Assembly (NCBI GenBank): GCA_964458565.1
Contig: CAYWJO010000013.1
Span: forward strand, 14,541-78,540
Length of the DNA stretch: 64,000 bases
Direction: 5' to 3'
Source: an uncultured archaeon
Lineage (GTDB): Archaea; Asgardarchaeota; Thorarchaeia; Thorarchaeales; Thorarchaeaceae
The notes under the pieces are model-generated. The model made no database searches. It had not been told where the DNA came from and saw only the letters and a program-made list of their open reading frames with translations. Both the position numbers and the translations under genes were made by a program. Of the stretch, positions 1 to 64,000 are shown in pieces (within the stretch, counting starts at the first letter, position 1; each line of letters begins with the position of its first letter).

Positions 1-2
1 AT

Positions 3-347
3 GATTTAGAGACTAAAATCCACAAAGTAGCAACTCAAATCTATGGATCTACAGATGTGGTTTATACAACTGGCGCAACTGGCAGAATTCGTTCACTTGA
101 AAAGAGAGGATATGGTAATCTTCCAATATGCATTGCGAAGACACAATTTAGTCTCAGTGACAATAAGGGACTGAGAGGTAGACCCTGTGAAGACGTTGCC
201 GAAGTTATGGGGGCTGATGTTAGTTACGGTGCAGGTTTTGTGGTTATATACATGGGTGAGATCAACCTGATGCCTGGTCTGCCCGAAGAGCCTAATGCAA
301 TGGAGATGGATGTAGATGAGGATGGTAACATCTCGGGAGTTTTCTAA
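3..347 (+). CDS. fhs: Formate--tetrahydrofolate ligase, C-terminal part (5' truncated by window edge)
   Basis: Frame open from position 3 (DLETKIHKVATQIYG...). LPICIAKTQFSLSD, GAGFVV and LMPGLP...A..MDVD..G.ISG are typical Fhs C-terminal motifs; adjacent to folD. Confidence 0.9.
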   Translation, partial: DLETKIHKVATQIYGSTDVVYTTGATGRIRSLEKRGYGNLPICIAKTQFSLSDNKGLRGRPCEDVAEVMGADVSYGAGFVVIYMGEINLMPGLPEEPNAMEMDVDEDGNISGVF

Positions 348-365
348 TGGTAGGAGTTTTATAAT

Positions 366-1244
366 TTGACTGAAGATAATTCTAAACCAATCTGTGAAGA
401 TCACGTCATTGATGGACGAAAACTCTCGAAGATAATCCGTGAACAAATCACCGCAGAAGTCGATACGCTCTCAAAGAAATACGGTGTCGCTCCAAAGCTG
501 GTTACAATCTTAGTAGGTGAGGATTCTGGATCTCAGATGTATGTTCGTATGAAACACAAAGCATCCAATAAAGCAGGTATTCTCTCTGAACATCACGACT
601 TGTCTGAAGACATCTCCCAAGAAGAACTTCTAGGACTAATACAGAAATTGAATGCGGATTCAACAGCGCATGGAATTCTTGTTCAACTTCCCTTACCCAA
701 GCAAATTGATGAAAAAACTATCATAAGCACGATATCTCCATTGAAAGACGTTGACGGCTTTTCTCCCACCAATGTCTATCGATTATTCTATGGCGGTGAA
801 GAACTCAGTGCGGCAACACCTCACGGTATTGTCACTATGTTAGATGCACTTGAAATAGATCTCACCGGAATGCATGCCGTCATCATAAATCGATCTACTA
901 TTGTTGGTAAACCCCTAATCATGTTACTTCTCAACCGAAATTGTACTGTTACTGTATGCCATTCACGTACTAGGGACATATCTAAATTCACACTTGATGC
1001 GGACATCTTAGTAACTGCAATCGGTCGTAGACAAACTGAGGATGATGCATTTTACATCACAGCTGATATGGTCAAAAAAGGAGCTATTATCATAGATGTT
1101 GCTACACCGCATGGAGATGTCGATTTCGAAGCAGTGAAGGAAAAGGTGATGTGTATCACTCCCGTACCAGGTGGGGTTGGGCCAATGACAATCACTATGC
1201 TGTTAAGGAATGTATTAGATGCATACAAGGCACAGGTGTCATAA
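366..1244 (+). CDS. folD: Bifunctional methylene-THF dehydrogenase/cyclohydrolase
   Basis: IDG..LS, S..YV..K, HGILVQLPLP, KDVDG, RSTIVGKP, TVTVCHS and TPVPGGVGPMT motifs. Confidence 0.95.
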   Translation: MTEDNSKPICEDHVIDGRKLSKIIREQITAEVDTLSKKYGVAPKLVTILVGEDSGSQMYVRMKHKASNKAGILSEHHDLSEDISQEELLGLIQKLNADSTAHGILVQLPLPKQIDEKTIISTISPLKDVDGFSPTNVYRLFYGGEELSAATPHGIVTMLDALEIDLTGMHAVIINRSTIVGKPLIMLLLNRNCTVTVCHSRTRDISKFTLDADILVTAIGRRQTEDDAFYITADMVKKGAIIIDVATPHGDVDFEAVKEKVMCITPVPGGVGPMTITMLLRNVLDAYKAQVS

Positions 1245-1263
1245 CTATCCTAGTGCATCCAAA

Positions 1264-1497
1264 ATGGAAGAAGAACCTCGTATTGCTCTTGCTAAAGATT
1301 ACAGTCTATCATGCAGTGATACCTGTTGTTTTTGGCTTATCGCATTCTTTTCAATTCTCATGGTTGCATTTGCGTTTTTAGGTCGCATTGAACCACTCCT
1401 CTTGATTCTTGAGATGACCGCGATGGGTGGAGCAGTGCTCGTTCTAGCAATGAAAATCATACGAAACTCCCCACTAAGACGCATACCAGGTGAGTAA
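1264..1497 (+). CDS. Small two-TM membrane protein (77 aa from ATG 1264)
   Basis: Fills the folD-ftcD gap on the same strand; two hydrophobic segments preceded by CSDTCC. Confidence 0.5.
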   Translation: MEEEPRIALAKDYSLSCSDTCCFWLIAFFSILMVAFAFLGRIEPLLLILEMTAMGGAVLVLAMKIIRNSPLRRIPGE

Positions 1498-1565
1498 TCG
1501 TGATATAGTGTCCTTGCCCAAACCCTTTTTTGCATAGTAATACGGAACCCGCCTTGGTGACTCAC

Positions 1566-3128
1566 ATGAAGATTGTTGAGTGCGTGCCCAACTTTTCCGA
1601 GGGACGTCGAAAGGATGTCATTGATGCCCTAGCTGAAGCCATCAAAAGTGTAGAAGGTATCAGATTACTAGATGTTGAATTTGATCCAGATCACAATAGG
1701 TCTGTGTTTACATTCATCGGGGAACCACAGAAGGTTAAAGAAGCTGCCTTAAAGGCTGCAGAGCTAGCTGTTGACCTGATTGATCTCACAAAACACAAAG
1801 GGCAACATCCTAGAATGGGTGCTGTTGATGTGGTTCCATTCATCCCTCTACATGGAACAACAATTGGTGAATGTATTGAACTGTCCAAGCAATTCGCTGA
1901 CGAATTCGCAAACGGTAAGAAGGTGCCAGTCTATCTGTACGCAAAGTCCGCTACAAGACCTGAACGTGTAGACTTACCAAATATCCGAGAGGGTGAATTC
2001 GAAGGTCTCAAGGAACAGATTGGTGTCGACCCTGCGAAGACTCCTGATTTTGGTCCGGAAACAATTCATCCAACAGCTGGAGCAACTGCTACAGGGGCAC
2101 GTAATTTCCTAATTGCAATTAACTTCAACCTCAGTACGACCGATGTGAAAGTGGCAAAAGTGTGCGCTGATGCTGTTAGGGCGACTACTGGCGGATTTGT
2201 GAATGTTCAAGGAATTGGGCTCGAACTTCCAGATAAGAACTGCGCTCAGGTATCTCTCAATCTGACACACCCGAGGAGAACCAAAATACATCAGGTCCTA
2301 GAGGTAGTCAAGAACGAGGCACGACGATTTGGAGCTACCGTTATTGAGACCGAGATTGTAGGCATGGTTCCATTATTCGCGCTCCTTGATGCTCTCAAAT
2401 ACTATTTACAACCTGAGAAACTCGACGAGAGTATGATCCTTGACCTGTACTATTTAGGTGGTGCAGAGGATCCAACTGAGAAGACATTCACAGAGATGTC
2501 TGTTCTTGAGTTTGGAGATCAGATTCGGAGAGCACGAGCCACACCTGGTGGTGGAAGTGTAGCAGCTGCGTTGGGCTCTTATGGTGCAGCTTTAATCTGC
2601 ATGGTAACAGGTCTCTCACTCTCGGGACGTCGCTTTGCTGCAATTAAAGATGAGATGGTTGGGCTTCGCCATGCCTGCGAAAACGATAGAGGAATCCTCA
2701 TGGATTTAATTGAACGTGATTCCACTGCATTTGATGAAGTTATGGCTCTTTTCAAATTACCTGAAGAAACTGACGCAGAGAAGAAGACGAAAGACGAAGC
2801 AATTGAGATTGCGACGATAAAAGCAGCATCCGTTCCATTAGAAACAATGCGCTATTCATTCAATGCACTGACTCATGCAAGACCTGCAGCTGAGAAGGGC
2901 AATGCCAATACGATAACAGACGCTGGCGTTGCAACACATGCATTAATGGCTGCTATGGAGGGTGCGGCTCTTAATGTTCGAATCAATCTTGGCAATATAA
3001 AATCAAAAAGTTTCGTTGAGACGACTGCTGCAGAGGTTGATACTCTACTCAAAGATGGGAGAAAACTCAAAGAGGAAATCCTTGAAATTGTCGAACGAAG
3101 AATGAAAGAGATTGCTAGCAAAGACTGA
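1566..3128 (+). CDS. ftcD: Fused glutamate formiminotransferase / formimino-THF cyclodeaminase
   Basis: ECVPNFSEGR, DHNRSV, H.GQHPRMGA.DV.PF and HPTAGA (transferase); TPGGGS.AA and A.LNV.INL (cyclodeaminase). ATG at 1566 follows GGTGA. Confidence 0.93.
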   Translation: MKIVECVPNFSEGRRKDVIDALAEAIKSVEGIRLLDVEFDPDHNRSVFTFIGEPQKVKEAALKAAELAVDLIDLTKHKGQHPRMGAVDVVPFIPLHGTTIGECIELSKQFADEFANGKKVPVYLYAKSATRPERVDLPNIREGEFEGLKEQIGVDPAKTPDFGPETIHPTAGATATGARNFLIAINFNLSTTDVKVAKVCADAVRATTGGFVNVQGIGLELPDKNCAQVSLNLTHPRRTKIHQVLEVVKNEARRFGATVIETEIVGMVPLFALLDALKYYLQPEKLDESMILDLYYLGGAEDPTEKTFTEMSVLEFGDQIRRARATPGGGSVAAALGSYGAALICMVTGLSLSGRRFAAIKDEMVGLRHACENDRGILMDLIERDSTAFDEVMALFKLPEETDAEKKTKDEAIEIATIKAASVPLETMRYSFNALTHARPAAEKGNANTITDAGVATHALMAAMEGAALNVRINLGNIKSKSFVETTAAEVDTLLKDGRKLKEEILEIVERRMKEIASKD

Positions 3129-3129
3129 T

Positions 3130-4218
3130 TCACTTTTTGATTTCAGATAGAGTTGCTCTTCTTCCCCTATCCACAATATATGCTGTCCCACCAGCACGGA
3201 CTATTGCTGATGCCACTTCTCTCTCCCAGCCATTGCAATAAGCCATCATCGTACCTCCCCTACCGCTTCCATTGATCTTGCACCCCAAGGCTCCCCCTTG
3301 ATATGCGGCCTCAATCATTCTCTCAATCTTGGGAGTTGACCTGTTTAGCCCGTCTCTGAGAATTTCGTGATGCTCCTTCAAAGCCGCTCCTACCTGCTTG
3401 GGGTCTATCTTTTCCTTGCTTAACAGATTATGTGCACGACTAGTGAGATCTCTGATCCTTAGTGTTGCTTCAGCCATTTTCCTATTCTTATCCGGTCTGT
3501 TTCTCTGAAGACTATACACCTCATTGAGTGGTGTAGTTCTCCTATCAAAGGATTTGATTTTCCATGATATCTTTTGATACTCCGCCTCTACAGTGGTCTT
3601 GATATATCTAATATCTCCCACAGTGTCTTCCTTTTTCTCACCTGAATCGCCAATGACTAATTTTCCTAATTTTGCTGGGAGTTTCGTCACCCGATAATCG
3701 TTTCCCAAATCCAAGTGTATAATACCGCCATATGCTGACGCAAAGTGGTCTTGCATACCCCCACTTTCTCCAAATTCAACTACTTCCACTTTGTGTGCCA
3801 TTCTAACTAATTGCTCTCTCGAGAGTTGCTTACCTGCGGCATATGCAGCCGTCATGACTGCTGCTATAGATAATGCGGATGAGCTTGAGAGCCCGCCTGC
3901 AATTGGTATATCCCCCTTAACTATCAAATCAAATCCACAATTTATTCGGATCCCTTCTCTAGCAATTACATTGAAGGCGCTTCGCATGTAGTCTCGATTA
4001 TTTCTGTATTGAATTAGTTTCTTCAGCGTGAATTCATCTGTTTCATTCAGATCTTGATAGTCCACAGTGACAATAGAATCATCTCTGGGATGTGCTATTA
4101 TCTCGATATTCAGGTCGATGGCTGCTGGAATCACATCTAACCCTATGTAATCACTATGCTCCCCGAAGAGACAGATTCGCCCCGGAGCACGAACATGGAA
4201 TGGTTTCATCACACACAC
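3130..4218 (-). CDS. GHMP family sugar kinase (galactokinase-like)
   Basis: APGRICLFGEHSDY, P..GGLSSSSA, G.QD and GALGCKINGSG.GG motifs. Confidence 0.85.
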   Translation of the reverse strand: MCVMKPFHVRAPGRICLFGEHSDYIGLDVIPAAIDLNIEIIAHPRDDSIVTVDYQDLNETDEFTLKKLIQYRNNRDYMRSAFNVIAREGIRINCGFDLIVKGDIPIAGGLSSSSALSIAAVMTAAYAAGKQLSREQLVRMAHKVEVVEFGESGGMQDHFASAYGGIIHLDLGNDYRVTKLPAKLGKLVIGDSGEKKEDTVGDIRYIKTTVEAEYQKISWKIKSFDRRTTPLNEVYSLQRNRPDKNRKMAEATLRIRDLTSRAHNLLSKEKIDPKQVGAALKEHHEILRDGLNRSTPKIERMIEAAYQGGALGCKINGSGRGGTMMAYCNGWEREVASAIVRAGGTAYIVDRGRRATLSEIKK

Positions 4219-4266
4219 CTGAATTGAGGAATCACATGAATAAACCCTACTCTGCGTGTTAAGTTG

Positions 4267-5364
4267 TTATTTGTCACCAATTGCCATCTTGATTGCAGTG
4301 TTGAGGTCTTCTGGTGTGATGCCTGGTGATTCAACAGGAATCTCTCTATACAATTCTTGCAGTTTTTGGAGTAAATCATTTCCAGTTGTCTTCGTTCCAA
4401 TCAGACCCTTTTCTAATTTGGTTATTGCATCATATGGTAGCATGAAATAGTCACCACTAATGATAATCTCATTGAGTCGATCCTCTACATCTTCTATCGT
4501 GATTCGTATTAGCCCACCGACTGCCTTGTAATTCGAAGTTCCTATTGTACTTGTAGCTGACAATCTCACAACACGTGCGTCAAGTCGACCTCCACTTCTC
4601 CAGTGAAGCCATTCATCGGAGAGGTATTTGGGCTCTAACTCTCGCATTCTATCCTTTTCCCATTTTGTTAGTTCTCCCCGTTCGAACTCAACATCCATAG
4701 CCCTTCTAAATTGATTCAGGAGGTCCATTTTGACTTCTTCACGATCTGGGAGTTCACCTTTCTCGAGAAGAATTGTTGACATTCTCTGTCTGAGACCCTG
4801 TGCAACTTTGTCTCTGAACTTCTCATCCGGTACCTTAAGCACTCTCACCATCATGTCGAAATTGAAGTCGAAGATTATATTCCCAGTTAAGATTCTCGCA
4901 TCACCGACATCTCCCGCACCATTTCCAGAAATTTTCTTCCCGGCCAATGTCTGAATATCATTCACAGGTCTGAAGTACGCATCGATTCCAAGATTCCGAT
5001 AAGCCTGTACAGGTGCATCTAGGAATTTCTTGTAATATGCATCAATGCTCTTTGGTGTTGTCGGACTATCAATTCTTCCTATTAACTGATAGAACATCTG
5101 TCCCTCATCGAGGTATACGCCCCCGCCACCAATTACACGACGAGTTACGAAAATATCATTATTTCGACAGAACTCCAAGTCTATATCCTTCTCAATTTCC
5201 TGGAAGTAACCAAGACTCACTAATGGCTTCGCAGGCCAACAGATAATTAGTGTATTCTCTGATTCTCCCTCAGTGATTCCTTGGGCAATCATATCGTATA
5301 TCATCTGGGTTTCGAGAGGTGGTATTGGTCCAAGGTCCAATAATCTCCATGTTTCTAGAGGCAT
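4267..5364 (-). CDS. lplA: Lipoate--protein ligase A family
   Basis: RR..GGG.VY.D, NDI, KKISGNG motifs and a C-terminal I.I.GDYF domain. Confidence 0.85.
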   Translation of the reverse strand: MPLETWRLLDLGPIPPLETQMIYDMIAQGITEGESENTLIICWPAKPLVSLGYFQEIEKDIDLEFCRNNDIFVTRRVIGGGGVYLDEGQMFYQLIGRIDSPTTPKSIDAYYKKFLDAPVQAYRNLGIDAYFRPVNDIQTLAGKKISGNGAGDVGDARILTGNIIFDFNFDMMVRVLKVPDEKFRDKVAQGLRQRMSTILLEKGELPDREEVKMDLLNQFRRAMDVEFERGELTKWEKDRMRELEPKYLSDEWLHWRSGGRLDARVVRLSATSTIGTSNYKAVGGLIRITIEDVEDRLNEIIISGDYFMLPYDAITKLEKGLIGTKTTGNDLLQKLQELYREIPVESPGITPEDLNTAIKMAIGDK

Positions 5365-5461
5365 AACTTGGGGCCTATTAGAACTCGTAATAAGGATAAC
5401 TACTGCTGGGCATCAAAGCTCCACGATGCTAAGGATTAAATCATTACATCATTCGGTTCAT

Positions 5462-6235
5462 GTGATTTCATTGATTCAAGCTAGAGAACTCACAAGAAGG
5501 TTCAGCGCTTTTACCGCAGTTGACAAACTCACCTTTGATGCACCCTCTGGAGAGATTTATGGGCTCCTCGGTCCAAATGGATCAGGCAAATCCACGACTA
5601 TGCGAATGCTTCTCGGTCTGCTCAAACCCTCCTCCGGAACTGCAAGAATTTGGGGGTATGATATTCAGAAGGATTCTATAGAAGCAAAAAGACTCATAGG
5701 CTTCGTTCCTGAGGAAGCCATCCTGCCTGAATCACTGACTGGCTGGGAGTATATCAATTATGTCAGTGATATCTGGCGTATTCCTCGTGGACCCGAGCGT
5801 GATGGTGAGGTTGATGAACTTCTTGAGCTTCTTGATATTAAAGATGCCAGTGATGATTTGATTGAAACTTACTCAAAAGGGATGTCCAGAAAGATTTCGC
5901 TCGTTGCAGCACTTATTCACAAACCTAGGGTCCTGATTTTAGATGAGATGCAAGCTGGAATTGATCCAAAGGGGGCTGCAACAATTAAGGAGATTATAAC
6001 GGGGTTGTGTGCACGTGGTGTTGCAGTCTTGATGTCTACTCATGTGCTTGAAATTGCTGAATCAATGTGTGATAAAATTGGAATAATCAATGAAGGAAAG
6101 CTGGTTGCAGAAGGCACAATGAACGAACTCCGTAAACAAGCCAAGGGCGAATCCTCTCTGGAGGAGATTTTCCTCGATCTTACTGGTGGTCCAGATATGA
6201 AACGGATTGCTGAGTTTTTGGGTGAGATTAATTGA
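5462..6235 (+). CDS. ABC transporter ATP-binding protein (start re-called to GTG 5462)
   Basis: GPNGSGKST, YSKGM, ILDE and STH motifs; the longer ORF start overlaps the divergent lplA. Confidence 0.9.
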   Translation: MISLIQARELTRRFSAFTAVDKLTFDAPSGEIYGLLGPNGSGKSTTMRMLLGLLKPSSGTARIWGYDIQKDSIEAKRLIGFVPEEAILPESLTGWEYINYVSDIWRIPRGPERDGEVDELLELLDIKDASDDLIETYSKGMSRKISLVAALIHKPRVLILDEMQAGIDPKGAATIKEIITGLCARGVAVLMSTHVLEIAESMCDKIGIINEGKLVAEGTMNELRKQAKGESSLEEIFLDLTGGPDMKRIAEFLGEIN

Positions 6236-7950
6236 CATTAGCAGACCTTCTCATTCTTCTTCGTCTTGATTTGCGACAGAGCTATAGAGTTACAGGCGCT
6301 AAAGGAAGCAGGACCACCCAGAAATCAACTCTCCGCCGTCTGTTACCGGTTCTTCTTGTCGTGGTGGTTGCCTCTATCATCATTTGGTTTATCGTAAGTA
6401 TTGCACCTCCATTCTGGGCTGACATCGAAAACATAATTCTCAATGATCCCGGTCTTGGTGCAACTATCTTCAACGCCATTCTTCTTTTTGGATTACTAGG
6501 GTCTCTTATGATAAGTGCTACAACTGTAGGAAATAGCCAGAGAATGGAATATGTTATGGTCATGCCATTATCTCTGACCACCCTCTTTCTTGAGAAGATG
6601 ATTATCATTGTGCTTTATAGTTCACTTCTTTGGATGGTCATCGGAGTGCCTATTTTCATTGGTTTGAGCATCGTATCGCCTGCTACTTTTGCATTTCTCT
6701 CAGTACCTGTCTTTGCACTCACACTCCTCACACTCACCTGCATCGGAGTTTCATTTGGTGGACTTTTGGGATTGATTGGTGCACGACTTGTTGCTGGGCG
6801 CCGTGTCTTGAAACAGGTAGGATACGCTCTATTCACATCTGTGGCTATTATTGCCAGCTCATTGTGGTACCTCTCGATTTATCTGGGAGGTGATGAAGGA
6901 GGATTCTTCTTCGACATTTTCTTTGAAATTGCTGCCGCTCTTGGTTTCACTTCTAATATCACTCCTGGTTATGTCGCAAGTGCAATCTCCCTGAATCTAG
7001 TCATAGGTGCACCAGTAGCATTAGAATCAATTATTGTTCTTTTAGTGATGACCCTTGCTGCGGGTCTTCTTCTCTATGGAAATGCTAAAGTCAGCGAACG
7101 AGCTCATTATAGCGGCTGGTTAACCTCTGGATCAAAAAGGTCCTCAATTAAAGAAATTAAAATCCAGCATGGTTCGTGGGATCCAAATCCAATTCCATGG
7201 ATACGTCTCAACACAACGATCACTGCATCCATTTGGTATAATACTGCCAACATACGAAGAGAGGCTAGAGTTTTTACACAATATCTTCTTGGTCCATTAC
7301 GATTTGCGATATGGATAATATTCCCTCTTCTCGCAGGAGTAGGCGAATTTGGATTCATAACGCCGCTGCTTCTCATTGCAGTTTTGATACCCTTTGCAAC
7401 CTCCTATGGAGTGTATTTCGCAGGGTATGAAACCGTCTATGAAGGTAAGAATCTGATGAATTTACAGCTCGCAGGGGCCAATATGGTCGACTACATCAAA
7501 GGTAAAGCTATCAGTGCAGTACCATTTTCTGTAGGAGCTGCTGCAGTTGTATCTATCATTTTTATGCTATTCACTAGCATATCTGAGTGGATATTTGTTC
7601 CACTCATACTAATCTCAGCAGCAGCTACAACACTTGCATCCGGTGCAATAGCTGCAAATGCAGCATCACTAGGTGGAGATTTTAAAGCAAATCGTATGTT
7701 TGTGCGCCAGAGAGGTGCCTCTGTTCAGATGCCAATTAGGGGGTGGTCAATAATAAGAGCACAGCTATTGCCTAATGTTATCGCATACATTGGAATTTTC
7801 GCTATGCTTATAGTTGGCATCTTCATGGGCTTTTTCTATTCATACATAGGCTTGTTCTTATATGTTCTAATCTGCTTCTCACTATACAGAAGTTATTCAT
7901 CAAGTGCAGGTAGAAATTTGATGAATATTGAAGCCACTGATTATCTCTAA
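6232..7950 (+). CDS. Multi-TM ABC exporter permease
   Basis: About 12-13 hydrophobic segments; start overlaps the end of the ATPase gene. Confidence 0.75.
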   Translation: MTLADLLILLRLDLRQSYRVTGAKGSRTTQKSTLRRLLPVLLVVVVASIIIWFIVSIAPPFWADIENIILNDPGLGATIFNAILLFGLLGSLMISATTVGNSQRMEYVMVMPLSLTTLFLEKMIIIVLYSSLLWMVIGVPIFIGLSIVSPATFAFLSVPVFALTLLTLTCIGVSFGGLLGLIGARLVAGRRVLKQVGYALFTSVAIIASSLWYLSIYLGGDEGGFFFDIFFEIAAALGFTSNITPGYVASAISLNLVIGAPVALESIIVLLVMTLAAGLLLYGNAKVSERAHYSGWLTSGSKRSSIKEIKIQHGSWDPNPIPWIRLNTTITASIWYNTANIRREARVFTQYLLGPLRFAIWIIFPLLAGVGEFGFITPLLLIAVLIPFATSYGVYFAGYETVYEGKNLMNLQLAGANMVDYIKGKAISAVPFSVGAAAVVSIIFMLFTSISEWIFVPLILISAAATTLASGAIAANAASLGGDFKANRMFVRQRGASVQMPIRGWSIIRAQLLPNVIAYIGIFAMLIVGIFMGFFYSYIGLFLYVLICFSLYRSYSSSAGRNLMNIEATDYL

Positions 7951-7953
7951 ATC

Positions 7954-8667
7954 CTAGTATTCAGCAATCACTTTTGCATACGGTAAAGTTATGTCAGTAT
8001 CAAAGTAGAGTCCTATCATCGGAGTTTCTATTTCAATAAGCGTGAAATCATCATTGGGTCCACTGGTAATCTCTATCTGTACATCTCCTGAACGCCCCTT
8101 CTTTATTTTATAGTCAAGATATGCTGCAGTAATCTGAGATATATCGTGTTCTCCTCCTTTTGAACTCGGGATCATTTTGACGTTTATATTAGGACCTGAA
8201 TCTATCCATTCTCCTTCATCATCAAGAGTGCAGGTCGCTTTCAATAAAGTATGACCTTCACGGATTGTCGTAGCTGTTAATGTATCACCGTTCCACTCCA
8301 TAGATGTCTTTGCTTTCTTTCTAGGGTAACCCCAAATCTCTCTTCCTGCCGCAATTGAGGTATCTGTATCTGAATAGGCATGAGCAAAATATACACCGAC
8401 CTCCTCCTCCTTGGTTTCTGGGTTATCAAACATACATTGGACAAGAATAGCTGATTCAAAGAACGCCCCGGTTTCCTTGCATGGTTGTTCCCCGAAGAGT
8501 ACTCCTGCAAGAGGCATGGATGGAGGCCTGAGTGGTTCTGGTAGCATCTTTTCAATGCTCCCTTCTGGTGGATTAAAGAGGGCAAGTAGGATCTTAGCAC
8601 CAACATAGTGATAGGGTGGTGCAGGATACAATGGACTATTCAACGGAGTACTAAATATCCCGCTCAT
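7954..8667 (-). CDS. Acetoacetate decarboxylase-like family protein
   Basis: PLYPAPPYHY, LPEPL and AGREIWGYP.K motifs. Confidence 0.85.
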   Translation of the reverse strand: MSGIFSTPLNSPLYPAPPYHYVGAKILLALFNPPEGSIEKMLPEPLRPPSMPLAGVLFGEQPCKETGAFFESAILVQCMFDNPETKEEEVGVYFAHAYSDTDTSIAAGREIWGYPRKKAKTSMEWNGDTLTATTIREGHTLLKATCTLDDEGEWIDSGPNINVKMIPSSKGGEHDISQITAAYLDYKIKKGRSGDVQIEITSGPNDDFTLIEIETPMIGLYFDTDITLPYAKVIAEY

Positions 8668-8777
8668 TTCTCATCAGCAATTCATTGGTACTATCCATGT
8701 ATTGAATCTGTCGAGTATGCGATGTATGTGTACGCGGAATTCAATTTAACGCTCGTAGGATAAGATGACCTATGAAT

Positions 8778-9668
8778 TCAGAGATTCATTCGTTTGAAAA
8801 TCCATGGCCAAACAACAACTCCGACGATGACTAATATTACATAGCGAAGTGTTCTCAACCATACTATCTCAGAGGGGAGAAGGAAATCAAGAGAAAGTAC
8901 AATTATCAGTCCCACAATTATGATGAGTCCAATCACTACTCTAATGACAAGACGCCATTTTTGACCATTGTACGAATCGACACTGAAATTGACATATCTT
9001 TTTTCAAGAGGCAAACTGATGGCTAAACCTATCAATAGTCCACCATACACTCCAAAATTATCATTATCTGGAATTGTTTCAGGGGGAAACAATATCGTGG
9101 TCAGAATTGTGGTGAGTAAACCAAACACAAAGAGACCTCCATAGAGAACTAGGTCACTCTTCTGCGAGATGGCATTAGCTATCTTTGGTTCAAGAAAGTG
9201 GATTGATACTATTATGAGAATACCAATTCCCCATCCCAGAAGTACATCCTCAAGATAATGAACTCCCAAAACCACACGAGAAATCCCAATCAAGGTAGCT
9301 AACACTGCTGCAATTATTATTGCGTAGAACTTCTTTACTTTCAGCCCAATCCAGCCAAAGAGAGAAGTTGAGTTTTGAGCGTGACCACTCGGTGTGCTAT
9401 AGTTTACATCTGAATATCCTTGATATCCATAACTTGCGTCTGGTCTTGGATTCGCAATGATTACTTTCAACCAGTAGTTGATTATTAGAGAAGTGATCAA
9501 CACAAATCCAGTTATTATAGTCTCTCTCTTCTTGAATGCCCAAAATCCAGATAGAACCAGACCGATGAAGAATAATTCCGAACCTAATTCAGTAATCATT
9601 CTAAAAAAAGGAGCTGCCCATCCTAGGACATCCTGAATATACTCAACAACTCCAATATCAAATTGCAT
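8778..9668 (-). CDS. PAP2-family membrane phosphatase
   Basis: K......RP, PSGH and SR..LGVH...D motifs; multiple TM segments. Confidence 0.9.
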   Translation of the reverse strand: MQFDIGVVEYIQDVLGWAAPFFRMITELGSELFFIGLVLSGFWAFKKRETIITGFVLITSLIINYWLKVIIANPRPDASYGYQGYSDVNYSTPSGHAQNSTSLFGWIGLKVKKFYAIIIAAVLATLIGISRVVLGVHYLEDVLLGWGIGILIIVSIHFLEPKIANAISQKSDLVLYGGLFVFGLLTTILTTILFPPETIPDNDNFGVYGGLLIGLAISLPLEKRYVNFSVDSYNGQKWRLVIRVVIGLIIIVGLIIVLSLDFLLPSEIVWLRTLRYVILVIVGVVVWPWIFKRMNL

Positions 9669-9733
9669 GTATCGTTCTCCTCTATCTATTTCAGAGAATT
9701 CCTAAGCTCATCACAAGAGAAAAACATTATGAG

Positions 9734-11545
9734 TCAGCTCAAACCGAGCTCTTTGATTCTATCTGCTGATGGTTTTCCGCTCTTGCGATTCCAACCCCGA
9801 TAGTCATACCATTTGTTAAGTTGTGCTTCGACATCCGGTACGTGTTCTTCTGTTGGCCCCTCAAGCGGCTGTAGTAATAATTCTGGTAGTTTCTCACTTT
9901 CCACATTATAACCAAGTTTCAGATTTAGTAATCTCATAAGGGTGAATATCCTCTCCCCTGTAACTCTTAGTTCATCTACAGTCATGTCCCACCCCACTAC
10001 CAAGTTGAATAATTTTGCCAGCTCCTCTCCCTGAATGGGATAGAAATTACATATTACAGATGAGTTTGTCAGACAGCGAAAATTCTGAACACGTGCGACT
10101 AAATCTGCCTCATTTTCGAAACGGTCTAGACTCTCAATTTCAAAACTGGGATCTTCCACACCCATCTGGATGTTATACATATCCGCACTCATATGACATG
10201 CACCCCTTGGACCAGTCGCATAACCAGTTGCCATCCCTGAAAAGCCTCGAGGATCATGCACAGGAGGTTCCAAACCATTCACATGAACTGCATATTTCTC
10301 CAAACCAAACTCACTTGCAAATCGTAAGGCACCTTCTGCGAGAAGATCTCCCACTCCATCTCTGTTTGCAATCTTTTCAATCATCTCTAAAGCTGTGTCA
10401 ACATCTCCCCACTCAGGAGTCAGCCCATCCAGATCATCAGCTCCAATTTTTCCTTCCTTGAATAGATAGTACGCAAGAGCAATAGTATTACCTCCTGATA
10501 TAGTGTCAATCCCATAAAGATCGAGCATCTTGTTGATATATGCAAGTGCCTCAATGTCATTGTTTAGTATGAGCGTTCCCATTGACCCAGTAACTTCTAG
10601 TTCTGGTCCCGCAAATTCTCCCGTCATGTATTTTCCATTTGTTACGTTGATTTTCCTTCCACAACCAATCGGGCATCGAAAACATGCACTCTTACCCACA
10701 AGTATGGTTTCTTTCATACTAGTTCCACTCAGGTTATAGGAATCAAAGTCTGAAACCGTGTAATATCCTGCTGGAAGTGAACCATACATCATGCTGGCCA
10801 TGTCAACAAATCCAGTTGTACCTAGATCTGAATACATAATGAAGGTAGGATCTTCTTTCTTATCCTCATTGAGATTTTTAACATATTCAAGAAGTCCGTC
10901 GGGATCGTTTACTGGTACCTTTCGATTACTACCATTGACAACAATTGCTTTGAGGTTTTTTGAGCCCATTACGGCTCCCATTCCTGTTCGTCCAGCAGCT
11001 CGATAATGATCGACCATTATACACGCATACTTGACCATATTCTCTCCTGCAATACCGATTCTAGCAATTCCTGCATTCTTAAACCCGGTTTCTGTTTTGA
11101 GGATGTCCCATACTTCCTGGGTGTTTTTTCCCCAAAGATGCGTTGCGTCTACAATCTCGATTTGTGAATCATTTATGAAGAGGTAACATGGTATACTTGA
11201 TTTTCCCTCTATGACTATCCCATCCAAACCTGCAAACTTTATGTCTGCTCCCAAATGACCTCCAACTGTGCTGTACCCAAGTATTCCCGTCTGTGGTGAT
11301 CTTGCGCAAAATGTCATTTTACTTCCTGTGGGTACCATAGTTCCTGCAAATGGACCGGGGAGTAATATCAGTGGATTCTCAGAACCGAGCGGATCCGTAT
11401 TTTCATCTATCTTGTCATATAGTAGCTTGGTTCCAAGTCCAGCACCACCATAGAATGACCGAAGAACACTCTCTTCGATTTCAAAATTCGTGACTTCTTC
11501 AGTACTCAAGTCAACTCGAAGAAAGTTCCCTACAAATCCTTTCAT
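9734..11545 (-). CDS. aor: Aldehyde:ferredoxin oxidoreductase family (W/Mo)
   Basis: GR.GMGAVMGSKNLKA, C..CPIGC, G.DTIS.G, HDPRG and RGACH motifs. Confidence 0.92.
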   Translation of the reverse strand: MKGFVGNFLRVDLSTEEVTNFEIEESVLRSFYGGAGLGTKLLYDKIDENTDPLGSENPLILLPGPFAGTMVPTGSKMTFCARSPQTGILGYSTVGGHLGADIKFAGLDGIVIEGKSSIPCYLFINDSQIEIVDATHLWGKNTQEVWDILKTETGFKNAGIARIGIAGENMVKYACIMVDHYRAAGRTGMGAVMGSKNLKAIVVNGSNRKVPVNDPDGLLEYVKNLNEDKKEDPTFIMYSDLGTTGFVDMASMMYGSLPAGYYTVSDFDSYNLSGTSMKETILVGKSACFRCPIGCGRKINVTNGKYMTGEFAGPELEVTGSMGTLILNNDIEALAYINKMLDLYGIDTISGGNTIALAYYLFKEGKIGADDLDGLTPEWGDVDTALEMIEKIANRDGVGDLLAEGALRFASEFGLEKYAVHVNGLEPPVHDPRGFSGMATGYATGPRGACHMSADMYNIQMGVEDPSFEIESLDRFENEADLVARVQNFRCLTNSSVICNFYPIQGEELAKLFNLVVGWDMTVDELRVTGERIFTLMRLLNLKLGYNVESEKLPELLLQPLEGPTEEHVPDVEAQLNKWYDYRGWNRKSGKPSADRIKELGLS

Positions 11546-11557
11546 TGTCTGTTACCC

Positions 11558-12730
11558 CTAGAAGTCGATAGTTTTTCCTGCGAACATATATTCATAGAAT
11601 TTCTTTAACCCATCACTATCAATGAAACGTGGATTCATCGTAATTGAAGAGTCCATCATAGTGAATTCTATGAGTCGGTCTAGTTTTTCTTCAAAATCCT
11701 TCTTGGAAAGTCCCGCCTCTTTCAGATTTGATGGTGCACCAACAGATTTCATTAATTCCCTAATTCTTTTCGCAAATTCCAATGCTGCTTTTGATGGATC
11801 TGTTTCATGAATTCCGATTAGAGCGGCTAACTCTTGGTAATTTCTTGCGGCATCTTCTTCGTCTTTCTGGTTGAACTCGATTGTGTATGGTAAGGCCATT
11901 CCGACTGCCATGCCATGCTGGAGTCGATGAACCGAACCAAGACAGTGTCCTAGAGAGTGTGCGAGAGCTACCTGTGAATTGCTAAAGGACATTCCAGCAA
12001 GGCTCGCTGCAATAAGCATTTTCTCTCTAGCTTCCAGGTCCTCTAGATTCTCTACTGATTTTGGTAGCCACTCAAAGACCATTTTAACAGCCTTCATACT
12101 ACAGGCATCGGAGAAGTCGTTTTTCCACATAGATACGAATCCCTCTACTGCATGAGTCAAGGCATCCATTCCTGTATATGCTGTGAGGCTCTTTGGAAGT
12201 CCTTTGACGAAGATGGGCTCCAGGATTGCAATATCCGGTACCAGTTCTGGATTTGTGGTGGCGAATTTTCTTCCAGTTTCGTCCTCTCGAATGACTATTG
12301 CTTTTGTTGATTCGGATCCTGTCCCTGCAGTTGTGGGGATACAGATTAAACGAGCTTTCTGTCGCAAGTTGAGTGGTTCCAATGGAGTCACAGCTTCTAA
12401 TCTGATTTTAGGATGTTCATAGAGAATCCAAGCTGCCTTTGCTGTGTCCATGACACTTCCACCCCCTATCGCGATAATCCAATCGGGCTCAAAATATGTC
12501 ATCGCAGCAGCTGCATCCTTGACAGTCGAAACTCGAGGGTCTGGTTCTGCACAATCCCAAATAGCGACATCCCATTGACAACCAGTAAGTATGTCGCTTA
12601 CCTTTGCTGGAAATCCAAATCCGTTAACTATTTTATCCGTTACTATGAATGCTTTTGAACCTGACAATTGCTCAAGATCTTCAAGTGCGTCTTCTCCAAA
12701 GATTATCTTTGGAATATCAAACCACCACAT
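11558..12730 (-). CDS. Iron-containing alcohol dehydrogenase
   Basis: GGGS.MD.AK, PTTAGTGSE, DALTHA.E and H...H......HG metal ligands. Confidence 0.93.
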   Translation of the reverse strand: MWWFDIPKIIFGEDALEDLEQLSGSKAFIVTDKIVNGFGFPAKVSDILTGCQWDVAIWDCAEPDPRVSTVKDAAAAMTYFEPDWIIAIGGGSVMDTAKAAWILYEHPKIRLEAVTPLEPLNLRQKARLICIPTTAGTGSESTKAIVIREDETGRKFATTNPELVPDIAILEPIFVKGLPKSLTAYTGMDALTHAVEGFVSMWKNDFSDACSMKAVKMVFEWLPKSVENLEDLEAREKMLIAASLAGMSFSNSQVALAHSLGHCLGSVHRLQHGMAVGMALPYTIEFNQKDEEDAARNYQELAALIGIHETDPSKAALEFAKRIRELMKSVGAPSNLKEAGLSKKDFEEKLDRLIEFTMMDSSITMNPRFIDSDGLKKFYEYMFAGKTIDF

Positions 12731-12812
12731 TGTCTAATCTCTCCTATTCTTTTGACCTAATATGTTACAAATGCACTAACCCTTACTTTAATCCTGCTAT
12801 CTTTTGACTGGC

Positions 12813-13919
12813 TCAGCTAATAGTGCTTGGAAGTCTCTTAATAACTTGAATTGCCTCAGCGATGATTTGTGCTATAAGATCCTCTACGGTTGGAAGATCG
12901 TTAATTCTCCCTACTACTTCTCCACCAAACATCAATGCAGTATCAGGTCTTCCATCAATTAGATGCTCAAAACCCTCCCGTTCTAAATCAAGAATCGCCT
13001 CATTCGATTCTACAGGTTCACCAAGATAGAAATGAGGAACGTCATCAAGTGTCTGCTGAACAATATCTTCAGCTCGTTTGTTTCTCAAGAAACGCATTGG
13101 GCCAAATAACCCTCGACCTGTGAGGGTCTGTCTTTCCTCGCGCATCATCACCGCTTGTTTCCACATATCCTCAAAATCACTCTCTTGTGTCGCAATGAAT
13201 CGAGTTCCCATCTGTATTCCTTTTGCTCCAAGTGCAAGCGCTGCTGCGAGTGTGTTTCCGTCGCAAAACCCTCCTGCTGCTACAACAGGAACCTTGACTG
13301 CATTAGCTACTGCTGGGACAAGAACCATTGAATGTACTGGGTCCCAGGAAACATGAGCACCGCCCTCATGACCTGATGCAATGATAATATCCGCTCCACT
13401 TTTTTCGGCTTTCTTCGCATGATATACGGAGGGAACAACATGTGCCCAGATGAGACCGTGTTTCTTCACTTCAACCCATGGAGTCGGATTACCTGCCGAA
13501 GTTATTAAAACTCTCAACTGTCTTTCAACATCGGAACTAGCTTCTCTTGCTTGAATTACCTCCTCAACGAACATTTTAGACGCAAGAATGAATTCTGCAG
13601 CCACAGGCACATTTACTCCAAACACTCCTTTCTTGCCTTTGGTTTCTTTTGTGACACGGTCAATCGACTTCTGTAGAATTACCCTGGGTGGATCTGACCC
13701 AAATAGCTTCACTGGATCAATTGGGGCTGCTTCAGGTAGAAGTGATGCTGCCATTCCTATGCTACTTATCACTCCTAGCGCTCCTGCGTTTGATATTGCT
13801 ATAGCTAGGTCCTCTGTCTTGTATGGTCCCATTCCCCCTTGAAGGATGGGATGTTGGATTCCGAGTATGTCACAGAGTTCCGTATGAATCGACAAAGGGA
13901 CCACTTTATCCTCATTCAT
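12813..13919 (-). CDS. Nitronate monooxygenase / FabK-like FMN oxidoreductase
   Basis: PILQGGM, G.EGGAH, PVVAAGG, GA.GIQMGTRF and GEVVGRI motifs. Start re-called to ATG 13919, overlapping the SCP2 stop. Confidence 0.88.
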   Translation of the reverse strand: MNEDKVVPLSIHTELCDILGIQHPILQGGMGPYKTEDLAIAISNAGALGVISSIGMAASLLPEAAPIDPVKLFGSDPPRVILQKSIDRVTKETKGKKGVFGVNVPVAAEFILASKMFVEEVIQAREASSDVERQLRVLITSAGNPTPWVEVKKHGLIWAHVVPSVYHAKKAEKSGADIIIASGHEGGAHVSWDPVHSMVLVPAVANAVKVPVVAAGGFCDGNTLAAALALGAKGIQMGTRFIATQESDFEDMWKQAVMMREERQTLTGRGLFGPMRFLRNKRAEDIVQQTLDDVPHFYLGEPVESNEAILDLEREGFEHLIDGRPDTALMFGGEVVGRINDLPTVEDLIAQIIAEAIQVIKRLPSTIS

Positions 13920-14322
13920 CAGGGAATCTTGTAGGTACTTGATTAGCTGTTGCCACAAGTTCAGCAGCGGCTTTGGTGTATCTCATTATTTTACCCATTT
14001 CACCTGTTAGTTTGAACTTTCTTGACATGATTCCTTTTATCGGATCTATTTTTCCATCGAATAATAACTTCCAATTCTTCAATGGTCCGGCGTAGATGAA
14101 TTCAGCTTCATCACCTGGTTCAGCCATTCTAGCCTCACGGCACTTTCCATGCCATAGATCAATGTAGAAACGTTCTGGTTCTTCGTCTTCCGTCCCATCA
14201 ATCTGGAAAATAAAATCGCCTGTCCAATCTCTTGCACTATCTTCATAAGCCTTGTTTGCATTAAGAAGCTCCAAATATTTCTCAATCCACTCTGGTGAAG
14301 GAAACAGCAGTTTTTCGGTCAT
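13912..14322 (-). CDS. SCP2 sterol/lipid-binding domain protein
   Basis: FPSPEW, DLWHG.C and W..L..G..DP...M..K.KL.G motifs; start at ATG 14322. Confidence 0.85.
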   Translation of the reverse strand: MTEKLLFPSPEWIEKYLELLNANKAYEDSARDWTGDFIFQIDGTEDEEPERFYIDLWHGKCREARMAEPGDEAEFIYAGPLKNWKLLFDGKIDPIKGIMSRKFKLTGEMGKIMRYTKAAAELVATANQVPTRFPDE

Positions 14323-14430
14323 TATCAATCTCTCCAATCTTTGACATGTTGTGAACGTCATAAACATTGTGACTAATAAAACGCATTGATGCCTTAAACA
14401 CCTCATTTCTAATGAAGCTGAATAATTAAT

Positions 14431-15081
14431 TCAATAATTAACCAGAGGGAGATTTAATCCCTTAGCTAATTGTCTCTGTTTTTCCAGACGTCCTATACTA
14501 TCAACCCAGTGCGCATCACTGCCCAGACTAAATTTACATCCCTGGTCTCTTGCAATTTCAAGAAAATACTCCCATTGACACTCATACCGCAAACTCAACT
14601 CAACTGCTATATTTTTCTCTGCGAGTACAGACGCTACTGATTCTCCGTCTTCTTTTCTGAAATTTTCCAAATATCCGTCCCAGTGACCCAGAATATCAAA
14701 TTTGGCTTTCTCTAAAACACGAGTGAGTGTACGTTCCCATCTCATTGAGTCACAAGGATAATGTATCGAGCCAATAATGATATCAAACTGATCAAGACCT
14801 CCTGCTACAGGCTCAAGCTGACCATCCAATGTTATATCTACCTCAACTCCATCCAGTATCTTTAAACTTGGAAACTCATTTCTTGCATCTTCAATGTCAG
14901 TTCTTCTTCTCTGAATCACATTCATGCCGCCTTTCTGTGATCCGATTGAAGGCCAAAAATGATCTGTGAGTGCTATTACTTCCAAGTTGAGTGTGTTTGC
15001 TCTCTCAGCCGCTTCTCTAACAATTATCCTACCATCTGAATACTTTGTATGGATATGGAGGTCTTGTCGCTGTTTTGTCAT
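14431..15081 (-). CDS. PHP-domain phosphoesterase
   Basis: DLHIHT.YSDG, TDH, GVE, ILGH and GSDAH motifs. Confidence 0.9.
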   Translation of the reverse strand: MTKQRQDLHIHTKYSDGRIIVREAAERANTLNLEVIALTDHFWPSIGSQKGGMNVIQRRRTDIEDARNEFPSLKILDGVEVDITLDGQLEPVAGGLDQFDIIIGSIHYPCDSMRWERTLTRVLEKAKFDILGHWDGYLENFRKEDGESVASVLAEKNIAVELSLRYECQWEYFLEIARDQGCKFSLGSDAHWVDSIGRLEKQRQLAKGLNLPLVNY

Positions 15082-15175
15082 ATTCCTTCACTCGATAAAT
15101 TCTGGCATTCGAATACTCAATTGGTAGCCCTTTTAACAGAAGTGTTATCCGAGCTGAATCGAGGTTTGAGTAGCT

Positions 15176-16954
15176 TTGTTGGACCATATGTCATGGGATC
15201 TCACTCCAATGGTTGAAGGTGCGAAAGTTCCTACAGTGAAGAAAATGATTGAGCAGCGTCTCAAGAAAATAGAAGCGCATCTAACAAATTGTGACGATGT
15301 CATTGCAGGTGGAATGCCACACGAGCTTGTAGAATTTTTAGTAGAATATGAGCGTTTGCTCGTTCCAATATCTGATGTTCTTTCATATTGTGGATTGACC
15401 TACTACACAGATACTACCGACAAGGATGGAAATCAGCTAAACACTTGGTATCTGACATACAGGAGTCATTTAGAATCTATGCAGACCGTTTTTGAACTCA
15501 AGCTAAGTAACTTGCTCATGAGGCAACCCGATTTAGTCAATCATGACGACCTATCTACATATCGTCATTATCTTGAACGGATTCTAGCAAGTGCTCCCTA
15601 TCAACTCAGTGAGAGAGAAGAAACCTTAGCATCTGCAAAGGATGTTAATGGTATTCATACAATTTCACAACTTCAAGAGGCTTGGGTCTCTCAGAAGGAA
15701 TTCGATTTAGAAATCGGAGGTGAACGTAGGAAATTAACATTTCCTGAATTGAGTGCTTTGCGACTTGACGCAGATCGGGACGTACGTGAGATGGCCACTT
15801 TAACACTCTACAAAAGCTATGCAGATGACAGTATGATGCATGGTCTTGCTCTGAAGTCAATATGCTCTGACCATGTGATGATGACCCAACGCCGGGGGCT
15901 CCCGTCAACTATGACTCAGAGTCTTCTAGACCAGGATGTTGAGGAATCCGCGATTGATGCGCTACTCACTACAATTGAGGAAACATCTTCTGTCTTTCAG
16001 GAATTCTTGAAGTTGAAAGCTAAGTTTTTCGGCACCAAGAAACTTCTTGGACATGATGTGATTGCACCTTGGACGAATGACCCAATATGGAGTTTTGAAT
16101 ACAGCAAAGCTCGAGATATTATTGTAGATTCTTTCAAGTCCTTCGATTCAGAACTTGGTGACGTGGTTGAAAACATGTTCACAAATCATCGAATTGACGC
16201 TGCTAACAGAGTTGGCAAACGAGGTGGTGCTTTCTGTGCAGGTTGGTATAGTGATAAGAAGTCATATGTTTTTATGAATTTCAATAAGTCTCTTAGGGAT
16301 GCTGCCATATTAGCTCATGAGAATGGACATGCAGCTCAACATCATCTCATTTACAACTCCCAGACTCCACTAAATTATAGGTCCTCCTCATGTATGGCTG
16401 AATGTGGAAGTATCTTTGGAGAGCTTCTTCTAACTGATAAAATCCTTTCAATATCAAAAACTGATGGTCAGCGAATGGAAGCACTGAGTGGAACGCTCAA
16501 TGACTACTTCTATGTTGTTTATTACGTTGGCACACGAGCATTGTTCGAGCGGACGCTCTATGATGTAATCGAAGATGGTCGGAATCTCGATGCTGAACTT
16601 GCATGTGAATTATGGACAGCTGCTAAGAACAAGATATTTGGTGATGCTGTTGATTGGACTCCTTACATGGAATATGAGTGGGCTCGGATTCCGCATTTCT
16701 TTTTCCCGAATTTCCGCTTCTACAATTATAGCTACAGTTTTGCTCAGATGCTAGTGTATGCGGTCTATGACGAATATAAAAGAGGTGAAGCTGATTTCAA
16801 CAATCGTTTCAAATGCCTTCTCGCCACTGGTTCCAGTTTGAGTCCGAAACAGCAGATTGCACAATTTGGCTATGATCTTGATGATCCTGGATTCTGGAAG
16901 ATGGGTCCACGACAAGCTGATAGATTACTTTCAGAACTAAAGAAACTGATATGA
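15176..16954 (+). CDS. M3 family oligoendopeptidase (PepF-like)
   Basis: GKRGGAFC, AHENGHA (HExxH), AE.GS.F.E and W.RIPHF...FY.Y.Y motifs. Confidence 0.9.
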   Translation: MLDHMSWDLTPMVEGAKVPTVKKMIEQRLKKIEAHLTNCDDVIAGGMPHELVEFLVEYERLLVPISDVLSYCGLTYYTDTTDKDGNQLNTWYLTYRSHLESMQTVFELKLSNLLMRQPDLVNHDDLSTYRHYLERILASAPYQLSEREETLASAKDVNGIHTISQLQEAWVSQKEFDLEIGGERRKLTFPELSALRLDADRDVREMATLTLYKSYADDSMMHGLALKSICSDHVMMTQRRGLPSTMTQSLLDQDVEESAIDALLTTIEETSSVFQEFLKLKAKFFGTKKLLGHDVIAPWTNDPIWSFEYSKARDIIVDSFKSFDSELGDVVENMFTNHRIDAANRVGKRGGAFCAGWYSDKKSYVFMNFNKSLRDAAILAHENGHAAQHHLIYNSQTPLNYRSSSCMAECGSIFGELLLTDKILSISKTDGQRMEALSGTLNDYFYVVYYVGTRALFERTLYDVIEDGRNLDAELACELWTAAKNKIFGDAVDWTPYMEYEWARIPHFFFPNFRFYNYSYSFAQMLVYAVYDEYKRGEADFNNRFKCLLATGSSLSPKQQIAQFGYDLDDPGFWKMGPRQADRLLSELKKLI

Positions 16955-17133
16955 ACTCTTGAAAGTTACTAGAGCTTTGAATTTACGAGAGGTATAATCA
17001 AAGCTCATTTCTTCTTTCTTTTTCCATCCTTTGTTTTAGCTTCACCAAACACTAGTCCCATAAAACTATGAATTTCTTTTATACACACTATAGTAGTTTT
17101 TAGAATCCTACATATTCACAATAAAATGGTATA

Positions 17134-18153
17134 CTAGAAGCGGAATTTTGAAGTCCATCTCTTAGCTAGAGCTGTGGATGTGAACCATTCGGGGTCTGCA
17201 TCCTTTATCATATTCAATACTCTGCGATAGAATCCCAATCTCTTTGGATGTCCAAGATCCTCTGGATCCGGATGGATTACGAAAACGGCAAGTCCATTTT
17301 TCGATTTGATATATTCCATCTTCTTTTTCCATGCTTTCAGCATCTCTTCCTCTGACATTTTGTAGTAGTACAATAGTGTCCAATCTTGAGGCATAGTGAC
17401 GGGAATCTCTAGTAGAGGACTTTTTTGCCAAGAACCTGTATCTCTCCATAACGGATGAAACGGAAAAAGAGTTCTACTCCCAGTGTCTGCATATCCGACT
17501 GTGGATTCGTCTGTGTCAGGATATGAGGAATCCCAGATATAACCCTCCTTTGTTAAACTCCCGATGAGCTGTTTGGTTCTATGAAGATATGGCGCTCGGT
17601 ACCCCAGAGGGAGCTCGAATTCCTTTGCTATATCTGCTGCCATCTTGACTCTCATATACTGTTCATCCAATGTTAAGTAAACGAATTTTCCATCATGATG
17701 CAATCCGTGCATACCAAAATCAAATCCATCTGAAACCAAATCTTGGATATACTCTCTTTCAAGAGTGTATTCTTGTGAATCTGGTACAACATTGAACGTT
17801 GATACTACATCTAACTCCTTCTCAATCTCAACAAATTTTCGCATTCCGTAATCGTACCCTATTTTAGTATCAACATCATGACTCATAATGACTCCAAAGT
17901 CCTTCTGCCAAAAATCTCTCTTTTCCACAGTCGAAGTATCCAACTCATCTGCGAGGTCATCTGTTGGGAACTTTCTTCTTCTATTCTCAATTTCTTTTGG
18001 ACCAAAAAGAGAAAGCATCGACACAAAACGGTTTCTTATCTGATAGGGAATGAACTGTGCTAATCCTAAGCTAACACCAAGTCTTAAGGCAATCCCTGGA
18101 TTGTAATCGATGTCCATTTCATTTCGATAATAGTCACTCTTCGAAACTGTCAA
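17134..18153 (-). CDS. Polysaccharide deacetylase family protein
   Basis: SHDVD, MHGLHH, GYRAP, DSS, EIP.T...D and HP motifs. Confidence 0.8.
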   Translation of the reverse strand: MTVSKSDYYRNEMDIDYNPGIALRLGVSLGLAQFIPYQIRNRFVSMLSLFGPKEIENRRRKFPTDDLADELDTSTVEKRDFWQKDFGVIMSHDVDTKIGYDYGMRKFVEIEKELDVVSTFNVVPDSQEYTLEREYIQDLVSDGFDFGMHGLHHDGKFVYLTLDEQYMRVKMAADIAKEFELPLGYRAPYLHRTKQLIGSLTKEGYIWDSSYPDTDESTVGYADTGSRTLFPFHPLWRDTGSWQKSPLLEIPVTMPQDWTLLYYYKMSEEEMLKAWKKKMEYIKSKNGLAVFVIHPDPEDLGHPKRLGFYRRVLNMIKDADPEWFTSTALAKRWTSKFRF

Positions 18154-18168
18154 TGGTAGTTCCTCATA

Positions 18169-19656
18169 TTATCCTGTATACTTCATCCAGTGTCCGTATC
18201 TAGCTAACCAGCCATTAATAACCAAGCTTACTGAGGTTCGCGTCCCTCCCCATGTGCTGTTCTCTAAGTCAAACCACCACGAGTTCATTCGCTCGATTTC
18301 CTCTATTTTAGAGGATTCTAAAGGGAATAGTGTTATAACAAAAGTTCTCTCTCTCACCTTTTCCCAGAGTTCTGGTTTGTCTTCATACATGAAGATCACA
18401 TGATTGTCTACCATAGATGATGGGCCATATGGAGTTCGAAATGACATCATTGCAAATGAGTCATCATATTGAGGATCCGATGGTACCCAATCCTCGATTC
18501 GGAGGTATCCAACGAGTTCTTTCATAATATCGTTTAGAATCTCGCACTTCTCCTTGTGTGAATACCGTTTGATGTACTCATCATCAGTGCGTCGAACCTG
18601 TACGGGTACTCCTGCAGCAAGAGACCTTGCTGGGATATCTTTGTTAATCACGGAACCCGCTCCAAGTGTTGCCTCTCTCCCAATGTGCACATTTGGTAAG
18701 ACGAAGACTCTCCATGGAAACCAAACCCCATCCTCGATTGTGATTGGTCCAAATGCAATCGGAAATCCATCAAGAATTGGTTGCCAAGAGCCATGTGTGA
18801 ATAGAAAATTAGAACCTCCAATACCAACTCTCTTCCCAATCTTAATGGGATATGTTGGATTGAGTACACTCTGTGCAAAAATCATAGAAAGATCTCCAAT
18901 TTCGATTATGGACTTGTCAGTCTTCAACCCGCCAATGTATGTCTGCTCCTGAATCGTAACTTCTTCGCCAATGATTACCTTGTGTGTGTCTATGATAACC
19001 ATCATTCCGAAACTGGAATAACGTCCAATTTTGAGTACATTGCATCTAATCATGCATGCCATTCCAATCTTGACATGGTCTCCTATCTCAATATCTTTCG
19101 CATCAATTATTGAGAGTGGACCAAATGATACGCCCTCTCCAATTTTCGCGCCTCTCCGACGATAGTACCAAATCTTGAGAGATGAGGGTAAAAGTCCAAT
19201 GGATGCCATTTGTCCTATTGGCATCTCAAATAGATTAGGATCGCCAATTGGTGTACGAACAAAGATGATCGGTGATATGAAAACGATAAGGGCAAGAAAG
19301 AATCGTGGACTGAACAAGCATGCGATAAGAACGTCCAAAGGTTGAGCTGCTCTGAACATTGTACGATACACGATTTCAAACACAAGCTCAAGAATGGCCC
19401 ATATGAGTCCAATTGTAATGATTCTACCACGTTTGTATCTTGGTACAATCTTGAACACCAACCAGACTGAGAGTAGCATTGTGATGATGAGACTCCAAGC
19501 TGATATGAGGCTCAGAAATAAGGGGTCCAATACTCCTGCAGCGATATCCATCCAAAGCCAGTCATTGAAAAGAACAACAATAGGGACTACCAGCCATGCT
19601 AAAAGCGCAAAGAGGCGGTTTTTATCACCAATCTCATTCATTTCTTGTTCCTCCAT
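18169..19656 (-). CDS. Membrane-anchored hexapeptide-repeat (LbH) acyltransferase
   Basis: About 4 N-terminal TM segments; GAKIG/IEIG repeats, THG and GA.SV..KD.P....AGVP motifs. Confidence 0.8.
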   Translation of the reverse strand: MEEQEMNEIGDKNRLFALLAWLVVPIVVLFNDWLWMDIAAGVLDPLFLSLISAWSLIITMLLSVWLVFKIVPRYKRGRIITIGLIWAILELVFEIVYRTMFRAAQPLDVLIACLFSPRFFLALIVFISPIIFVRTPIGDPNLFEMPIGQMASIGLLPSSLKIWYYRRRGAKIGEGVSFGPLSIIDAKDIEIGDHVKIGMACMIRCNVLKIGRYSSFGMMVIIDTHKVIIGEEVTIQEQTYIGGLKTDKSIIEIGDLSMIFAQSVLNPTYPIKIGKRVGIGGSNFLFTHGSWQPILDGFPIAFGPITIEDGVWFPWRVFVLPNVHIGREATLGAGSVINKDIPARSLAAGVPVQVRRTDDEYIKRYSHKEKCEILNDIMKELVGYLRIEDWVPSDPQYDDSFAMMSFRTPYGPSSMVDNHVIFMYEDKPELWEKVRERTFVITLFPLESSKIEEIERMNSWWFDLENSTWGGTRTSVSLVINGWLARYGHWMKYTG

Positions 19657-19783
19657 ATGGTGGCAATTATTCTCTCTATATTATGATTGTTATGGACCCT
19701 AAATTGCGTCATTGTAAATTGATTATAAGCGAAGCTACATGCTGGTTTGTATTAATTCGACTTGGATGATGAGGTGAAAAGGA

Positions 19784-21508
19784 ATTAGACTTAGTAGAAC
19801 TAAACTTATACTTCTTGCTCTACTTCTATCGAGTCTGTTCGTTCTAAGCGATCTTCAGGTATCTGCTGTCGATACCGAATTGCCTGTTGTATCACGTCAA
19901 GATCTAGCATCGGTGACAAGGACATGGACGAACCAGACCTTGATGTATCCTGATCAATGGCATAATTCATCAGAAATTGATGAGGAGTTAGCTCTTTGGA
20001 ATGCAGCTGTTCCTGAATTAATTGATTGGTTTGTTATAGGTCAGAGCTTTCAAGGTAAGAATTTGACCTGTGTTAGGATTACGAATGAACAGATTACCGA
20101 ACAGAAGGCGAAGAGCTTTATCGTAGCAGAGCATCATGCAAGAGAACAGATTACTGTTGAGTTTGCATTGCGTTTCATTCTGTACATGGTTAACGGATAC
20201 GGAATAGATCCCCTGATTACAGAATATCTGGATACCATAGAGATTTTTGTGATTCCTGCACTTAATCCTGATTCTCTCAATCTTGTTGTGGATGGAGGAA
20301 ATCACTGGCTTAGACGTAATATGAGACCATACAATGCTGATGGTGACGATGAGACTGATGAGGATTCATGGGAGGATGTGGATGGTGATGGATACATATC
20401 ATCATTTGAATTATATGAGAAACCTGCAGATTTCATCAACCCAGTTGAATTTTGGTATGAAGGTATAGACAATGATGGTGATGGTTTGGTTAATGAGGAC
20501 TATGTTGGTCTTGTTGACTTAAATCGGAACTATCCTACAGGTTTTGGTGAAGGTGAGTCATCTGACAATCCTGATTCTGATGTTTACCATGGAGAATATG
20601 CATTTTCCGAACCCGAGACCCAGGCTCTCAGGGATTTTGTCGAACAACATCGCTTCGCCATGGCTTATTCACTCCACTCTGGTATTAATACAACATATTT
20701 ACCTACCAATCCCTATGGTTATTTTCCTGAAACAACTCTCTATTGGGATATCCTAGATGACTATGACGAGATTCTACCGCCTGGTTTCAATGAAGTGTAT
20801 GGCTATACAGCAACTAAACTTGCATCAGCAAACAGTGGCATGTGGGACGAGTGGATGTATTATGAACGTGGTTGTACAGCCCCTGTAACTTTTGAAGTAT
20901 ATCACAATGGGAGTGCTGACACTTTGGATACGTACACAGTTTTGGAGGAGAACGAAACACACATCCTCTACGAGTGGGAAGGTATCTATCCATATTTCGC
21001 TCCTGTAGAAAGCTATATCGAAAAACTATGGATACAACTCAGGCCTGCATTTGATTATCTTATAGTCAACACACCTCGACTTGAGATTGATTTTGTTGGC
21101 GCAGATTACGATGGTAGTACGTTCACAGGCAATCTCTCGGTTTCCTGTATTGGGCACAGATTAGATACTGTTGAGGGGATAGTTGTGCTCGATGCTGAAG
21201 GTACAGCATTGAAATCGTATGCAGTTATGGACCCTGATGAATCGATAACTAAGCGGGTATCAATGGATCTAGCACCTGGTGAGAGTGTAATTATTCGGAT
21301 TGGAAACAATTACACCGGATTTGCGGAGTACACAATCGAATCATCTGCAGAAACAAGTACTCAACCGACAACAAGTACTAGTAATATGACAACCTCAACT
21401 ACGCCTGAGACTCCCACCACTCTTACAATTGAGATGTTGGTGATAATAGCAGGTGCAGGAGTTGCTGTTGTAGTAGGCGCAATCATCATTTTGAAACGTC
21501 GAACTTAG
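19784..21508 (+). CDS. Secreted, C-terminally anchored M14 zinc carboxypeptidase (probable ATT start at 19784; ORF track gives 19880)
   Basis: HHARE, R.N, VDLNRNY, SEPET, SLHSG and FE motifs; DxDGDG insertions; Thr-rich linker, TM and KRR tail; in-frame signal peptide upstream of 19880. Confidence 0.88.
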   Translation: MRLSRTKLILLALLLSSLFVLSDLQVSAVDTELPVVSRQDLASVTRTWTNQTLMYPDQWHNSSEIDEELALWNAAVPELIDWFVIGQSFQGKNLTCVRITNEQITEQKAKSFIVAEHHAREQITVEFALRFILYMVNGYGIDPLITEYLDTIEIFVIPALNPDSLNLVVDGGNHWLRRNMRPYNADGDDETDEDSWEDVDGDGYISSFELYEKPADFINPVEFWYEGIDNDGDGLVNEDYVGLVDLNRNYPTGFGEGESSDNPDSDVYHGEYAFSEPETQALRDFVEQHRFAMAYSLHSGINTTYLPTNPYGYFPETTLYWDILDDYDEILPPGFNEVYGYTATKLASANSGMWDEWMYYERGCTAPVTFEVYHNGSADTLDTYTVLEENETHILYEWEGIYPYFAPVESYIEKLWIQLRPAFDYLIVNTPRLEIDFVGADYDGSTFTGNLSVSCIGHRLDTVEGIVVLDAEGTALKSYAVMDPDESITKRVSMDLAPGESVIIRIGNNYTGFAEYTIESSAETSTQPTTSTSNMTTSTTPETPTTLTIEMLVIIAGAGVAVVVGAIIILKRRT

Positions 21509-21523
21509 TCCGAACGAATGTGA

Positions 21524-21552
21524 GTGTGGGGTATCCCCCACACATGTTTTTT
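21524..21552 (+). terminator. Hairpin plus T-tract
   Basis: GTGTGGGG-tatc-CCCCACAC followed by ATGTTTTTT, just after the M14 stop. Confidence 0.6.
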
Positions 21553-21818
21553 CTAAGGCATGTGAAGCTCCGATTTAGAACCAAATAGACTCACATCAGT
21601 TATTCATAACGAACCAACCAAACCTATCGCGATTATAATGAGAAAAAGAAATGAAATCGTTCTCATCTTGACTTGGGCCCTCCGTTCATGATGTATCTAC
21701 CCTGAATCACTATAATCTTTTCTTCACCTTTTTACTTGTTTAGCGTAATTCTAAATCCTATTATAGGTAAAAACAGTGCATAAGATATTTCATATCCCAC
21801 GTTCAGGGGTGACAGGAA

Positions 21819-23552
21819 ATAAGAATCAGAAAGCACTTTCTCTTGATTATTTTGATACTGACGATACCTATGCCTTCAGTTTTGAAAATTACTTTTGAAA
21901 CCACCTTTGAAACTACTCAGGAGAATATCGTTCTATCTTCAAATCTGATTTACGAAGATCAATACCATGACTATGAGATGATGTCTGATGAGGTTGACAA
22001 CATCGCACAAAACGCGCCTGGAATAATTGAAGTGTTTTCAATTGGTCATAGTTATCTAGGAAAAGATCTTCTAGCTCTAAAGATAACTAATGAGTCTATC
22101 ACACGACAAAAAGCAAAAACATTGGTAGTTGCACATCATCATGGACGAGAGCAAATCACAATTGAAATGGCTCTCCGATTCATTCTCTATCTGGCGAATG
22201 GGTTTGGTCATGACGCACAGATAACCCATTATGTGAACTCATTGGAGATTTATGTCATTCCCACATTGAACCCTGATGCACTTGATAGAGTAATAAATGA
22301 GAATGATTTCTGGTTGAGGAAGAATCTACATCCATATGATAATGACTATGATGAGGAATCTGATGAGGATCCCATTGATGATGCAAACGGGGATGGATGG
22401 ATCTCAAGATATGATGTTTATGACCGCGTTGACGAAGATTCAGAAATCTATCTATATTCATATTATGAGGGAATTGACGACGACGGAGATGGAGAATTCA
22501 ACGAAGATGAAATCGGGTATGTTGACCTAAATCGAAATTATGATGCTGGTTGGGGTGGAAGTGGGTCCTCAGGAGACCCTACTGATCAAACGTACCGAGG
22601 GAGGCGCCCCTTTTCAGAACCCGAGACCCAAGCTATGCGTGATTTTGCTGAGCAGCATCGATTTGCGATGGCTTTCTCACTCCACTCAGGGATAAATGCA
22701 ACATATCTTCCATCTGATGATAACGGGTATGTTGAACCTGAGTTGTATGATGAGGTGTTTGGTGATTTTGCAGATATTCTTCCGAATTCATTCATCACGG
22801 GGGGAAGATATGAAGAGACGACAGAATCCGGTCCTATCATTGAAGCTAATCATTTTGGGAAATGGAGTGACTGGATGTATGTAGAACGAAACACTCCTGT
22901 GCCAGTGTGTTTCGAGATCTTTCACGATAGCCGGGTTGATGATGCTTCACGCTATACAACTATACTTGAGAACGATACTCACCTCATAAAGGAATGGCAT
23001 GACATCTATGGTTATTTCAACCCTCCTGCCAGTAAGATTGATTTACTCTGGATGATAATCCGGCCTGCTTTCATATACTTACTCGATATGATTCCTCAGC
23101 TCGATGTTGAGGTTGTGGTTTTACCTAATGCAAGTCCAGATTTGCATGATATCCGATTGGGAGTAAACATAGGTTGTGACGCTCCAAGAATCAGTTCGGT
23201 AGACCCCATATTCGTTAAAACTACAACTGGTGAGATTATTCATTCATGGTCTGCCCTAGATGCTGGAGCCCTATTACATGATAATGTGACGTTCTCACTT
23301 CCTTTCGATGCATCAATCTCACCGTTTACACTTCTGATTGGTAACAACTACACCGGATTCGATTCTATCATCTTAGAACGGTCCCCTCTGACCACTGTGA
23401 CATACCAAACTCCATCTAACACACAATCCAGCACAGAACCAATTCCATCGAGTGGAGTCTATCCTCTGGATTCATCTATAATTCTTATTGTGTCATCGAC
23501 TGGTTTCTTAGTAGTCGCCACTATTGCTATCATCTATATCCGAAGGAGATGA
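21819..23552 (+). CDS. Second M14 zinc carboxypeptidase, tandem paralogue (probable ATA start at 21819; ORF track gives 21843)
   Basis: HHGRE, LRKN, VDLNRNY, FSEPETQA, SLHSGIN and CFEI motifs; same insertions and C-terminal TM anchor as the first copy. Confidence 0.88.
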   Translation: MRIRKHFLLIILILTIPMPSVLKITFETTFETTQENIVLSSNLIYEDQYHDYEMMSDEVDNIAQNAPGIIEVFSIGHSYLGKDLLALKITNESITRQKAKTLVVAHHHGREQITIEMALRFILYLANGFGHDAQITHYVNSLEIYVIPTLNPDALDRVINENDFWLRKNLHPYDNDYDEESDEDPIDDANGDGWISRYDVYDRVDEDSEIYLYSYYEGIDDDGDGEFNEDEIGYVDLNRNYDAGWGGSGSSGDPTDQTYRGRRPFSEPETQAMRDFAEQHRFAMAFSLHSGINATYLPSDDNGYVEPELYDEVFGDFADILPNSFITGGRYEETTESGPIIEANHFGKWSDWMYVERNTPVPVCFEIFHDSRVDDASRYTTILENDTHLIKEWHDIYGYFNPPASKIDLLWMIIRPAFIYLLDMIPQLDVEVVVLPNASPDLHDIRLGVNIGCDAPRISSVDPIFVKTTTGEIIHSWSALDAGALLHDNVTFSLPFDASISPFTLLIGNNYTGFDSIILERSPLTTVTYQTPSNTQSSTEPIPSSGVYPLDSSIILIVSSTGFLVVATIAIIYIRRR

Positions 23553-23557
23553 GTTCC

Positions 23558-23880
23558 TTAGGGTATGTGGAGTTCTGATTTATCTACAAAACGTATTCGA
23601 CCAAAACAGAACCCTATCACAAGTACACCACGTGTTAATGCAACTAGGCTGATTATTAATGCTCTATCAAGTTCATTCTCGCGAGGTGAAGTTGTAATGG
23701 AAGTTATCGTCGTTAGTGGATATACTGGGTTCTATTATGGTATAATTCGTTCTCATGGGGGATTGATTTACTCTCAATTTTACATCTCCTACACAATACA
23801 GAAAGACTCCATATGACCCAGCGCCATCTACACCGTACATATATCTAGATGTATTAATGCTCTGCTCAATCCTCGTTTCA
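23558..23880 (-). pseudogene. Possible decayed 3' end of a surface-protein gene
   Basis: One frame reads GSYGVFLYCVGDV...NYTII. A second frame reads TTITSITTSP + ALIISLVALTRGVLVIGFCFG + RIR then stop, i.e. linker, TM and basic tail split by a frameshift. Confidence 0.35.
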
Positions 23881-23887
23881 GATGGGT

Positions 23888-24352
23888 CTAACTTCCTAGC
23901 TCAGCAGCAAAACGTTGTCCAAATTCATGCGCCTTTCCAGGTTCATCAGCATTGAGCGGTCCCTTGTCCGTATCAACCAAGGCTGACAATCCTTCGCTAA
24001 ACAGTCTCGCTCCGGAAGCCTTCTTCCTCAGGATCTTCTCAATGCCCTGAGTGCCCTTGTGTTCATGTCTCTTTGCTAGGTATGTGTCAAATGCTGCTAC
24101 AAGTTTTCCATCAAGTCCTGCCTTACATGCTCGATTTGTGGCATCTCTGATACCTCGTGAAGCTCTGAACGCATGGACTGGGCCTCCGAAGAGAACTCCA
24201 TCGTATTGGGTGTAGTCCACGTCTTTAGCATCTTTCTGATTCAAGACGGCGCACTCGCTCTCACCCGAGTCCTCAATGCCGGATGCAATCTCTTTTGCTA
24301 ACTGTTCTGTATTTCCGTAGGTTGTATCGAATATGATTAAGACCTTCTTCAT
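23888..24352 (-). CDS. Flavodoxin-like protein
   Basis: T.YGNT..LA, FGGP.H, L.GK..AAFDT and GPL motifs. Confidence 0.88.
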   Translation of the reverse strand: MKKVLIIFDTTYGNTEQLAKEIASGIEDSGESECAVLNQKDAKDVDYTQYDGVLFGGPVHAFRASRGIRDATNRACKAGLDGKLVAAFDTYLAKRHEHKGTQGIEKILRKKASGARLFSEGLSALVDTDKGPLNADEPGKAHEFGQRFAAELGS

Positions 24353-24517
24353 TTCTGGAACCCTTTTTTATTCTCTATGCTATTGCTCGAACCATTCCTT
24401 TATAACGTTTGGCAAACAATGAACACCGAACGATTGATGTTTGACATATACCAAACGTTTAAATACAAATTACACGCTAACATACTTAGACACAACACAA
24501 AGTTTCGGTGAACAATA

Positions 24518-25423
24518 ATGTCTACAAGCTTCAACACAATTCTTGACGACCTGAAGTCGAGCCTTAAGCTGGCTTGGGGTAACATGCTAAGTTACTTTCT
24601 CGCCAATCTAGGAATGCTTATCCTGATTGGACTTCTCTTCGCGATTGTCGCAATCCCTGTAGTTGTCTTTGTCTTTATAGCTGCAGGTAGTAACTGGACT
24701 GCTTTTGCTAATATGATGCCAGTGTATGCTGAGGCTAATCCTTGGGTTCTAGGAGGAATTGCTCTTATGATTCTAGTACCGATCATTGCCCTCTTCTTAG
24801 TAGTCGTTGGCTCAATCTATGGTATGAGTAAGGAACTCGTAGCCACTGGTGAGACCAAGGCTGAACTTGCATTCTCATATTTCAAGAACAAGTTCTTCTC
24901 ATTTGCTGGAGCAGGTGTACTACTTACAGTGATAATCATCCTCCCCATGATTGCCCTCTGGGGTTCTGTCAGTATCCTTAATGGTTATGTGATAACTAAT
25001 GAACTCTCTACTCTCCTCTCCGTTATTACCTTCGTTTGGGCCTTCTTCACTGTGGGTTTCTGTGCAAACGTCTTTCCAGCCATCACCTATGGATCTGGTG
25101 TCATCGATGCCTTCAAGGAATCTTTTGATTTAGCCATTCAGCGATTCGATAGGGTCTTTGGCCTACTCAGTGCATTTATTGTGCTTGGAGTGGTCACATT
25201 TGGACCATTGATTCTCTGGGGTCTTGGTGCCGCCTCTATGCCACCACTAACACCCGTCATCGATCCTCTCTTTGGAGCCGTCATGCTATGGACTTTGGTA
25301 TCCGCGTTCTTGTGGGTATTCCTTCTCCTCCCCATGACAATCATTGCATGGGTCAAGTCCTACGCTGAGATGACTCAGAAGGAGATCGCCTCTCCTCCTG
25401 TCATCGAAGTACCAATTGTTTAA
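24518..25423 (+). CDS. Multi-TM membrane protein (paralogue 1)
   Basis: About 6 TM segments; shares DDLK.S..A..N, G...E.V..G, FPAI..G...DA and FDRVF with the next ORF. Confidence 0.75.
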   Translation: MSTSFNTILDDLKSSLKLAWGNMLSYFLANLGMLILIGLLFAIVAIPVVVFVFIAAGSNWTAFANMMPVYAEANPWVLGGIALMILVPIIALFLVVVGSIYGMSKELVATGETKAELAFSYFKNKFFSFAGAGVLLTVIIILPMIALWGSVSILNGYVITNELSTLLSVITFVWAFFTVGFCANVFPAITYGSGVIDAFKESFDLAIQRFDRVFGLLSAFIVLGVVTFGPLILWGLGAASMPPLTPVIDPLFGAVMLWTLVSAFLWVFLLLPMTIIAWVKSYAEMTQKEIASPPVIEVPIV

Positions 25424-25507
25424 TTGGGACGGGTGTATCGTGAGAGTGTCTTCAAAGCCTGGCGATGAAGGCATTCTCACACCTATATTTCCTTACGGAG
25501 GTACAAG

Positions 25508-26440
25508 ATGATGCAGAAAAGAACAAGTTTCAAAGTTGTTTGGGACGACCTAAAGATCAGTATCCGTTTTGCTATTAGCAATATAGGGTCCTTCCTGCTA
25601 GCAATGATTGGAGTACTAATAGTCACAGGTCTACTCTTTATCCTTGTTTTTGGAATACTTATGATATTCCTTGTCATATTTGCTGGTGGACTCCCTGGTC
25701 TTATTCAATTCTTCACAGATATTAGCACCTCATTTGAGGTTCTCGATTTTGGTGCATTGGGACTTGGGCTGCTTGTCCTAGTACCTCTAATTAGCCCCCT
25801 TTTCGTGGCAATTGGAGCCCTCTTCGGAATGGGTCGTGAAATAGTTGAGAGTGAAGGAACTTCTGCTGAAGGAGTTTTCACATGGTATCGGCGTAAGTTC
25901 ATTCCTCTTGCAGGTGGTGGAATAATTCTCTTTTTAATAACCGCTCTACCTCCTGTATTAGGTTTCACGATTACATACGTAATATTCGGGCTTAGTGTTC
26001 CCCCGCTGGTAAATTCAATTCTTGCTGGATTGACATTTGTGTGGATAATCATCGCTACTGGAAGTCTATCGATGTTGTTTCCCGCCATTATCGATGGGCA
26101 CAGTGCGGTTGACGCTACAATGTTGTCCATCCGATTGAGTTGGAAGTACTTTGATCGGGTCTTCTCAGTCTGGCTAGGCATACTCTCAATGATATTGTTA
26201 GTGTTCATACCCATAGTTGCTTTTCCATTTGCAACATTCAATGATCCTTCAGGTCTAGCATCATCTGGTATGTGGGTTGCAGTATATGCCGTGCCAGCAG
26301 TTTTCATCGTTGCGTTAGTGTTTATTCCAGCCGCAGCGATAGCGCTCAGCAGAGTGTATCTTATCTTGACAGCTACAGAGAATCATACTCAAACAGATAA
26401 AGATGACACTCCGGGCCTGAGCTTCGTTGGAGGCTTCTGA
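25508..26440 (+). CDS. Multi-TM membrane protein (paralogue 2)
   Basis: Tandem paralogue of 24518..25423. Confidence 0.75.
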   Translation: MMQKRTSFKVVWDDLKISIRFAISNIGSFLLAMIGVLIVTGLLFILVFGILMIFLVIFAGGLPGLIQFFTDISTSFEVLDFGALGLGLLVLVPLISPLFVAIGALFGMGREIVESEGTSAEGVFTWYRRKFIPLAGGGIILFLITALPPVLGFTITYVIFGLSVPPLVNSILAGLTFVWIIIATGSLSMLFPAIIDGHSAVDATMLSIRLSWKYFDRVFSVWLGILSMILLVFIPIVAFPFATFNDPSGLASSGMWVAVYAVPAVFIVALVFIPAAAIALSRVYLILTATENHTQTDKDDTPGLSFVGGF

Positions 26441-27086
26441 TTTGGCCAAAGTGTATGATAAAATCGAACCAATGAAAGACCTAGAAATAATATCTGATCC
26501 TAGGACTATTAAGGTCCTTTTTGAGCCTACTCGTTCCGAGATAGTGTTCAGATACCTTGTGAATGGCTCGATGACTGTAAAACAGCTATCAGATGCCCTT
26601 GGAAAGAATCCTGGAACCATACTTCACCACATTGACAAGTTGAAAGATGTCGGTCTTGTGGTTCAGGATTATACTGAACAAACAATAACTGGTATTGTCC
26701 AACGATACTATCGTGCAACTGCTCGAGAGTATCGACTTGGTATTGGCGGGATGATGCAGACTGATAGTGGTGTCGCTGAGTTTGCAGAAAAACGTCTCAA
26801 ATCAATGCTTTCTAGTCTCACATATTATGGTATTGAGATTCCAGAGGGAGATCTGGCGGAAGCAACTCAACTATTGAGACAATTGATTGAACGTGAGAAC
26901 GAAGTGAGTTCTAAACTTCCCATCTCCGATGAGAAGATCTTTGCTAAGCTTCAACGTCCAGTCAGAAATGACGCATCGCGAATCATGAGACGGTTCATCC
27001 TCGATCAAGATTCGCAATATCGCGGACTACGAGATAAGTGGAATGTCTTTCTCAAGTCCCATCAAAAAGGTGTGAGTAAACAATGA
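26427..27086 (+). CDS. Winged-HTH transcriptional regulator (ArsR-like)
   Basis: P.R..I, MTVKQLSDALGKNPGTILHHI.KL...GLV and RYYRATA motifs. Confidence 0.85.
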   Translation: MEASDLAKVYDKIEPMKDLEIISDPRTIKVLFEPTRSEIVFRYLVNGSMTVKQLSDALGKNPGTILHHIDKLKDVGLVVQDYTEQTITGIVQRYYRATAREYRLGIGGMMQTDSGVAEFAEKRLKSMLSSLTYYGIEIPEGDLAEATQLLRQLIERENEVSSKLPISDEKIFAKLQRPVRNDASRIMRRFILDQDSQYRGLRDKWNVFLKSHQKGVSKQ

Positions 27087-27835
27087 GTAATTACGAAAGA
27101 AATACGACAATGATTTTTTGCATACTGGGTGTTCTCGTAGTTGGTTCGATTGCTGTCGGTGCAATTACGTTCTACGGGTCATCATGGCTTGGACATGATA
27201 ACACGCCAGTATACTTCCATGAGGATAGTACCATCGGTAGCGTTAGCGGTCTTGTAACCATCAATGCTGATATTAATACAGGCTCTTTGAACATCCTATT
27301 TGTTGACAATGATACACTCTTGTATGATGTAGATGTTCAGATGTCGAATAGATCCTATTTGCAATATGGTGACCCAACAATTGCATTCAGTAGTAATACA
27401 CTGACCCTAAGTCATGAGGTTGCAGCATTCAATATCACTCTGGGCAATGGAATCAATTACACTATCAACGCTCAGACAAGTACTGGAAGCATAGCTTGTG
27501 TGCTCTCTCATGATGCCTTGGTTGGAGATGTGGCTTTGACCACAGGAACTGGTTCAATCGCATTCACAATGACAAACGATGTGACTCTGATTGGCAATGT
27601 TGATTTTGATTTAACAACTAACACTGGTTCAGTAACAGCTGTAATTATCCTCCCAGATGATGTGGGGGCTGATTTCAGTGCAGAACTTGGTGTCGGTTCA
27701 ATTGTTGTCAATGCTCCAACATGGGATAAGGTGACCAGTACACATTATCAATCAGATGATTACGGTGATGCGCCTCAGAATCTTGACATAGTTGTCGAGA
27801 CTAGCGTGGGTAGTGTGACCGCCACTCTTTCATAG
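27083..27835 (+). CDS. Membrane-anchored beta-repeat protein (DUF4097/Toastrack-like)
   Basis: N-terminal TM followed by repeated x-T-G-S-[ILV] units (NTGSL, STGSI, GTGSI, NTGSV, GVGSI, SVGSV). Confidence 0.7.
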   Translation: MSNYERNTTMIFCILGVLVVGSIAVGAITFYGSSWLGHDNTPVYFHEDSTIGSVSGLVTINADINTGSLNILFVDNDTLLYDVDVQMSNRSYLQYGDPTIAFSSNTLTLSHEVAAFNITLGNGINYTINAQTSTGSIACVLSHDALVGDVALTTGTGSIAFTMTNDVTLIGNVDFDLTTNTGSVTAVIILPDDVGADFSAELGVGSIVVNAPTWDKVTSTHYQSDDYGDAPQNLDIVVETSVGSVTATLS

Positions 27836-27873
27836 GATGCAATGCATGCTCATCATGGTTGATTTAGACAATC

Positions 27874-27906
27874 GAGAGGGATATCCCCTCTCCTTCTTCC
27901 TTTTTA
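27874..27906 (+). terminator. Hairpin plus pyrimidine/T-tract between convergent genes
   Basis: GAGAGGG-atatc-CCCTCTC followed by CTTCTTCCTTTTT. Confidence 0.5.
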
Positions 27907-27925
27907 CTAAATTTGGCTTGCTTTT

Positions 27926-28261
27926 CTATCTTTCATTTTTCATAGCACCAAACGCCAACCGTTTAGCTGCTTCTCTCATTTCAGATAATTTCTCGCCATA
28001 TTGAATGACATCACTATAGAGATCCATTTGCTCATGAATACTCTTCTCAACATAGGATGAAACTGCTTCGGAGCGGCTTCTAAAAACATCAAGTTCAACG
28101 AGGGTGTCGATTATTTTAACTATATCTGCACTAAGTCGTGTCATCACATGGACTTCTCGCTTTTTGATCTCAAACTCCTCTGATTGAAGTTCACCAAGAA
28201 TTCTATCTTTTAGTGTGATCTGTACCTGGTCGCCCTCTGATTCACTTTTTTTCGGTGGCAT
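27926..28261 (-). CDS. Ribbon-helix-helix DNA-binding protein
   Basis: VMTRL (strand), DIVKIIDTLV (helix A), RSRSEAVSSYV (helix B). Confidence 0.7.
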   Translation of the reverse strand: MPPKKSESEGDQVQITLKDRILGELQSEEFEIKKREVHVMTRLSADIVKIIDTLVELDVFRSRSEAVSSYVEKSIHEQMDLYSDVIQYGEKLSEMREAAKRLAFGAMKNER

Positions 28262-28353
28262 TGTACCAACTCCATTTTGGTCTTACACATACATAGTATA
28301 CATTACGCTTAATAATCTTTATCATTAGGTAGATACCAATAACGAAACATTAT

Positions 28354-28391
28354 TAAGTTGTAAGATGTAATATAATTAACATAAGATGTAA
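28354..28391. promoter_or_regulatory. Direct repeats in the RHH/Lrp divergent promoter
   Basis: TAAGATGTAA at 28361 and 28382 (21-bp period), plus near copy TAAGTTGTAA at 28354. Confidence 0.5.
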
Positions 28392-28430
28392 GGAATTCGA
28401 GTTACAAACTGGACTCAAGGAGAACTGAAG

Positions 28431-29381
28431 ATGGATAAGCTTGACAAAACCCTGCTCCTGAAGCTTCTCAGCGATTGTAGAGCATCCTACAGAGAACTCG
28501 CAAGAGAGTTAGGAGTTACCTGTCCCACAATTAAGAGAAGAGTGGATAAACTCATCAAGTCAGGTATTATAGAGAGCTTCACCATCGATATCTCTCAAGA
28601 AACTCTTGGTGTAAGTTGGGTGTATGCTGAGATTGAAACCGATCTATCTGAAGATCGAAACGCATTAATCCATGCTATTTGTGCGCATAAATTCACAAAT
28701 GAGATATTCGCTGTTGGATCCAAGAAATACATCGTATTTGGTGAAGTACCGCTTCTCGAAGGTATGTATGACTATGGTAAATTCTTGCGAAGTCTAGATG
28801 GAGTATGCAATGTGGAAATCACACCTGTTCGGCAATTACCAACAAGCCAGCTCTCAACTAATAGCAAATACAGCTCAAGAGGTGGGAAGGTATCTTTCAC
28901 CGAACAGCACTTACGTATCTTGAGACATCTGATGAACAATGCCCGAATTTCCATTTTGGACCTCTCTGAAAAGGTCGGATTCAAACCAAAACGAGTAAGA
29001 CGGGTTCTAAAACAACTTGAAGAGAGTGAGGGAGTTCATTTCACAATACGATTCAATCCATCTGTGGAGGATTGTATCAGTTTCATCCTAAAGATCAGCT
29101 TCAATGAGAATATGATTGCTCCAGGTGATATCACCTATTGGATGGAAGAGGAATTTCCTCAAGAGTATTGGATGTCTTTTCTCCTCTCAAGTGGACCTGA
29201 GATGGTTAACTACATGACTGCTGATAGTCTCTCAGGTGTTGAGAAGATAATCCGAAGAATGAAGGAAATACGATTCATAAGTGATGTTGAAACGATGTTA
29301 ATCTATCATCTTGAGAAGCCGTCCGAAGACGGATCTCTGACCACATCCGAGATTACACTCGAGCCACTCTCTGCAGTATGA
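28431..29381 (+). CDS. Lrp/AsnC family regulator with two tandem HTH-RAM units (Lrp-A)
   Basis: MD.LD..LL..L..DCR.SYRELA..LG....I..RV..L...G.I; second HTH IL..L..NAR.S...L. Confidence 0.85.
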   Translation: MDKLDKTLLLKLLSDCRASYRELARELGVTCPTIKRRVDKLIKSGIIESFTIDISQETLGVSWVYAEIETDLSEDRNALIHAICAHKFTNEIFAVGSKKYIVFGEVPLLEGMYDYGKFLRSLDGVCNVEITPVRQLPTSQLSTNSKYSSRGGKVSFTEQHLRILRHLMNNARISILDLSEKVGFKPKRVRRVLKQLEESEGVHFTIRFNPSVEDCISFILKISFNENMIAPGDITYWMEEEFPQEYWMSFLLSSGPEMVNYMTADSLSGVEKIIRRMKEIRFISDVETMLIYHLEKPSEDGSLTTSEITLEPLSAV

Positions 29382-29530
29382 TTTTTTCTAGCTAAAAGAA
29401 TTACGTATACAGCGAATCCCTTGATTCTAAGATAATTCCATACATTTCGATTAATGACAATATTTCTGCAAGGGGCCGTTTTGTAACGCGGCCGCTTCAT
29501 GTTTTTCCATTTGTTCATGTGCATTGGCCG

Positions 29531-29566
29531 ATTTGGAAGACTCCGTCTTAACGTGAGTTTATACTA
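29531..29566 (+). promoter_or_regulatory. Promoter element copy 1 (AAGAC-tcc-GTCTT palindrome plus TTTATACT box)
   Basis: 27/36 ungapped identity with 31157..31192; lies upstream of the repeat-peptide gene. Confidence 0.6.
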
Positions 29567-29643
29567 TTCTTGTAGTATGTATTGTTCAAGTCATTCTCCT
29601 GAATCATTGCGAGAATGTACCGATAAAAAACAGTGGTGAAGAA

Positions 29644-29946
29644 ATGAATAAGAAAAACTTGCGAAGAATTGCAGCGGGACTCATCCTCTTTGCTTTCAGT
29701 ATTGGTATGCTTACCAGTCTGGCTGGCACCTTCATGACAAGTGGAGTTGCAGAAGCTGGGGATGATACAGCTGATGATTGGCCAAATCAGGATCAGGTAG
29801 TTGATTACCGCATTGATGAGCCCGCACATCCTGACCTTGATGAGTATCAAGTCGTAGATTATCGAATTGATACACCATCAGATGAATCAGGTTTAGAAGG
29901 CGAGGCTATTCAGGTAGTCGAATACAGAATCGATACTCCCTGGTGA
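29644..29946 (+). CDS. Small secreted protein with three QVV[DE]YRID[ET]P repeats (candidate multi-core peptide precursor)
   Basis: GGTGA SD; basic plus hydrophobic N-terminus ending in AEA; three amino-acid-conserved repeats with synonymous codon divergence; downstream terminator. Confidence 0.85.
   Translation: MNKKNLRRIAAGLILFAFSIGMLTSLAGTFMTSGVAEAGDDTADDWPNQDQVVDYRIDEPAHPDLDEYQVVDYRIDTPSDESGLEGEAIQVVEYRIDTPW
29794..29940 (+). repeat. Three 30-nt coding repeats (29794, 29848, 29911)
   Basis: QVVDYRIDEP / QVVDYRIDTP / QVVEYRIDTP. Confidence 0.9.
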
Positions 29947-29970
29947 TTCTCCCTGAAACTCATCTATACG

Positions 29971-30018
29971 CCTAGCGTTGTTTTGGCAGCGCTAGGTGAT
30001 TTTTCCTTTTATTTTCTT
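29971..30018 (+). terminator. Hairpin plus T-tract
   Basis: CCTAGCGTTG / CAGCGCTAGG stem followed by TTTTTCCTTTTATTTT. Confidence 0.65.
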
Positions 30019-30049
30019 ATCCGCTGTGAAAAAGAATGAGATGATGCAT

Positions 30050-31057
30050 ATGGATTTGCTAGATAAAAAGATCATACGAAGACTGTTAGGAAATTCAAGA
30101 GAATCCTTTCACAGTATTGCGAGAGCGTTTGATGTCACCTGTCCAACAATAACCTCACGTGTTAATCGGTTGAGACAGATGGGTGTGATCCAGCGCTTCG
30201 TAACGGAATTATCTCATGAAACAATGGGTGTTGAGTGGATTCTGACTGAGATAAAGACCAATGGTGGGATCAGGAAATCCGATCTGTTGCAGGAGTTCCA
30301 ATCGAATGCTTGTATCGGGGATGTTTACATGTTAGGCAGAAGTCGTTATCTTGTACTTGCTGAAGTCTATCCTGAAGAAAAGAGTGGATATGTATCATGC
30401 CTCAAGAAGATAGATGATATCGAATATATTGAGGTAAGTGATATTCATCCAATATCTACTCAGATTAGTAATGGAAACTGTAAATTCACAACAAGAGGGC
30501 AAAAGATAGATTTATCCCCCATCGAGGTGGATCTTTTAAGATTCCTGGTAAGGAACTCACGCACTCCAATAAAAACGATAACTGATTGCACAGGGTACAG
30601 TACAAAGCTTGTACGCAGAGTTATGAGGAAATTCATTCAGTGCAATGGCATACATCTCACGTTGAAACTAAATCTCTCACAATGTGGTCAGATTAATTTC
30701 ATACTACGCACCCGTCTAAGGGATATGACCGTGCAAGCTGATGAAATTGCAGATTGGGTATCTTGTAGGTACCCTGAGGAACTCTGGTTCACACTCTTTG
30801 CTCCTCGTTCAGACAGTCTTTTACACTATATGACCGTAAGGCAGCCACAGTCTATCGAGCGAGTGATTAGAGAGGCCATCAAGCACCCTCGCATCGAAGA
30901 TGTTGAAGCTACCATAATCTATAGTATGTTCAAATCAGAAGGACGAACGCAACAGTTCCTCAAACATTGTATTGGCAACTTCTCAGAGGATGAATTAGAA
31001 TTACCGTTATCTTCTCTCCACGAACCGAGTCTGTTAGAACAAGAAATACATACCTGA
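30050..31057 (+). CDS. Lrp/AsnC family double-domain regulator (Lrp-B), paralogue of Lrp-A
   Basis: MDLLDKKI...L..NSR.S...IA...VTCPTI; shares VTCPTI, S.ET.GV.W...EI.T, K...RG.K and YMT with Lrp-A. Confidence 0.85.
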   Translation: MDLLDKKIIRRLLGNSRESFHSIARAFDVTCPTITSRVNRLRQMGVIQRFVTELSHETMGVEWILTEIKTNGGIRKSDLLQEFQSNACIGDVYMLGRSRYLVLAEVYPEEKSGYVSCLKKIDDIEYIEVSDIHPISTQISNGNCKFTTRGQKIDLSPIEVDLLRFLVRNSRTPIKTITDCTGYSTKLVRRVMRKFIQCNGIHLTLKLNLSQCGQINFILRTRLRDMTVQADEIADWVSCRYPEELWFTLFAPRSDSLLHYMTVRQPQSIERVIREAIKHPRIEDVEATIIYSMFKSEGRTQQFLKHCIGNFSEDELELPLSSLHEPSLLEQEIHT

Positions 31058-31068
31058 ATCAAACACAC

Positions 31069-31101
31069 GAGCTGAAGGATCTGTCTCCAATCCTTCAGCT
31101 C
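31069..31101. terminator. Perfect 12-bp inverted repeat after Lrp-B
   Basis: GAGCTGAAGGAT-N9-ATCCTTCAGCTC. Confidence 0.6.
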
Positions 31102-31156
31102 TCCTTCATTATCTAGTTTGATACAATTTTAGGACTATCGATTATCAAAAAGGGAA

Positions 31157-31192
31157 ATTTGTAAGAGACTCTCGTAACGCGTCTTTATACTA
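31157..31192 (+). promoter_or_regulatory. Promoter element copy 2
   Basis: ATTTGTAAGAGACTCTCGTAACGCGTCTTTATACTA, 27/36 identical to 29531..29566. Confidence 0.6.
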
Positions 31193-31209
31193 ATAATTTC
31201 TCTATAACT

Positions 31210-31340
31210 CCTACAAGTGTCACTCAAACCAAATTTGGATGTAATGGATTTCCTGAAAGACGGTCTTCCTTATCACCTCTTCATCTCCTCACGAGTGCAC
31301 TTCGGGTGGGGGGCTGGTCACTCCCCGCTCGTATTTTTTC
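31210..31340 (+). ncRNA. Candidate small RNA (boundaries approximate)
   Basis: Lies between the conserved TATA promoter and an 11-bp G-U-containing stem (31303-31331) plus T6. No credible ORF ends before the terminator. Contains ATCACCTC. Confidence 0.35.
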
Positions 31341-31420
31341 ATATTCTCTCTTATAGAATCTGTTTCAGAAACTTATGCATTCTGTATTATTGTGAATCCC
31401 TTCGACTAACAGTTCTTGTT

Positions 31421-34400
31421 TCATCTTTTTTTCTTATAGATAATCACGACAACCAAAATGCCTATGGAACATCCACCTATCAACAGCAACGGTCCCCAAA
31501 GTTCCCAATCAATACAAGGCCACACACAAGGTTCTACCTCCTCTTCACCCTTAACGACAATAACTTCAGCTATGCCAATGAGATCCCCATTGAGATATCC
31601 ATAAATGGTGAACTGTCGCTCATCATCGATTTCTGCATCATCAGTTGGTTCGAAAGTTATCGTGATTTCCTGATATTCTCCAGGTGCCAATGAATGCAGA
31701 GCCAAACCATCTATCTCACATCTCCAAAGTGGCAATGTGCTATCAACCTGTCTTGCTACTAAGAACACAGTACCCGTAGGACCACTTGTTTCATTCGATG
31801 GATTTCCAACAATCATTGTTACATTGACTGGAGAGGTGGCAGTTGCAATCTTTATGTTTTCTTGAGCCTTATTATTTGAGAGGTGCAAATCAGCAGGATC
31901 ACAGGAGGTGATGGTTGCTCTTATGCACCTGTCTCCGTATATCAATGGGGTCCACGTTATGGATGCGTATTCCTGACTTCCTGCCGGTACCGTAATACTC
32001 ACGATATCAGTAGGACTGGGTTCAATCTCCTCCCACAATCCTCCTGGCTGACCTACACCATAGTCACCTATTGAAAAGGTCACCTCTGTGTTTATCGCAT
32101 CAACTGTTGCAAGGTTATGTATCGTCGCCCTTATAGTATATTTTTCTCTCATCTCCAAACCATATCTATCTATGACCGCTCCTGTATCATAGTCACGAAT
32201 CTCGATATCTGGATTATCAGGAGATGGATTCACATCATGTCCCGATCCTGCTGGATTGGCAACCCACGTGGATTCCACCCACCAACTATAGATGAATGGA
32301 TCTGGAAGAACTCCAGGTGGTAGTACTCGATATTGAGTCACTGCTGCCTTTGTTACACCCTGCTTAGCGATGATGTTGATTGTACCTTCCAAGAGACCTG
32401 AAGGTATTATGTAATCTATCACTGTGTCAGCGGTAGTCACTGTAGTACTGAACGGAGCTAATCCATCCACAGTGATATCAATTGTTCCTGCATCAAAGTG
32501 TTTCAATGTGATTTTTGTTGGAGTGCCTTCCGGTCCTTGAACTGGATCGATTGTTATCTCTCCTCCATCGCTAACAGCAATCTCGTAATTGAACTCGGGT
32601 TGTATATAGTTGTGTTTTGTGACTGTAAGATGTATGTTTTCACCAGATGTGGGAGCAAGCTCAAAGTATGCATTACCATTCCCATCTGTATATCTGACTT
32701 CGAGTATGTCTGGGTCTCTGAAGAGACACACCTTTGCATTATTTACAGGGGTAATTCCATCTGTAACGGAAACCACAAATGACTGAGTATAAGTGGATCC
32801 AATCGTATCAGGATAGGTAATTGTCAACGGGGTGGGAAGTGATGTCCAGATTTCCATCTCGGGGTCGCCAAAGAGATTGAAGAGTTCAAGTGTTTCATCT
32901 AAAGCCGTCGGATAGTCACTAAATTTGAGAAGTATACTTTCATATTCAGTGATCCCCTGTCCTGCAGTAAGCAGCTTACCATAAGCAATGATTTGACCAA
33001 GGTCGTAAAGGCCTCCTGAAGCATATCTTTCATCAAAGTCATCCCAGATAGCATCAACGAAGCCCTTCAATAGGATATCATTCCATCCGCTATAACTCAT
33101 TCGAGATGATCCAATTGTAGCAACGGCTCCCTTTGGTCCTAGATCAGGATCATAAAGATTCACTAGTTCTTCACAGAGTGAGTCTACATCTCTACTCAAA
33201 ACAATATCATCATCATCATCAGTTTCACTATCAAACCAACCGGTGTTACAATCCATACTGAATATGACTGGCCAATTATTATCATAATTTTCCAGACCCC
33301 CGATATGATCCTCGATAATGAACTGAGGTAAAGACCATCCGTCTCTATCTGTTATGAAATTACCCTCTTCATGATTATAGAAATTACTTGATACTCCATG
33401 GTCCCGGTGAAAGATCAGGAATTTACCTGAATTAAAACAATCAACAATATCTTTTTCTTTCCCTGTATCACTTACAGTCTCTGGCCATTTGTAATTTAAT
33501 CCATAATCCCATGAATATCCTGTATACCAAGCCGCATCGATTAAATTATATCCATTGATTTCTGTTTCCTCGAAATACTTTTCGGGAGCATGAGACCTCC
33601 AAACACTTATTGGATTTGTGCAGTAGATTCGTTCTGTGGAATAGTCATTTTGATCAAGAAATTGCGCAATTTGTTCTGAAGTCAAAATAAATGGACGGTC
33701 TTCCTCCCCATCAGAACCGTCTTCAGCTACATCATCAATACCATCGTCATTAGAATCAACAAGGGAATATTCATCTTGGAAGCAAGAAACTGCACCAACG
33801 TTTGTATAGAACGAAGGCACATCAACCGGATTCTGCTCATAGTCTATTATCTTCTTGATGACCTGAGATAATGTGTCTAAATCATCTACAGGAAGTCTAC
33901 CGATGAATATATCACTAAAAGAATCAAGTCCATCAACTGTTGTGTAAATTACATCTGAAGCAATATACCCAAAGGCCTCACCTACGGGGTGATGCTCTTC
34001 TCTTCCACTAAAAGTTTCATAATTTGTTGGTATGAGATTTGTATCTCCAACTAGTAGAATATAGGTGGGAGCAGTTGCCCACGTTGTATATGCATTACTT
34101 ATCTGCGTTTTAATACCTGCACTAGTAATAGGGGGCGATAGAGTCCAAATCTTTGTTCTAAGCCCCTTCATTTGTTTCCAAGTGGCAAGTGTATCTACAT
34201 CATATTCATACGAGCCTGTAATATCATCAAGATTTGAATGAGTGATGATGAGATAATCTACATTTTCAGGTCCCTGGGACGGTATGATTGGAGCTACTGG
34301 CATCATTGATTGCATGGGGCGATTTAATGGGTCATAATTTAGAATCATCCCTGAGAGCATTTCTTCAAAGGGCTGAGAGTACAGGTTATCATCTATCGGA

Positions 34401-35146
34401 TCTATTTGTGAAAGGACGGAGTATTCAATCTTGATTTTGATGTTCGAATATACTCTCATTATGTTAAGTTGAGGATTGATTTGAATTGGAAAAAAAATGA
34501 GTTGAACCAACCTATGGCCTCTAATTTTCATAGGTGCGTTATCTACCGCACCTATGATTTTTGCTGGTTGGAAAGGGAAGTAAGTATTATTTGAATAAGT
34601 GATATAATCAATAAAGTGAGGGCTTGCAGTGATGTTTGGATGATCTACTTGTGGTTCTTGAGCTGGCGAGATATTGAATCCTGTATGAAGTTTGTAATTA
34701 GCTGATTCAATATGAAGACTGACGTTGACATCCCTTGGGATTTCTATAAACCGAGAAACGATGGGAACTGCAGGTTTCCCGACATCCTCCAATAGACTTC
34801 CTCCTGGCAGGCGGAACAAATCGTATATCATTCCCTCTAGAGGTATCTTCAGCAAATGCGCTCCGTAAAATGTTGATTCGACCATAATTCCTGTTGTATC
34901 ACTTGAGAGAGGGATTATCTCTGGTTTCGTATCTGGTATGGACCCATTTATGAACTCAAACCAAGTACTACTGGACCAGTCTGATTCTTCAAATTGTTCG
35001 TAGTAATCCTTCTCAATCTTTTCGCCCTCTATCATTTCTATAGATAGATGGGACAGTGATATTGGTGGACCAATTATAATCAGGATGACAAGCGCACATG
35101 AAAATCTCAGCTTAAGATTCCGGTTCAAAAATCTGCTATCCTTCAT
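31421..35146 (-). CDS. C25 family (gingipain-like) cysteine peptidase, secreted and membrane anchored
   Basis: Signal peptide; propeptide (G.P.VP...F.EIP); YLII, YILLVGD...IP, SD..Y, GRLP, HRDHG, DCNTG, GAVA.IG.SR and NLFGDP motifs; Ig/CARDB-like domains; TM plus KKKR. Confidence 0.9.
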   Translation of the reverse strand: MKDSRFLNRNLKLRFSCALVILIIIGPPISLSHLSIEMIEGEKIEKDYYEQFEESDWSSSTWFEFINGSIPDTKPEIIPLSSDTTGIMVESTFYGAHLLKIPLEGMIYDLFRLPGGSLLEDVGKPAVPIVSRFIEIPRDVNVSLHIESANYKLHTGFNISPAQEPQVDHPNITASPHFIDYITYSNNTYFPFQPAKIIGAVDNAPMKIRGHRLVQLIFFPIQINPQLNIMRVYSNIKIKIEYSVLSQIDPIDDNLYSQPFEEMLSGMILNYDPLNRPMQSMMPVAPIIPSQGPENVDYLIITHSNLDDITGSYEYDVDTLATWKQMKGLRTKIWTLSPPITSAGIKTQISNAYTTWATAPTYILLVGDTNLIPTNYETFSGREEHHPVGEAFGYIASDVIYTTVDGLDSFSDIFIGRLPVDDLDTLSQVIKKIIDYEQNPVDVPSFYTNVGAVSCFQDEYSLVDSNDDGIDDVAEDGSDGEEDRPFILTSEQIAQFLDQNDYSTERIYCTNPISVWRSHAPEKYFEETEINGYNLIDAAWYTGYSWDYGLNYKWPETVSDTGKEKDIVDCFNSGKFLIFHRDHGVSSNFYNHEEGNFITDRDGWSLPQFIIEDHIGGLENYDNNWPVIFSMDCNTGWFDSETDDDDDIVLSRDVDSLCEELVNLYDPDLGPKGAVATIGSSRMSYSGWNDILLKGFVDAIWDDFDERYASGGLYDLGQIIAYGKLLTAGQGITEYESILLKFSDYPTALDETLELFNLFGDPEMEIWTSLPTPLTITYPDTIGSTYTQSFVVSVTDGITPVNNAKVCLFRDPDILEVRYTDGNGNAYFELAPTSGENIHLTVTKHNYIQPEFNYEIAVSDGGEITIDPVQGPEGTPTKITLKHFDAGTIDITVDGLAPFSTTVTTADTVIDYIIPSGLLEGTINIIAKQGVTKAAVTQYRVLPPGVLPDPFIYSWWVESTWVANPAGSGHDVNPSPDNPDIEIRDYDTGAVIDRYGLEMREKYTIRATIHNLATVDAINTEVTFSIGDYGVGQPGGLWEEIEPSPTDIVSITVPAGSQEYASITWTPLIYGDRCIRATITSCDPADLHLSNNKAQENIKIATATSPVNVTMIVGNPSNETSGPTGTVFLVARQVDSTLPLWRCEIDGLALHSLAPGEYQEITITFEPTDDAEIDDERQFTIYGYLNGDLIGIAEVIVVKGEEEVEPCVWPCIDWELWGPLLLIGGCSIGILVVVIIYKKKR

Positions 35147-35279
35147 GCTACTTTCCTCCCTAACACACGATGGCGCTTCGCACGACTATTTGTGAACTCT
35201 GTAATAAGTAGTATGCAATCATTCGAACTAAAGAAATTCAATGAGGGATTAACCTTATAATAAAGTAAAATACTATATA

Positions 35280-35963
35280 ATGAAAAATGACTTGAGGAGT
35301 TTCACTGTGGTACAAGATGCAATTACCCCTTTGGGATATCACTATATCCGTTGTTTTTGGCGATTTGTTCACGACAAAGCATTTCCCGGCCCTACCAATT
35401 TGAGCGAATTCATCAAAAGATTACGGTGCATTGCACGTTTGACACGACATGATCTTGTCGAAAAGCTATACGGTCTAGATCGAGAAGGTAATCCACTGAA
35501 TGAATTCTTTGAAAAATTAGTAGAGAACTATAAGACATTGCTTGAAACCATATTCGATAAATATCCCATTCTAAAGAAAAGCGTAAATGGGAAACGGACT
35601 CCATTCATTCGATGTCTATGGCGATATATCCACATTCTTGCTTTTGGTGATCCGGAGATAGACCCGTTAAAACAGCTCGCTAAATTCAAATGTTATAGAA
35701 AAGTTCCGAAAATTCTAAGAGATATACCTAATTATCTCAGTTCTAAATCGTTTTATACAGTGGTTGACTGTTACATAAAAATCATCTTTGCTGTATTCCA
35801 CGAGAATCCTGAACTAGGTGATCCGGGTGATATTGATTGGGGTGGAGACGACGAGTATGATGGATTTGGACCTTGTATAATACATCAACCTCCCAACCCA
35901 CCTGATTGTGATTACATTGGGAGAACGATACAGGGTTATTGCCCGACTCATTATCCACTATAG
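35280..35963 (+). CDS. Hypothetical protein with an internal ~87-aa duplication (start possibly GTG 35307)
   Basis: YIRCFWRFVHDKAFPGP versus FIRCLWRYIHILAFGDP; GAGGAG SD before GTG 35307. Confidence 0.7.
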   Translation: MKNDLRSFTVVQDAITPLGYHYIRCFWRFVHDKAFPGPTNLSEFIKRLRCIARLTRHDLVEKLYGLDREGNPLNEFFEKLVENYKTLLETIFDKYPILKKSVNGKRTPFIRCLWRYIHILAFGDPEIDPLKQLAKFKCYRKVPKILRDIPNYLSSKSFYTVVDCYIKIIFAVFHENPELGDPGDIDWGGDDEYDGFGPCIIHQPPNPPDCDYIGRTIQGYCPTHYPL

Positions 35964-35989
35964 AGTTCAATAAGACGGAGTATAATACG

Positions 35990-37471
35990 TTATACTCCTT
36001 CCAATCTTTTTATTATTCTCTCTAAGTAGTTTAGATTGTTTTCTTGAATTATCACACGAAGCTGTTTCAACACACCTTTGCCTTCATTATATTTCTCCTG
36101 AAACAGATACCATTGAGTTTTGTAAAACAAAGCTTGTCCCAAGATTCCAGGCAAGTCATTCGATTGTGCTCTCTCTTCCAACAATGTAAGCCATGGACCA
36201 AGCCCTTTGGAGGTGTCTGCGAATTGGCTTGACCCTGCAAGAAGAACTTCACTCTTCGCTAAATGATGCAAACAGATGTACTCGCTCATTAAAGTCCCCC
36301 TCCGATTGTAGATGTCCAATGCCTCTTCAAGACTTGCTTGTGCCTGAAGAAAGTTATTCTTCTCAAGTTCTATAATCCCATCAATAAGGTATAATGCAGC
36401 AAGATGTGACTCCAATCCTGACTTCAATATATTTTCCCGGACTTCATCTACCAACTCAGTCGCACCTGAAATATCCTGCATCAAACAAAGTGCCCAGGCT
36501 TGGTTAAGAATTGCTCTTGGTTTGTGTACCGGCTGAAATTCAACCTCTGCCATCTTTGCCCACTCAAGACCCGCCTCGGCATTTCCAATTGAATTGAAGA
36601 GTGTAGAGAGAGTTATGGCATATGGTCCTATTGGTTTACCCAAGCTCTGACGCAGTGTAATATTTTCCAAGTTGTGTTCAATAGCTTGATCGTATTCTCC
36701 GCGAATTGCTTCAATTTTACTCAATTGAAAGATGGTATAGCTTAAACCATCTTTATCCCCCATAGATTTCAACATATCCAGTGATTGCAGGAGTAATTCT
36801 AGAGATGCTTTCAAATCAGATGATTGTATGTGTACTGCTTTGGTACGTAAAATTCGAGCTAATCTATTCTCATCGTTGTATTCCTCAGCAATTGATGCAG
36901 CACTTTCAATGTTTTGAATGAGTTCATCTGTATCGCCATCCCTTGATGCTCTTATGGCTAGCAAATCATGTAGTCTTGCCTCGTAAAAACGAAATTGAGA
37001 ATTTGGTTTGAGTAATCCCATGATTCTATCTAATGTGGTGCTATCAAACAAACACTTAGGATATACAAATGATTCCGCTTCGAATTTGATCAGGAGCATC
37101 TCTAGCTCTAACCACTTTGGAGGGTTACTCTTAAGCACTTCATCAACTGCTTCTCTTGTTTTCTCAATATCCGCTTCTCTACCTTGATACGCACTTGCAA
37201 AAAAGAGATGCGGCCGTATTATAGTCAGGTCCCCGTATTTCTGAGCAATTCTTTCTAAGCAATTGAAATCGGAAACAATCGAGGCATGATATGTAGCAAA
37301 ATATGCAGTTAGCTCTGAGACCTCTTCATTACAGGCTTTGTGATTCAAGATTTGCACAAAATCATAATAATTGTACGCCGCTTCCATGCAATTCTGAATA
37401 TTCTCTTTAGTAACCGAGTCAATAAATGGAAAATACATTGTAATGGTACCGATTGGTTGGAACTCCTGCAC
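35990..37471 (-). CDS. TPR-repeat protein
   Basis: Repeated A...L...G.Y..A helical pairs of about 40 aa. Confidence 0.8.
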   Translation of the reverse strand: MQEFQPIGTITMYFPFIDSVTKENIQNCMEAAYNYYDFVQILNHKACNEEVSELTAYFATYHASIVSDFNCLERIAQKYGDLTIIRPHLFFASAYQGREADIEKTREAVDEVLKSNPPKWLELEMLLIKFEAESFVYPKCLFDSTTLDRIMGLLKPNSQFRFYEARLHDLLAIRASRDGDTDELIQNIESAASIAEEYNDENRLARILRTKAVHIQSSDLKASLELLLQSLDMLKSMGDKDGLSYTIFQLSKIEAIRGEYDQAIEHNLENITLRQSLGKPIGPYAITLSTLFNSIGNAEAGLEWAKMAEVEFQPVHKPRAILNQAWALCLMQDISGATELVDEVRENILKSGLESHLAALYLIDGIIELEKNNFLQAQASLEEALDIYNRRGTLMSEYICLHHLAKSEVLLAGSSQFADTSKGLGPWLTLLEERAQSNDLPGILGQALFYKTQWYLFQEKYNEGKGVLKQLRVIIQENNLNYLERIIKRLEGV

Positions 37472-37641
37472 ACTCCAGTTCAGTGGGACGCCAATGAAAT
37501 ATAGTTCAATTGAGGAAAAAGAGTCTTTCGATAAGTGGATTGACCAAATTTTTTCTGTTAGTTCATGATAGCCTGGGATTTATCCTCCGTCCCAGATGCT
37601 CTACTTCTGATGAGGACCGGGTTTGTATTTTTTCTCTACGA

Positions 37642-37794
37642 TTACATTCTCTCCCTTTCTTCGTAACGCTCAAGGTATTCCCGAATTGCATCCCTCACAA
37701 ACGAAGGGAATCCTTTCCATGAATTGTGCAAAGCTAATCTTTCATAGCGTGTTCGCAACTCTCGGGGAATTCGAACCATAATATCTTCACTCAT
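37642..37794 (-). CDS. 50-aa ribbon-helix-helix (CopG/Arc/MetJ-like) protein, absent from the ORF track
   Basis: MSEDIMVRIPRELRTRYERLALHNSWKGFPSFVRDAIREYLERYEERERM; GAGGCGA SD upstream; strand-helix-helix pattern with FVRDAIREYL. Confidence 0.8.
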   Translation of the reverse strand: MSEDIMVRIPRELRTRYERLALHNSWKGFPSFVRDAIREYLERYEERERM

Positions 37795-37814
37795 GATGAA
37801 ATCGCCTCAGAGGG

Positions 37815-37885
37815 TAGTATACGATACGTATACATTAGTAGACATATTTATATACTTATCGTATACTAATGTATACAATGTACAA
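37815..37885. promoter_or_regulatory. Phased GTATAC operator array around a TATA box
   Basis: GTATAC at 37817, 37828, 37861 and 37871, with variants at 37838 and 37850; inverted repeats 37815-26/37857-68 and 37828-40/37864-76; TTTATATA at 37847. Confidence 0.7.
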
Positions 37886-37931
37886 TGATTATTTGAATAT
37901 CATCGTGCATGAAAATAGAAGGAAAAAAATA

Positions 37932-38309
37932 ATGTCTACAACAGAAGCAGCTCCTCTTGGAGTTTCTTTGCTAGCAATCTTGAATGTAATAGTCGGTATA
38001 TTCGGCATCTTGAGTGGGATCACAATTGATTTCATTCTTGCAGGTGGCGAACTGACAATTGTTGGCTCTTATCAACTCGGAGCTTTGATAATTGGGATAT
38101 TTCAGATTATTGCTGGTTATGGTCTCTGGACATTGAAATCTTGGGCGTGGTACTTGGCAGCTTTTGTGACTTTACTTGGTCTAGTCATCAACATTTTGAT
38201 AGTGCTCTCTGAATTCGCATTATGGCAGACCTACTTACTTACAATGTTGATTCGTGTTGTAATCCTCGCATATCTGTTTAGGTCCTCGGTAAAGGCAAAG
38301 TTCAGGTAG
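37932..38309 (+). CDS. Small four-TM membrane protein
   Basis: PLGV..LAIL, GYGLW.LK.WAW and YL.R..VK..F motifs; start re-called to ATG 37932. Confidence 0.75.
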   Translation: MSTTEAAPLGVSLLAILNVIVGIFGILSGITIDFILAGGELTIVGSYQLGALIIGIFQIIAGYGLWTLKSWAWYLAAFVTLLGLVINILIVLSEFALWQTYLLTMLIRVVILAYLFRSSVKAKFR

Positions 38310-38322
38310 TAATATTGGAAAT

Positions 38323-38356
38323 GAGCCATCTGAAGGGTGGCTCTTGTTTTTCTTTG
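38323..38356 (+). terminator. Hairpin plus T-tract
   Basis: GAGCCATC / GGTGGCTC stem followed by TTGTTTTTCTTT. Confidence 0.55.
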
Positions 38357-38385
38357 TTCTGTTTATTTCTCTGATTTGAAACGAG

Positions 38386-38964
38386 TCAAATCCCAACTAT
38401 GTCGGCTTTAGACTTATCCCATCCAAATTTCTTAGCCTTCTTGAAAGCATCACTTGCATCTTCATAACGCCCTAATATCCACAGTACAATCCTCACTTGG
38501 TTCCAGTAGTTCGGATCTTTTTTTCTAGTTTCCATCTGACTTCGAAGCCCAACCTCAATGCGTTCATACCTTTGAATTTCTCTCTCGTCAATGGTCTTGG
38601 CAGCTTTCAAGACACCACGAATATACTCTCCTGGTCTATGGAACACATATGATTGAAATTCAATAGGAGTGTCTTTTAGAAATGAACTCAATGTTGCATT
38701 TGGTGTGTCTGCCTCGCGTCGTATATCCCCTTCAAGTAACCGTCTTTCATAATCTGTTTGCATGAAGCTAAGCAGTTCGTTTATTTGTGCAACGACTTCG
38801 TCATCATCACCATAGGTTTTCCTTGCTTCTTGCCATTCAGAGTATAGAACTTCTGATCCGATTGTATAGAGTGCGGTAGGAGTGAGCCTAAGTTTTTTGA
38901 CATCACTAAGAAATGTCTTAACGGTGTAGGTGTCTCTCCTGGTCAACTTCACATCCTTTGTCAT
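38386..38964 (-). CDS. Hypothetical helical protein with a C-terminal TPR-like motif
   Basis: DPNYWNQ..IVLW.LGRYEDA..AF.KA. Confidence 0.7.
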   Translation of the reverse strand: MTKDVKLTRRDTYTVKTFLSDVKKLRLTPTALYTIGSEVLYSEWQEARKTYGDDDEVVAQINELLSFMQTDYERRLLEGDIRREADTPNATLSSFLKDTPIEFQSYVFHRPGEYIRGVLKAAKTIDEREIQRYERIEVGLRSQMETRKKDPNYWNQVRIVLWILGRYEDASDAFKKAKKFGWDKSKADIVGI

Positions 38965-39199
38965 AATATATTCCCTTCAATTGTAGTGAATAAATAGATC
39001 TCCAAACAATATACGCTATAGAAGTAATTAGTGTTTTCTACCAATTTCAATCCTGCGGAACATTCCGTCATCTCATCAATTTAAGTTTTTCAAGCAAACC
39101 AAAGGTCGTATCATTGGTTGGCATAACAAACGCTTTTGGAAATATTTATAACATGACTTTATCTCAGGCACGACTATCAATTCTGGAGTCGTTAGATAA

Positions 39200-42100
39200 A
39201 TGACAAGCAGACACACCGAAGGTAAGGTACGAGACTTTGAGATGACAATAGAGGATGCTGCTCGTCTAGCTGAGTGTTTCAACTCATTTGATGATAGCGA
39301 CTCATGGCCGGGCGGCTTTACCCAAGGAAATCCATACACAGCTCAGAGAATCTTCGATGACCTTAGTAAAAGAAAGAATCTCCGGATAATCGTAGCAGTT
39401 GCAGATGATAAGATAGTGGGGCACTGTAATCTTGCATACCCCGAACGAGACCCCGAGTCTTCATACGTAGGGTTACTCGGTGTTAATCCGAACTATCAGG
39501 GGCAGGGTTATGGAAAAGCGCTCTTAATCGAGGCAGCAGAAACTGCGGCTCAATTTGACAAGAGACGTGTTGACCTACACACCTGGGGTGGGAACCTCAA
39601 AGCGGTCCCGCTCTATAAGAGAACCGGATACAATTGGGTTCCAGCAACGCGTGTGTTGATGGAATCGCATATCCCAGGAATCATCGGATGTCCACTATTC
39701 AAGGAATTCTTCGAACGCCATTACTGGTACGATGTGTTCAAGCCTGATGTAAAACAAGAAATGGATGACATTGTAGATGATGGCATTGGCGTCTTCAAGT
39801 ATCCCTTTGAGGCTGATAATGGGGATTCTCTTGAAGTTACTGTGGATCGAGAGGCTAAAGGCATCTGCGGTTTTGTGTTGACTATGGATGGAAAGACTAT
39901 TTCAGCAGATGTTAGACCGGAAAGTCACAAAGGCCACATTGGATTTGGAAAGGTGCCTGCAAAGCTTGTAATTCAAAATCAGAGTGATGAACCACTAGCC
40001 TACTCTGTTTTGATTTCGCCTGATGATAGCCTTGCAGTAGATATTGTAAGTCCCACTTCAGGTACAATCGAAGTTGGAAAAATTGTAGAGATTAAAGCTG
40101 ATTATGAAATCCTCCCAAAAACTGATCATCTGGATAGGGAATCAATAGCCGACATCAAAATAGACACTCAAGCAGAATGGTCACTAACACTTGGTGGGAA
40201 ATCAATCAATCTCTATGCTGGGATTATCCCTAATGAAGCAATTTCATTAACAATGGGTCCAAAACAGACAAGTTTTGGAATCAATGAATCCAAGAGCATT
40301 ATCCTATCTCTGAAGAATAATACTGAACGTAAACTTGAGGGCAAATTGGTACTCACTCCAAAGTCCTCAACTGAACCTGAAAATAGAGTCATGGATTTCT
40401 CTATTCCTGAAAATCGAGATAGTCACATTCCATTGACTATAAAATCTGATAATATTGATAACAGTTCCTTAATCTCATTCGAAGTTTCAATCTATGTGAG
40501 TGATGATGGTCGTGATGTGCTAGTAAACAATCGATCATTGAATTTGAGTGTAATTGGTTCAACTGGTGCACTCGTCTACGAGGATTTGGATAATCATTAC
40601 ATCTTGGAAACCGAGTCGTTCTTAGTCCGAATTATGAAGATTCCACCAATGGTGGTTGATAAAATTATTCACAAAGTATCTGGCAACCAATATGGAGGAT
40701 GGGCGTTGATGCCCCATATTGGCTATCCATTTACAAGTGGAGGGTCCGAGTGGGACCGAAAGCGATTTGATGTAACATTGAGGAATGAAGGTGAATTTGC
40801 TGAGATTGAACTTGCAGCTGACTCAATAGAACGTCCGGGTATGAGGTTTTCTATCATGTTTCGAGCATATGCGGGACGCGAATATATGACCTATTCAACG
40901 CGATTCACAAATCTTGGTACAACAACTTTGAAAGATATGGGTATCAGAGTTGGTGGATGGATGGCCTTCTATTTTGATCAGATGCACATCCCGTTAAATA
41001 ATGAAATATACCGACTTAATTCGTGTGATTGGCATGGATACAGGCAAATTCCCAAGTCACCTGAATATTATCATGAGGGATGGAGTGCAATGACTCAAGC
41101 TGATGGTAGTATGTGTATTGGTTACATCTGGAATCAGGAATGTCTAAAGGAAATCATTCCAAAGCGGTCTTGGGGAATCTCCACCTTCGAGTATACGCTA
41201 CCCGATCTTGCTCCAGGTGATATCCACGAACAGAAAATATTCAACCTTATGATAGGTCATGGTGATTGGAAGAAGGTGCATGCATTGTGGGCGAGATTGA
41301 ATGGGCTCTCTCTCGATAACGAAGAACCGAGAGATATCCGTTCTGATTTAGAAATGGAACTTGTTCGCGCAAAAGACCGAGATGGAACAATCCTTGGGTC
41401 GCCTGTCTTGCTTGACCGAAGTACTGAAAATGAACTTGAAGTTCGAGTACGAGTCCTTTCCGAAGAACCGATGTCTGGTGATATAGTGCTGAGGTTGCCA
41501 AATGGTCTAACCTCAGAAGGCAGTAAAGAGATTCAAATCAAGGCAGAGGACATATCCATCAAATCGTCTTTCAAGAAGCCAATTATGGTTACAGTTGAGG
41601 CTACAGACGATTGGATTCTCACAGGTGGTGAGATGAAGTTTATTGGTGGTAGTAGGATCGACACAATTCCCATTACAGCTATATTATACGATTCCAAGGT
41701 AGATGTTGAGAAGCAGACTGAACCTATCCAAGGTTTGGAATTACGCACTCTCATAAGTGGTAGATCTAGAATTGCAGTTTCTGCTGACTACGCAGGCACT
41801 CTTACTAAATTTGGACCTGTTGGGGAAGAGAGCTACTTCTATGATACTTTCCCGGAAGCCAAACCGTATATCTGGTGGGATAAGCACTACAGTGGAGTAA
41901 TGCCTGTAATCTGGTCTACAGATGTCTGGGACTGGGAATCGGGTCTCTCCAAAGAGAAATGGTCTATGCAAGAAACCACTTCTGGGAACTGGAAGGGATA
42001 TGAGTTAAGATCAACTCTTGAACATTCGATAAAGCTTCAAGGTGTCGAAACAATAGTTCGTTTCTTGCAGTTAAACGATGCTCCTGCAGTTTATTCTGAA

Positions 42101-42505
42101 ATAAGAGCAGTAAACAAGACACCACAGTGGAAGGAGTTGTATCTCGGATTTAGGGGATCACCACGTCTGAACGGAAAATCACAGAGTTGGATTCACAGTA
42201 TAGCAAATGGTACGCCTGTTGATTACCAACCTACAGACAGTGAAGCTGATGTTCGTGTCAGTCCAGATGCTGGGTGGGCAGCCTTTAGAGAACCCGAAAG
42301 CGGAATGGTGTTGGGAGTTGTTTCGACCTGTCATTCTGGGTTGGGTATCTCTGCTGACAATCTAGGTGCCAATGCGCAAATGATTTGGGTAAGAGAGCGA
42401 AGATTGATACCTCCTAATGCGGAAACCAGGCTCTCATGTTACTACCTTGCAGCCCCCTCTGTAGAAAGCGTGCGCTATTCAAGAGGGCTTCCAGCTTTGG
42501 ACTAA
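39200..42505 (+). CDS. Large protein with N-terminal GNAT acetyltransferase and C-terminal beta-rich domains
   Basis: V.P.YQGQGYGKAL and N.KA..LYKR.G acetyl-CoA-binding motifs. Confidence 0.8.
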   Translation: MTSRHTEGKVRDFEMTIEDAARLAECFNSFDDSDSWPGGFTQGNPYTAQRIFDDLSKRKNLRIIVAVADDKIVGHCNLAYPERDPESSYVGLLGVNPNYQGQGYGKALLIEAAETAAQFDKRRVDLHTWGGNLKAVPLYKRTGYNWVPATRVLMESHIPGIIGCPLFKEFFERHYWYDVFKPDVKQEMDDIVDDGIGVFKYPFEADNGDSLEVTVDREAKGICGFVLTMDGKTISADVRPESHKGHIGFGKVPAKLVIQNQSDEPLAYSVLISPDDSLAVDIVSPTSGTIEVGKIVEIKADYEILPKTDHLDRESIADIKIDTQAEWSLTLGGKSINLYAGIIPNEAISLTMGPKQTSFGINESKSIILSLKNNTERKLEGKLVLTPKSSTEPENRVMDFSIPENRDSHIPLTIKSDNIDNSSLISFEVSIYVSDDGRDVLVNNRSLNLSVIGSTGALVYEDLDNHYILETESFLVRIMKIPPMVVDKIIHKVSGNQYGGWALMPHIGYPFTSGGSEWDRKRFDVTLRNEGEFAEIELAADSIERPGMRFSIMFRAYAGREYMTYSTRFTNLGTTTLKDMGIRVGGWMAFYFDQMHIPLNNEIYRLNSCDWHGYRQIPKSPEYYHEGWSAMTQADGSMCIGYIWNQECLKEIIPKRSWGISTFEYTLPDLAPGDIHEQKIFNLMIGHGDWKKVHALWARLNGLSLDNEEPRDIRSDLEMELVRAKDRDGTILGSPVLLDRSTENELEVRVRVLSEEPMSGDIVLRLPNGLTSEGSKEIQIKAEDISIKSSFKKPIMVTVEATDDWILTGGEMKFIGGSRIDTIPITAILYDSKVDVEKQTEPIQGLELRTLISGRSRIAVSADYAGTLTKFGPVGEESYFYDTFPEAKPYIWWDKHYSGVMPVIWSTDVWDWESGLSKEKWSMQETTSGNWKGYELRSTLEHSIKLQGVETIVRFLQLNDAPAVYSEIRAVNKTPQWKELYLGFRGSPRLNGKSQSWIHSIANGTPVDYQPTDSEADVRVSPDAGWAAFREPESGMVLGVVSTCHSGLGISADNLGANAQMIWVRERRLIPPNAETRLSCYYLAAPSVESVRYSRGLPALD

Positions 42506-42527
42506 TTGAAAATGTAGGGATGCAATG

Positions 42528-43784
42528 TTACCCAAGTCGTTTGGTTCTAGCATTGCATTCAGCAGCTTTTGTTACGTCTCCCATCTCATCGTACAGCCCT
42601 GCTGCTACTTGCCACGTTCGCTTTGCTTCAGCTTTTCTATCTAGTTTTTCTAGAATCAGAGCTCGATAATAGAGATGATTTGGATTGCCTGGGTCTGTTG
42701 AAAACGCTTTATCAAAATCGTCTAGGGCGTCCTCATATCTCTCGAGTGAAAAATAGAGTCTTCCGCGTCGGTGAGCTACCTCCGCATTTCCTGGGTCAAG
42801 TGCTAATGCGGTATTGAAGTATTCAAGAGCTGTGTCTTGCTCATTCATGAGGAGCATTACTCCTCCACATTTTACCCATGCTTCAATATTCTCTGGGTCC
42901 GCATTGATTGCTTTGTGATATGCATCAGAAGCTTCCTTGTACGATTTCATTACCCTGTGTGTATCACCTTTTCTAATCCAGAGTACAGGGTCTTCCCCTC
43001 TGAGCGTAACCGCGATTTCAAAATGATTGAGGGCATCAATATACAAGGATGCTTTGTAATAAATGTCCCCAAGCAGTTGATGGGCATAGGGTTGTTCAGA
43101 ATCAATCTGTAATAGTGTTTCCAACGCATGTATTGCCAGATCTTGCTGACCTAGCTTCATGTGAAGTCTTCCAAGTTCCATCATAGCAGGTACGAAACGC
43201 TGATTCACTGAAAGTGAGTTTTGAACCCATGATATCGCTCCTCTAAGGTTACCCTGAGCTTCAAAATAAAGTCCCTTGACAAGAAGCGCTCGTTCATAGT
43301 TTGGTCGAATTCTTAGTGCTTCCTCAACATTTTTCCAACAATTGTCCAGATTTCCAAGTTTTAATTCAGCTCTAGAAAGATATGTTAATGCATCCACATT
43401 ATCAGATTCTATAGCCAATGCACTACCAAAACAAGATATCGCATCCTTCGGCTCTCCCCCTAGCAGGTATGCGAGACCCATGTGAACCCAACCTGCTACT
43501 TGATCACTGTCAAGACCAAGTGTAATCTCGTAGAGTATGATTGAACGACCATAGCTGCTCTCACTCAGGTGGATGTTTGCCAGACGGAGTATCAGCTCAG
43601 GAACTCTTGGATCGTGCTTGAGGACTTCAAGTCCTCTTTGTAGTTCAACCTCTAACTGTTCAAGCTCTCTCCTCTCTCTCGACTTGAGTGTAGCAGGATG
43701 GATGTCTTCAGGACGTATCTCATCCTTAACACCTACCGAATCGAGCTTGGATAAGATTGCTGTCAGGAGTTCCTCTTTCTCCAT
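42528..43784 (-). CDS. TPR-repeat protein (about 10 TPRs)
   Basis: Canonical 34-aa repeats such as LWIRKGD....KSY.EA..AY.KAI..DP.N. Confidence 0.9.
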   Translation of the reverse strand: MEKEELLTAILSKLDSVGVKDEIRPEDIHPATLKSRERRELEQLEVELQRGLEVLKHDPRVPELILRLANIHLSESSYGRSIILYEITLGLDSDQVAGWVHMGLAYLLGGEPKDAISCFGSALAIESDNVDALTYLSRAELKLGNLDNCWKNVEEALRIRPNYERALLVKGLYFEAQGNLRGAISWVQNSLSVNQRFVPAMMELGRLHMKLGQQDLAIHALETLLQIDSEQPYAHQLLGDIYYKASLYIDALNHFEIAVTLRGEDPVLWIRKGDTHRVMKSYKEASDAYHKAINADPENIEAWVKCGGVMLLMNEQDTALEYFNTALALDPGNAEVAHRRGRLYFSLERYEDALDDFDKAFSTDPGNPNHLYYRALILEKLDRKAEAKRTWQVAAGLYDEMGDVTKAAECNARTKRLG

Positions 43785-43882
43785 CTTACTCTAAACCATT
43801 GTATTGTTAGAAAAAAGTCCTCATTTTCTCTTAAGAATATTAGCGAAGGGGGATTTTACGGCAGGTTCACTGGATAATCCCC

Positions 43883-46800
43883 CTATGCTACGATTCTCAC
43901 AGGTTTCAGGTTCACTATCTTGTGTTCACCCTCGATATTGTCATACTCCAACATTCCCACGAGCTCACCCTCTGCGCCAGGTTGTAGTTCAAACATAATC
44001 TCAACAACCGAGAGCCCTCCTGCATCCACCAGACCAATGTTCTCACTCTTGATGGTATCTGTTAGGTCTGGAACACCGAGGGTAACTTGCACGTTCTGCA
44101 TTGCATTCACTGAACCATTTCGAATGACTACACCAAAGATCACCTTTCCTTCACGAATCTTGTATTCGACTGCAATATCCATGCCCGATTCTAATCCTGG
44201 GCTTGCTGGTTCTGCTCCTGTCACGTACTCTCTAGTGGCCATACGCACGCGTATACGTTTGTACACAATAGCACCTAGGAATGCGAGGATTGCGAAACCC
44301 GCCGCTGGGAATATCCAATGCACTGTTGGTTGAAAGTCCATTCCGTCTATGAGGAAATCACCATCGGTGTCTGCTATTAGGGGATTGCTGCCAACAATGA
44401 ATATCTCTGTGTAATCATCTAAACCATCGAGATCAGTATCAGAACTATTTGCCAAAGTTCCGTAAGTAAGATACTCTCTACCATCGATTATGCCATCACT
44501 ATCGGTATCATTGTTATTTGCATCAGTTCCAAGAACAAATAGTTCGAAGTAATCGTCCAAGAGGTCATCATCCGTATCTTCTAGAATAGGGCTAGTTGTA
44601 CCATCAATCTCTTCTAGATCTGATAGTCCGTCACCATCAGTGTCGCTATTATTGATATCAGTTCCATAGACCATTACTTCATCGTAGTCTAAGACCCCAT
44701 CACTATCACTGTCATTTGATGATGCGTTGGAGAAGTACAAGAATATCTCATCATAATCTCCTAGGTTATCGGAATCAGTGTCATCTGTTATCGGTGAGGT
44801 ATGGTATGTGTCCACTTCTGTACCGTCAAGAATACCGTCCATGTCAGAATCCGGATTCAATGGGTTTGAACCCCATTCAATCTCTTGACCATCCAGAAGA
44901 TCATCATTATCACTGTCCTTATCGTCTGGACTTGTGCCATAGGTTCTGAGTTCCTCAAGATTTCCTAACCCGTCTGAATCAGAGTCCCATAAAGAGTCGA
45001 GAATCAAAGTCCCATTAGGAGCTGAGAAGGTGCGTTGTCTCGTAGGGTTAGTGCCTGTGAGTTCAACTTCCTCCCAATCTGTCAATTGGTCCGCATCAGT
45101 ATCAACGTTCGTCGCATTAGAGCCAAGGTCGTTAATTTCACGTCCATCGTTCAGACCATCGAGGTCCGTATCTTCAGCAAGAGGGTCTGTCCCGTATTCC
45201 ATAATCTCGTCATAATCATTAACATCATCTGAATCTGTGTCTTCCTCAAGTGGATTAGTCCCATAGACGTGAACCTCTTCATCATTGGTCAGTTCATCGC
45301 CATCCTCATCGTCATTCAGGTCGGATACTCCATCGTCATCCGAATCTTTGTCTCGAGGGTCAGTTTCAGTAAGGACACATTCCTCATAGTTCGTGAGTAG
45401 GTCTCTATCCTCATCATCCAGACCATCAATCACCCCATCTCCATCTGAATCTGCTAGTGTTGCATTTGTCTTTGTGAGAACAATCTCCTGATAGTTGGAG
45501 AGGAAGTCATTGTCCTGGTCCCAATCTGCATCAGAGACCCCATTACCTTGAGTGCTGTAGAGGCGTGGGTTTGTATGAGTCTGATTTACCTCTTGGAAAT
45601 CTGTGAGATCATCTCCATCTGAATCTTTTTTGAGCGGGAGTGTGTTAAGCGCTATCTCCTGTCCATCTAGGAGTAAATCTCCGTCTGAATCCTCCTCAAG
45701 CGGGTCTGTATTGTAGAAATTAAGTTCATCTCCATCACTCAGCCCATCGTAATCAGTATCATTGTTGAGTGCATTGGTTTCAAAGACCTTGATTTCATCA
45801 TAATCGCTTACGTCATCATTATCAGTATCTGTACTGTTCAAGAAGGTGTGGAACGTGTAGGCTTCTTCACCGTCTTCTAATAAATCTCCATCAGTGTCTC
45901 TTTCATTTGGATTACTAAAGAAGTAAAATAGCTCATCCCAATCGCTAATGGTGTCCTCATCAGTATCCCAGAGAGTTGGATCCGTATCGGAGATGTGCAC
46001 CTCGTAATAGTCTGATAGCCAATCCCCATCTGTATCAATGAGTGTGCAGTTTGTTTCATAGCGATAGGTTTCATTGAAGTTGCTTAGTCCGTCTCCGTCC
46101 TCATCATCTAACCAATCCGGGATGGAATCTCCGTCTGTATCGTATAGGTTAGGATCCGTGTGACTGTTCCATAACTCATCATTGTCTGCTAGAAAGTCGT
46201 CATCAGTATCCTCATCGATTGGTGAAGTGTTATAGATGTATATCTCATCGTAATCGTTAAGATTATCAAAGTCAGAATCTGGATTCTCCGGATCTGTCCC
46301 CTCCTCAATCTCTTCTTTGTCATTCAGTCCATCATCGTCTGAATCGCTATCTAGTGGGTCTGTGTCGTAGATTCTCCATTCTTCGTAATCACTCAATCCA
46401 TCACCATCAGTGTCATTGTTTAGAGGATCTGTGCCTAAATCCAATTCTCTTCCATCATTGATGAAATCTGAGTCAGTATCCGCTTTAGTTGGGTCTGTGC
46501 CATAGTCATTCACCTCTTGCCCATCTTCGAGGAGGTCTCCATCTGTATCCCAATCTGTTGGTGAGGTGAGAGATACATATACCTCATAATAATCATCTAA
46601 TCCGTCTGAATCAGAATCAGTACCTGTCGGATCGCTGTGCCAAATCCAATACTCATCATAATCATTGACGCCATCATCGTCTGTATCCTGATCGAGCGGC
46701 GAGGAACCACATACGTTTACTTCTAGACCGTCTCCGAGTTCGTCACCGTCAGAATCCCACCACGTTACATTAGTCAGCCATCCGTAAATCTCAAGGCCAT

Positions 46801-49800
46801 CTGAGAGATTATCTCCATCAAAGTCCAGATCATAATCAGAAGTCCCATTCAAATAAGTACTGTATCTGCTTGCGTTATACCCTAGCAGGTCTATCTCATA
46901 GTTATCATGCAGCAAATCGAGGTCAGTATCCATTCTAGTTGGGTCTGTTCTCTCCTCCCATTCTTCAAAGTCTGTGAGAGTATCTCCATCTGTGTCTGTT
47001 TTGTTCGGCATTGTTGTTACCCACACAGTCTGGAGACCAGTTGGACCAAGGTATTGTACCTGCCACCCAGCTACCTCGAATCCATCACTGAGATTATCGT
47101 CATCAGAATCCATATCTCCAGGTGATGTATCATAAATGTCAATTTCTTCACCATTTGATAATCCGTCCCCATCAGAATCGTAGTCATAGTCGAGGAACGG
47201 TGAGTAGGTCATGTTTGTTGTTGGATCAGTTTCAGTGATCTCCACTTCTGTGTAATCATCTAGACCATCTGAATCAGTGTCTTTGAGAAGTGGGTTCGAG
47301 CCGTGGTCATTCACTTCAGGTCCATCCATAAGCCCATCGCCATCAGTATCTGGATCTAGAGGATCTGTACCCCAAACTAGTACTTCTAGTCCGTCAAGCA
47401 ACTCATCAGAGTCGGTATCATCATTATTCGGATCGGTTTCACCAATGTCAATGATTCCGTCTGCATCGATGTCCTCACCGTATTCAGAGGGATCATAGAT
47501 ACCGTTGACAGTTGTATCATGCCATCCATCATAGAGCCCATCCTCATCAGTATCGACATTTGTTGCATTGAGCCCCATCTGAATCTCAAGTCCATCGCGA
47601 ATCATATCCCCATCTGTGTCTCGATTTGTAGGATCTGTGTGATAGGTCCGTATCTCATCCACATTTGAGAGGCCATCGTTGTCACGATCGTCATCAGCAT
47701 CTAGGATTCCATCATCATCAGAATCTGCATCCAGCGCATCAGTGCCGACCTCGTTGATTTCCTCCCCATCAGTCAAACCATCTGCGTCAGTATCTGCTAC
47801 CTGAGGATCGGTTCCTGCAAGGAACTCGCCCTGATTATTCAAGTCATCTGCGTCAGGGTCCTCTTCCCAGTCAAAGTCACCATTATCATTGGTATCATTA
47901 TAGAGCGGGTCGGTCTCGGACTCGAAGATCTCAAACCAGTTAGGCAATTTGTCTCCGTCTGAGTCATAGTTGTAGTCATCAGGTTCTGTTATACCATGTG
48001 AGAAGGCATTGAGTGGGTCCGTTTCTGTGATGTAGAGCTCGATACCATTGCTCAAGTCATCATTATCGAAATCCTCATCATAATCGCTTATTGAGTCATC
48101 ATCAGTATCATCATCATTAGGGGAAGTTCCTAAGACAAGCCATTCATCCCCATCTTTGACACCATCATCATCAGAATCAGGGTCTCTTGGTAAAGTCAAT
48201 GTAACGTGTATCTCATCATAATTGATGATTCCATCAAGGTCGGAGTCTTCAATATCGTCATTGGTTCCATCAAGATCCGAATCCGCCTCTGCTGGATTGG
48301 TCCTGGTGAGATAAATTTCCTCACCATTTGTTAAATTATCTGAATCATAATCCCAAATGTAATCATTGGTGGTATTTGTAGGATCGAATGTATACGCGTC
48401 TGTTGGGTCAAATAGAGGCAGTCTGTTGATCTCATCCTTATCGAAGATTCCATCGCCATCAGTATCCTTGAGATTTGGATTGGTATGATATTGGAGAACC
48501 TCAAGTCCATCTGAAACACCATCTTTGTCAGTGTCACTCAGGGTTGCGTTTGTACCGATGGTCATGATCTCATCATAATCAGAAAGATTGTCAAGATCAG
48601 TATCGTTTGAATTCGGGTCTGTCTTCCAAACCTTTACTTCAGGACCATCTAAGAGGCCATCAAAATCGCTATCATTGTAAGTCGCATTAGTATAGTACAC
48701 ATTGATCTCATCTGCATCATTGAGCCCGTCAGAGTCTGTGTCCTTCAAGTTAACATTTGTCCCATAAATGACATACTCATCGTAATCACTGAGAGTATCC
48801 TCATCAGAATCAGCAAGTCGTGGATTCGAACCAACAATCATAACTTCTTCGTAATCGCTGAGCTGATCATTATCTGTATCCGAGTCAGTTGGCGAGGTCT
48901 TGTAAATTTTAACCTCCGCCCCATCAAGCAATAGGTCGTCATCGGAATCGGGGTCATGAACATCACTTCCAACGCTTATCTCCTTCCAGTTCGCGAGGTT
49001 GTCTCCGTCCTCATCGTCATAATAGTCTGTGACGCCGTTATTATTCGTGTCAACGTCATTCGGGTCGGTCTCAGTGATTCTGACCTCTTGCAGATTTGTC
49101 AGGCCATCTCCATCATTATCATCCTGTCCATCATCGATGCCATTGTCATCCGAATCTGCAACAAGTGGATCTGTGAGTGTGATATTGTTCTCTTCGTAGT
49201 CTGTGAGAACATCTTGATCTGTATCTTCATTGTTAGGATCTGTCCCGAGAAAGACCTCTTGCCAGTCTGTGAGGTCATCATTGTCGCTGTCAACATCATT
49301 GGGATCAGTTCCGTAAGTTTTGACCTCTGCAAAGTCTGACAGCTTATCATCATCGGAATCTTTGTCTAATGGGTCTGTTCCATAAGTAAGAATTTCTTCC
49401 CCGTCACTAAGCCGGTCTCGGTCGGTGTCAAAGTCATTGTAGAGGGTTCCCTCAAGTAGAATCTCCCGTGCATCAGCAAGTCCATCTTTGTCAAAGTCCT
49501 GTCCATATGCAACTATACCTCCAGCATCACTACCTGCGATGAATTCGTACTTCCCGTTATTATCGAGGTCTCCCACTGTCAACGTACCGGAGAACTGTGC
49601 GAGATTTGTGGTTGATACGAAAGCTCCTGCAGCATCATAAAGTGAAAATGAACCCTGTATACCAACAAGGATGTCAGGGGTTGTTGTACCTCCAATATCT
49701 TGGAACAGGACCGTGTAAACCTGCGAGCCTAGTGTTTTATTCCAGAGTGAGTGGCCCGTGGCATTGATGAGATGAAGACTTCCTGCCTGTGTTCCAACAG

Positions 49801-50689
49801 CAATCTCCTCGCCAACCGCTCCTGTGATGTCACCACAGATGATATCATTTATTCCGACTCCGTAGTCAAGAGCATAACCCCGAGTTCCATTAGCATAGTA
49901 TATGAAGAGGTCACCACCAATATTTCCAAATACAACTTCCTTATCGACTTGTTCAGGCAGAAACTCTCCAGCATCTAGAGCACGTATTGCATTACCGGTA
50001 TTGTAAGAGAAGATATGAATCCCATCATCATCAAGAAGACTGAAGCGGCCTCCTTCTGAACCCACCAAGACCTCTGCTCTGCTATCACCATCAATATCTT
50101 CTGCATGAACTGCTCTTACCATTCCATTCGAAGTGAAGTTCCATTGTTGAAAGCCTCCGACTGAGTAGACATAGGCACGAGCATCATTACATCCAAAGAT
50201 GAGTTCCTCGATTGTATCAGCATCGATGTCACCCGATGTCACAACCCTGACATCATCTGAGAATGTTATGTTCAGGAGCACATTTTGATCTGCATCGATA
50301 GTAAGGATACCATCCTCAGTCCCAATGAGTATCTCGCTAATTGCATCTCCATCACCCTTGAAGGCATCCATATCAAATGGGACCGCTCCAATCTCCATTT
50401 GCCAGAGTTTTGTTCCGTTGTTATCGAACATAAACAGGGTACCATTCACAGTGATGATGGCTACTTCATCGTATGCATCATCTGTATCAAAATTATCTGA
50501 AACTATATCGACTACCTCGTCTCCTGTATTGTTTGTCCAAACCAGAGCCGTATTGAAAGGAGCAATATCTGCTAATACTGCATTCGAACTCTGGATGTTT
50601 GAATTTACTCTCATGTCTCCTGTGTTTCCCTGAAGTCCCACAAGGACGAACATCATGACAAAGACGAATAGTAGGTTTCTTATCTTCAC
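43883..50689 (-). CDS. Giant type-I membrane surface protein: FG-GAP-like beta-propeller, bacterial TSP3-type Ca-binding repeats, TM, cytoplasmic beta-sandwich
   Basis: Signal peptide; DIDGDSRAEVLVG-type blades; about 1,700 aa of D[TS]DxDGLxDxxE...T[DN]P repeats; WIFPAAGFAILAFLGAIVY plus KRIRVR; ~115-aa tail. Start overlaps the upstream stop (GTGA). Confidence 0.88.
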   Translation of the reverse strand: MKIRNLLFVFVMMFVLVGLQGNTGDMRVNSNIQSSNAVLADIAPFNTALVWTNNTGDEVVDIVSDNFDTDDAYDEVAIITVNGTLFMFDNNGTKLWQMEIGAVPFDMDAFKGDGDAISEILIGTEDGILTIDADQNVLLNITFSDDVRVVTSGDIDADTIEELIFGCNDARAYVYSVGGFQQWNFTSNGMVRAVHAEDIDGDSRAEVLVGSEGGRFSLLDDDGIHIFSYNTGNAIRALDAGEFLPEQVDKEVVFGNIGGDLFIYYANGTRGYALDYGVGINDIICGDITGAVGEEIAVGTQAGSLHLINATGHSLWNKTLGSQVYTVLFQDIGGTTTPDILVGIQGSFSLYDAAGAFVSTTNLAQFSGTLTVGDLDNNGKYEFIAGSDAGGIVAYGQDFDKDGLADAREILLEGTLYNDFDTDRDRLSDGEEILTYGTDPLDKDSDDDKLSDFAEVKTYGTDPNDVDSDNDDLTDWQEVFLGTDPNNEDTDQDVLTDYEENNITLTDPLVADSDDNGIDDGQDDNDGDGLTNLQEVRITETDPNDVDTNNNGVTDYYDDEDGDNLANWKEISVGSDVHDPDSDDDLLLDGAEVKIYKTSPTDSDTDNDQLSDYEEVMIVGSNPRLADSDEDTLSDYDEYVIYGTNVNLKDTDSDGLNDADEINVYYTNATYNDSDFDGLLDGPEVKVWKTDPNSNDTDLDNLSDYDEIMTIGTNATLSDTDKDGVSDGLEVLQYHTNPNLKDTDGDGIFDKDEINRLPLFDPTDAYTFDPTNTTNDYIWDYDSDNLTNGEEIYLTRTNPAEADSDLDGTNDDIEDSDLDGIINYDEIHVTLTLPRDPDSDDDGVKDGDEWLVLGTSPNDDDTDDDSISDYDEDFDNDDLSNGIELYITETDPLNAFSHGITEPDDYNYDSDGDKLPNWFEIFESETDPLYNDTNDNGDFDWEEDPDADDLNNQGEFLAGTDPQVADTDADGLTDGEEINEVGTDALDADSDDDGILDADDDRDNDGLSNVDEIRTYHTDPTNRDTDGDMIRDGLEIQMGLNATNVDTDEDGLYDGWHDTTVNGIYDPSEYGEDIDADGIIDIGETDPNNDDTDSDELLDGLEVLVWGTDPLDPDTDGDGLMDGPEVNDHGSNPLLKDTDSDGLDDYTEVEITETDPTTNMTYSPFLDYDYDSDGDGLSNGEEIDIYDTSPGDMDSDDDNLSDGFEVAGWQVQYLGPTGLQTVWVTTMPNKTDTDGDTLTDFEEWEERTDPTRMDTDLDLLHDNYEIDLLGYNASRYSTYLNGTSDYDLDFDGDNLSDGLEIYGWLTNVTWWDSDGDELGDGLEVNVCGSSPLDQDTDDDGVNDYDEYWIWHSDPTGTDSDSDGLDDYYEVYVSLTSPTDWDTDGDLLEDGQEVNDYGTDPTKADTDSDFINDGRELDLGTDPLNNDTDGDGLSDYEEWRIYDTDPLDSDSDDDGLNDKEEIEEGTDPENPDSDFDNLNDYDEIYIYNTSPIDEDTDDDFLADNDELWNSHTDPNLYDTDGDSIPDWLDDEDGDGLSNFNETYRYETNCTLIDTDGDWLSDYYEVHISDTDPTLWDTDEDTISDWDELFYFFSNPNERDTDGDLLEDGEEAYTFHTFLNSTDTDNDDVSDYDEIKVFETNALNNDTDYDGLSDGDELNFYNTDPLEEDSDGDLLLDGQEIALNTLPLKKDSDGDDLTDFQEVNQTHTNPRLYSTQGNGVSDADWDQDNDFLSNYQEIVLTKTNATLADSDGDGVIDGLDDEDRDLLTNYEECVLTETDPRDKDSDDDGVSDLNDDEDGDELTNDEEVHVYGTNPLEEDTDSDDVNDYDEIMEYGTDPLAEDTDLDGLNDGREINDLGSNATNVDTDADQLTDWEEVELTGTNPTRQRTFSAPNGTLILDSLWDSDSDGLGNLEELRTYGTSPDDKDSDNDDLLDGQEIEWGSNPLNPDSDMDGILDGTEVDTYHTSPITDDTDSDNLGDYDEIFLYFSNASSNDSDSDGVLDYDEVMVYGTDINNSDTDGDGLSDLEEIDGTTSPILEDTDDDLLDDYFELFVLGTDANNNDTDSDGIIDGREYLTYGTLANSSDTDLDGLDDYTEIFIVGSNPLIADTDGDFLIDGMDFQPTVHWIFPAAGFAILAFLGAIVYKRIRVRMATREYVTGAEPASPGLESGMDIAVEYKIREGKVIFGVVIRNGSVNAMQNVQVTLGVPDLTDTIKSENIGLVDAGGLSVVEIMFELQPGAEGELVGMLEYDNIEGEHKIVNLKPVRIVA
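44336..49498 (-). repeat. Degenerate coding repeat array (DxDxDGLxDxxE...TDP, ~22-24 aa period)
   Basis: Visible in the translation; the DNA copies are diverged. Confidence 0.9.
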
Positions 50690-51672
50690 TTTCGTTTTCC
50701 TCCTTCAATTGGTGACATATCCTTCCACGGCTTAACTTGGAAGAAATCAAAGAAGTCCGCTTCAACGAGGCTAACTTCCTCAAATGGTATCTTTCCCTGA
50801 TTCAATTCCTGAATGACAGGTAGTAGTTTTGTATCTGGCTCATGCAAAAACAGCTTCATCGTATTTCGTCCTGCTTTCGCCATGTATCGCACTCCCGGTA
50901 TCTCTCGCACTCGTTCAACAATTGCTGCAGAGAGATTAGGAAGAATCACCTGAATCGCTTCCCCCTTACCAGGCAAAGTCGATATTAGATCTTCAGGTGT
51001 GCCAAATTGGCTCACGAGTCCTTCCTCCAAAAGACAGACTCTAGTACAATAATCAACAATCTCTAAATCATGGCTAATGATGACCATGGTCGTTCCTAAC
51101 TCATAGTTCAGTTCTTTGAGGTAGTTCAATGTTTCATGTCTTAGATGTGCATCCAGACCGGTTGTTGGCTCATCAAGCAGTAGTACTGGAGGATCATGAA
51201 TCATACCAAGACATATTGAAACCCTCTTCCGTTCTCCACCGGATAGTCTACTGACCGTCTTCGTCATCAGATCTTCATCAAAACCAAGAATTGTAAGAAC
51301 GTTTCTGGCACGTTCTTCAATCTCTTTCTTTCTCATACCAAAACAACGACCAAAAAATTCGGCATTTTGGAGTGCAGAGAAATCATAATACAAACTAAGA
51401 TGCTCAAGTTGTGGTACATATCCAACTAGAAGACTTATGAGATCGCCTCTCTTCGTGACATCGTATCCTCCAACAAATGCTTGCCCATCCGTAGGACGTA
51501 TTTGTCCTGTTAGGACTCTCAAAACTGTTGTCTTACCTGCTCCAGAGGCTCCAATGATTCCAAGAAATTCCCTCTTATTCGCAAAGAATGACACTCCTTT
51601 CAATGCATAGAAATCACCGAATGCCAGCTGTAAGTCAATGATATCGATTTCACGTTCAAGTCGTTTTCCCAT
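50686..51672 (-). CDS. ABC transporter ATP-binding protein
   Basis: GASGAGKT, LSGGERKR, LLLDEPT and ISHD motifs; ATG 51672 follows GGAGGTG. Confidence 0.92.
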   Translation of the reverse strand: MGKRLEREIDIIDLQLAFGDFYALKGVSFFANKREFLGIIGASGAGKTTVLRVLTGQIRPTDGQAFVGGYDVTKRGDLISLLVGYVPQLEHLSLYYDFSALQNAEFFGRCFGMRKKEIEERARNVLTILGFDEDLMTKTVSRLSGGERKRVSICLGMIHDPPVLLLDEPTTGLDAHLRHETLNYLKELNYELGTTMVIISHDLEIVDYCTRVCLLEEGLVSQFGTPEDLISTLPGKGEAIQVILPNLSAAIVERVREIPGVRYMAKAGRNTMKLFLHEPDTKLLPVIQELNQGKIPFEEVSLVEADFFDFFQVKPWKDMSPIEGGKRK

Positions 51673-51673
51673 C

Positions 51674-54600
51674 TCAGACACCTCCAACCTTGGTACTTAC
51701 GCCCTGAAACTCTTTCTTAGCCGCATCAACTCTGTCCATTAATACGCGCAGTGCTTCTACCTTTTGTATACGATCGAGATCCTCCCTCTGGATAACTTCC
51801 TCCATTTGAGTGAAGACTGCAAGTAATGTATTGAGACTATTATCAATCTGGTTGATCAGCTCAAGATCAACTTCAGGAATGCGCATTCTCATGCGTCTTC
51901 TTCTTCGATTATAAAACAGTCCCAGAAGAACTCCTGAAAATATTCCTATACTTGAGAATAATGCCACTTGAAACATTGTAAAAAGTGGATTAACTGGATT
52001 TGGTTGTGTGGGACCATCTTGTCCTACTAAGTAGAATGATGTACTAACATATGTATTAGCATACTCTTTAGTGAATATGATAAATATCCCATTGACTCTT
52101 CCTGACGATTTATAGTATGCCGGTGTAAACTGCGAGGAGTATAGCCCATTTTCAACGAAACCTGCAATGAAGAATGCTTGACTACCATTTGGTAGTTCAA
52201 AGATAATAAAGACGGTCAAATCGTCGACAGGATTGCCGTAGTAGTCATAGATTTCGAGATTGATATACACACTTCTTCCGACAGGATAAACAACTGTATC
52301 TTCGGCAAGGGATGCAACACCTGTCAGAGTATGACTCAATAGATATTTATTTAGATTATCGAAGAGAATCGAATTGTTACATTTTATCAGATTCTTGTTC
52401 ATGAATATCTTTGAAGAGCCAAATAGAACCAATTCAGGTTTCGAATCATCCAACAATACAACTGGATTGCCATGCAATGTAACAGCTGCTAGTGAATGAT
52501 TATTGACAATATACGTTCCGCCTCCAAGCCAAACATATTCCACATCTTGTGAGAGTAATTTACCTTGTACGATCTCTGATGTGTTTTCCACTTCGTGTTT
52601 TCCTTGCATCGCATAGCCATATTCTGCCAGGAGCGGATTCAAACCGGTGAGGTTAGCTCTATCCTCGTAGTCCCCAAAGATTACTAACCGACCACCACTA
52701 TCAGTATAATTTGTTAAAACATCAATATCTGTTCTGTTAAATTCCTTGGTTGGGCTGATAATGAAGACCATTGAGAACTGATTAAGCAGAACTTCATCCA
52801 ACACCATCCCCGGTGTTTCAACCAAATCTAGTCCCTCCTCTGCCATAATCCTCTTCATTTCCGAGAGTCCTGATAGTGTTGTCATTCGAAACGATTCAAA
52901 GATACTTCCGATATCTCCTAGGTCTCCTATACCTCCTATGTCTAGCGATGTTGCATCATCCTGTGCTGGCAGAAAACCTCCGGTTGAATTTCCCAAATCC
53001 CCACCCAAGTCCAATCCACCTCCAAGATCTCCCCCTAAATCCCCAAGCCCCCCAAGACCGCCTCCGTGTGACGTATCAAGCAACATCATTGCTCGTGGAT
53101 ATTTTACCGTCTTCTCCAATGTTATATTCGATGACCATCCCCTTTCAGTATGAATGACATAATCACATCTATGATATCCATCCATTGTTATCGGTGGGAC
53201 AAGTACAAACAACGAGAAGTTATAGTAGCCTTCGACGTTATCGGATTTTGTTAGGGTCATATTCCCCCAATCCGTCGCATTACCATGTTTTGATATTGTT
53301 AGGTTTCCTAAAGGAACAGTTGTGGTTAGTGAAAATGTGAACATACCATAGTCTGCTGGGAAACTCATAAAGAATGGAGCAGCAGGCAATTTCTTTGGAA
53401 AGACCGAGGTCGATTCCAAGGGAGTTATTACAAAGACATCTCTCATGAGAAAATCATCTAGTATTTGATAGATTGTGGTAGTAATATCGCTAGTCAATTG
53501 CAACAGCAGTCCTAGGATATCTAGTAATGCATAGGTTCCCACCCAAATTGCTGTATGAATTTCCTCTTCCTCTGGACGCCATTCAGCGGTTAATTTTACT
53601 GCTTCAAATGGTGCGAGCTCATCAACTTGAAAGAGGTTAAGAAACATCTTATCTTGATCATCAAGACTCTTAATTACTAGGAGACCTGCTGTTACATTTG
53701 AAGGTTCTTCACCTATGTTCATGACGATGGCTTGCGATTGATATGTTTCACCTCGTAGCGCGTTTCTTGGTATATCTGCTTCAACGACGATTATATCACC
53801 TTGGGATACATAATTTGCACCTGGCTCTAGAATCCACATTGCTTCTATTGATTCGTCCAATACGGTCCGATTCTCTCCAAAACCCATCGCTATGGTTACG
53901 TTAACTACTTCATTCGGCTCAACAAGTCCAAAATTCCATTTCATAGCAAGCCCAACATCGCCGTCGAAGGTCGTTGAGCCTGTGAGATTGTCATCTGAAA
54001 CATGATTAGATATAGTCGATGCATTCCCAACTTCAAAGTCATCCATTGGTTTACTAGAATTTAAACCAATGTAGAACCTGTCATAGTTCTCTGCTTGTCC
54101 ATAAGCGAATAATTGCTCGTTATCTAAAGCATATTTACCATGGTCATCGATATCGTCCAAAAACAAATCCAACGAGTAGGATAGAAAGAGGCTGACATTA
54201 GCCACTATTTCATCTCCCAGATTCAAAATATATGGTGTTATTCTGAAGGCTGTTAATGGTTGAACTGAGTACTCAGTTAGATTATACGATTCGACACATA
54301 GAGTGACAAAGATTTCATCCTCGTATGAGATGATTCCTATATACCTGTTGTAGTAATCTGGAGAAGCCCCAGAGGAAACTTGATGTAATTCCCTCTTTAC
54401 ATCAAACATCAATAGACTGGTTGGGTCCATATTGTTCCATCTAAGCGAAAGTGTGCCCATTAGAAAGTGTACCCCCATCTCACTACCGGGACGAGAGTCA
54501 ATTGCCAATAATGATGTACCATAGCTACTCATCATCAATGTTGTACTAGCATCTGCTCCGCTCGCACTAAGAAATCCAAATGAAAGAAGAGGGAGTCCTG

Positions 54601-56095
54601 GTGTGCGCGTGTGTGGATCAATAGGTGCTTGTTTTGTGCTAAGATAATTAAATGCTCGACTCAGGCTCAAAAGGCCTGCACCTGCATCATTAACACCAAA
54701 AGGAAGTGGAATCGCATTGTCCCTCAGTGTATTAGAGAGTACGATTGGTGTAGCTCTATCAAATGCTTGCATCAATATAGCTGCTGCTCCAGCTGCAATT
54801 GCAGCAGATGCAGCAGTTGAGTCCGCTACAGTATAATTTTCGTTGATATCTTCCCCGAATGCTCCACCACCGGTCAGTCCTCCAAGACCTCCAAGATCCA
54901 TTCCACCAAGGTCTCCAATACCCATATCCCCTGTGAGACTACCAAGATCGAATCCTCCTGTAACTCCACCTCCTAGAAGACTTCCTAAATCAAGGCCTCC
55001 AATATTGAGAGAGCCTCCAGGTCCACCGGTCTTTGCACCAATAATCCCAACCCCTGGTGCTACGACATCAGGTTTTGCCAACATCTCAAAGGTCGGCCCT
55101 CTTCCAGAGAAAGCTGGGATTTCCGCATTTTCTATATCATAAGCTCCAACGGTAAATGCTGCTTTCGATCCTCCCGGTGACATTATAGTCAAATAATCGG
55201 GACCATCATCACCTGATGCGGCCACAACAAAAATGCCCTTCTCAGAAACAGAATGAATAGCCATATCTACAGCATCTCCTGGTGCACCGAATGTGTTGAA
55301 AGGCATGAGTATAATATCAGCCCCATGACTTGCAGCCCATTCAATTCCTGATACAATCCAACTTGGTACTGCAAAACCCGCTAGGAGGACCTTCCCTGCC
55401 AGAATAGTTGCGCCAGGTGCGATACCCGCATATAGTCCACCTGACCTATTTCCAGACCCCGCTGCTATAGAGGCTGCATAAGTTCCATGCCCATCAGTAT
55501 CCAATGGAAGCGAGTCTCCCTCAACAAATGAGGCGAACGCATTAATTGTCAAATCAGGATTCAAGATGTCAACTCCTGTATCGAGGACTGCGATTACAAT
55601 CCCTGAACCATTGTAACCTTGATCCCAAAGATTTCTTGCACCCATTATATCAACGGGTGATACGTAGTTGAGAACCGAGTGGGAATCTTCTATAGGAGCT
55701 GAACTTGACGTTATTTCTCTTGGCGAATTAGACCATATTCTTTCAATGAATGAATTCTTAGCTATATCTCGAATCGCACTACTGATTGTCTTTACATGTA
55801 TCATGTTTAATTCGGAAAATGTGTTAACAAACTCTGCAGTGCTATCCGCCATCGCTATGGCATTTTTCGCCTTAAATTCACTTACATCTTTGTCATAACT
55901 GATCAATACATCTTGTTGTTCTTTCGGGTCTTGTATTGAGAGCAATTCATCATCGATTTTATCTTCAGGGGAGAAGTTGGCTTCACTATTATTTGGAACT
56001 GTAGGAATGAGTGTGAATGCATTTAGACCTATAATCAGTATTATGAGATACGATATAATCCTGAAACGTTTCAGATCTGCATACCCTATACTCAT
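51674..56095 (-). CDS. Membrane-anchored S8 subtilase-like protein with degenerate catalytic Ser motif, CARDB/Ig-like domains and a GIFT (GldG/IFT52/DUF4350-like) domain
   Basis: IAVLDTG, GHGTYAA and FS.RGP...KPDVVAPG motifs; DSTAASA in place of SGTSMAT; LLDTSH...SP...F...DI..L..Y...GG.L...G......LNPLL..YG; C-terminal TM plus RRRR. Confidence 0.85.
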   Translation of the reverse strand: MSIGYADLKRFRIISYLIILIIGLNAFTLIPTVPNNSEANFSPEDKIDDELLSIQDPKEQQDVLISYDKDVSEFKAKNAIAMADSTAEFVNTFSELNMIHVKTISSAIRDIAKNSFIERIWSNSPREITSSSAPIEDSHSVLNYVSPVDIMGARNLWDQGYNGSGIVIAVLDTGVDILNPDLTINAFASFVEGDSLPLDTDGHGTYAASIAAGSGNRSGGLYAGIAPGATILAGKVLLAGFAVPSWIVSGIEWAASHGADIILMPFNTFGAPGDAVDMAIHSVSEKGIFVVAASGDDGPDYLTIMSPGGSKAAFTVGAYDIENAEIPAFSGRGPTFEMLAKPDVVAPGVGIIGAKTGGPGGSLNIGGLDLGSLLGGGVTGGFDLGSLTGDMGIGDLGGMDLGGLGGLTGGGAFGEDINENYTVADSTAASAAIAAGAAAILMQAFDRATPIVLSNTLRDNAIPLPFGVNDAGAGLLSLSRAFNYLSTKQAPIDPHTRTPGLPLLSFGFLSASGADASTTLMMSSYGTSLLAIDSRPGSEMGVHFLMGTLSLRWNNMDPTSLLMFDVKRELHQVSSGASPDYYNRYIGIISYEDEIFVTLCVESYNLTEYSVQPLTAFRITPYILNLGDEIVANVSLFLSYSLDLFLDDIDDHGKYALDNEQLFAYGQAENYDRFYIGLNSSKPMDDFEVGNASTISNHVSDDNLTGSTTFDGDVGLAMKWNFGLVEPNEVVNVTIAMGFGENRTVLDESIEAMWILEPGANYVSQGDIIVVEADIPRNALRGETYQSQAIVMNIGEEPSNVTAGLLVIKSLDDQDKMFLNLFQVDELAPFEAVKLTAEWRPEEEEIHTAIWVGTYALLDILGLLLQLTSDITTTIYQILDDFLMRDVFVITPLESTSVFPKKLPAAPFFMSFPADYGMFTFSLTTTVPLGNLTISKHGNATDWGNMTLTKSDNVEGYYNFSLFVLVPPITMDGYHRCDYVIHTERGWSSNITLEKTVKYPRAMMLLDTSHGGGLGGLGDLGGDLGGGLDLGGDLGNSTGGFLPAQDDATSLDIGGIGDLGDIGSIFESFRMTTLSGLSEMKRIMAEEGLDLVETPGMVLDEVLLNQFSMVFIISPTKEFNRTDIDVLTNYTDSGGRLVIFGDYEDRANLTGLNPLLAEYGYAMQGKHEVENTSEIVQGKLLSQDVEYVWLGGGTYIVNNHSLAAVTLHGNPVVLLDDSKPELVLFGSSKIFMNKNLIKCNNSILFDNLNKYLLSHTLTGVASLAEDTVVYPVGRSVYINLEIYDYYGNPVDDLTVFIIFELPNGSQAFFIAGFVENGLYSSQFTPAYYKSSGRVNGIFIIFTKEYANTYVSTSFYLVGQDGPTQPNPVNPLFTMFQVALFSSIGIFSGVLLGLFYNRRRRRMRMRIPEVDLELINQIDNSLNTLLAVFTQMEEVIQREDLDRIQKVEALRVLMDRVDAAKKEFQGVSTKVGGV

Positions 56096-56102
56096 TCTAA
56101 CA

Positions 56103-57785
56103 TCACTTCTCAATTCTACCTGAAATCAAGCCTCTTGTGATAGCGATATAGTAGTCCACCATATCTGCAACAGCTTTGGTTTTAACAATCTTTACTGCAA
56201 TTTCCTTCTCTTTCAGGGCTTCAACACATCTCTGTGCTATTACTTCCAGAGGGTCTTCAGTGAAGACCTTCAAGAGTTCACCTCTCTGAAGCACGAATTG
56301 CACGCCCTCTACTTTTTCTAATATTTTTCTTGCTCGCGGGTCTACCTCCTCTAGAACAACACCGACGGAAAATCCCCTGGAGGGTAATGATTCCTTCAAA
56401 GATGCAGGGCTGCCAAACGCGACCAAGCTCTTACCTCTCATGAAGACTGCTACTTTATCACAGAATTCTGCCTCTACAGGATAATGTGTAATCACTATGA
56501 TGGATGTTCCATATTCTTGATTGATTGTATCAAGATAATTCCATAATTCATTTCGATTATCTGGATCAAGTCCCGATGTAGGTTCATCCATGAGCAAAAC
56601 CTTTGGCATATGTGCAAGGGCCACTGCAATTGATACCCTTCTTTGTTGTCCTCCACTCAGTTCCTTTGTCGGACTATTCCCCTTCTCAAGAATACCGAAA
56701 TCTCTCAGGAGCATCTTACCCCTCTGAACCAATTGCCATTCTGGTATGTTGTAGTTCTTACCAAATGCAATGATATTCTCCAGGGGTGTGAATGTTTCAT
56801 ATAGGTAACTTAGGTCTTGAGGGCAGTATCCAAAGAAATAGCGAACCTTGGTTGCCTGTCTTGAGTCAATTCCTGCAATTCTTGCTACACCGGTGCTTGG
56901 GATGTCTCCAATTAGTGCTTTTACGGTTGTTGATTTTCCTGCACCGCTCTCACCAATTATTGCTAGCATCTCTCCTTCATGCATTGAGAATGATACATTC
57001 TCAATGAGTTTCTTGCCACTCTTGATTGTCACAGTAAGATTTCTAGTTTCCAAGACATCCCGATATGTGGTATCTAGCTTCCAAGCTGAAGGCTGAATGT
57101 AGACCTTGTCCGCAATAATGGTTAGATTTGGATTTGAACGTGGTCCAACAAGAAGTTGAGGCTGCGCTACCATGAAAATCTTAGGGTCTCCAGATGGATC
57201 TTCTGTTTCAACTCGAACTTCGAGAAAACCCTCTGGTAATATTGGTGCAGGTAGAGTGGAAGATCCAATAAGACTACCACTAATCATGATTGGGAGTCTG
57301 TCAGAATATCGCTTTCCCCACACAGTGCAGATGATATCAAAGTCTTGCTTCATTTTCGTAACATCTTTCACAGCCTGCTGAAGATCACGACCATCATAGA
57401 ACAAGTCGTCGATCATATTTCGTTTGAGATAATTCATCATGGTTATTTGACTAGCAGCTATATCTTCCTGAGTAGATCCTTCACCACCAATTGTGAGAAC
57501 CATGTCCAATTCTTTCTTTCTTCGTTTCCTCTTGTCTTCTTCAACAATAACTGCAATTCTCCTTGTGATTACTCCCTTCTTTACTCGTAAGATTCGCCCC
57601 TTGAACCTAACTTCTTCTTTTGTCCTTGTGTCTATGCCTTGAATATCACAATGTAACTCTCTATCTTGACGTGCGATTGCCCAGTCAATTGCTTCGGAAA
57701 GTCGTGCACCTGAGAAATATGCCTCTTCAACAAAAGCTGGTTGCCCTTCAGTTGATGAAGTATCCGCCTTGATTTGTTGTACCAT
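56103..57785 (-). CDS. ABC ATP-binding protein with duplicated N-terminal TrmB-C-like domains
   Basis: GESGAGKS, LSGGQQRR, LMDEPT and ITH motifs; N-terminal TIGGEGSTQEDIAA; ATG 57785 follows GAGGT. Confidence 0.88.
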   Translation of the reverse strand: MVQQIKADTSSTEGQPAFVEEAYFSGARLSEAIDWAIARQDRELHCDIQGIDTRTKEEVRFKGRILRVKKGVITRRIAVIVEEDKRKRRKKELDMVLTIGGEGSTQEDIAASQITMMNYLKRNMIDDLFYDGRDLQQAVKDVTKMKQDFDIICTVWGKRYSDRLPIMISGSLIGSSTLPAPILPEGFLEVRVETEDPSGDPKIFMVAQPQLLVGPRSNPNLTIIADKVYIQPSAWKLDTTYRDVLETRNLTVTIKSGKKLIENVSFSMHEGEMLAIIGESGAGKSTTVKALIGDIPSTGVARIAGIDSRQATKVRYFFGYCPQDLSYLYETFTPLENIIAFGKNYNIPEWQLVQRGKMLLRDFGILEKGNSPTKELSGGQQRRVSIAVALAHMPKVLLMDEPTSGLDPDNRNELWNYLDTINQEYGTSIIVITHYPVEAEFCDKVAVFMRGKSLVAFGSPASLKESLPSRGFSVGVVLEEVDPRARKILEKVEGVQFVLQRGELLKVFTEDPLEVIAQRCVEALKEKEIAVKIVKTKAVADMVDYYIAITRGLISGRIEK

Positions 57786-57798
57786 GATAATTACCTCA

Positions 57799-64000: not shown

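What the first reader, a model, noticed from the sequence alone, without database searches (positions are those of the whole stretch)
28431..31340. Candidate undescribed peptide-signalling locus: [Lrp-A, promoter, secreted repeat precursor] + [Lrp-B, same promoter, sRNA-like unit]
Seen: two paralogous double-Lrp regulators, each followed by the same promoter element and a short terminated unit. One unit encodes a secreted three-repeat peptide; the other appears non-coding. An anchored C25 protease and a TPR protein lie nearby. Known: Lrp RAM domains bind amino-acid-type effectors, and bacterial agr couples a processed peptide to a regulatory RNA. Inference: a cell-cell signalling or differentiation circuit in an Asgard-type archaeon. 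I know of no described equivalent but could not search for one.
Basis: partly seen in the sequence, partly recalled or inferred. Interest (0 to 1): 0.85.

Follow-up and report, generated by a model that had tools for sequence, protein, structure and literature searches.

The report
Thorarchaeal peptide, Lrp and sRNA module
A gene cluster conserved in a few uncultured Thorarchaeota (Asgard archaea) links two fused double-Lrp regulators to one special promoter that drives an exported three-repeat mini-protein and a structured small RNA; it looks like a peptide signalling circuit of a kind not described in archaea, but signalling is not shown.

Summary
Both regulators are complete double Lrp/AsnC proteins. 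The 36-nt element occurs only at these two places in the genome, and its consensus (TTTGGAAG-N9-TAACGCG-N3-TTATAC) recurs 26 times in related Thorarchaeota loci. The strict form has no match outside Thorarchaeota in 596 Gb of genomes.

The peptide belongs to a Thorarchaeota-only family of 26 clusters. Of these, 23 end exactly five residues after an aromatic-Arg pair. Unit B is a real structured sRNA: a long covarying stem encloses an unpaired CAUCUCCUCAC box, and its core is 93% identical to a relative whose flanking genes are about 70% identical.

The conserved cassette is promoter, peptide, hairpin, Lrp-B (14 of 14 loci, duplicated whole in one). Lrp-A pairs with a divergent RHH gene. A single-copy TPR protein accompanies the locus in 9 loci and a C25 protease in 4. 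By VIA-align the TPR model matches Rap/AimR/NprR peptide receptors as well as any other TPR protein.

The scan had noted this stretch before, only on this genome.

The parts
27926..28261 (-). 111-aa ribbon-helix-helix-like regulator gene, always divergent from Lrp-A
   Evidence: An orthologue lies next to Lrp-A in 14/14 loci. There is no Pfam hit. The only other hit is weak, to the AbmR C-terminus. The RHH assignment is read from the sequence pattern.
28349..28380 (+). Conserved element of the RHH/Lrp-A divergent promoter (TATA-like TTATTAAG, then a near-palindrome GTAATAnTATTAC)
   Evidence: Present in 14/14 intergenic regions compared. Its role as an operator is inferred.
28431..29381 (+). 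Lrp-A, a fused double Lrp/AsnC regulator (316 aa)
   Evidence: Pfam HTH_24 and HTH_AsnC-type hits, two stretches. AF2 model 2 x (wHTH + RAM), pLDDT 87.8. Foldseek matches NirDL over the full length and Lrp/AsnC regulators per half. Orthologues are 55-72% identical.
29474..29493 (+). Hairpin after Lrp-A (terminator-like)
29531..29566 (+). Promoter element A: TTTGGAAG (29532-29539), N9, TAACGTG (29549-29555), TTTATAC (29558-29564)
   Evidence: Repeat D2. Unique in the genome. Consensus from 26 instances.
29587..29617 (+). Conserved 5'-UTR start CAAGTCA plus hairpin CATTCTC/GAGAATG of the peptide mRNA
   Evidence: Present in all peptide-type units, including distant ones. The transcript start is inferred from the TATA distance.
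29644..29946 (+). 100-aa exported or anchored pro-peptide: N-terminal hydrophobic segment, three aromatic-R/K-x-D/N-x-P cores, and Arg at position -6
29969..29998 (+). Hairpin GCCTAGCG../..CGCTAGGC plus T-run between the peptide gene and Lrp-B (terminator or attenuator)
   Evidence: The stem is conserved or compensated across genera. Model R1 matches it because its stem resembles the genus-g8 sRNA stem.
30050..31057 (+). Lrp-B, the second fused double Lrp/AsnC regulator, cassette partner of the peptide gene
31069..31101 (.). Perfect 12-bp inverted repeat after Lrp-B (terminator-like hairpin)
   Evidence: (I17). An equivalent hairpin is present in L054 and L055.
31157..31192 (+). Promoter element B: TTTGTAAG (31158-31165), N9, TAACGCG (31175-31181), TTTATAC (31184-31190)
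31215..31302 (+). sRNA core: outer stem 31215-31225 / 31293-31302 closing a loop that holds ATCACCTC and the box CATCTCCTCAC (31282-31292)
   Evidence: Folds. 93% identical to L054 against 67-71% for the flanking CDS. A further copy is in L061. The same architecture with six other stem sequences is seen in relatives. No Rfam family matches.
31303..31340 (+). Terminator hairpin (11 pairs) plus T6 of the sRNA
   Evidence: In L054 and L061 the hairpin sequence differs but hairpin plus T-run is kept.
31421..35146 (-). 1241-aa peptidase C25 (gingipain family) with propeptide, N-terminal signal-like segment and C-terminal TM + KKKR anchor
   Evidence: Pfam E 1e-44. RgpB alignment includes the His-Gly motif. 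Orthologues lie in L024, L031 and L033, directly after Lrp-B or after the small-protein gene.
35990..37471 (-). 493-aa cytoplasmic all-helical TPR protein, single copy in the genome
   Evidence: It is a neighbour of the locus in 9 loci.

Best explanation
This is a Thorarchaeota-specific regulatory module that most likely works as a peptide-based signalling loop.

Shown:
- Two fused double Lrp/AsnC regulators lie in the locus. Lrp-A is paired with a divergent RHH gene, and Lrp-B is in a cassette with the peptide gene.
- One bipartite promoter element (TTTGGAAG-N9-TAACGCG-N3-TTATAC) sits in front of the pro-peptide gene and of a ~125-nt structured sRNA.
- In more distant relatives the same element also precedes Lrp-B and other small exported repeat proteins.
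- A surface-anchored C25 protease and a Rap-like TPR protein are recurrent neighbours.

Inferred mechanism:
1. A double Lrp binds the asymmetric upstream half-sites with its two unlike wHTH domains. It then activates promoters whose BRE position is occupied by TAACGCG, as Lrp-type activators such as Ptr2 do (my own knowledge).
2. The pro-peptide is exported by its N-terminal hydrophobic segment.
3. The Arg/Lys-specific C25 protease cuts after the invariant aromatic-Arg/Lys of each core. This releases, among other fragments, the variable C-terminal pentapeptide (IDTPW here).
4. The fragments are taken up by one of the many Opp-type transporters.
5. They are sensed either by the TPR protein or by a RAM domain of Lrp-B, and this feeds back on the element.
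6. The sRNA is the post-transcriptional output arm. Its exposed CU-rich anti-Shine-Dalgarno-like box masks ribosome-binding sites, and the Lrp-A site is the best candidate.
For: Regulators:
- Both are double Lrp/AsnC proteins by sequence and fold.
- HTH1 is the best conserved domain of both, at 72-73%.

Promoter element:
- It occurs only twice in the genome.
- There are 26 distinct instances with fixed spacing in related loci.
- The strict form has three matches in 596 Gb of genomes, all in this locus in Thorarchaeota.

Cassette:
- The peptide gene lies directly upstream of Lrp-B in 14/14 loci.
- The whole cassette is duplicated in L031. Its peptide CDS (75% DNA identity) has diverged faster than the promoter and 5'UTR (89%) or Lrp-B (83%). 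The changes lie in core 1, the last five residues and RAM1 of Lrp-B.

Peptide:
- The family has 26 clusters, all Thorarchaeota or unnamed.
- It is found in 8 of 400 Asgard genomes, all in one family.
- The cores are conserved and the spacers are not.
- 23/26 members end five residues after aromatic-Arg, with 19 different pentapeptides.

Protease and receptor candidate:
- C25 is a gingipain relative. It lies directly after Lrp-B or the small-protein gene in L024, L031 and L033.
- The TPR protein is single copy and lies in 9 loci.
- The TPR model has pLDDT 93.8. Its top VIA-align rows are Rap, AimR and NprR peptide receptors at Z 20-23.
- About 18 OppA-type binding-protein genes are present in the genome.

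sRNA:
- All eight unit-B sequences folded put the box in the loop of a long outer stem (seven of them already).
- 92% of stem cells are paired, against 33-42% when the partner is slid. 7 of 14 pairs change on both sides.
- Model R1 finds exactly one copy in each of the five g8 genomes that have the peptide, including the untrained G017, and none in the other 81 genomes.
- The core is 93% identical to L054.
- Predicted pairing of the loop with the locus's own Lrp-A RBS gives z -1.6 to -3.9 in 6 of 8 loci, and about 0 for the peptide.
Against:
- Nothing shows that an Lrp binds the element, that the peptide is exported or cut, or that fragments are sensed.
- The N-terminal hydrophobic segment is as conserved as the cores and has no clear signal-peptidase site in genus g8. 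The protein may therefore stay membrane-anchored.
- The core motif is conserved across genera, unlike fast-diverging pherotype signals.
- The TPR match to Rap is tied with LGN and MalT, and the TPR protein has no recognisable output domain.
- C25 is absent from several loci, for example L054 and L029.
- Across orthologues, RAM1 of Lrp-B is not specially variable.
- Lrp RAM domains are known to bind amino acids, not peptides.
- Model R1, built from genus g8, does not detect the window's sRNA. Homology of the two sRNA types therefore rests on promoter, box and architecture.
- The distribution is patchy: 3-4 of 16 genera.
Confidence: 0.4

Rival explanations
1. This is a feast/famine nutrient regulon, not communication. 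The double Lrps sense free amino acids produced by extracellular proteolysis and control the C25 protease and accessory genes. The small repeat protein is a surface-tethered accessory of the protease (a bait substrate, inhibitor or docking partner), not a signal precursor. The sRNA fine-tunes the regulators.
For: - Lrp/AsnC proteins are classic amino-acid sensors, and the halves match amino-acid-bound Lrp structures.
- The neighbourhood is rich in peptidases: M3 at 15176-16954 and C25.
- A paralogous double Lrp lies next to an OppA-type gene.
- The hydrophobic N-terminus of the small protein is conserved (G21, G28 and F30 invariant or nearly so), as expected for a retained anchor.
- The core motif is conserved across genera.
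- C25 follows Lrp-B directly in L024.
Against: - C25 is missing from several loci that keep the peptide, Lrp-B and the sRNA (L054, L015, L032).
- The exact 'Arg + 5 residues' C-terminus with 19 variants is not explained by a docking role.
- Nor is the duplication of the peptide + Lrp-B cassette with divergent tails.
Confidence: 0.3
2. The small protein is simply a lineage-specific membrane or cell-surface protein, one of several small acidic repeat proteins under the same promoter. It has a structural or adhesive role. Lrp-A, Lrp-B and RHH are its dedicated regulators, and TPR and C25 are neighbours with no mechanistic link to the peptide.
For: - The same promoter and 5'UTR drive unrelated small exported repeat proteins in other Thorarchaeota: L055 (WELDEDIQ x3), L029, L033 and L034.
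- No processing or transport genes are conserved in the locus.
- The RHH family is widespread (60/86 genomes) and the TPR family is large (98 representatives at E<1e-30). Both are broader than the peptide family.
Against: - TPR is single copy in this genome yet adjacent in 9 loci with different gene orders. That argues for a functional link.
- The invariant Arg at position -6 and the diversified pentapeptide tails suggest processing.
Confidence: 0.17
3. Unit B is not an independent sRNA. It could be a decayed copy of a peptide cassette, a small ORF (MDFLKDG[L/H]PYHLFISSRVH...), or a cis-acting 3' element of Lrp-B.
For: - The tandem duplication (1616-1626-nt register) implies that unit B arose from a peptide-type unit.
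- The genus-g8 sRNA stem resembles the peptide 3' hairpin.
- An ATG-started frame is open in W, L054 and L061.
- In L055 and L031 the unit after Lrp-B is another peptide gene.
Against: - The frame is closed or shifted in G071 (ATC TCC TCA TGA) and has no counterpart in g8.
- The stem covaries.
- Conservation is highest over the stem-to-stem core and drops at both edges.
- In g8 the unit lies away from Lrp-B, with its own promoter and terminator.
Confidence: 0.1
4. The Lrp-like proteins are enzymes of the NirDL/AhbAB siroheme decarboxylase type rather than regulators, or the peptide is a multi-core RiPP or bacteriocin precursor.
For: - NirDL is the best full-length structural match (TM 0.55).
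- Lrp-B has a weak AhbB hit (20.8 bits).
- Multi-core precursors exist among RiPPs (my own knowledge).
Against: - The AhbB score is far below its cut-off of 125 bits.
- The best sequence matches are LysM, AsnC and Lrp regulators.
- The genome has six paralogues, and conserved operators lie next to the genes.
- No radical-SAM, cyclase, ABC exporter or immunity gene is among the conserved neighbours.
- The precursor carries a Sec-type N-terminus, not a RiPP leader.
Confidence: 0.03

Closest known systems
Rap-Phr and other RRNPP peptide-receptor cassettes of Firmicutes and their phages
   Same: - The pro-peptide is exported by a Sec-type N-terminus.
- The candidate active part is the C-terminal five residues, released by an extracellular protease.
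- The peptide gene lies next to a regulator gene, cassettes duplicate and diverge, and Opp uptake is available.
- A cytoplasmic TPR protein has Rap, AimR and NprR as its top VIA-align rows, at Z 20-23.
   Different: - The gene adjacent to the peptide gene is a double Lrp/AsnC regulator, not the TPR protein.
- The TPR protein has no HTH or phosphatase-type output that I could detect.
- The precursor has three cores.
- The host is an archaeon. RRNPP is described for Gram-positive bacteria and their viruses (PMC12700828, title and abstract).
- No step has been tested.
Staphylococcal agr (AgrD peptide plus RNAIII from divergent, co-regulated promoters)
   Same: One regulator-controlled promoter type drives both a peptide precursor and a regulatory RNA. 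That RNA acts, by inference here, on ribosome-binding sites.
   Different: - There is no AgrB-type maturase, thiolactone motif, histidine kinase or response regulator among the conserved neighbours.
- The sRNA is ~125 nt and has no Rfam match.
Multi-copy pheromone or neuropeptide precursors of eukaryotes (for example yeast alpha-factor prepro-protein cut by Kex2; my own knowledge)
   Same: A signal sequence is followed by tandem conserved cores, separated by variable acidic spacers and each bounded by a basic residue. A dedicated membrane-anchored endoprotease is encoded nearby.
   Different: - The basic site is single and follows an aromatic residue rather than being dibasic.
- The protease is clan CD C25, not a kexin.
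- There is no homology.
- Whether the internal cores are released is unknown.
Archaeal Lrp-family activators such as Ptr2 of Methanocaldococcus, and TFB-RF1-type activation at weak-BRE promoters (my own knowledge)
   Same: The Lrp-type wHTH + RAM regulator has candidate sites just upstream of BRE/TATA, at fixed distance.
   Different: - Two complete Lrp units are fused in one chain.
- The site is asymmetric (TTTGGAAG and TAACGCG), not a palindrome bound by a homodimer.
- Binding is untested.
NirDL / AhbAB siroheme decarboxylases
   Same: It is the only solved protein with the same fused double AsnC-like architecture (TM 0.55).
   Different: - Sequence identity is only 13%.
- The family model is not reached.
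- The genomic context is regulatory, not haem synthesis.

Membership tests
Lrp/AsnC (FFRP) transcription regulators | N-terminal AsnC-type winged helix-turn-helix | tested here: met
   Lrp-A: PF13404 at E 1.2e-19 and PF13412 at 1.3e-21, with two stretches. Lrp-B: 1.5e-10 and 3.1e-11. The best NCBIfam hits are LysM, AsnC and Lrp, below their equivalog cut-offs.
Lrp/AsnC (FFRP) transcription regulators | C-terminal RAM (beta-alpha-beta-beta-alpha-beta) effector domain | tested here: met
   There is no Pfam PF01037 hit by sequence. The AF2 model nevertheless shows the fold after each wHTH, and each half superposes on solved Lrp/AsnC proteins (TMt 0.6-0.75).
Lrp/AsnC (FFRP) transcription regulators | Binds DNA and responds to a small effector | not testable with these tools
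   Only indirect evidence: conserved elements lie next to the genes.
Siroheme decarboxylase NirDL/AhbAB | Match to the family's sequence model | tested here: not met
   NF040707 AhbB scores 20.8 bits against a cut-off of 125 for Lrp-B, and gives no hit for Lrp-A. Only the fold is shared.
RRNPP peptide receptors (Rap, NprR, PlcR, PrgX, AimR) | TPR superhelix that encloses the peptide | tested here: inconclusive
   By VIA-align, Rap scores Z 23.4 (337 residues aligned, rmsd 5.1), AimR 21.3 and NprR 20.0. These are tied with LGN (22.6) and MalT domain III (22.2). Foldseek ranks LGN first.
RRNPP peptide receptors (Rap, NprR, PlcR, PrgX, AimR) | Receptor gene adjacent to its pro-peptide gene | tested here: not met
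   The adjacent gene is Lrp-B in 14/14 loci. The TPR gene lies 1-20 kb away, in varying order.
RRNPP peptide receptors (Rap, NprR, PlcR, PrgX, AimR) | Output domain (HTH or phosphatase/response-regulator-binding bundle) on the TPR protein | tested here: inconclusive
   Pfam and NCBIfam give only weak TPR hits. The N-terminal helices align to Rap and AimR N-terminal parts, but with no sequence support.
agr-type quorum sensing | AgrB maturase plus AgrC/AgrA two-component pair beside the peptide gene | tested here: not met
   None appears among the called neighbours and their Pfam families in 12 loci.
Peptidase C25 (gingipains) | C25 catalytic domain and propeptide | tested here: met
   PF01364 at E 1.2e-44 over the full profile, and PF08126 at 4.8e-10. 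phmmer hits RgpB at 2.7e-12.
Peptidase C25 (gingipains) | Catalytic His-Cys dyad and Arg/Lys-specific S1 pocket | tested here: inconclusive
   The His-Gly motif (FHRDHG) aligns to YTGHG of RgpB only in a weak stretch. The Cys (DCNTG) and the S1 Asp were read by eye and not aligned.
Any Rfam RNA family (for the sRNA) | Reaches a family's gathering score | tested here: not met
   No match in the whole window.

The most novel reading that the evidence does not exclude
This would be the first peptide-pheromone (quorum-sensing-like) system of Archaea, in the Asgard lineage. An exported multi-core precursor is cut by a surface gingipain-type protease into short peptides, including a strain-variable C-terminal pentapeptide. 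The peptides are re-imported and sensed by a fused double-Lrp regulator and/or a Rap-like TPR protein. Outputs are auto-induction and a dedicated anti-Shine-Dalgarno sRNA. An Lrp RAM domain as a peptide receptor would itself be new.
Probability: 0.3. Interest if true: 0.92.

Novelty: new variant of a known kind. Interest (0 to 1): 0.7.

Why it matters
- No peptide-based cell-cell signalling system has been described in Archaea, as far as my four literature searches reach. Very little is known about regulation or social behaviour in Asgard archaea, the closest prokaryotic relatives of eukaryotes.
- Whatever its function, the locus offers defined parts that can be tested outside the uncultured host:
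  - a new promoter/operator architecture with 26 aligned instances;
  - a new class of single-chain double Lrp regulators with an asymmetric site;
  - a new structured sRNA family with an exposed anti-SD-like box;
  - a new family of exported multi-core mini-proteins with a precise 'Arg + 5' C-terminus.
- If the signalling reading holds, it would show convergent invention of Phr-like or alpha-factor-like pro-peptide processing in archaea.
- If the nutrient reading holds, it would show how protein-degrading Thorarchaeota control an extracellular gingipain-type protease.

Tried and rejected
- **Co-folding.** The TPR protein with peptide residues 41-100 gave 'no answer' (score 0.00, controls not run). 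This is neither support nor evidence against.
- **Covariance model R1.** It was built from genus g8 only and did not find the window's or G071's sRNA, with default filters or with filters off. Its best hit in the window was the peptide 3' hairpin.
- **sRNA target search.**
  - A 14-nt perfect complement of the box sits at the RBS of a 93-aa wHTH gene (G000:C52:14837).
  - About 0.7 such matches are expected by chance for a 39-nt query. That gene belongs to a 7-12-member paralogous family.
  - The exact 11-mer sites in five relatives do not fall at its homologues. Dropped as a target.
  - The peptide and Lrp-B RBS show no special pairing.
- **Pattern scans.** The relaxed promoter pattern in metagenome contigs gave three chance hits in AT-rich TARA contigs and one true locus, L061.
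- **RAM1 as a fast-evolving receptor domain.** This is seen only in the L031 duplicate pair, not across orthologues.
- **MAFFT alignment of the two downstream regions.** It was uninformative beyond the 36-nt element. MAFFT also could not align all sRNA types together.
- **Siroheme decarboxylase and RiPP readings.** Both rejected; see the rival explanations.
- **Other double-Lrp paralogues of the genome.** None has the element or a peptide gene.
- **Literature.** Four searches found no description of this system.

Full report
**What is in the window**

The stretch holds the following, in order:
- a 111-aa RHH-like gene (27926-28261, minus strand);
- Lrp-A (28431-29381);
- a 100-aa ORF with a hydrophobic N-terminus and three QVV[DE]YRID[ET]P repeats (29644-29946);
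- Lrp-B (best start 30050, end 31057);
- a gene-free 360 nt;
- a convergent 1241-aa C25 peptidase (31421-35146);
- an unassigned 227-aa ORF;
- a 493-aa TPR protein (35990-37471).

Lrp-A and Lrp-B are 30% identical over their whole length. Repeats in a 1616-1626-nt register show a tandem duplication of a unit made of an Lrp gene plus its downstream promoter.

The 36-nt element (29531-29566 and 31157-31192) is 75% identical between its two copies. Its core occurs nowhere else in the 3.7-Mb assembly. Hairpin plus T-run terminators close both downstream units.

**The regulators**

The AlphaFold2 model of Lrp-A (pLDDT 87.8, pTM 0.81) is two complete wHTH + RAM units in one chain. Each half superposes on solved Lrp/AsnC regulators. 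The only full-length structural match is the fused siroheme decarboxylase NirDL, at TM 0.55 and 13% identity.

Sequence models point to LysM, AsnC and Lrp regulators. The AhbB model scores 20.8 bits against a cut-off of 125. The genome has six such double-Lrp paralogues, and the other four lack the element and the peptide gene. I read them as regulators, not enzymes.

**Organism and distribution**

Source names of the orthologues identify Candidatus Thorarchaeota.
- The peptide family has 26 clusters at 90% identity among 5.8 billion proteins. All are unnamed or Thorarchaeota 'hypothetical' proteins.
- It is found in 8 of 400 Asgard genomes, all in one family, in 3-4 of its 16 genera.

**Conserved anatomy across loci**

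I compared the window with 17 loci from genomes and metagenomes.
- The peptide gene is directly followed by an Lrp-B-type gene in all 14 loci where this can be judged. In L031 the cassette is duplicated in tandem.
- Lrp-A is always divergent from the RHH gene. Their shared intergenic region has its own conserved element.
- Lrp-A is next to the peptide gene in only about two thirds of loci. In G016, G017, G019 and L032 it is elsewhere or convergent.
- The TPR protein is single copy in this genome and lies near the module in 9 loci with differing gene orders.
- C25 lies in 4 loci. In L024, L031 and L033 it comes directly after Lrp-B or after the small-protein gene.

**The promoter element**

Twenty-six distinct instances give C-NN-TTTGGAAG-N9-TAACGCG-N3-TTATAC with fixed spacing. 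The strict form has three matches in 596 Gb of species-representative genomes, and all three lie in this locus in two Thorarchaeota MAGs.

The element precedes four kinds of unit:
- the peptide genes;
- the sRNA;
- Lrp-B itself, in more distant Thorarchaeota (L029, L033, L034);
- other small exported acidic repeat proteins (L029, L033, L034, L055).

TAACGCG occupies the BRE position directly upstream of the TATA box, and TTTGGAAG lies about 27 nt upstream of it. I infer an activator-dependent promoter read by the two unlike wHTH domains of a double Lrp. HTH1 is the most conserved domain of both proteins. Binding is not shown.

**The peptide**

Alignment shows a conserved hydrophobic N-terminal segment, variable acidic spacers and three cores of the form aromatic-[RK]-x-[DN]-x-P.
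- In 23 of 26 family members the protein ends exactly five residues after an aromatic-Arg pair.
- Those last five residues are diverse: 19 variants, such as IDTPW, IDCPF, IISPF, LITTD and VIGPD.
- In the duplicated cassettes of L031 the peptides differ mainly in core 1 and the last five residues. The Lrp-B copies differ mainly in RAM1, at 74% against 88-92% for the other domains.
- That last pattern is a single case and does not generalise across orthologues.

A basic residue before a short variable C-terminal tail, a neighbouring surface-anchored relative of the Arg/Lys-specific gingipains and abundant Opp-type binding proteins fit Phr-like maturation and uptake. Every step of that is inference. 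Whether the N-terminus is cleaved or stays as an anchor is open.

**The sRNA (unit B)**

- All eight unit-B sequences folded, from different genomes, place the box CAUCUCCUCAC unpaired inside a loop closed by a 10-13-bp stem (seven of them already). The box varies slightly in G071, G015 and L031.
- The stem has six different sequences.
- On the six genus-g8-type sequences, 92% of stem cells pair, against 33-42% when the partner is slid. 7 of 14 pairs change on both sides.
- A covariance model of these finds exactly one copy in each of the five g8 genomes that carry the peptide, and none in the other 81 genomes of the family. One of the five is G017, which was not used for training; there the unit lies beside RHH/Lrp-A.
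- The model does not detect the window's version. The link between the two types therefore rests on the shared promoter, the identical 11-nt box (chance about 4e-5 in a 150-nt unit) and the same architecture.
- Against the closest relative L054, the stem-to-stem core (31215-31302) is 93% identical. Flanking coding sequences are 67-71% identical, the spacer before the stem 42%, and the terminator hairpin 51%, although hairpin plus T-run is kept. L061 adds a G-U-compatible change in the stem.
- A short ORF open in W, L054 and L061 is closed in G071 and absent in g8, so a non-coding role is favoured.
- No Rfam family matches.

The loop is CU-rich, and in the window it also contains AUCACCUC. The only recurrent predicted target among the locus genes is the Lrp-A ribosome-binding site, with z -1.6 to -3.9 in 6 of 8 loci. 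This is a weak lead.

**The TPR protein**

The model is confident (pLDDT 93.8). Foldseek gives generic TPR matches. VIA-align puts Rap with bound pheromone first (Z 23.4), followed by RapJ, AimR, RapF and NprR (Z 20-22.5). These are tied with LGN and MalT domain III. The fold is thus compatible with an RRNPP-like peptide receptor but not diagnostic of one. The family is large, with 98 representatives at E<1e-30, all about 490 aa.

**Comparison with known systems and verdict**

The module works most like Rap-Phr/RRNPP cassettes, with an agr-like RNA arm, but it is a member of neither.
- The cassette regulator is a double Lrp.
- The TPR gene is not adjacent to the peptide gene.
- No AgrB or two-component genes are present.

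My four literature searches found no description of such a system in archaea. I rate a conserved, co-regulated module with these parts as well supported (about 0.85). Peptide signalling as its function I put at about 0.4, with an amino-acid/protease 'feast-famine' regulon as the main rival (0.3).

Earlier notes of this scan cover the same stretch of the same genome only. They agree with what I found and were not independent evidence.

Noticed in passing
window 28349-28380 (and the RHH/Lrp-A intergenic region of 13 other loci): A second conserved cis element, distinct from the finding's promoter: TATA-like TTATTAAG followed by TTGT(C/A)AGATGTAATA(C/T)(T/A)ATTAAC. It contains the near-palindrome GTAATAnTATTAC and is present in 14/14 loci. 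It is probably the autoregulatory operator of the divergent RHH/Lrp-A pair.
   Followed up: partly
window 29587-29617; same position in L015, L027, L029, L033, L034, L054, L055: The peptide-type transcripts share a conserved 5' end, (C/T)AAGTCA, and a 5'-UTR hairpin (CATTCTC..GAGAATG here) whose stem changes compensate between lineages. Its function is unknown.
   Followed up: partly
window 29969-29998; L016 ~455-490; L022; L023: The hairpin between the peptide gene and Lrp-B keeps the stem sequence GCCTAGCG/CGCTAGGC across genera, with T-A to C-G compensations in G019 and G071. It resembles the outer stem of the genus-g8 sRNA. This suggests common descent, or a common binding partner.
   Followed up: partly
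L055 1902-2246; L029 8716-9123; L033 10463-10675; L034 13931-14554: In other Thorarchaeota the same promoter and 5'UTR drive unrelated small exported acidic repeat proteins. Examples are WELDEDIQ x3 ending YVTDTPI, VRERLHDK x2 ending ENLPF, and one ending VRLPF. The regulon therefore controls a changeable set of mini-proteins.
   Followed up: partly
G000:C52:14837-14850 (outside the window): A 14-nt perfect complement of the sRNA box covers the ribosome-binding site of a 93-aa wHTH gene. It is not conserved in relatives and is near chance expectation.
   Followed up: yes
G000:C29:4254-7037 (outside the window): A paralogous double-Lrp gene (C29:6195-7037) lies next to an OppA-type solute-binding protein gene. 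The genome has about 18 such binding-protein genes.
   Followed up: no
L054 3601-5060: In the closest relative, the TPR orthologue directly follows the sRNA unit (there is no C25 between them). It is split into two ORFs, which could be a frameshift or an assembly error.
   Followed up: no
The M14 assignment and the start codons were not checked.
   Followed up: no
window 39117-39163: A weak look-alike of the promoter element (TTTTGGAAA..TAACATGACTTTATC) lies 37 nt before a 1101-aa GNAT-fusion gene (39200-42505). It lacks the consensus spacing and is probably chance.
   Followed up: no
window 35280-35963: A 227-aa ORF between C25 and TPR has no Pfam or NCBIfam hit. No homologue was found in the 18 related loci compared (tblastn), so it is not part of the conserved module.
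   Followed up: partly

What the first reader, a model, noticed from the sequence alone, without database searches (positions are those of the whole stretch)
29644..29946. Multi-core secreted peptide precursor under purifying selection
Seen: a signal-like N-terminus ending AEA, then QVVDYRIDEP, QVVDYRIDTP and QVVEYRIDTP-W separated by unrelated acidic spacers of 8 and 11 aa. Repeats 1 and 2 differ at six codons synonymously and at one codon non-synonymously, so selection acts on the peptide sequence. Known: signal + repeated core + acidic spacer is the layout of alpha-factor-type prepro-peptides and multi-core RiPP precursors. Alternative: beta-zipper binding motifs, or a protease bait/inhibitor with a central Arg. 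No dibasic cleavage sites or RiPP modification enzymes are visible.
Basis: partly seen in the sequence, partly recalled or inferred. Interest (0 to 1): 0.8.

Follow-up and report, generated by a model that had tools for sequence, protein, structure and literature searches.

The report
Exported three-motif peptide of Thorarchaeota
This is a real, conserved gene for a small exported protein carrying three copies of a ten-residue motif, always sitting beside a dedicated Lrp-type regulator in a few Asgard (Thorarchaeota) genomes, which makes it a credible but unproven candidate for peptide signalling in archaea.

Summary
ORF 29644-29946 (+) encodes 100 aa: a basic N-terminus, a 23-residue hydrophobic helix, then an acidic tail with three copies of the motif Q-V-V-[DE]-Y-R-I-D-x-P, ending in Trp.

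It is a real gene under purifying selection, with about 17 relatives. All are 74-108 aa and come from three Thorarchaeota genera. None is a domain of a larger protein.

New here: in all 8 loci with DNA, the gene lies directly upstream of an orthologue of the double-HTH Lrp/AsnC regulator at 29996-31057. It has its own conserved operator-plus-TATA promoter. That promoter occurs only twice in the 3.7-Mb genome; the second copy drives a small non-coding unit after the regulator.

The tail is predicted disordered, and no RiPP enzymes lie nearby. The C25 protease neighbour is not conserved.

Against a simple multi-core precursor: copy number is three in 14 of 16 members, core spacing is held at 16-18 residues, no conserved signal-peptidase or dibasic sites exist, and the hydrophobic segment looks like a membrane anchor.

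Best reading (about 0.4): the exported peptide arm of a self-contained regulator/peptide/sRNA cassette, probably a signalling pro-peptide. Main rival (about 0.3): a membrane-tethered trivalent ligand.

Other first-stage notes of this scan flagged this same stretch, in this genome only.

The parts
27926..28261 (-). 111-aa ribbon-helix-helix-like gene that travels with the cassette
   Evidence: Orthologues lie within 5 kb of the peptide gene in L003, L014, L015 and L016. Only a weak NCBIfam match to part of AbmR.
28431..29381 (+). Lrp-A: 316-aa double winged-helix Lrp/AsnC-type regulator
   Evidence: Pfam HTH_24/HTH_AsnC at residues 1-48 and a second HTH at 156-205. An orthologue sits upstream of the peptide gene in L003 and L015, and nearby in L014 and L016.
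29474..29493 (+). Distal conserved box with a TTTGTAA[AC]G loop in a short hairpin, about 150 nt before the ATG
   Evidence: Present at the same distance in all 8 loci, including L014 where the upstream gene is a transporter rather than Lrp-A.
29531..29568 (+). Promoter A: operator-like box TGGAAG-N8-9-TAACGYG followed by a TATA box
   Evidence: Conserved before the peptide gene in all 8 loci. It occurs only twice in the whole 3.7-Mb genome.
29592..29617 (+). 5' UTR hairpin just upstream of the Shine-Dalgarno
   Evidence: RNAalifold on 8 loci gives 7 pairs, 3 of them with compensatory changes. Support is modest.
29644..29946 (+). The 100-aa gene. Signal-anchor is residues 9-31 (nt 29668-29736). 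Cores are at nt 29794-29823, 29848-29877 and 29911-29940. Terminal Trp is at 29941-29943.
29969..29998 (+). Hairpin plus T-run between the peptide gene and Lrp-B
   Evidence: A comparable hairpin plus T-rich tract is visible in L003.
29996..31057 (+). Lrp-B: double Lrp/AsnC-type regulator. The likely true start is at 30041-30050.
   Evidence: HTH_AsnC by Pfam. Residues 19-142 align to nearly full-length solved Lrp/AsnC proteins, i.e. HTH plus RAM domain. Orthologues of at least 40% identity occur only in the 7 genomes that have the peptide, always immediately downstream of it.
31157..31194 (+). Promoter B: second copy of the operator-plus-TATA element, ahead of a short non-coding unit (about 31215-31340)
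   Evidence: The same duplication is seen after Lrp-B in L003. It was not detected in the g8 loci.

Best explanation
The gene encodes a small exported protein. A short basic N-terminus stays in the cytoplasm, one hydrophobic helix spans the membrane, and a roughly 65-residue acidic, disordered tail faces outward. The tail carries three evenly spaced copies of an amphipathic strand-type motif (V-[VL]-x-aromatic-[RK]-[IT]-[DN]-x-P).

The gene is the protein-coding target of a self-contained Thorarchaeota cassette: RHH gene, double-Lrp A, peptide, double-Lrp B and, in two genera, a small RNA under a second copy of the same promoter.

Most likely it is the pro-form of an extracellular peptide cue. 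The Lrp regulators switch on the peptide gene (with read-through into Lrp-B) and the sRNA from the shared operator. The tail is exported, and the conserved motifs are the active units, freed by surface proteases.

Shown: the gene is real, its architecture, the disordered tail, strict linkage to Lrp-B, and the conserved, genome-unique promoter pair. Inferred: export topology, proteolytic release, any sensing of the peptide by the regulators, and the feedback loop.
For: - Real gene under purifying selection: pS 0.60-0.84 (saturated) against pN 0.17-0.49 between loci. Cores are conserved across about 17 members.
- The family stands alone. A HMMER search of 1.84 billion representatives finds only small proteins of 74-102 aa plus unrelated repeat proteins.
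- The tail has no fold in two AlphaFold2 runs, with pLDDT below 50.
- Peptide and Lrp-B orthologue are adjacent in 8 of 8 loci. They co-occur in 7 genomes and are both absent from the other 79 genomes of the family.
- One genome (G022, locus L024) keeps the promoter and UTR hairpin but has lost both the peptide ORF and Lrp-B.
- The operator-plus-TATA element is conserved in all 8 loci and occurs only twice in the genome: before the peptide gene and before the sRNA-like unit.
- Oligopeptide-binding proteins are abundant: 23-34 matches to SBP_bac_5 per genome.
- From established knowledge: regulator-adjacent exported pro-peptide genes define RRNPP cassettes. The agr locus pairs an autoinduced peptide operon with a regulatory RNA under a like promoter.
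Against: - Three copies in 14 of 16 members, and core spacing held to 16-18 residues, suggest the motifs act together in one chain.
- There are slight but consistent position-specific signatures.
- No conserved signal-peptidase, dibasic or other processing site exists, and the hydrophobic stretch has anchor length.
- No protease or importer is part of the conserved cassette.
- No Lrp/AsnC protein is known to bind an oligopeptide (my knowledge, not tested).
- Double-Lrp genes are a large paralogous family in these archaea. The distant paralogues sampled have no small exported ORF beside them, so adjacency may only mean local regulation.
Confidence: 0.4

Rival explanations
1. A membrane-tethered trivalent ligand. 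The protein is not processed. Its disordered tail presents three equally spaced strand-forming motifs that dock by strand addition onto a repeated or oligomeric surface partner, such as a multi-domain surface protein, S-layer component or partner cell. The flanking Lrp regulators merely control when it is made.
For: Copy number is fixed at three with spacing of 16-18 residues. The core alternates hydrophobic and charged residues. The 23-30-residue hydrophobic helix lacks a conserved cleavage site. The third unit has its own signature and a terminal aromatic residue in most members. Double-Lrp paralogues elsewhere sit beside other genes, with no small exported ORF among those sampled.
Against: No partner gene is conserved next to it. 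AlphaFold2 gives no strand structure. The closed promoter pair shared with an sRNA, and the joint loss of peptide and Lrp-B, fit a signalling loop better than a structural protein.
Confidence: 0.3
2. A substrate, bait or inhibitor of the neighbouring Arg/Lys-specific C25 (gingipain-like) protease, which would cut at the invariant basic residue in each core.
For: A basic residue (Arg, sometimes Lys) sits at the centre of every core. A 1241-aa C25 peptidase lies 1.5 kb downstream on the other strand.
Against: The C25 gene is not near the cassette in any other genome. Those genomes show only weak C25-like matches (about 24 bits) on other contigs. G000 has a second C25 + TPR + double-Lrp locus on contig C18 with no such peptide.
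Confidence: 0.08
3. A multi-core RiPP precursor whose cores are enzymatically modified and excised.
For: A leader-like N-terminus plus repeated cores.
Against: No modification enzyme, dedicated protease or exporter lies within about 10 kb or in the conserved synteny. The aromatic position varies among Tyr, Phe, His and Trp, and the only Cys lies outside the cores and is not conserved. Copy number is fixed.
Confidence: 0.04
4. A chance ORF or mis-called frame with no protein product.
For: It is short, and a 100-aa ORF overlaps it on the opposite strand.
Against: Orthologues with the same architecture occur in three genera, with saturated synonymous and restrained non-synonymous change. The Shine-Dalgarno, promoter and terminator are all conserved.
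Confidence: 0.01

Closest known systems
RRNPP pro-peptide cassettes of Firmicutes (Rap/Phr, NprR/NprX, PlcR/PapR, AimR/AimP)
   Same: A small exported ORF lies directly beside its cytoplasmic regulator gene. Some Phr precursors carry repeated cores. Re-import would use generic oligopeptide transporters, which are abundant here.
   Different: The regulators here are double Lrp/AsnC proteins, not TPR receptors. The peptide is longer, anchor-like, and always has three motifs. The organism is an archaeon. No sequence relationship exists.
Staphylococcal agr locus (AgrD pro-peptide operon at P2, RNAIII at P3)
   Same: A peptide-encoding unit and a regulatory-RNA unit are driven by two copies of one regulator-bound promoter, which here are the only two copies in the genome.
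   Different: The cassette has no AgrB-type processing enzyme, histidine kinase or response regulator. The resemblance is in layout only.
Yeast alpha-factor and other multi-core prepro-peptides
   Same: A hydrophobic N-terminus followed by repeated cores separated by acidic spacers.
   Different: No dibasic Kex2-type sites are present. Copy number does not vary among relatives, and spacing is constrained.
Disordered tandem strand-addition repeats of bacterial adhesins (FnBPA-type tandem beta-zipper)
   Same: A disordered segment with several short strand-forming motifs at regular spacing.
   Different: This protein is tiny, N-terminally anchored and archaeal. No binding partner is known.

Membership tests
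Multi-core RiPP precursor | Modification enzyme, protease or exporter encoded beside the precursor | tested here: not met
   Pfam on 18 neighbouring ORFs and ORF maps of 7 related loci show only regulators, an RHH gene and unrelated genes.
Multi-core RiPP precursor | Cores flanked by conserved recognition or cleavage sequences | tested here: inconclusive
   Flanks are not conserved in the g1/g7 clade. In g8 they are conserved as part of a 16-residue period.
Alpha-factor-type prepro-peptide | Dibasic processing site before each core | tested here: not met
   The tail of no member contains a KR or RR pair. The only conserved basic residue lies inside the core.
Alpha-factor-type prepro-peptide | Cleavable signal peptide | tested here: inconclusive
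   An A-x-A site exists in the window protein but is not conserved. The hydrophobic stretch is 23-30 residues and modelled as one helix. No signal-peptide predictor was available.
RRNPP peptide-regulator cassette | Small exported ORF adjacent to its regulator gene | tested here: met
   The peptide gene is immediately upstream of the Lrp-B orthologue in 8 of 8 loci.
RRNPP peptide-regulator cassette | Regulator binds the peptide through a TPR domain | tested here: not met
   Both flanking regulators are HTH_AsnC-type with RAM-like halves and no TPR. A TPR protein lies 6 kb away in this genome only.
RRNPP peptide-regulator cassette | Mature peptide is released and re-imported | not testable with these tools
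   Only the capacity is shown: 23-34 matches to SBP_bac_5 per genome.
agr-type autoinducing circuit | Same regulator-bound promoter drives the peptide operon and a regulatory RNA | tested here: met
   The two copies of the box are the only ones in the genome, one before the peptide gene and one before the non-coding unit. The same holds in L003. The RNA itself was not re-examined here.
agr-type autoinducing circuit | AgrB-type processing enzyme and a two-component sensor | tested here: not met
   None found in the cassette or its conserved neighbours.
Tandem strand-addition (beta-zipper) repeat array | Intrinsically disordered region with regularly spaced strand-forming motifs | tested here: met
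   pLDDT is below 50 across the tail in two models. The core alternates hydrophobic and charged residues, with spacing of 16-18 residues.
Tandem strand-addition (beta-zipper) repeat array | A partner with tandem modules that the repeats bind | not tested
   No candidate partner is conserved next to the gene.
Lrp/AsnC regulators (the flanking genes) | AsnC-type HTH followed by a RAM ligand-binding domain | tested here: met
   Pfam HTH_AsnC with E 1e-10 to 1e-19. Lrp-B residues 19-142 align to positions 1-126 of 150-aa solved Lrp/AsnC chains. Each protein has two such halves.

The most novel reading that the evidence does not exclude
This is the first peptide-based autoinducer circuit in Archaea, found in an Asgard lineage. 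An exported three-core pro-peptide is cut at the cell surface. The short peptides are re-imported by oligopeptide transporters and bound by the RAM domains of double-Lrp regulators. These then activate the only two copies of their operator in the genome: the peptide/Lrp-B unit (positive feedback) and a small-RNA effector.
Probability: 0.25. Interest if true: 0.9.

Novelty: new variant of a known kind. Interest (0 to 1): 0.6.

Why it matters
To my knowledge, peptide-mediated cell-cell signalling has not been demonstrated in archaea, and three literature searches here found nothing on it for Asgard archaea. These organisms live in close partnerships, and nothing is known about how they sense neighbours.

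This locus offers a compact, testable candidate: one small exported peptide, two ligand-type regulators, one operator sequence with exactly two genomic targets, and a small RNA. Even if the peptide proves to be a tethered surface ligand, it defines a new orphan family. It also gives a clean regulon for a much-expanded, unstudied class of double Lrp regulators.

Tried and rejected
- **Family searches.** Pfam and NCBIfam give no family for the peptide. ESM Atlas gives no usable look-alike (best 0.76).
- **Collection scans.** The metagenome contig scan found no relative. The genome-contig scan found only the Thorarchaeota MAG already seen.
- **False hits.** Weak phylum-level hits in three genomes (G059, G067, G185) match only the N-terminal hydrophobic part and are unrelated proteins. 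Longer HMM hits (P0010, P0012, P0014, P0015) are unrelated repeat proteins.
- **C25 as a partner.** Rejected as a conserved partner.
- **MBL-fold neighbour.** A membrane-anchored MBL-fold protein sits beside two g8 cassettes, but it occurs in 81 of 86 genomes of the family, so it is not specific.
- **Other double-Lrp paralogues.** A scan beside 23 of their loci found no analogous small exported ORFs.
- **Other export signals.** By inspection of the alignment, no class III (prepilin-like) signal, conserved twin-arginine motif or lipobox is present.
- **dN/dS.** A proper ratio could not be computed because synonymous sites are saturated in most pairs.

Full report
**1. The observation**

- Layout: a basic N-terminus, an uncharged stretch, then an acidic tail. 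The three cores are at residues 51-60, 69-78 and 90-99, with spacers of 8 and 11 residues and a final Trp.
- Codon counts are confirmed. Cores 1 and 2 differ at six codons synonymously and at one non-synonymously. The other pairs give 3/2 and 8/1.
- The repeat is far beyond chance: summed identity is 26 of 30, against at most 14 in 2000 shuffles of the tail.
- A GGTGA ribosome-binding site lies 4 nt before the ATG. A 13-bp hairpin with a T-run follows the stop.

**2. It is a real gene and a small, isolated family**

- A word-indexed search of 5.8 billion proteins found four relatives. An exhaustive HMMER profile search of 1.84 billion representatives added six more.
- Whole-genome searches of 400 genomes of the phylum found matches in five genomes of the same family besides the window's own. 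ORF scanning added one more.
- All true members are 74-108 residues. The longer hits are unrelated repeat proteins, so this is not a fragment of a larger protein.
- One locus lies in a named record, a Candidatus Thorarchaeota MAG.
- Between loci, synonymous sites are saturated (pS 0.60-0.84) while non-synonymous change is restrained (pN 0.17-0.49).

**3. Anatomy across the family**

- Every member starts with Met-[Asn/Lys]-Lys and further basic residues, followed by 23-30 uncharged residues with a conserved Gly-x-Phe near the outer end, and then an acidic tail.
- The common core is V-[VL]-x-aromatic-[RK]-[IT]-[DN]-x-P. It alternates hydrophobic and charged positions.
- Fourteen of 16 members have three cores. 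One has two, and one is degenerate.
- Core starts are 16-18 residues apart, 21 in two proteins.
- In the window's clade the spacers drift freely. In genus g8 they are conserved as part of an exact 16-residue period.
- Within one protein the cores are 74% identical. The same position between proteins gives 77% and different positions 72%. This is a small but consistent position effect: only 1 of 5000 order shuffles reaches it, and the sequences are related, so this is not a probability.
- Most members end in an aromatic residue right after the third core.
- AlphaFold2 with 5 and with 16 sequences gives one helix (residues 3-34) and no confident structure in the tail.
- No signal-peptidase-type site is conserved, and there is no twin-arginine motif, lipobox or prepilin-type signal. 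Export with the tail outside is inferred from the positive-inside rule. Whether the helix is cleaved off is open; I lean towards an anchor.

**4. Context: the new result**

- In all eight loci with DNA, the gene lies immediately upstream of an orthologue of the regulator at 29996-31057 (Lrp-B), on the same strand.
- Lrp-B and the upstream Lrp-A are each a tandem of two HTH-plus-RAM Lrp/AsnC units.
- Orthologues of Lrp-B (at least 40% identity) occur only in the seven genomes that have the peptide. The other 79 genomes of the family have only distant paralogues (33% or less). No comparable small exported ORF lies beside the 23 paralogue loci examined.
- One genome, G022 (locus L024), retains the promoter and leader but has lost both the peptide ORF and Lrp-B.
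- An RHH gene and an Lrp-A orthologue lie within 5 kb wherever the contig allows.

**5. Promoter**

- An operator-like box, TGGAAG-N8-9-TAACGYG, sits 3-4 nt before a TATA box and precedes the peptide gene in all eight loci.
- A second conserved box lies about 150 nt before the ATG. A leader hairpin has three compensatory pairs.
- In the 3.7-Mb genome the operator-plus-TATA element occurs exactly twice: before the peptide gene, and after Lrp-B ahead of a short non-coding unit. The same duplication exists in the g7 genome. It was not detected in g8.
- The lead for the duplication came from earlier notes of this scan. I checked it independently.

**6. What it is not**

- No RiPP enzyme, dedicated protease or transporter lies within about 10 kb or in the conserved synteny.
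- The C25 protease next door is not linked in any other cassette genome. This genome has a second C25 + TPR + double-Lrp locus on contig C18 without a peptide.
- An MBL-fold neighbour seen beside two g8 cassettes is nearly universal in the family.

**7. Mechanism**

The cassette is closed: two ligand-type regulators, one operator with two targets, one exported peptide and one small RNA. Joint retention and joint loss of peptide and Lrp-B argue that they work together.

By analogy with RRNPP cassettes and the two-promoter layout of agr (established knowledge, not tested here), I favour a signalling pro-peptide under regulator control (0.4).

The fixed count of three, the constrained spacing, the anchor-like helix and the lack of processing sites keep a tethered trivalent ligand close behind (0.3). 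Release, re-import and peptide sensing by RAM domains are all inferred. Oligopeptide-binding proteins are abundant, but that evidence is unspecific.

**8. Novelty**

Three literature searches found no description of this family or of peptide signalling in Asgard archaea. I rate it a new variant of the regulator-adjacent pro-peptide theme, with a 0.25 chance of being the first archaeal peptide autoinducer circuit.

Noticed in passing
window 29531-29568 and 31157-31194; L003 4304-4345 and 5985-6020: The operator-plus-TATA element is duplicated, and these are its only two copies in the 3.7-Mb genome. The two flanking regulators therefore appear to have a regulon of just the peptide unit and the non-coding unit.
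   Followed up: yes
window 29474-29493, and the equivalent site about 150 nt before the ATG in L003, L011, L013-L016 and L019: A second conserved box with a TTTGTAA[AC]G loop in a short hairpin. It is kept even where the upstream gene differs, so it belongs to the peptide gene's control region rather than to the Lrp-A terminator.
   Followed up: partly
window 29592-29617: A conserved hairpin in the 5' leader just before the ribosome-binding site, with 3 compensatory pairs among 8 loci. It is a possible translational control or sRNA target site.
   Followed up: partly
L024 (G022:C80) about 1930-2080: A decayed cassette. The Lrp-A-like gene, both promoter boxes and the leader hairpin are retained, but the peptide ORF and Lrp-B are missing and an unrelated gene follows.
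   Followed up: partly
G000 contig C18, 38838-46495: A second locus with a double-Lrp gene, a secreted 291-aa protein, a TPR protein and a 1216-aa C25 peptidase. It mirrors the C25/TPR part of the window but has no repeat peptide.
   Followed up: partly
Thorarchaeota genomes G005, G367, G371, G373 and others: Double HTH-RAM Lrp/AsnC genes form a large lineage-specific expansion of up to 8 matches per genome, often 2-3 in tandem. Several pairs sit next to the same two 160-180-aa genes.
   Followed up: no
L011 (G346:C195) 813-1752: A second copy of the cassette in one g8 genome. Its Lrp-B is shortened to 159 aa and the peptide's third motif is replaced by unrelated sequence, so it is probably a degenerating duplicate.
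   Followed up: no
window 19880-23552: Two tandem M14 zinc carboxypeptidase genes lie 6-10 kb upstream. They could trim exported peptides, but they are not part of the conserved cassette.
   Followed up: no
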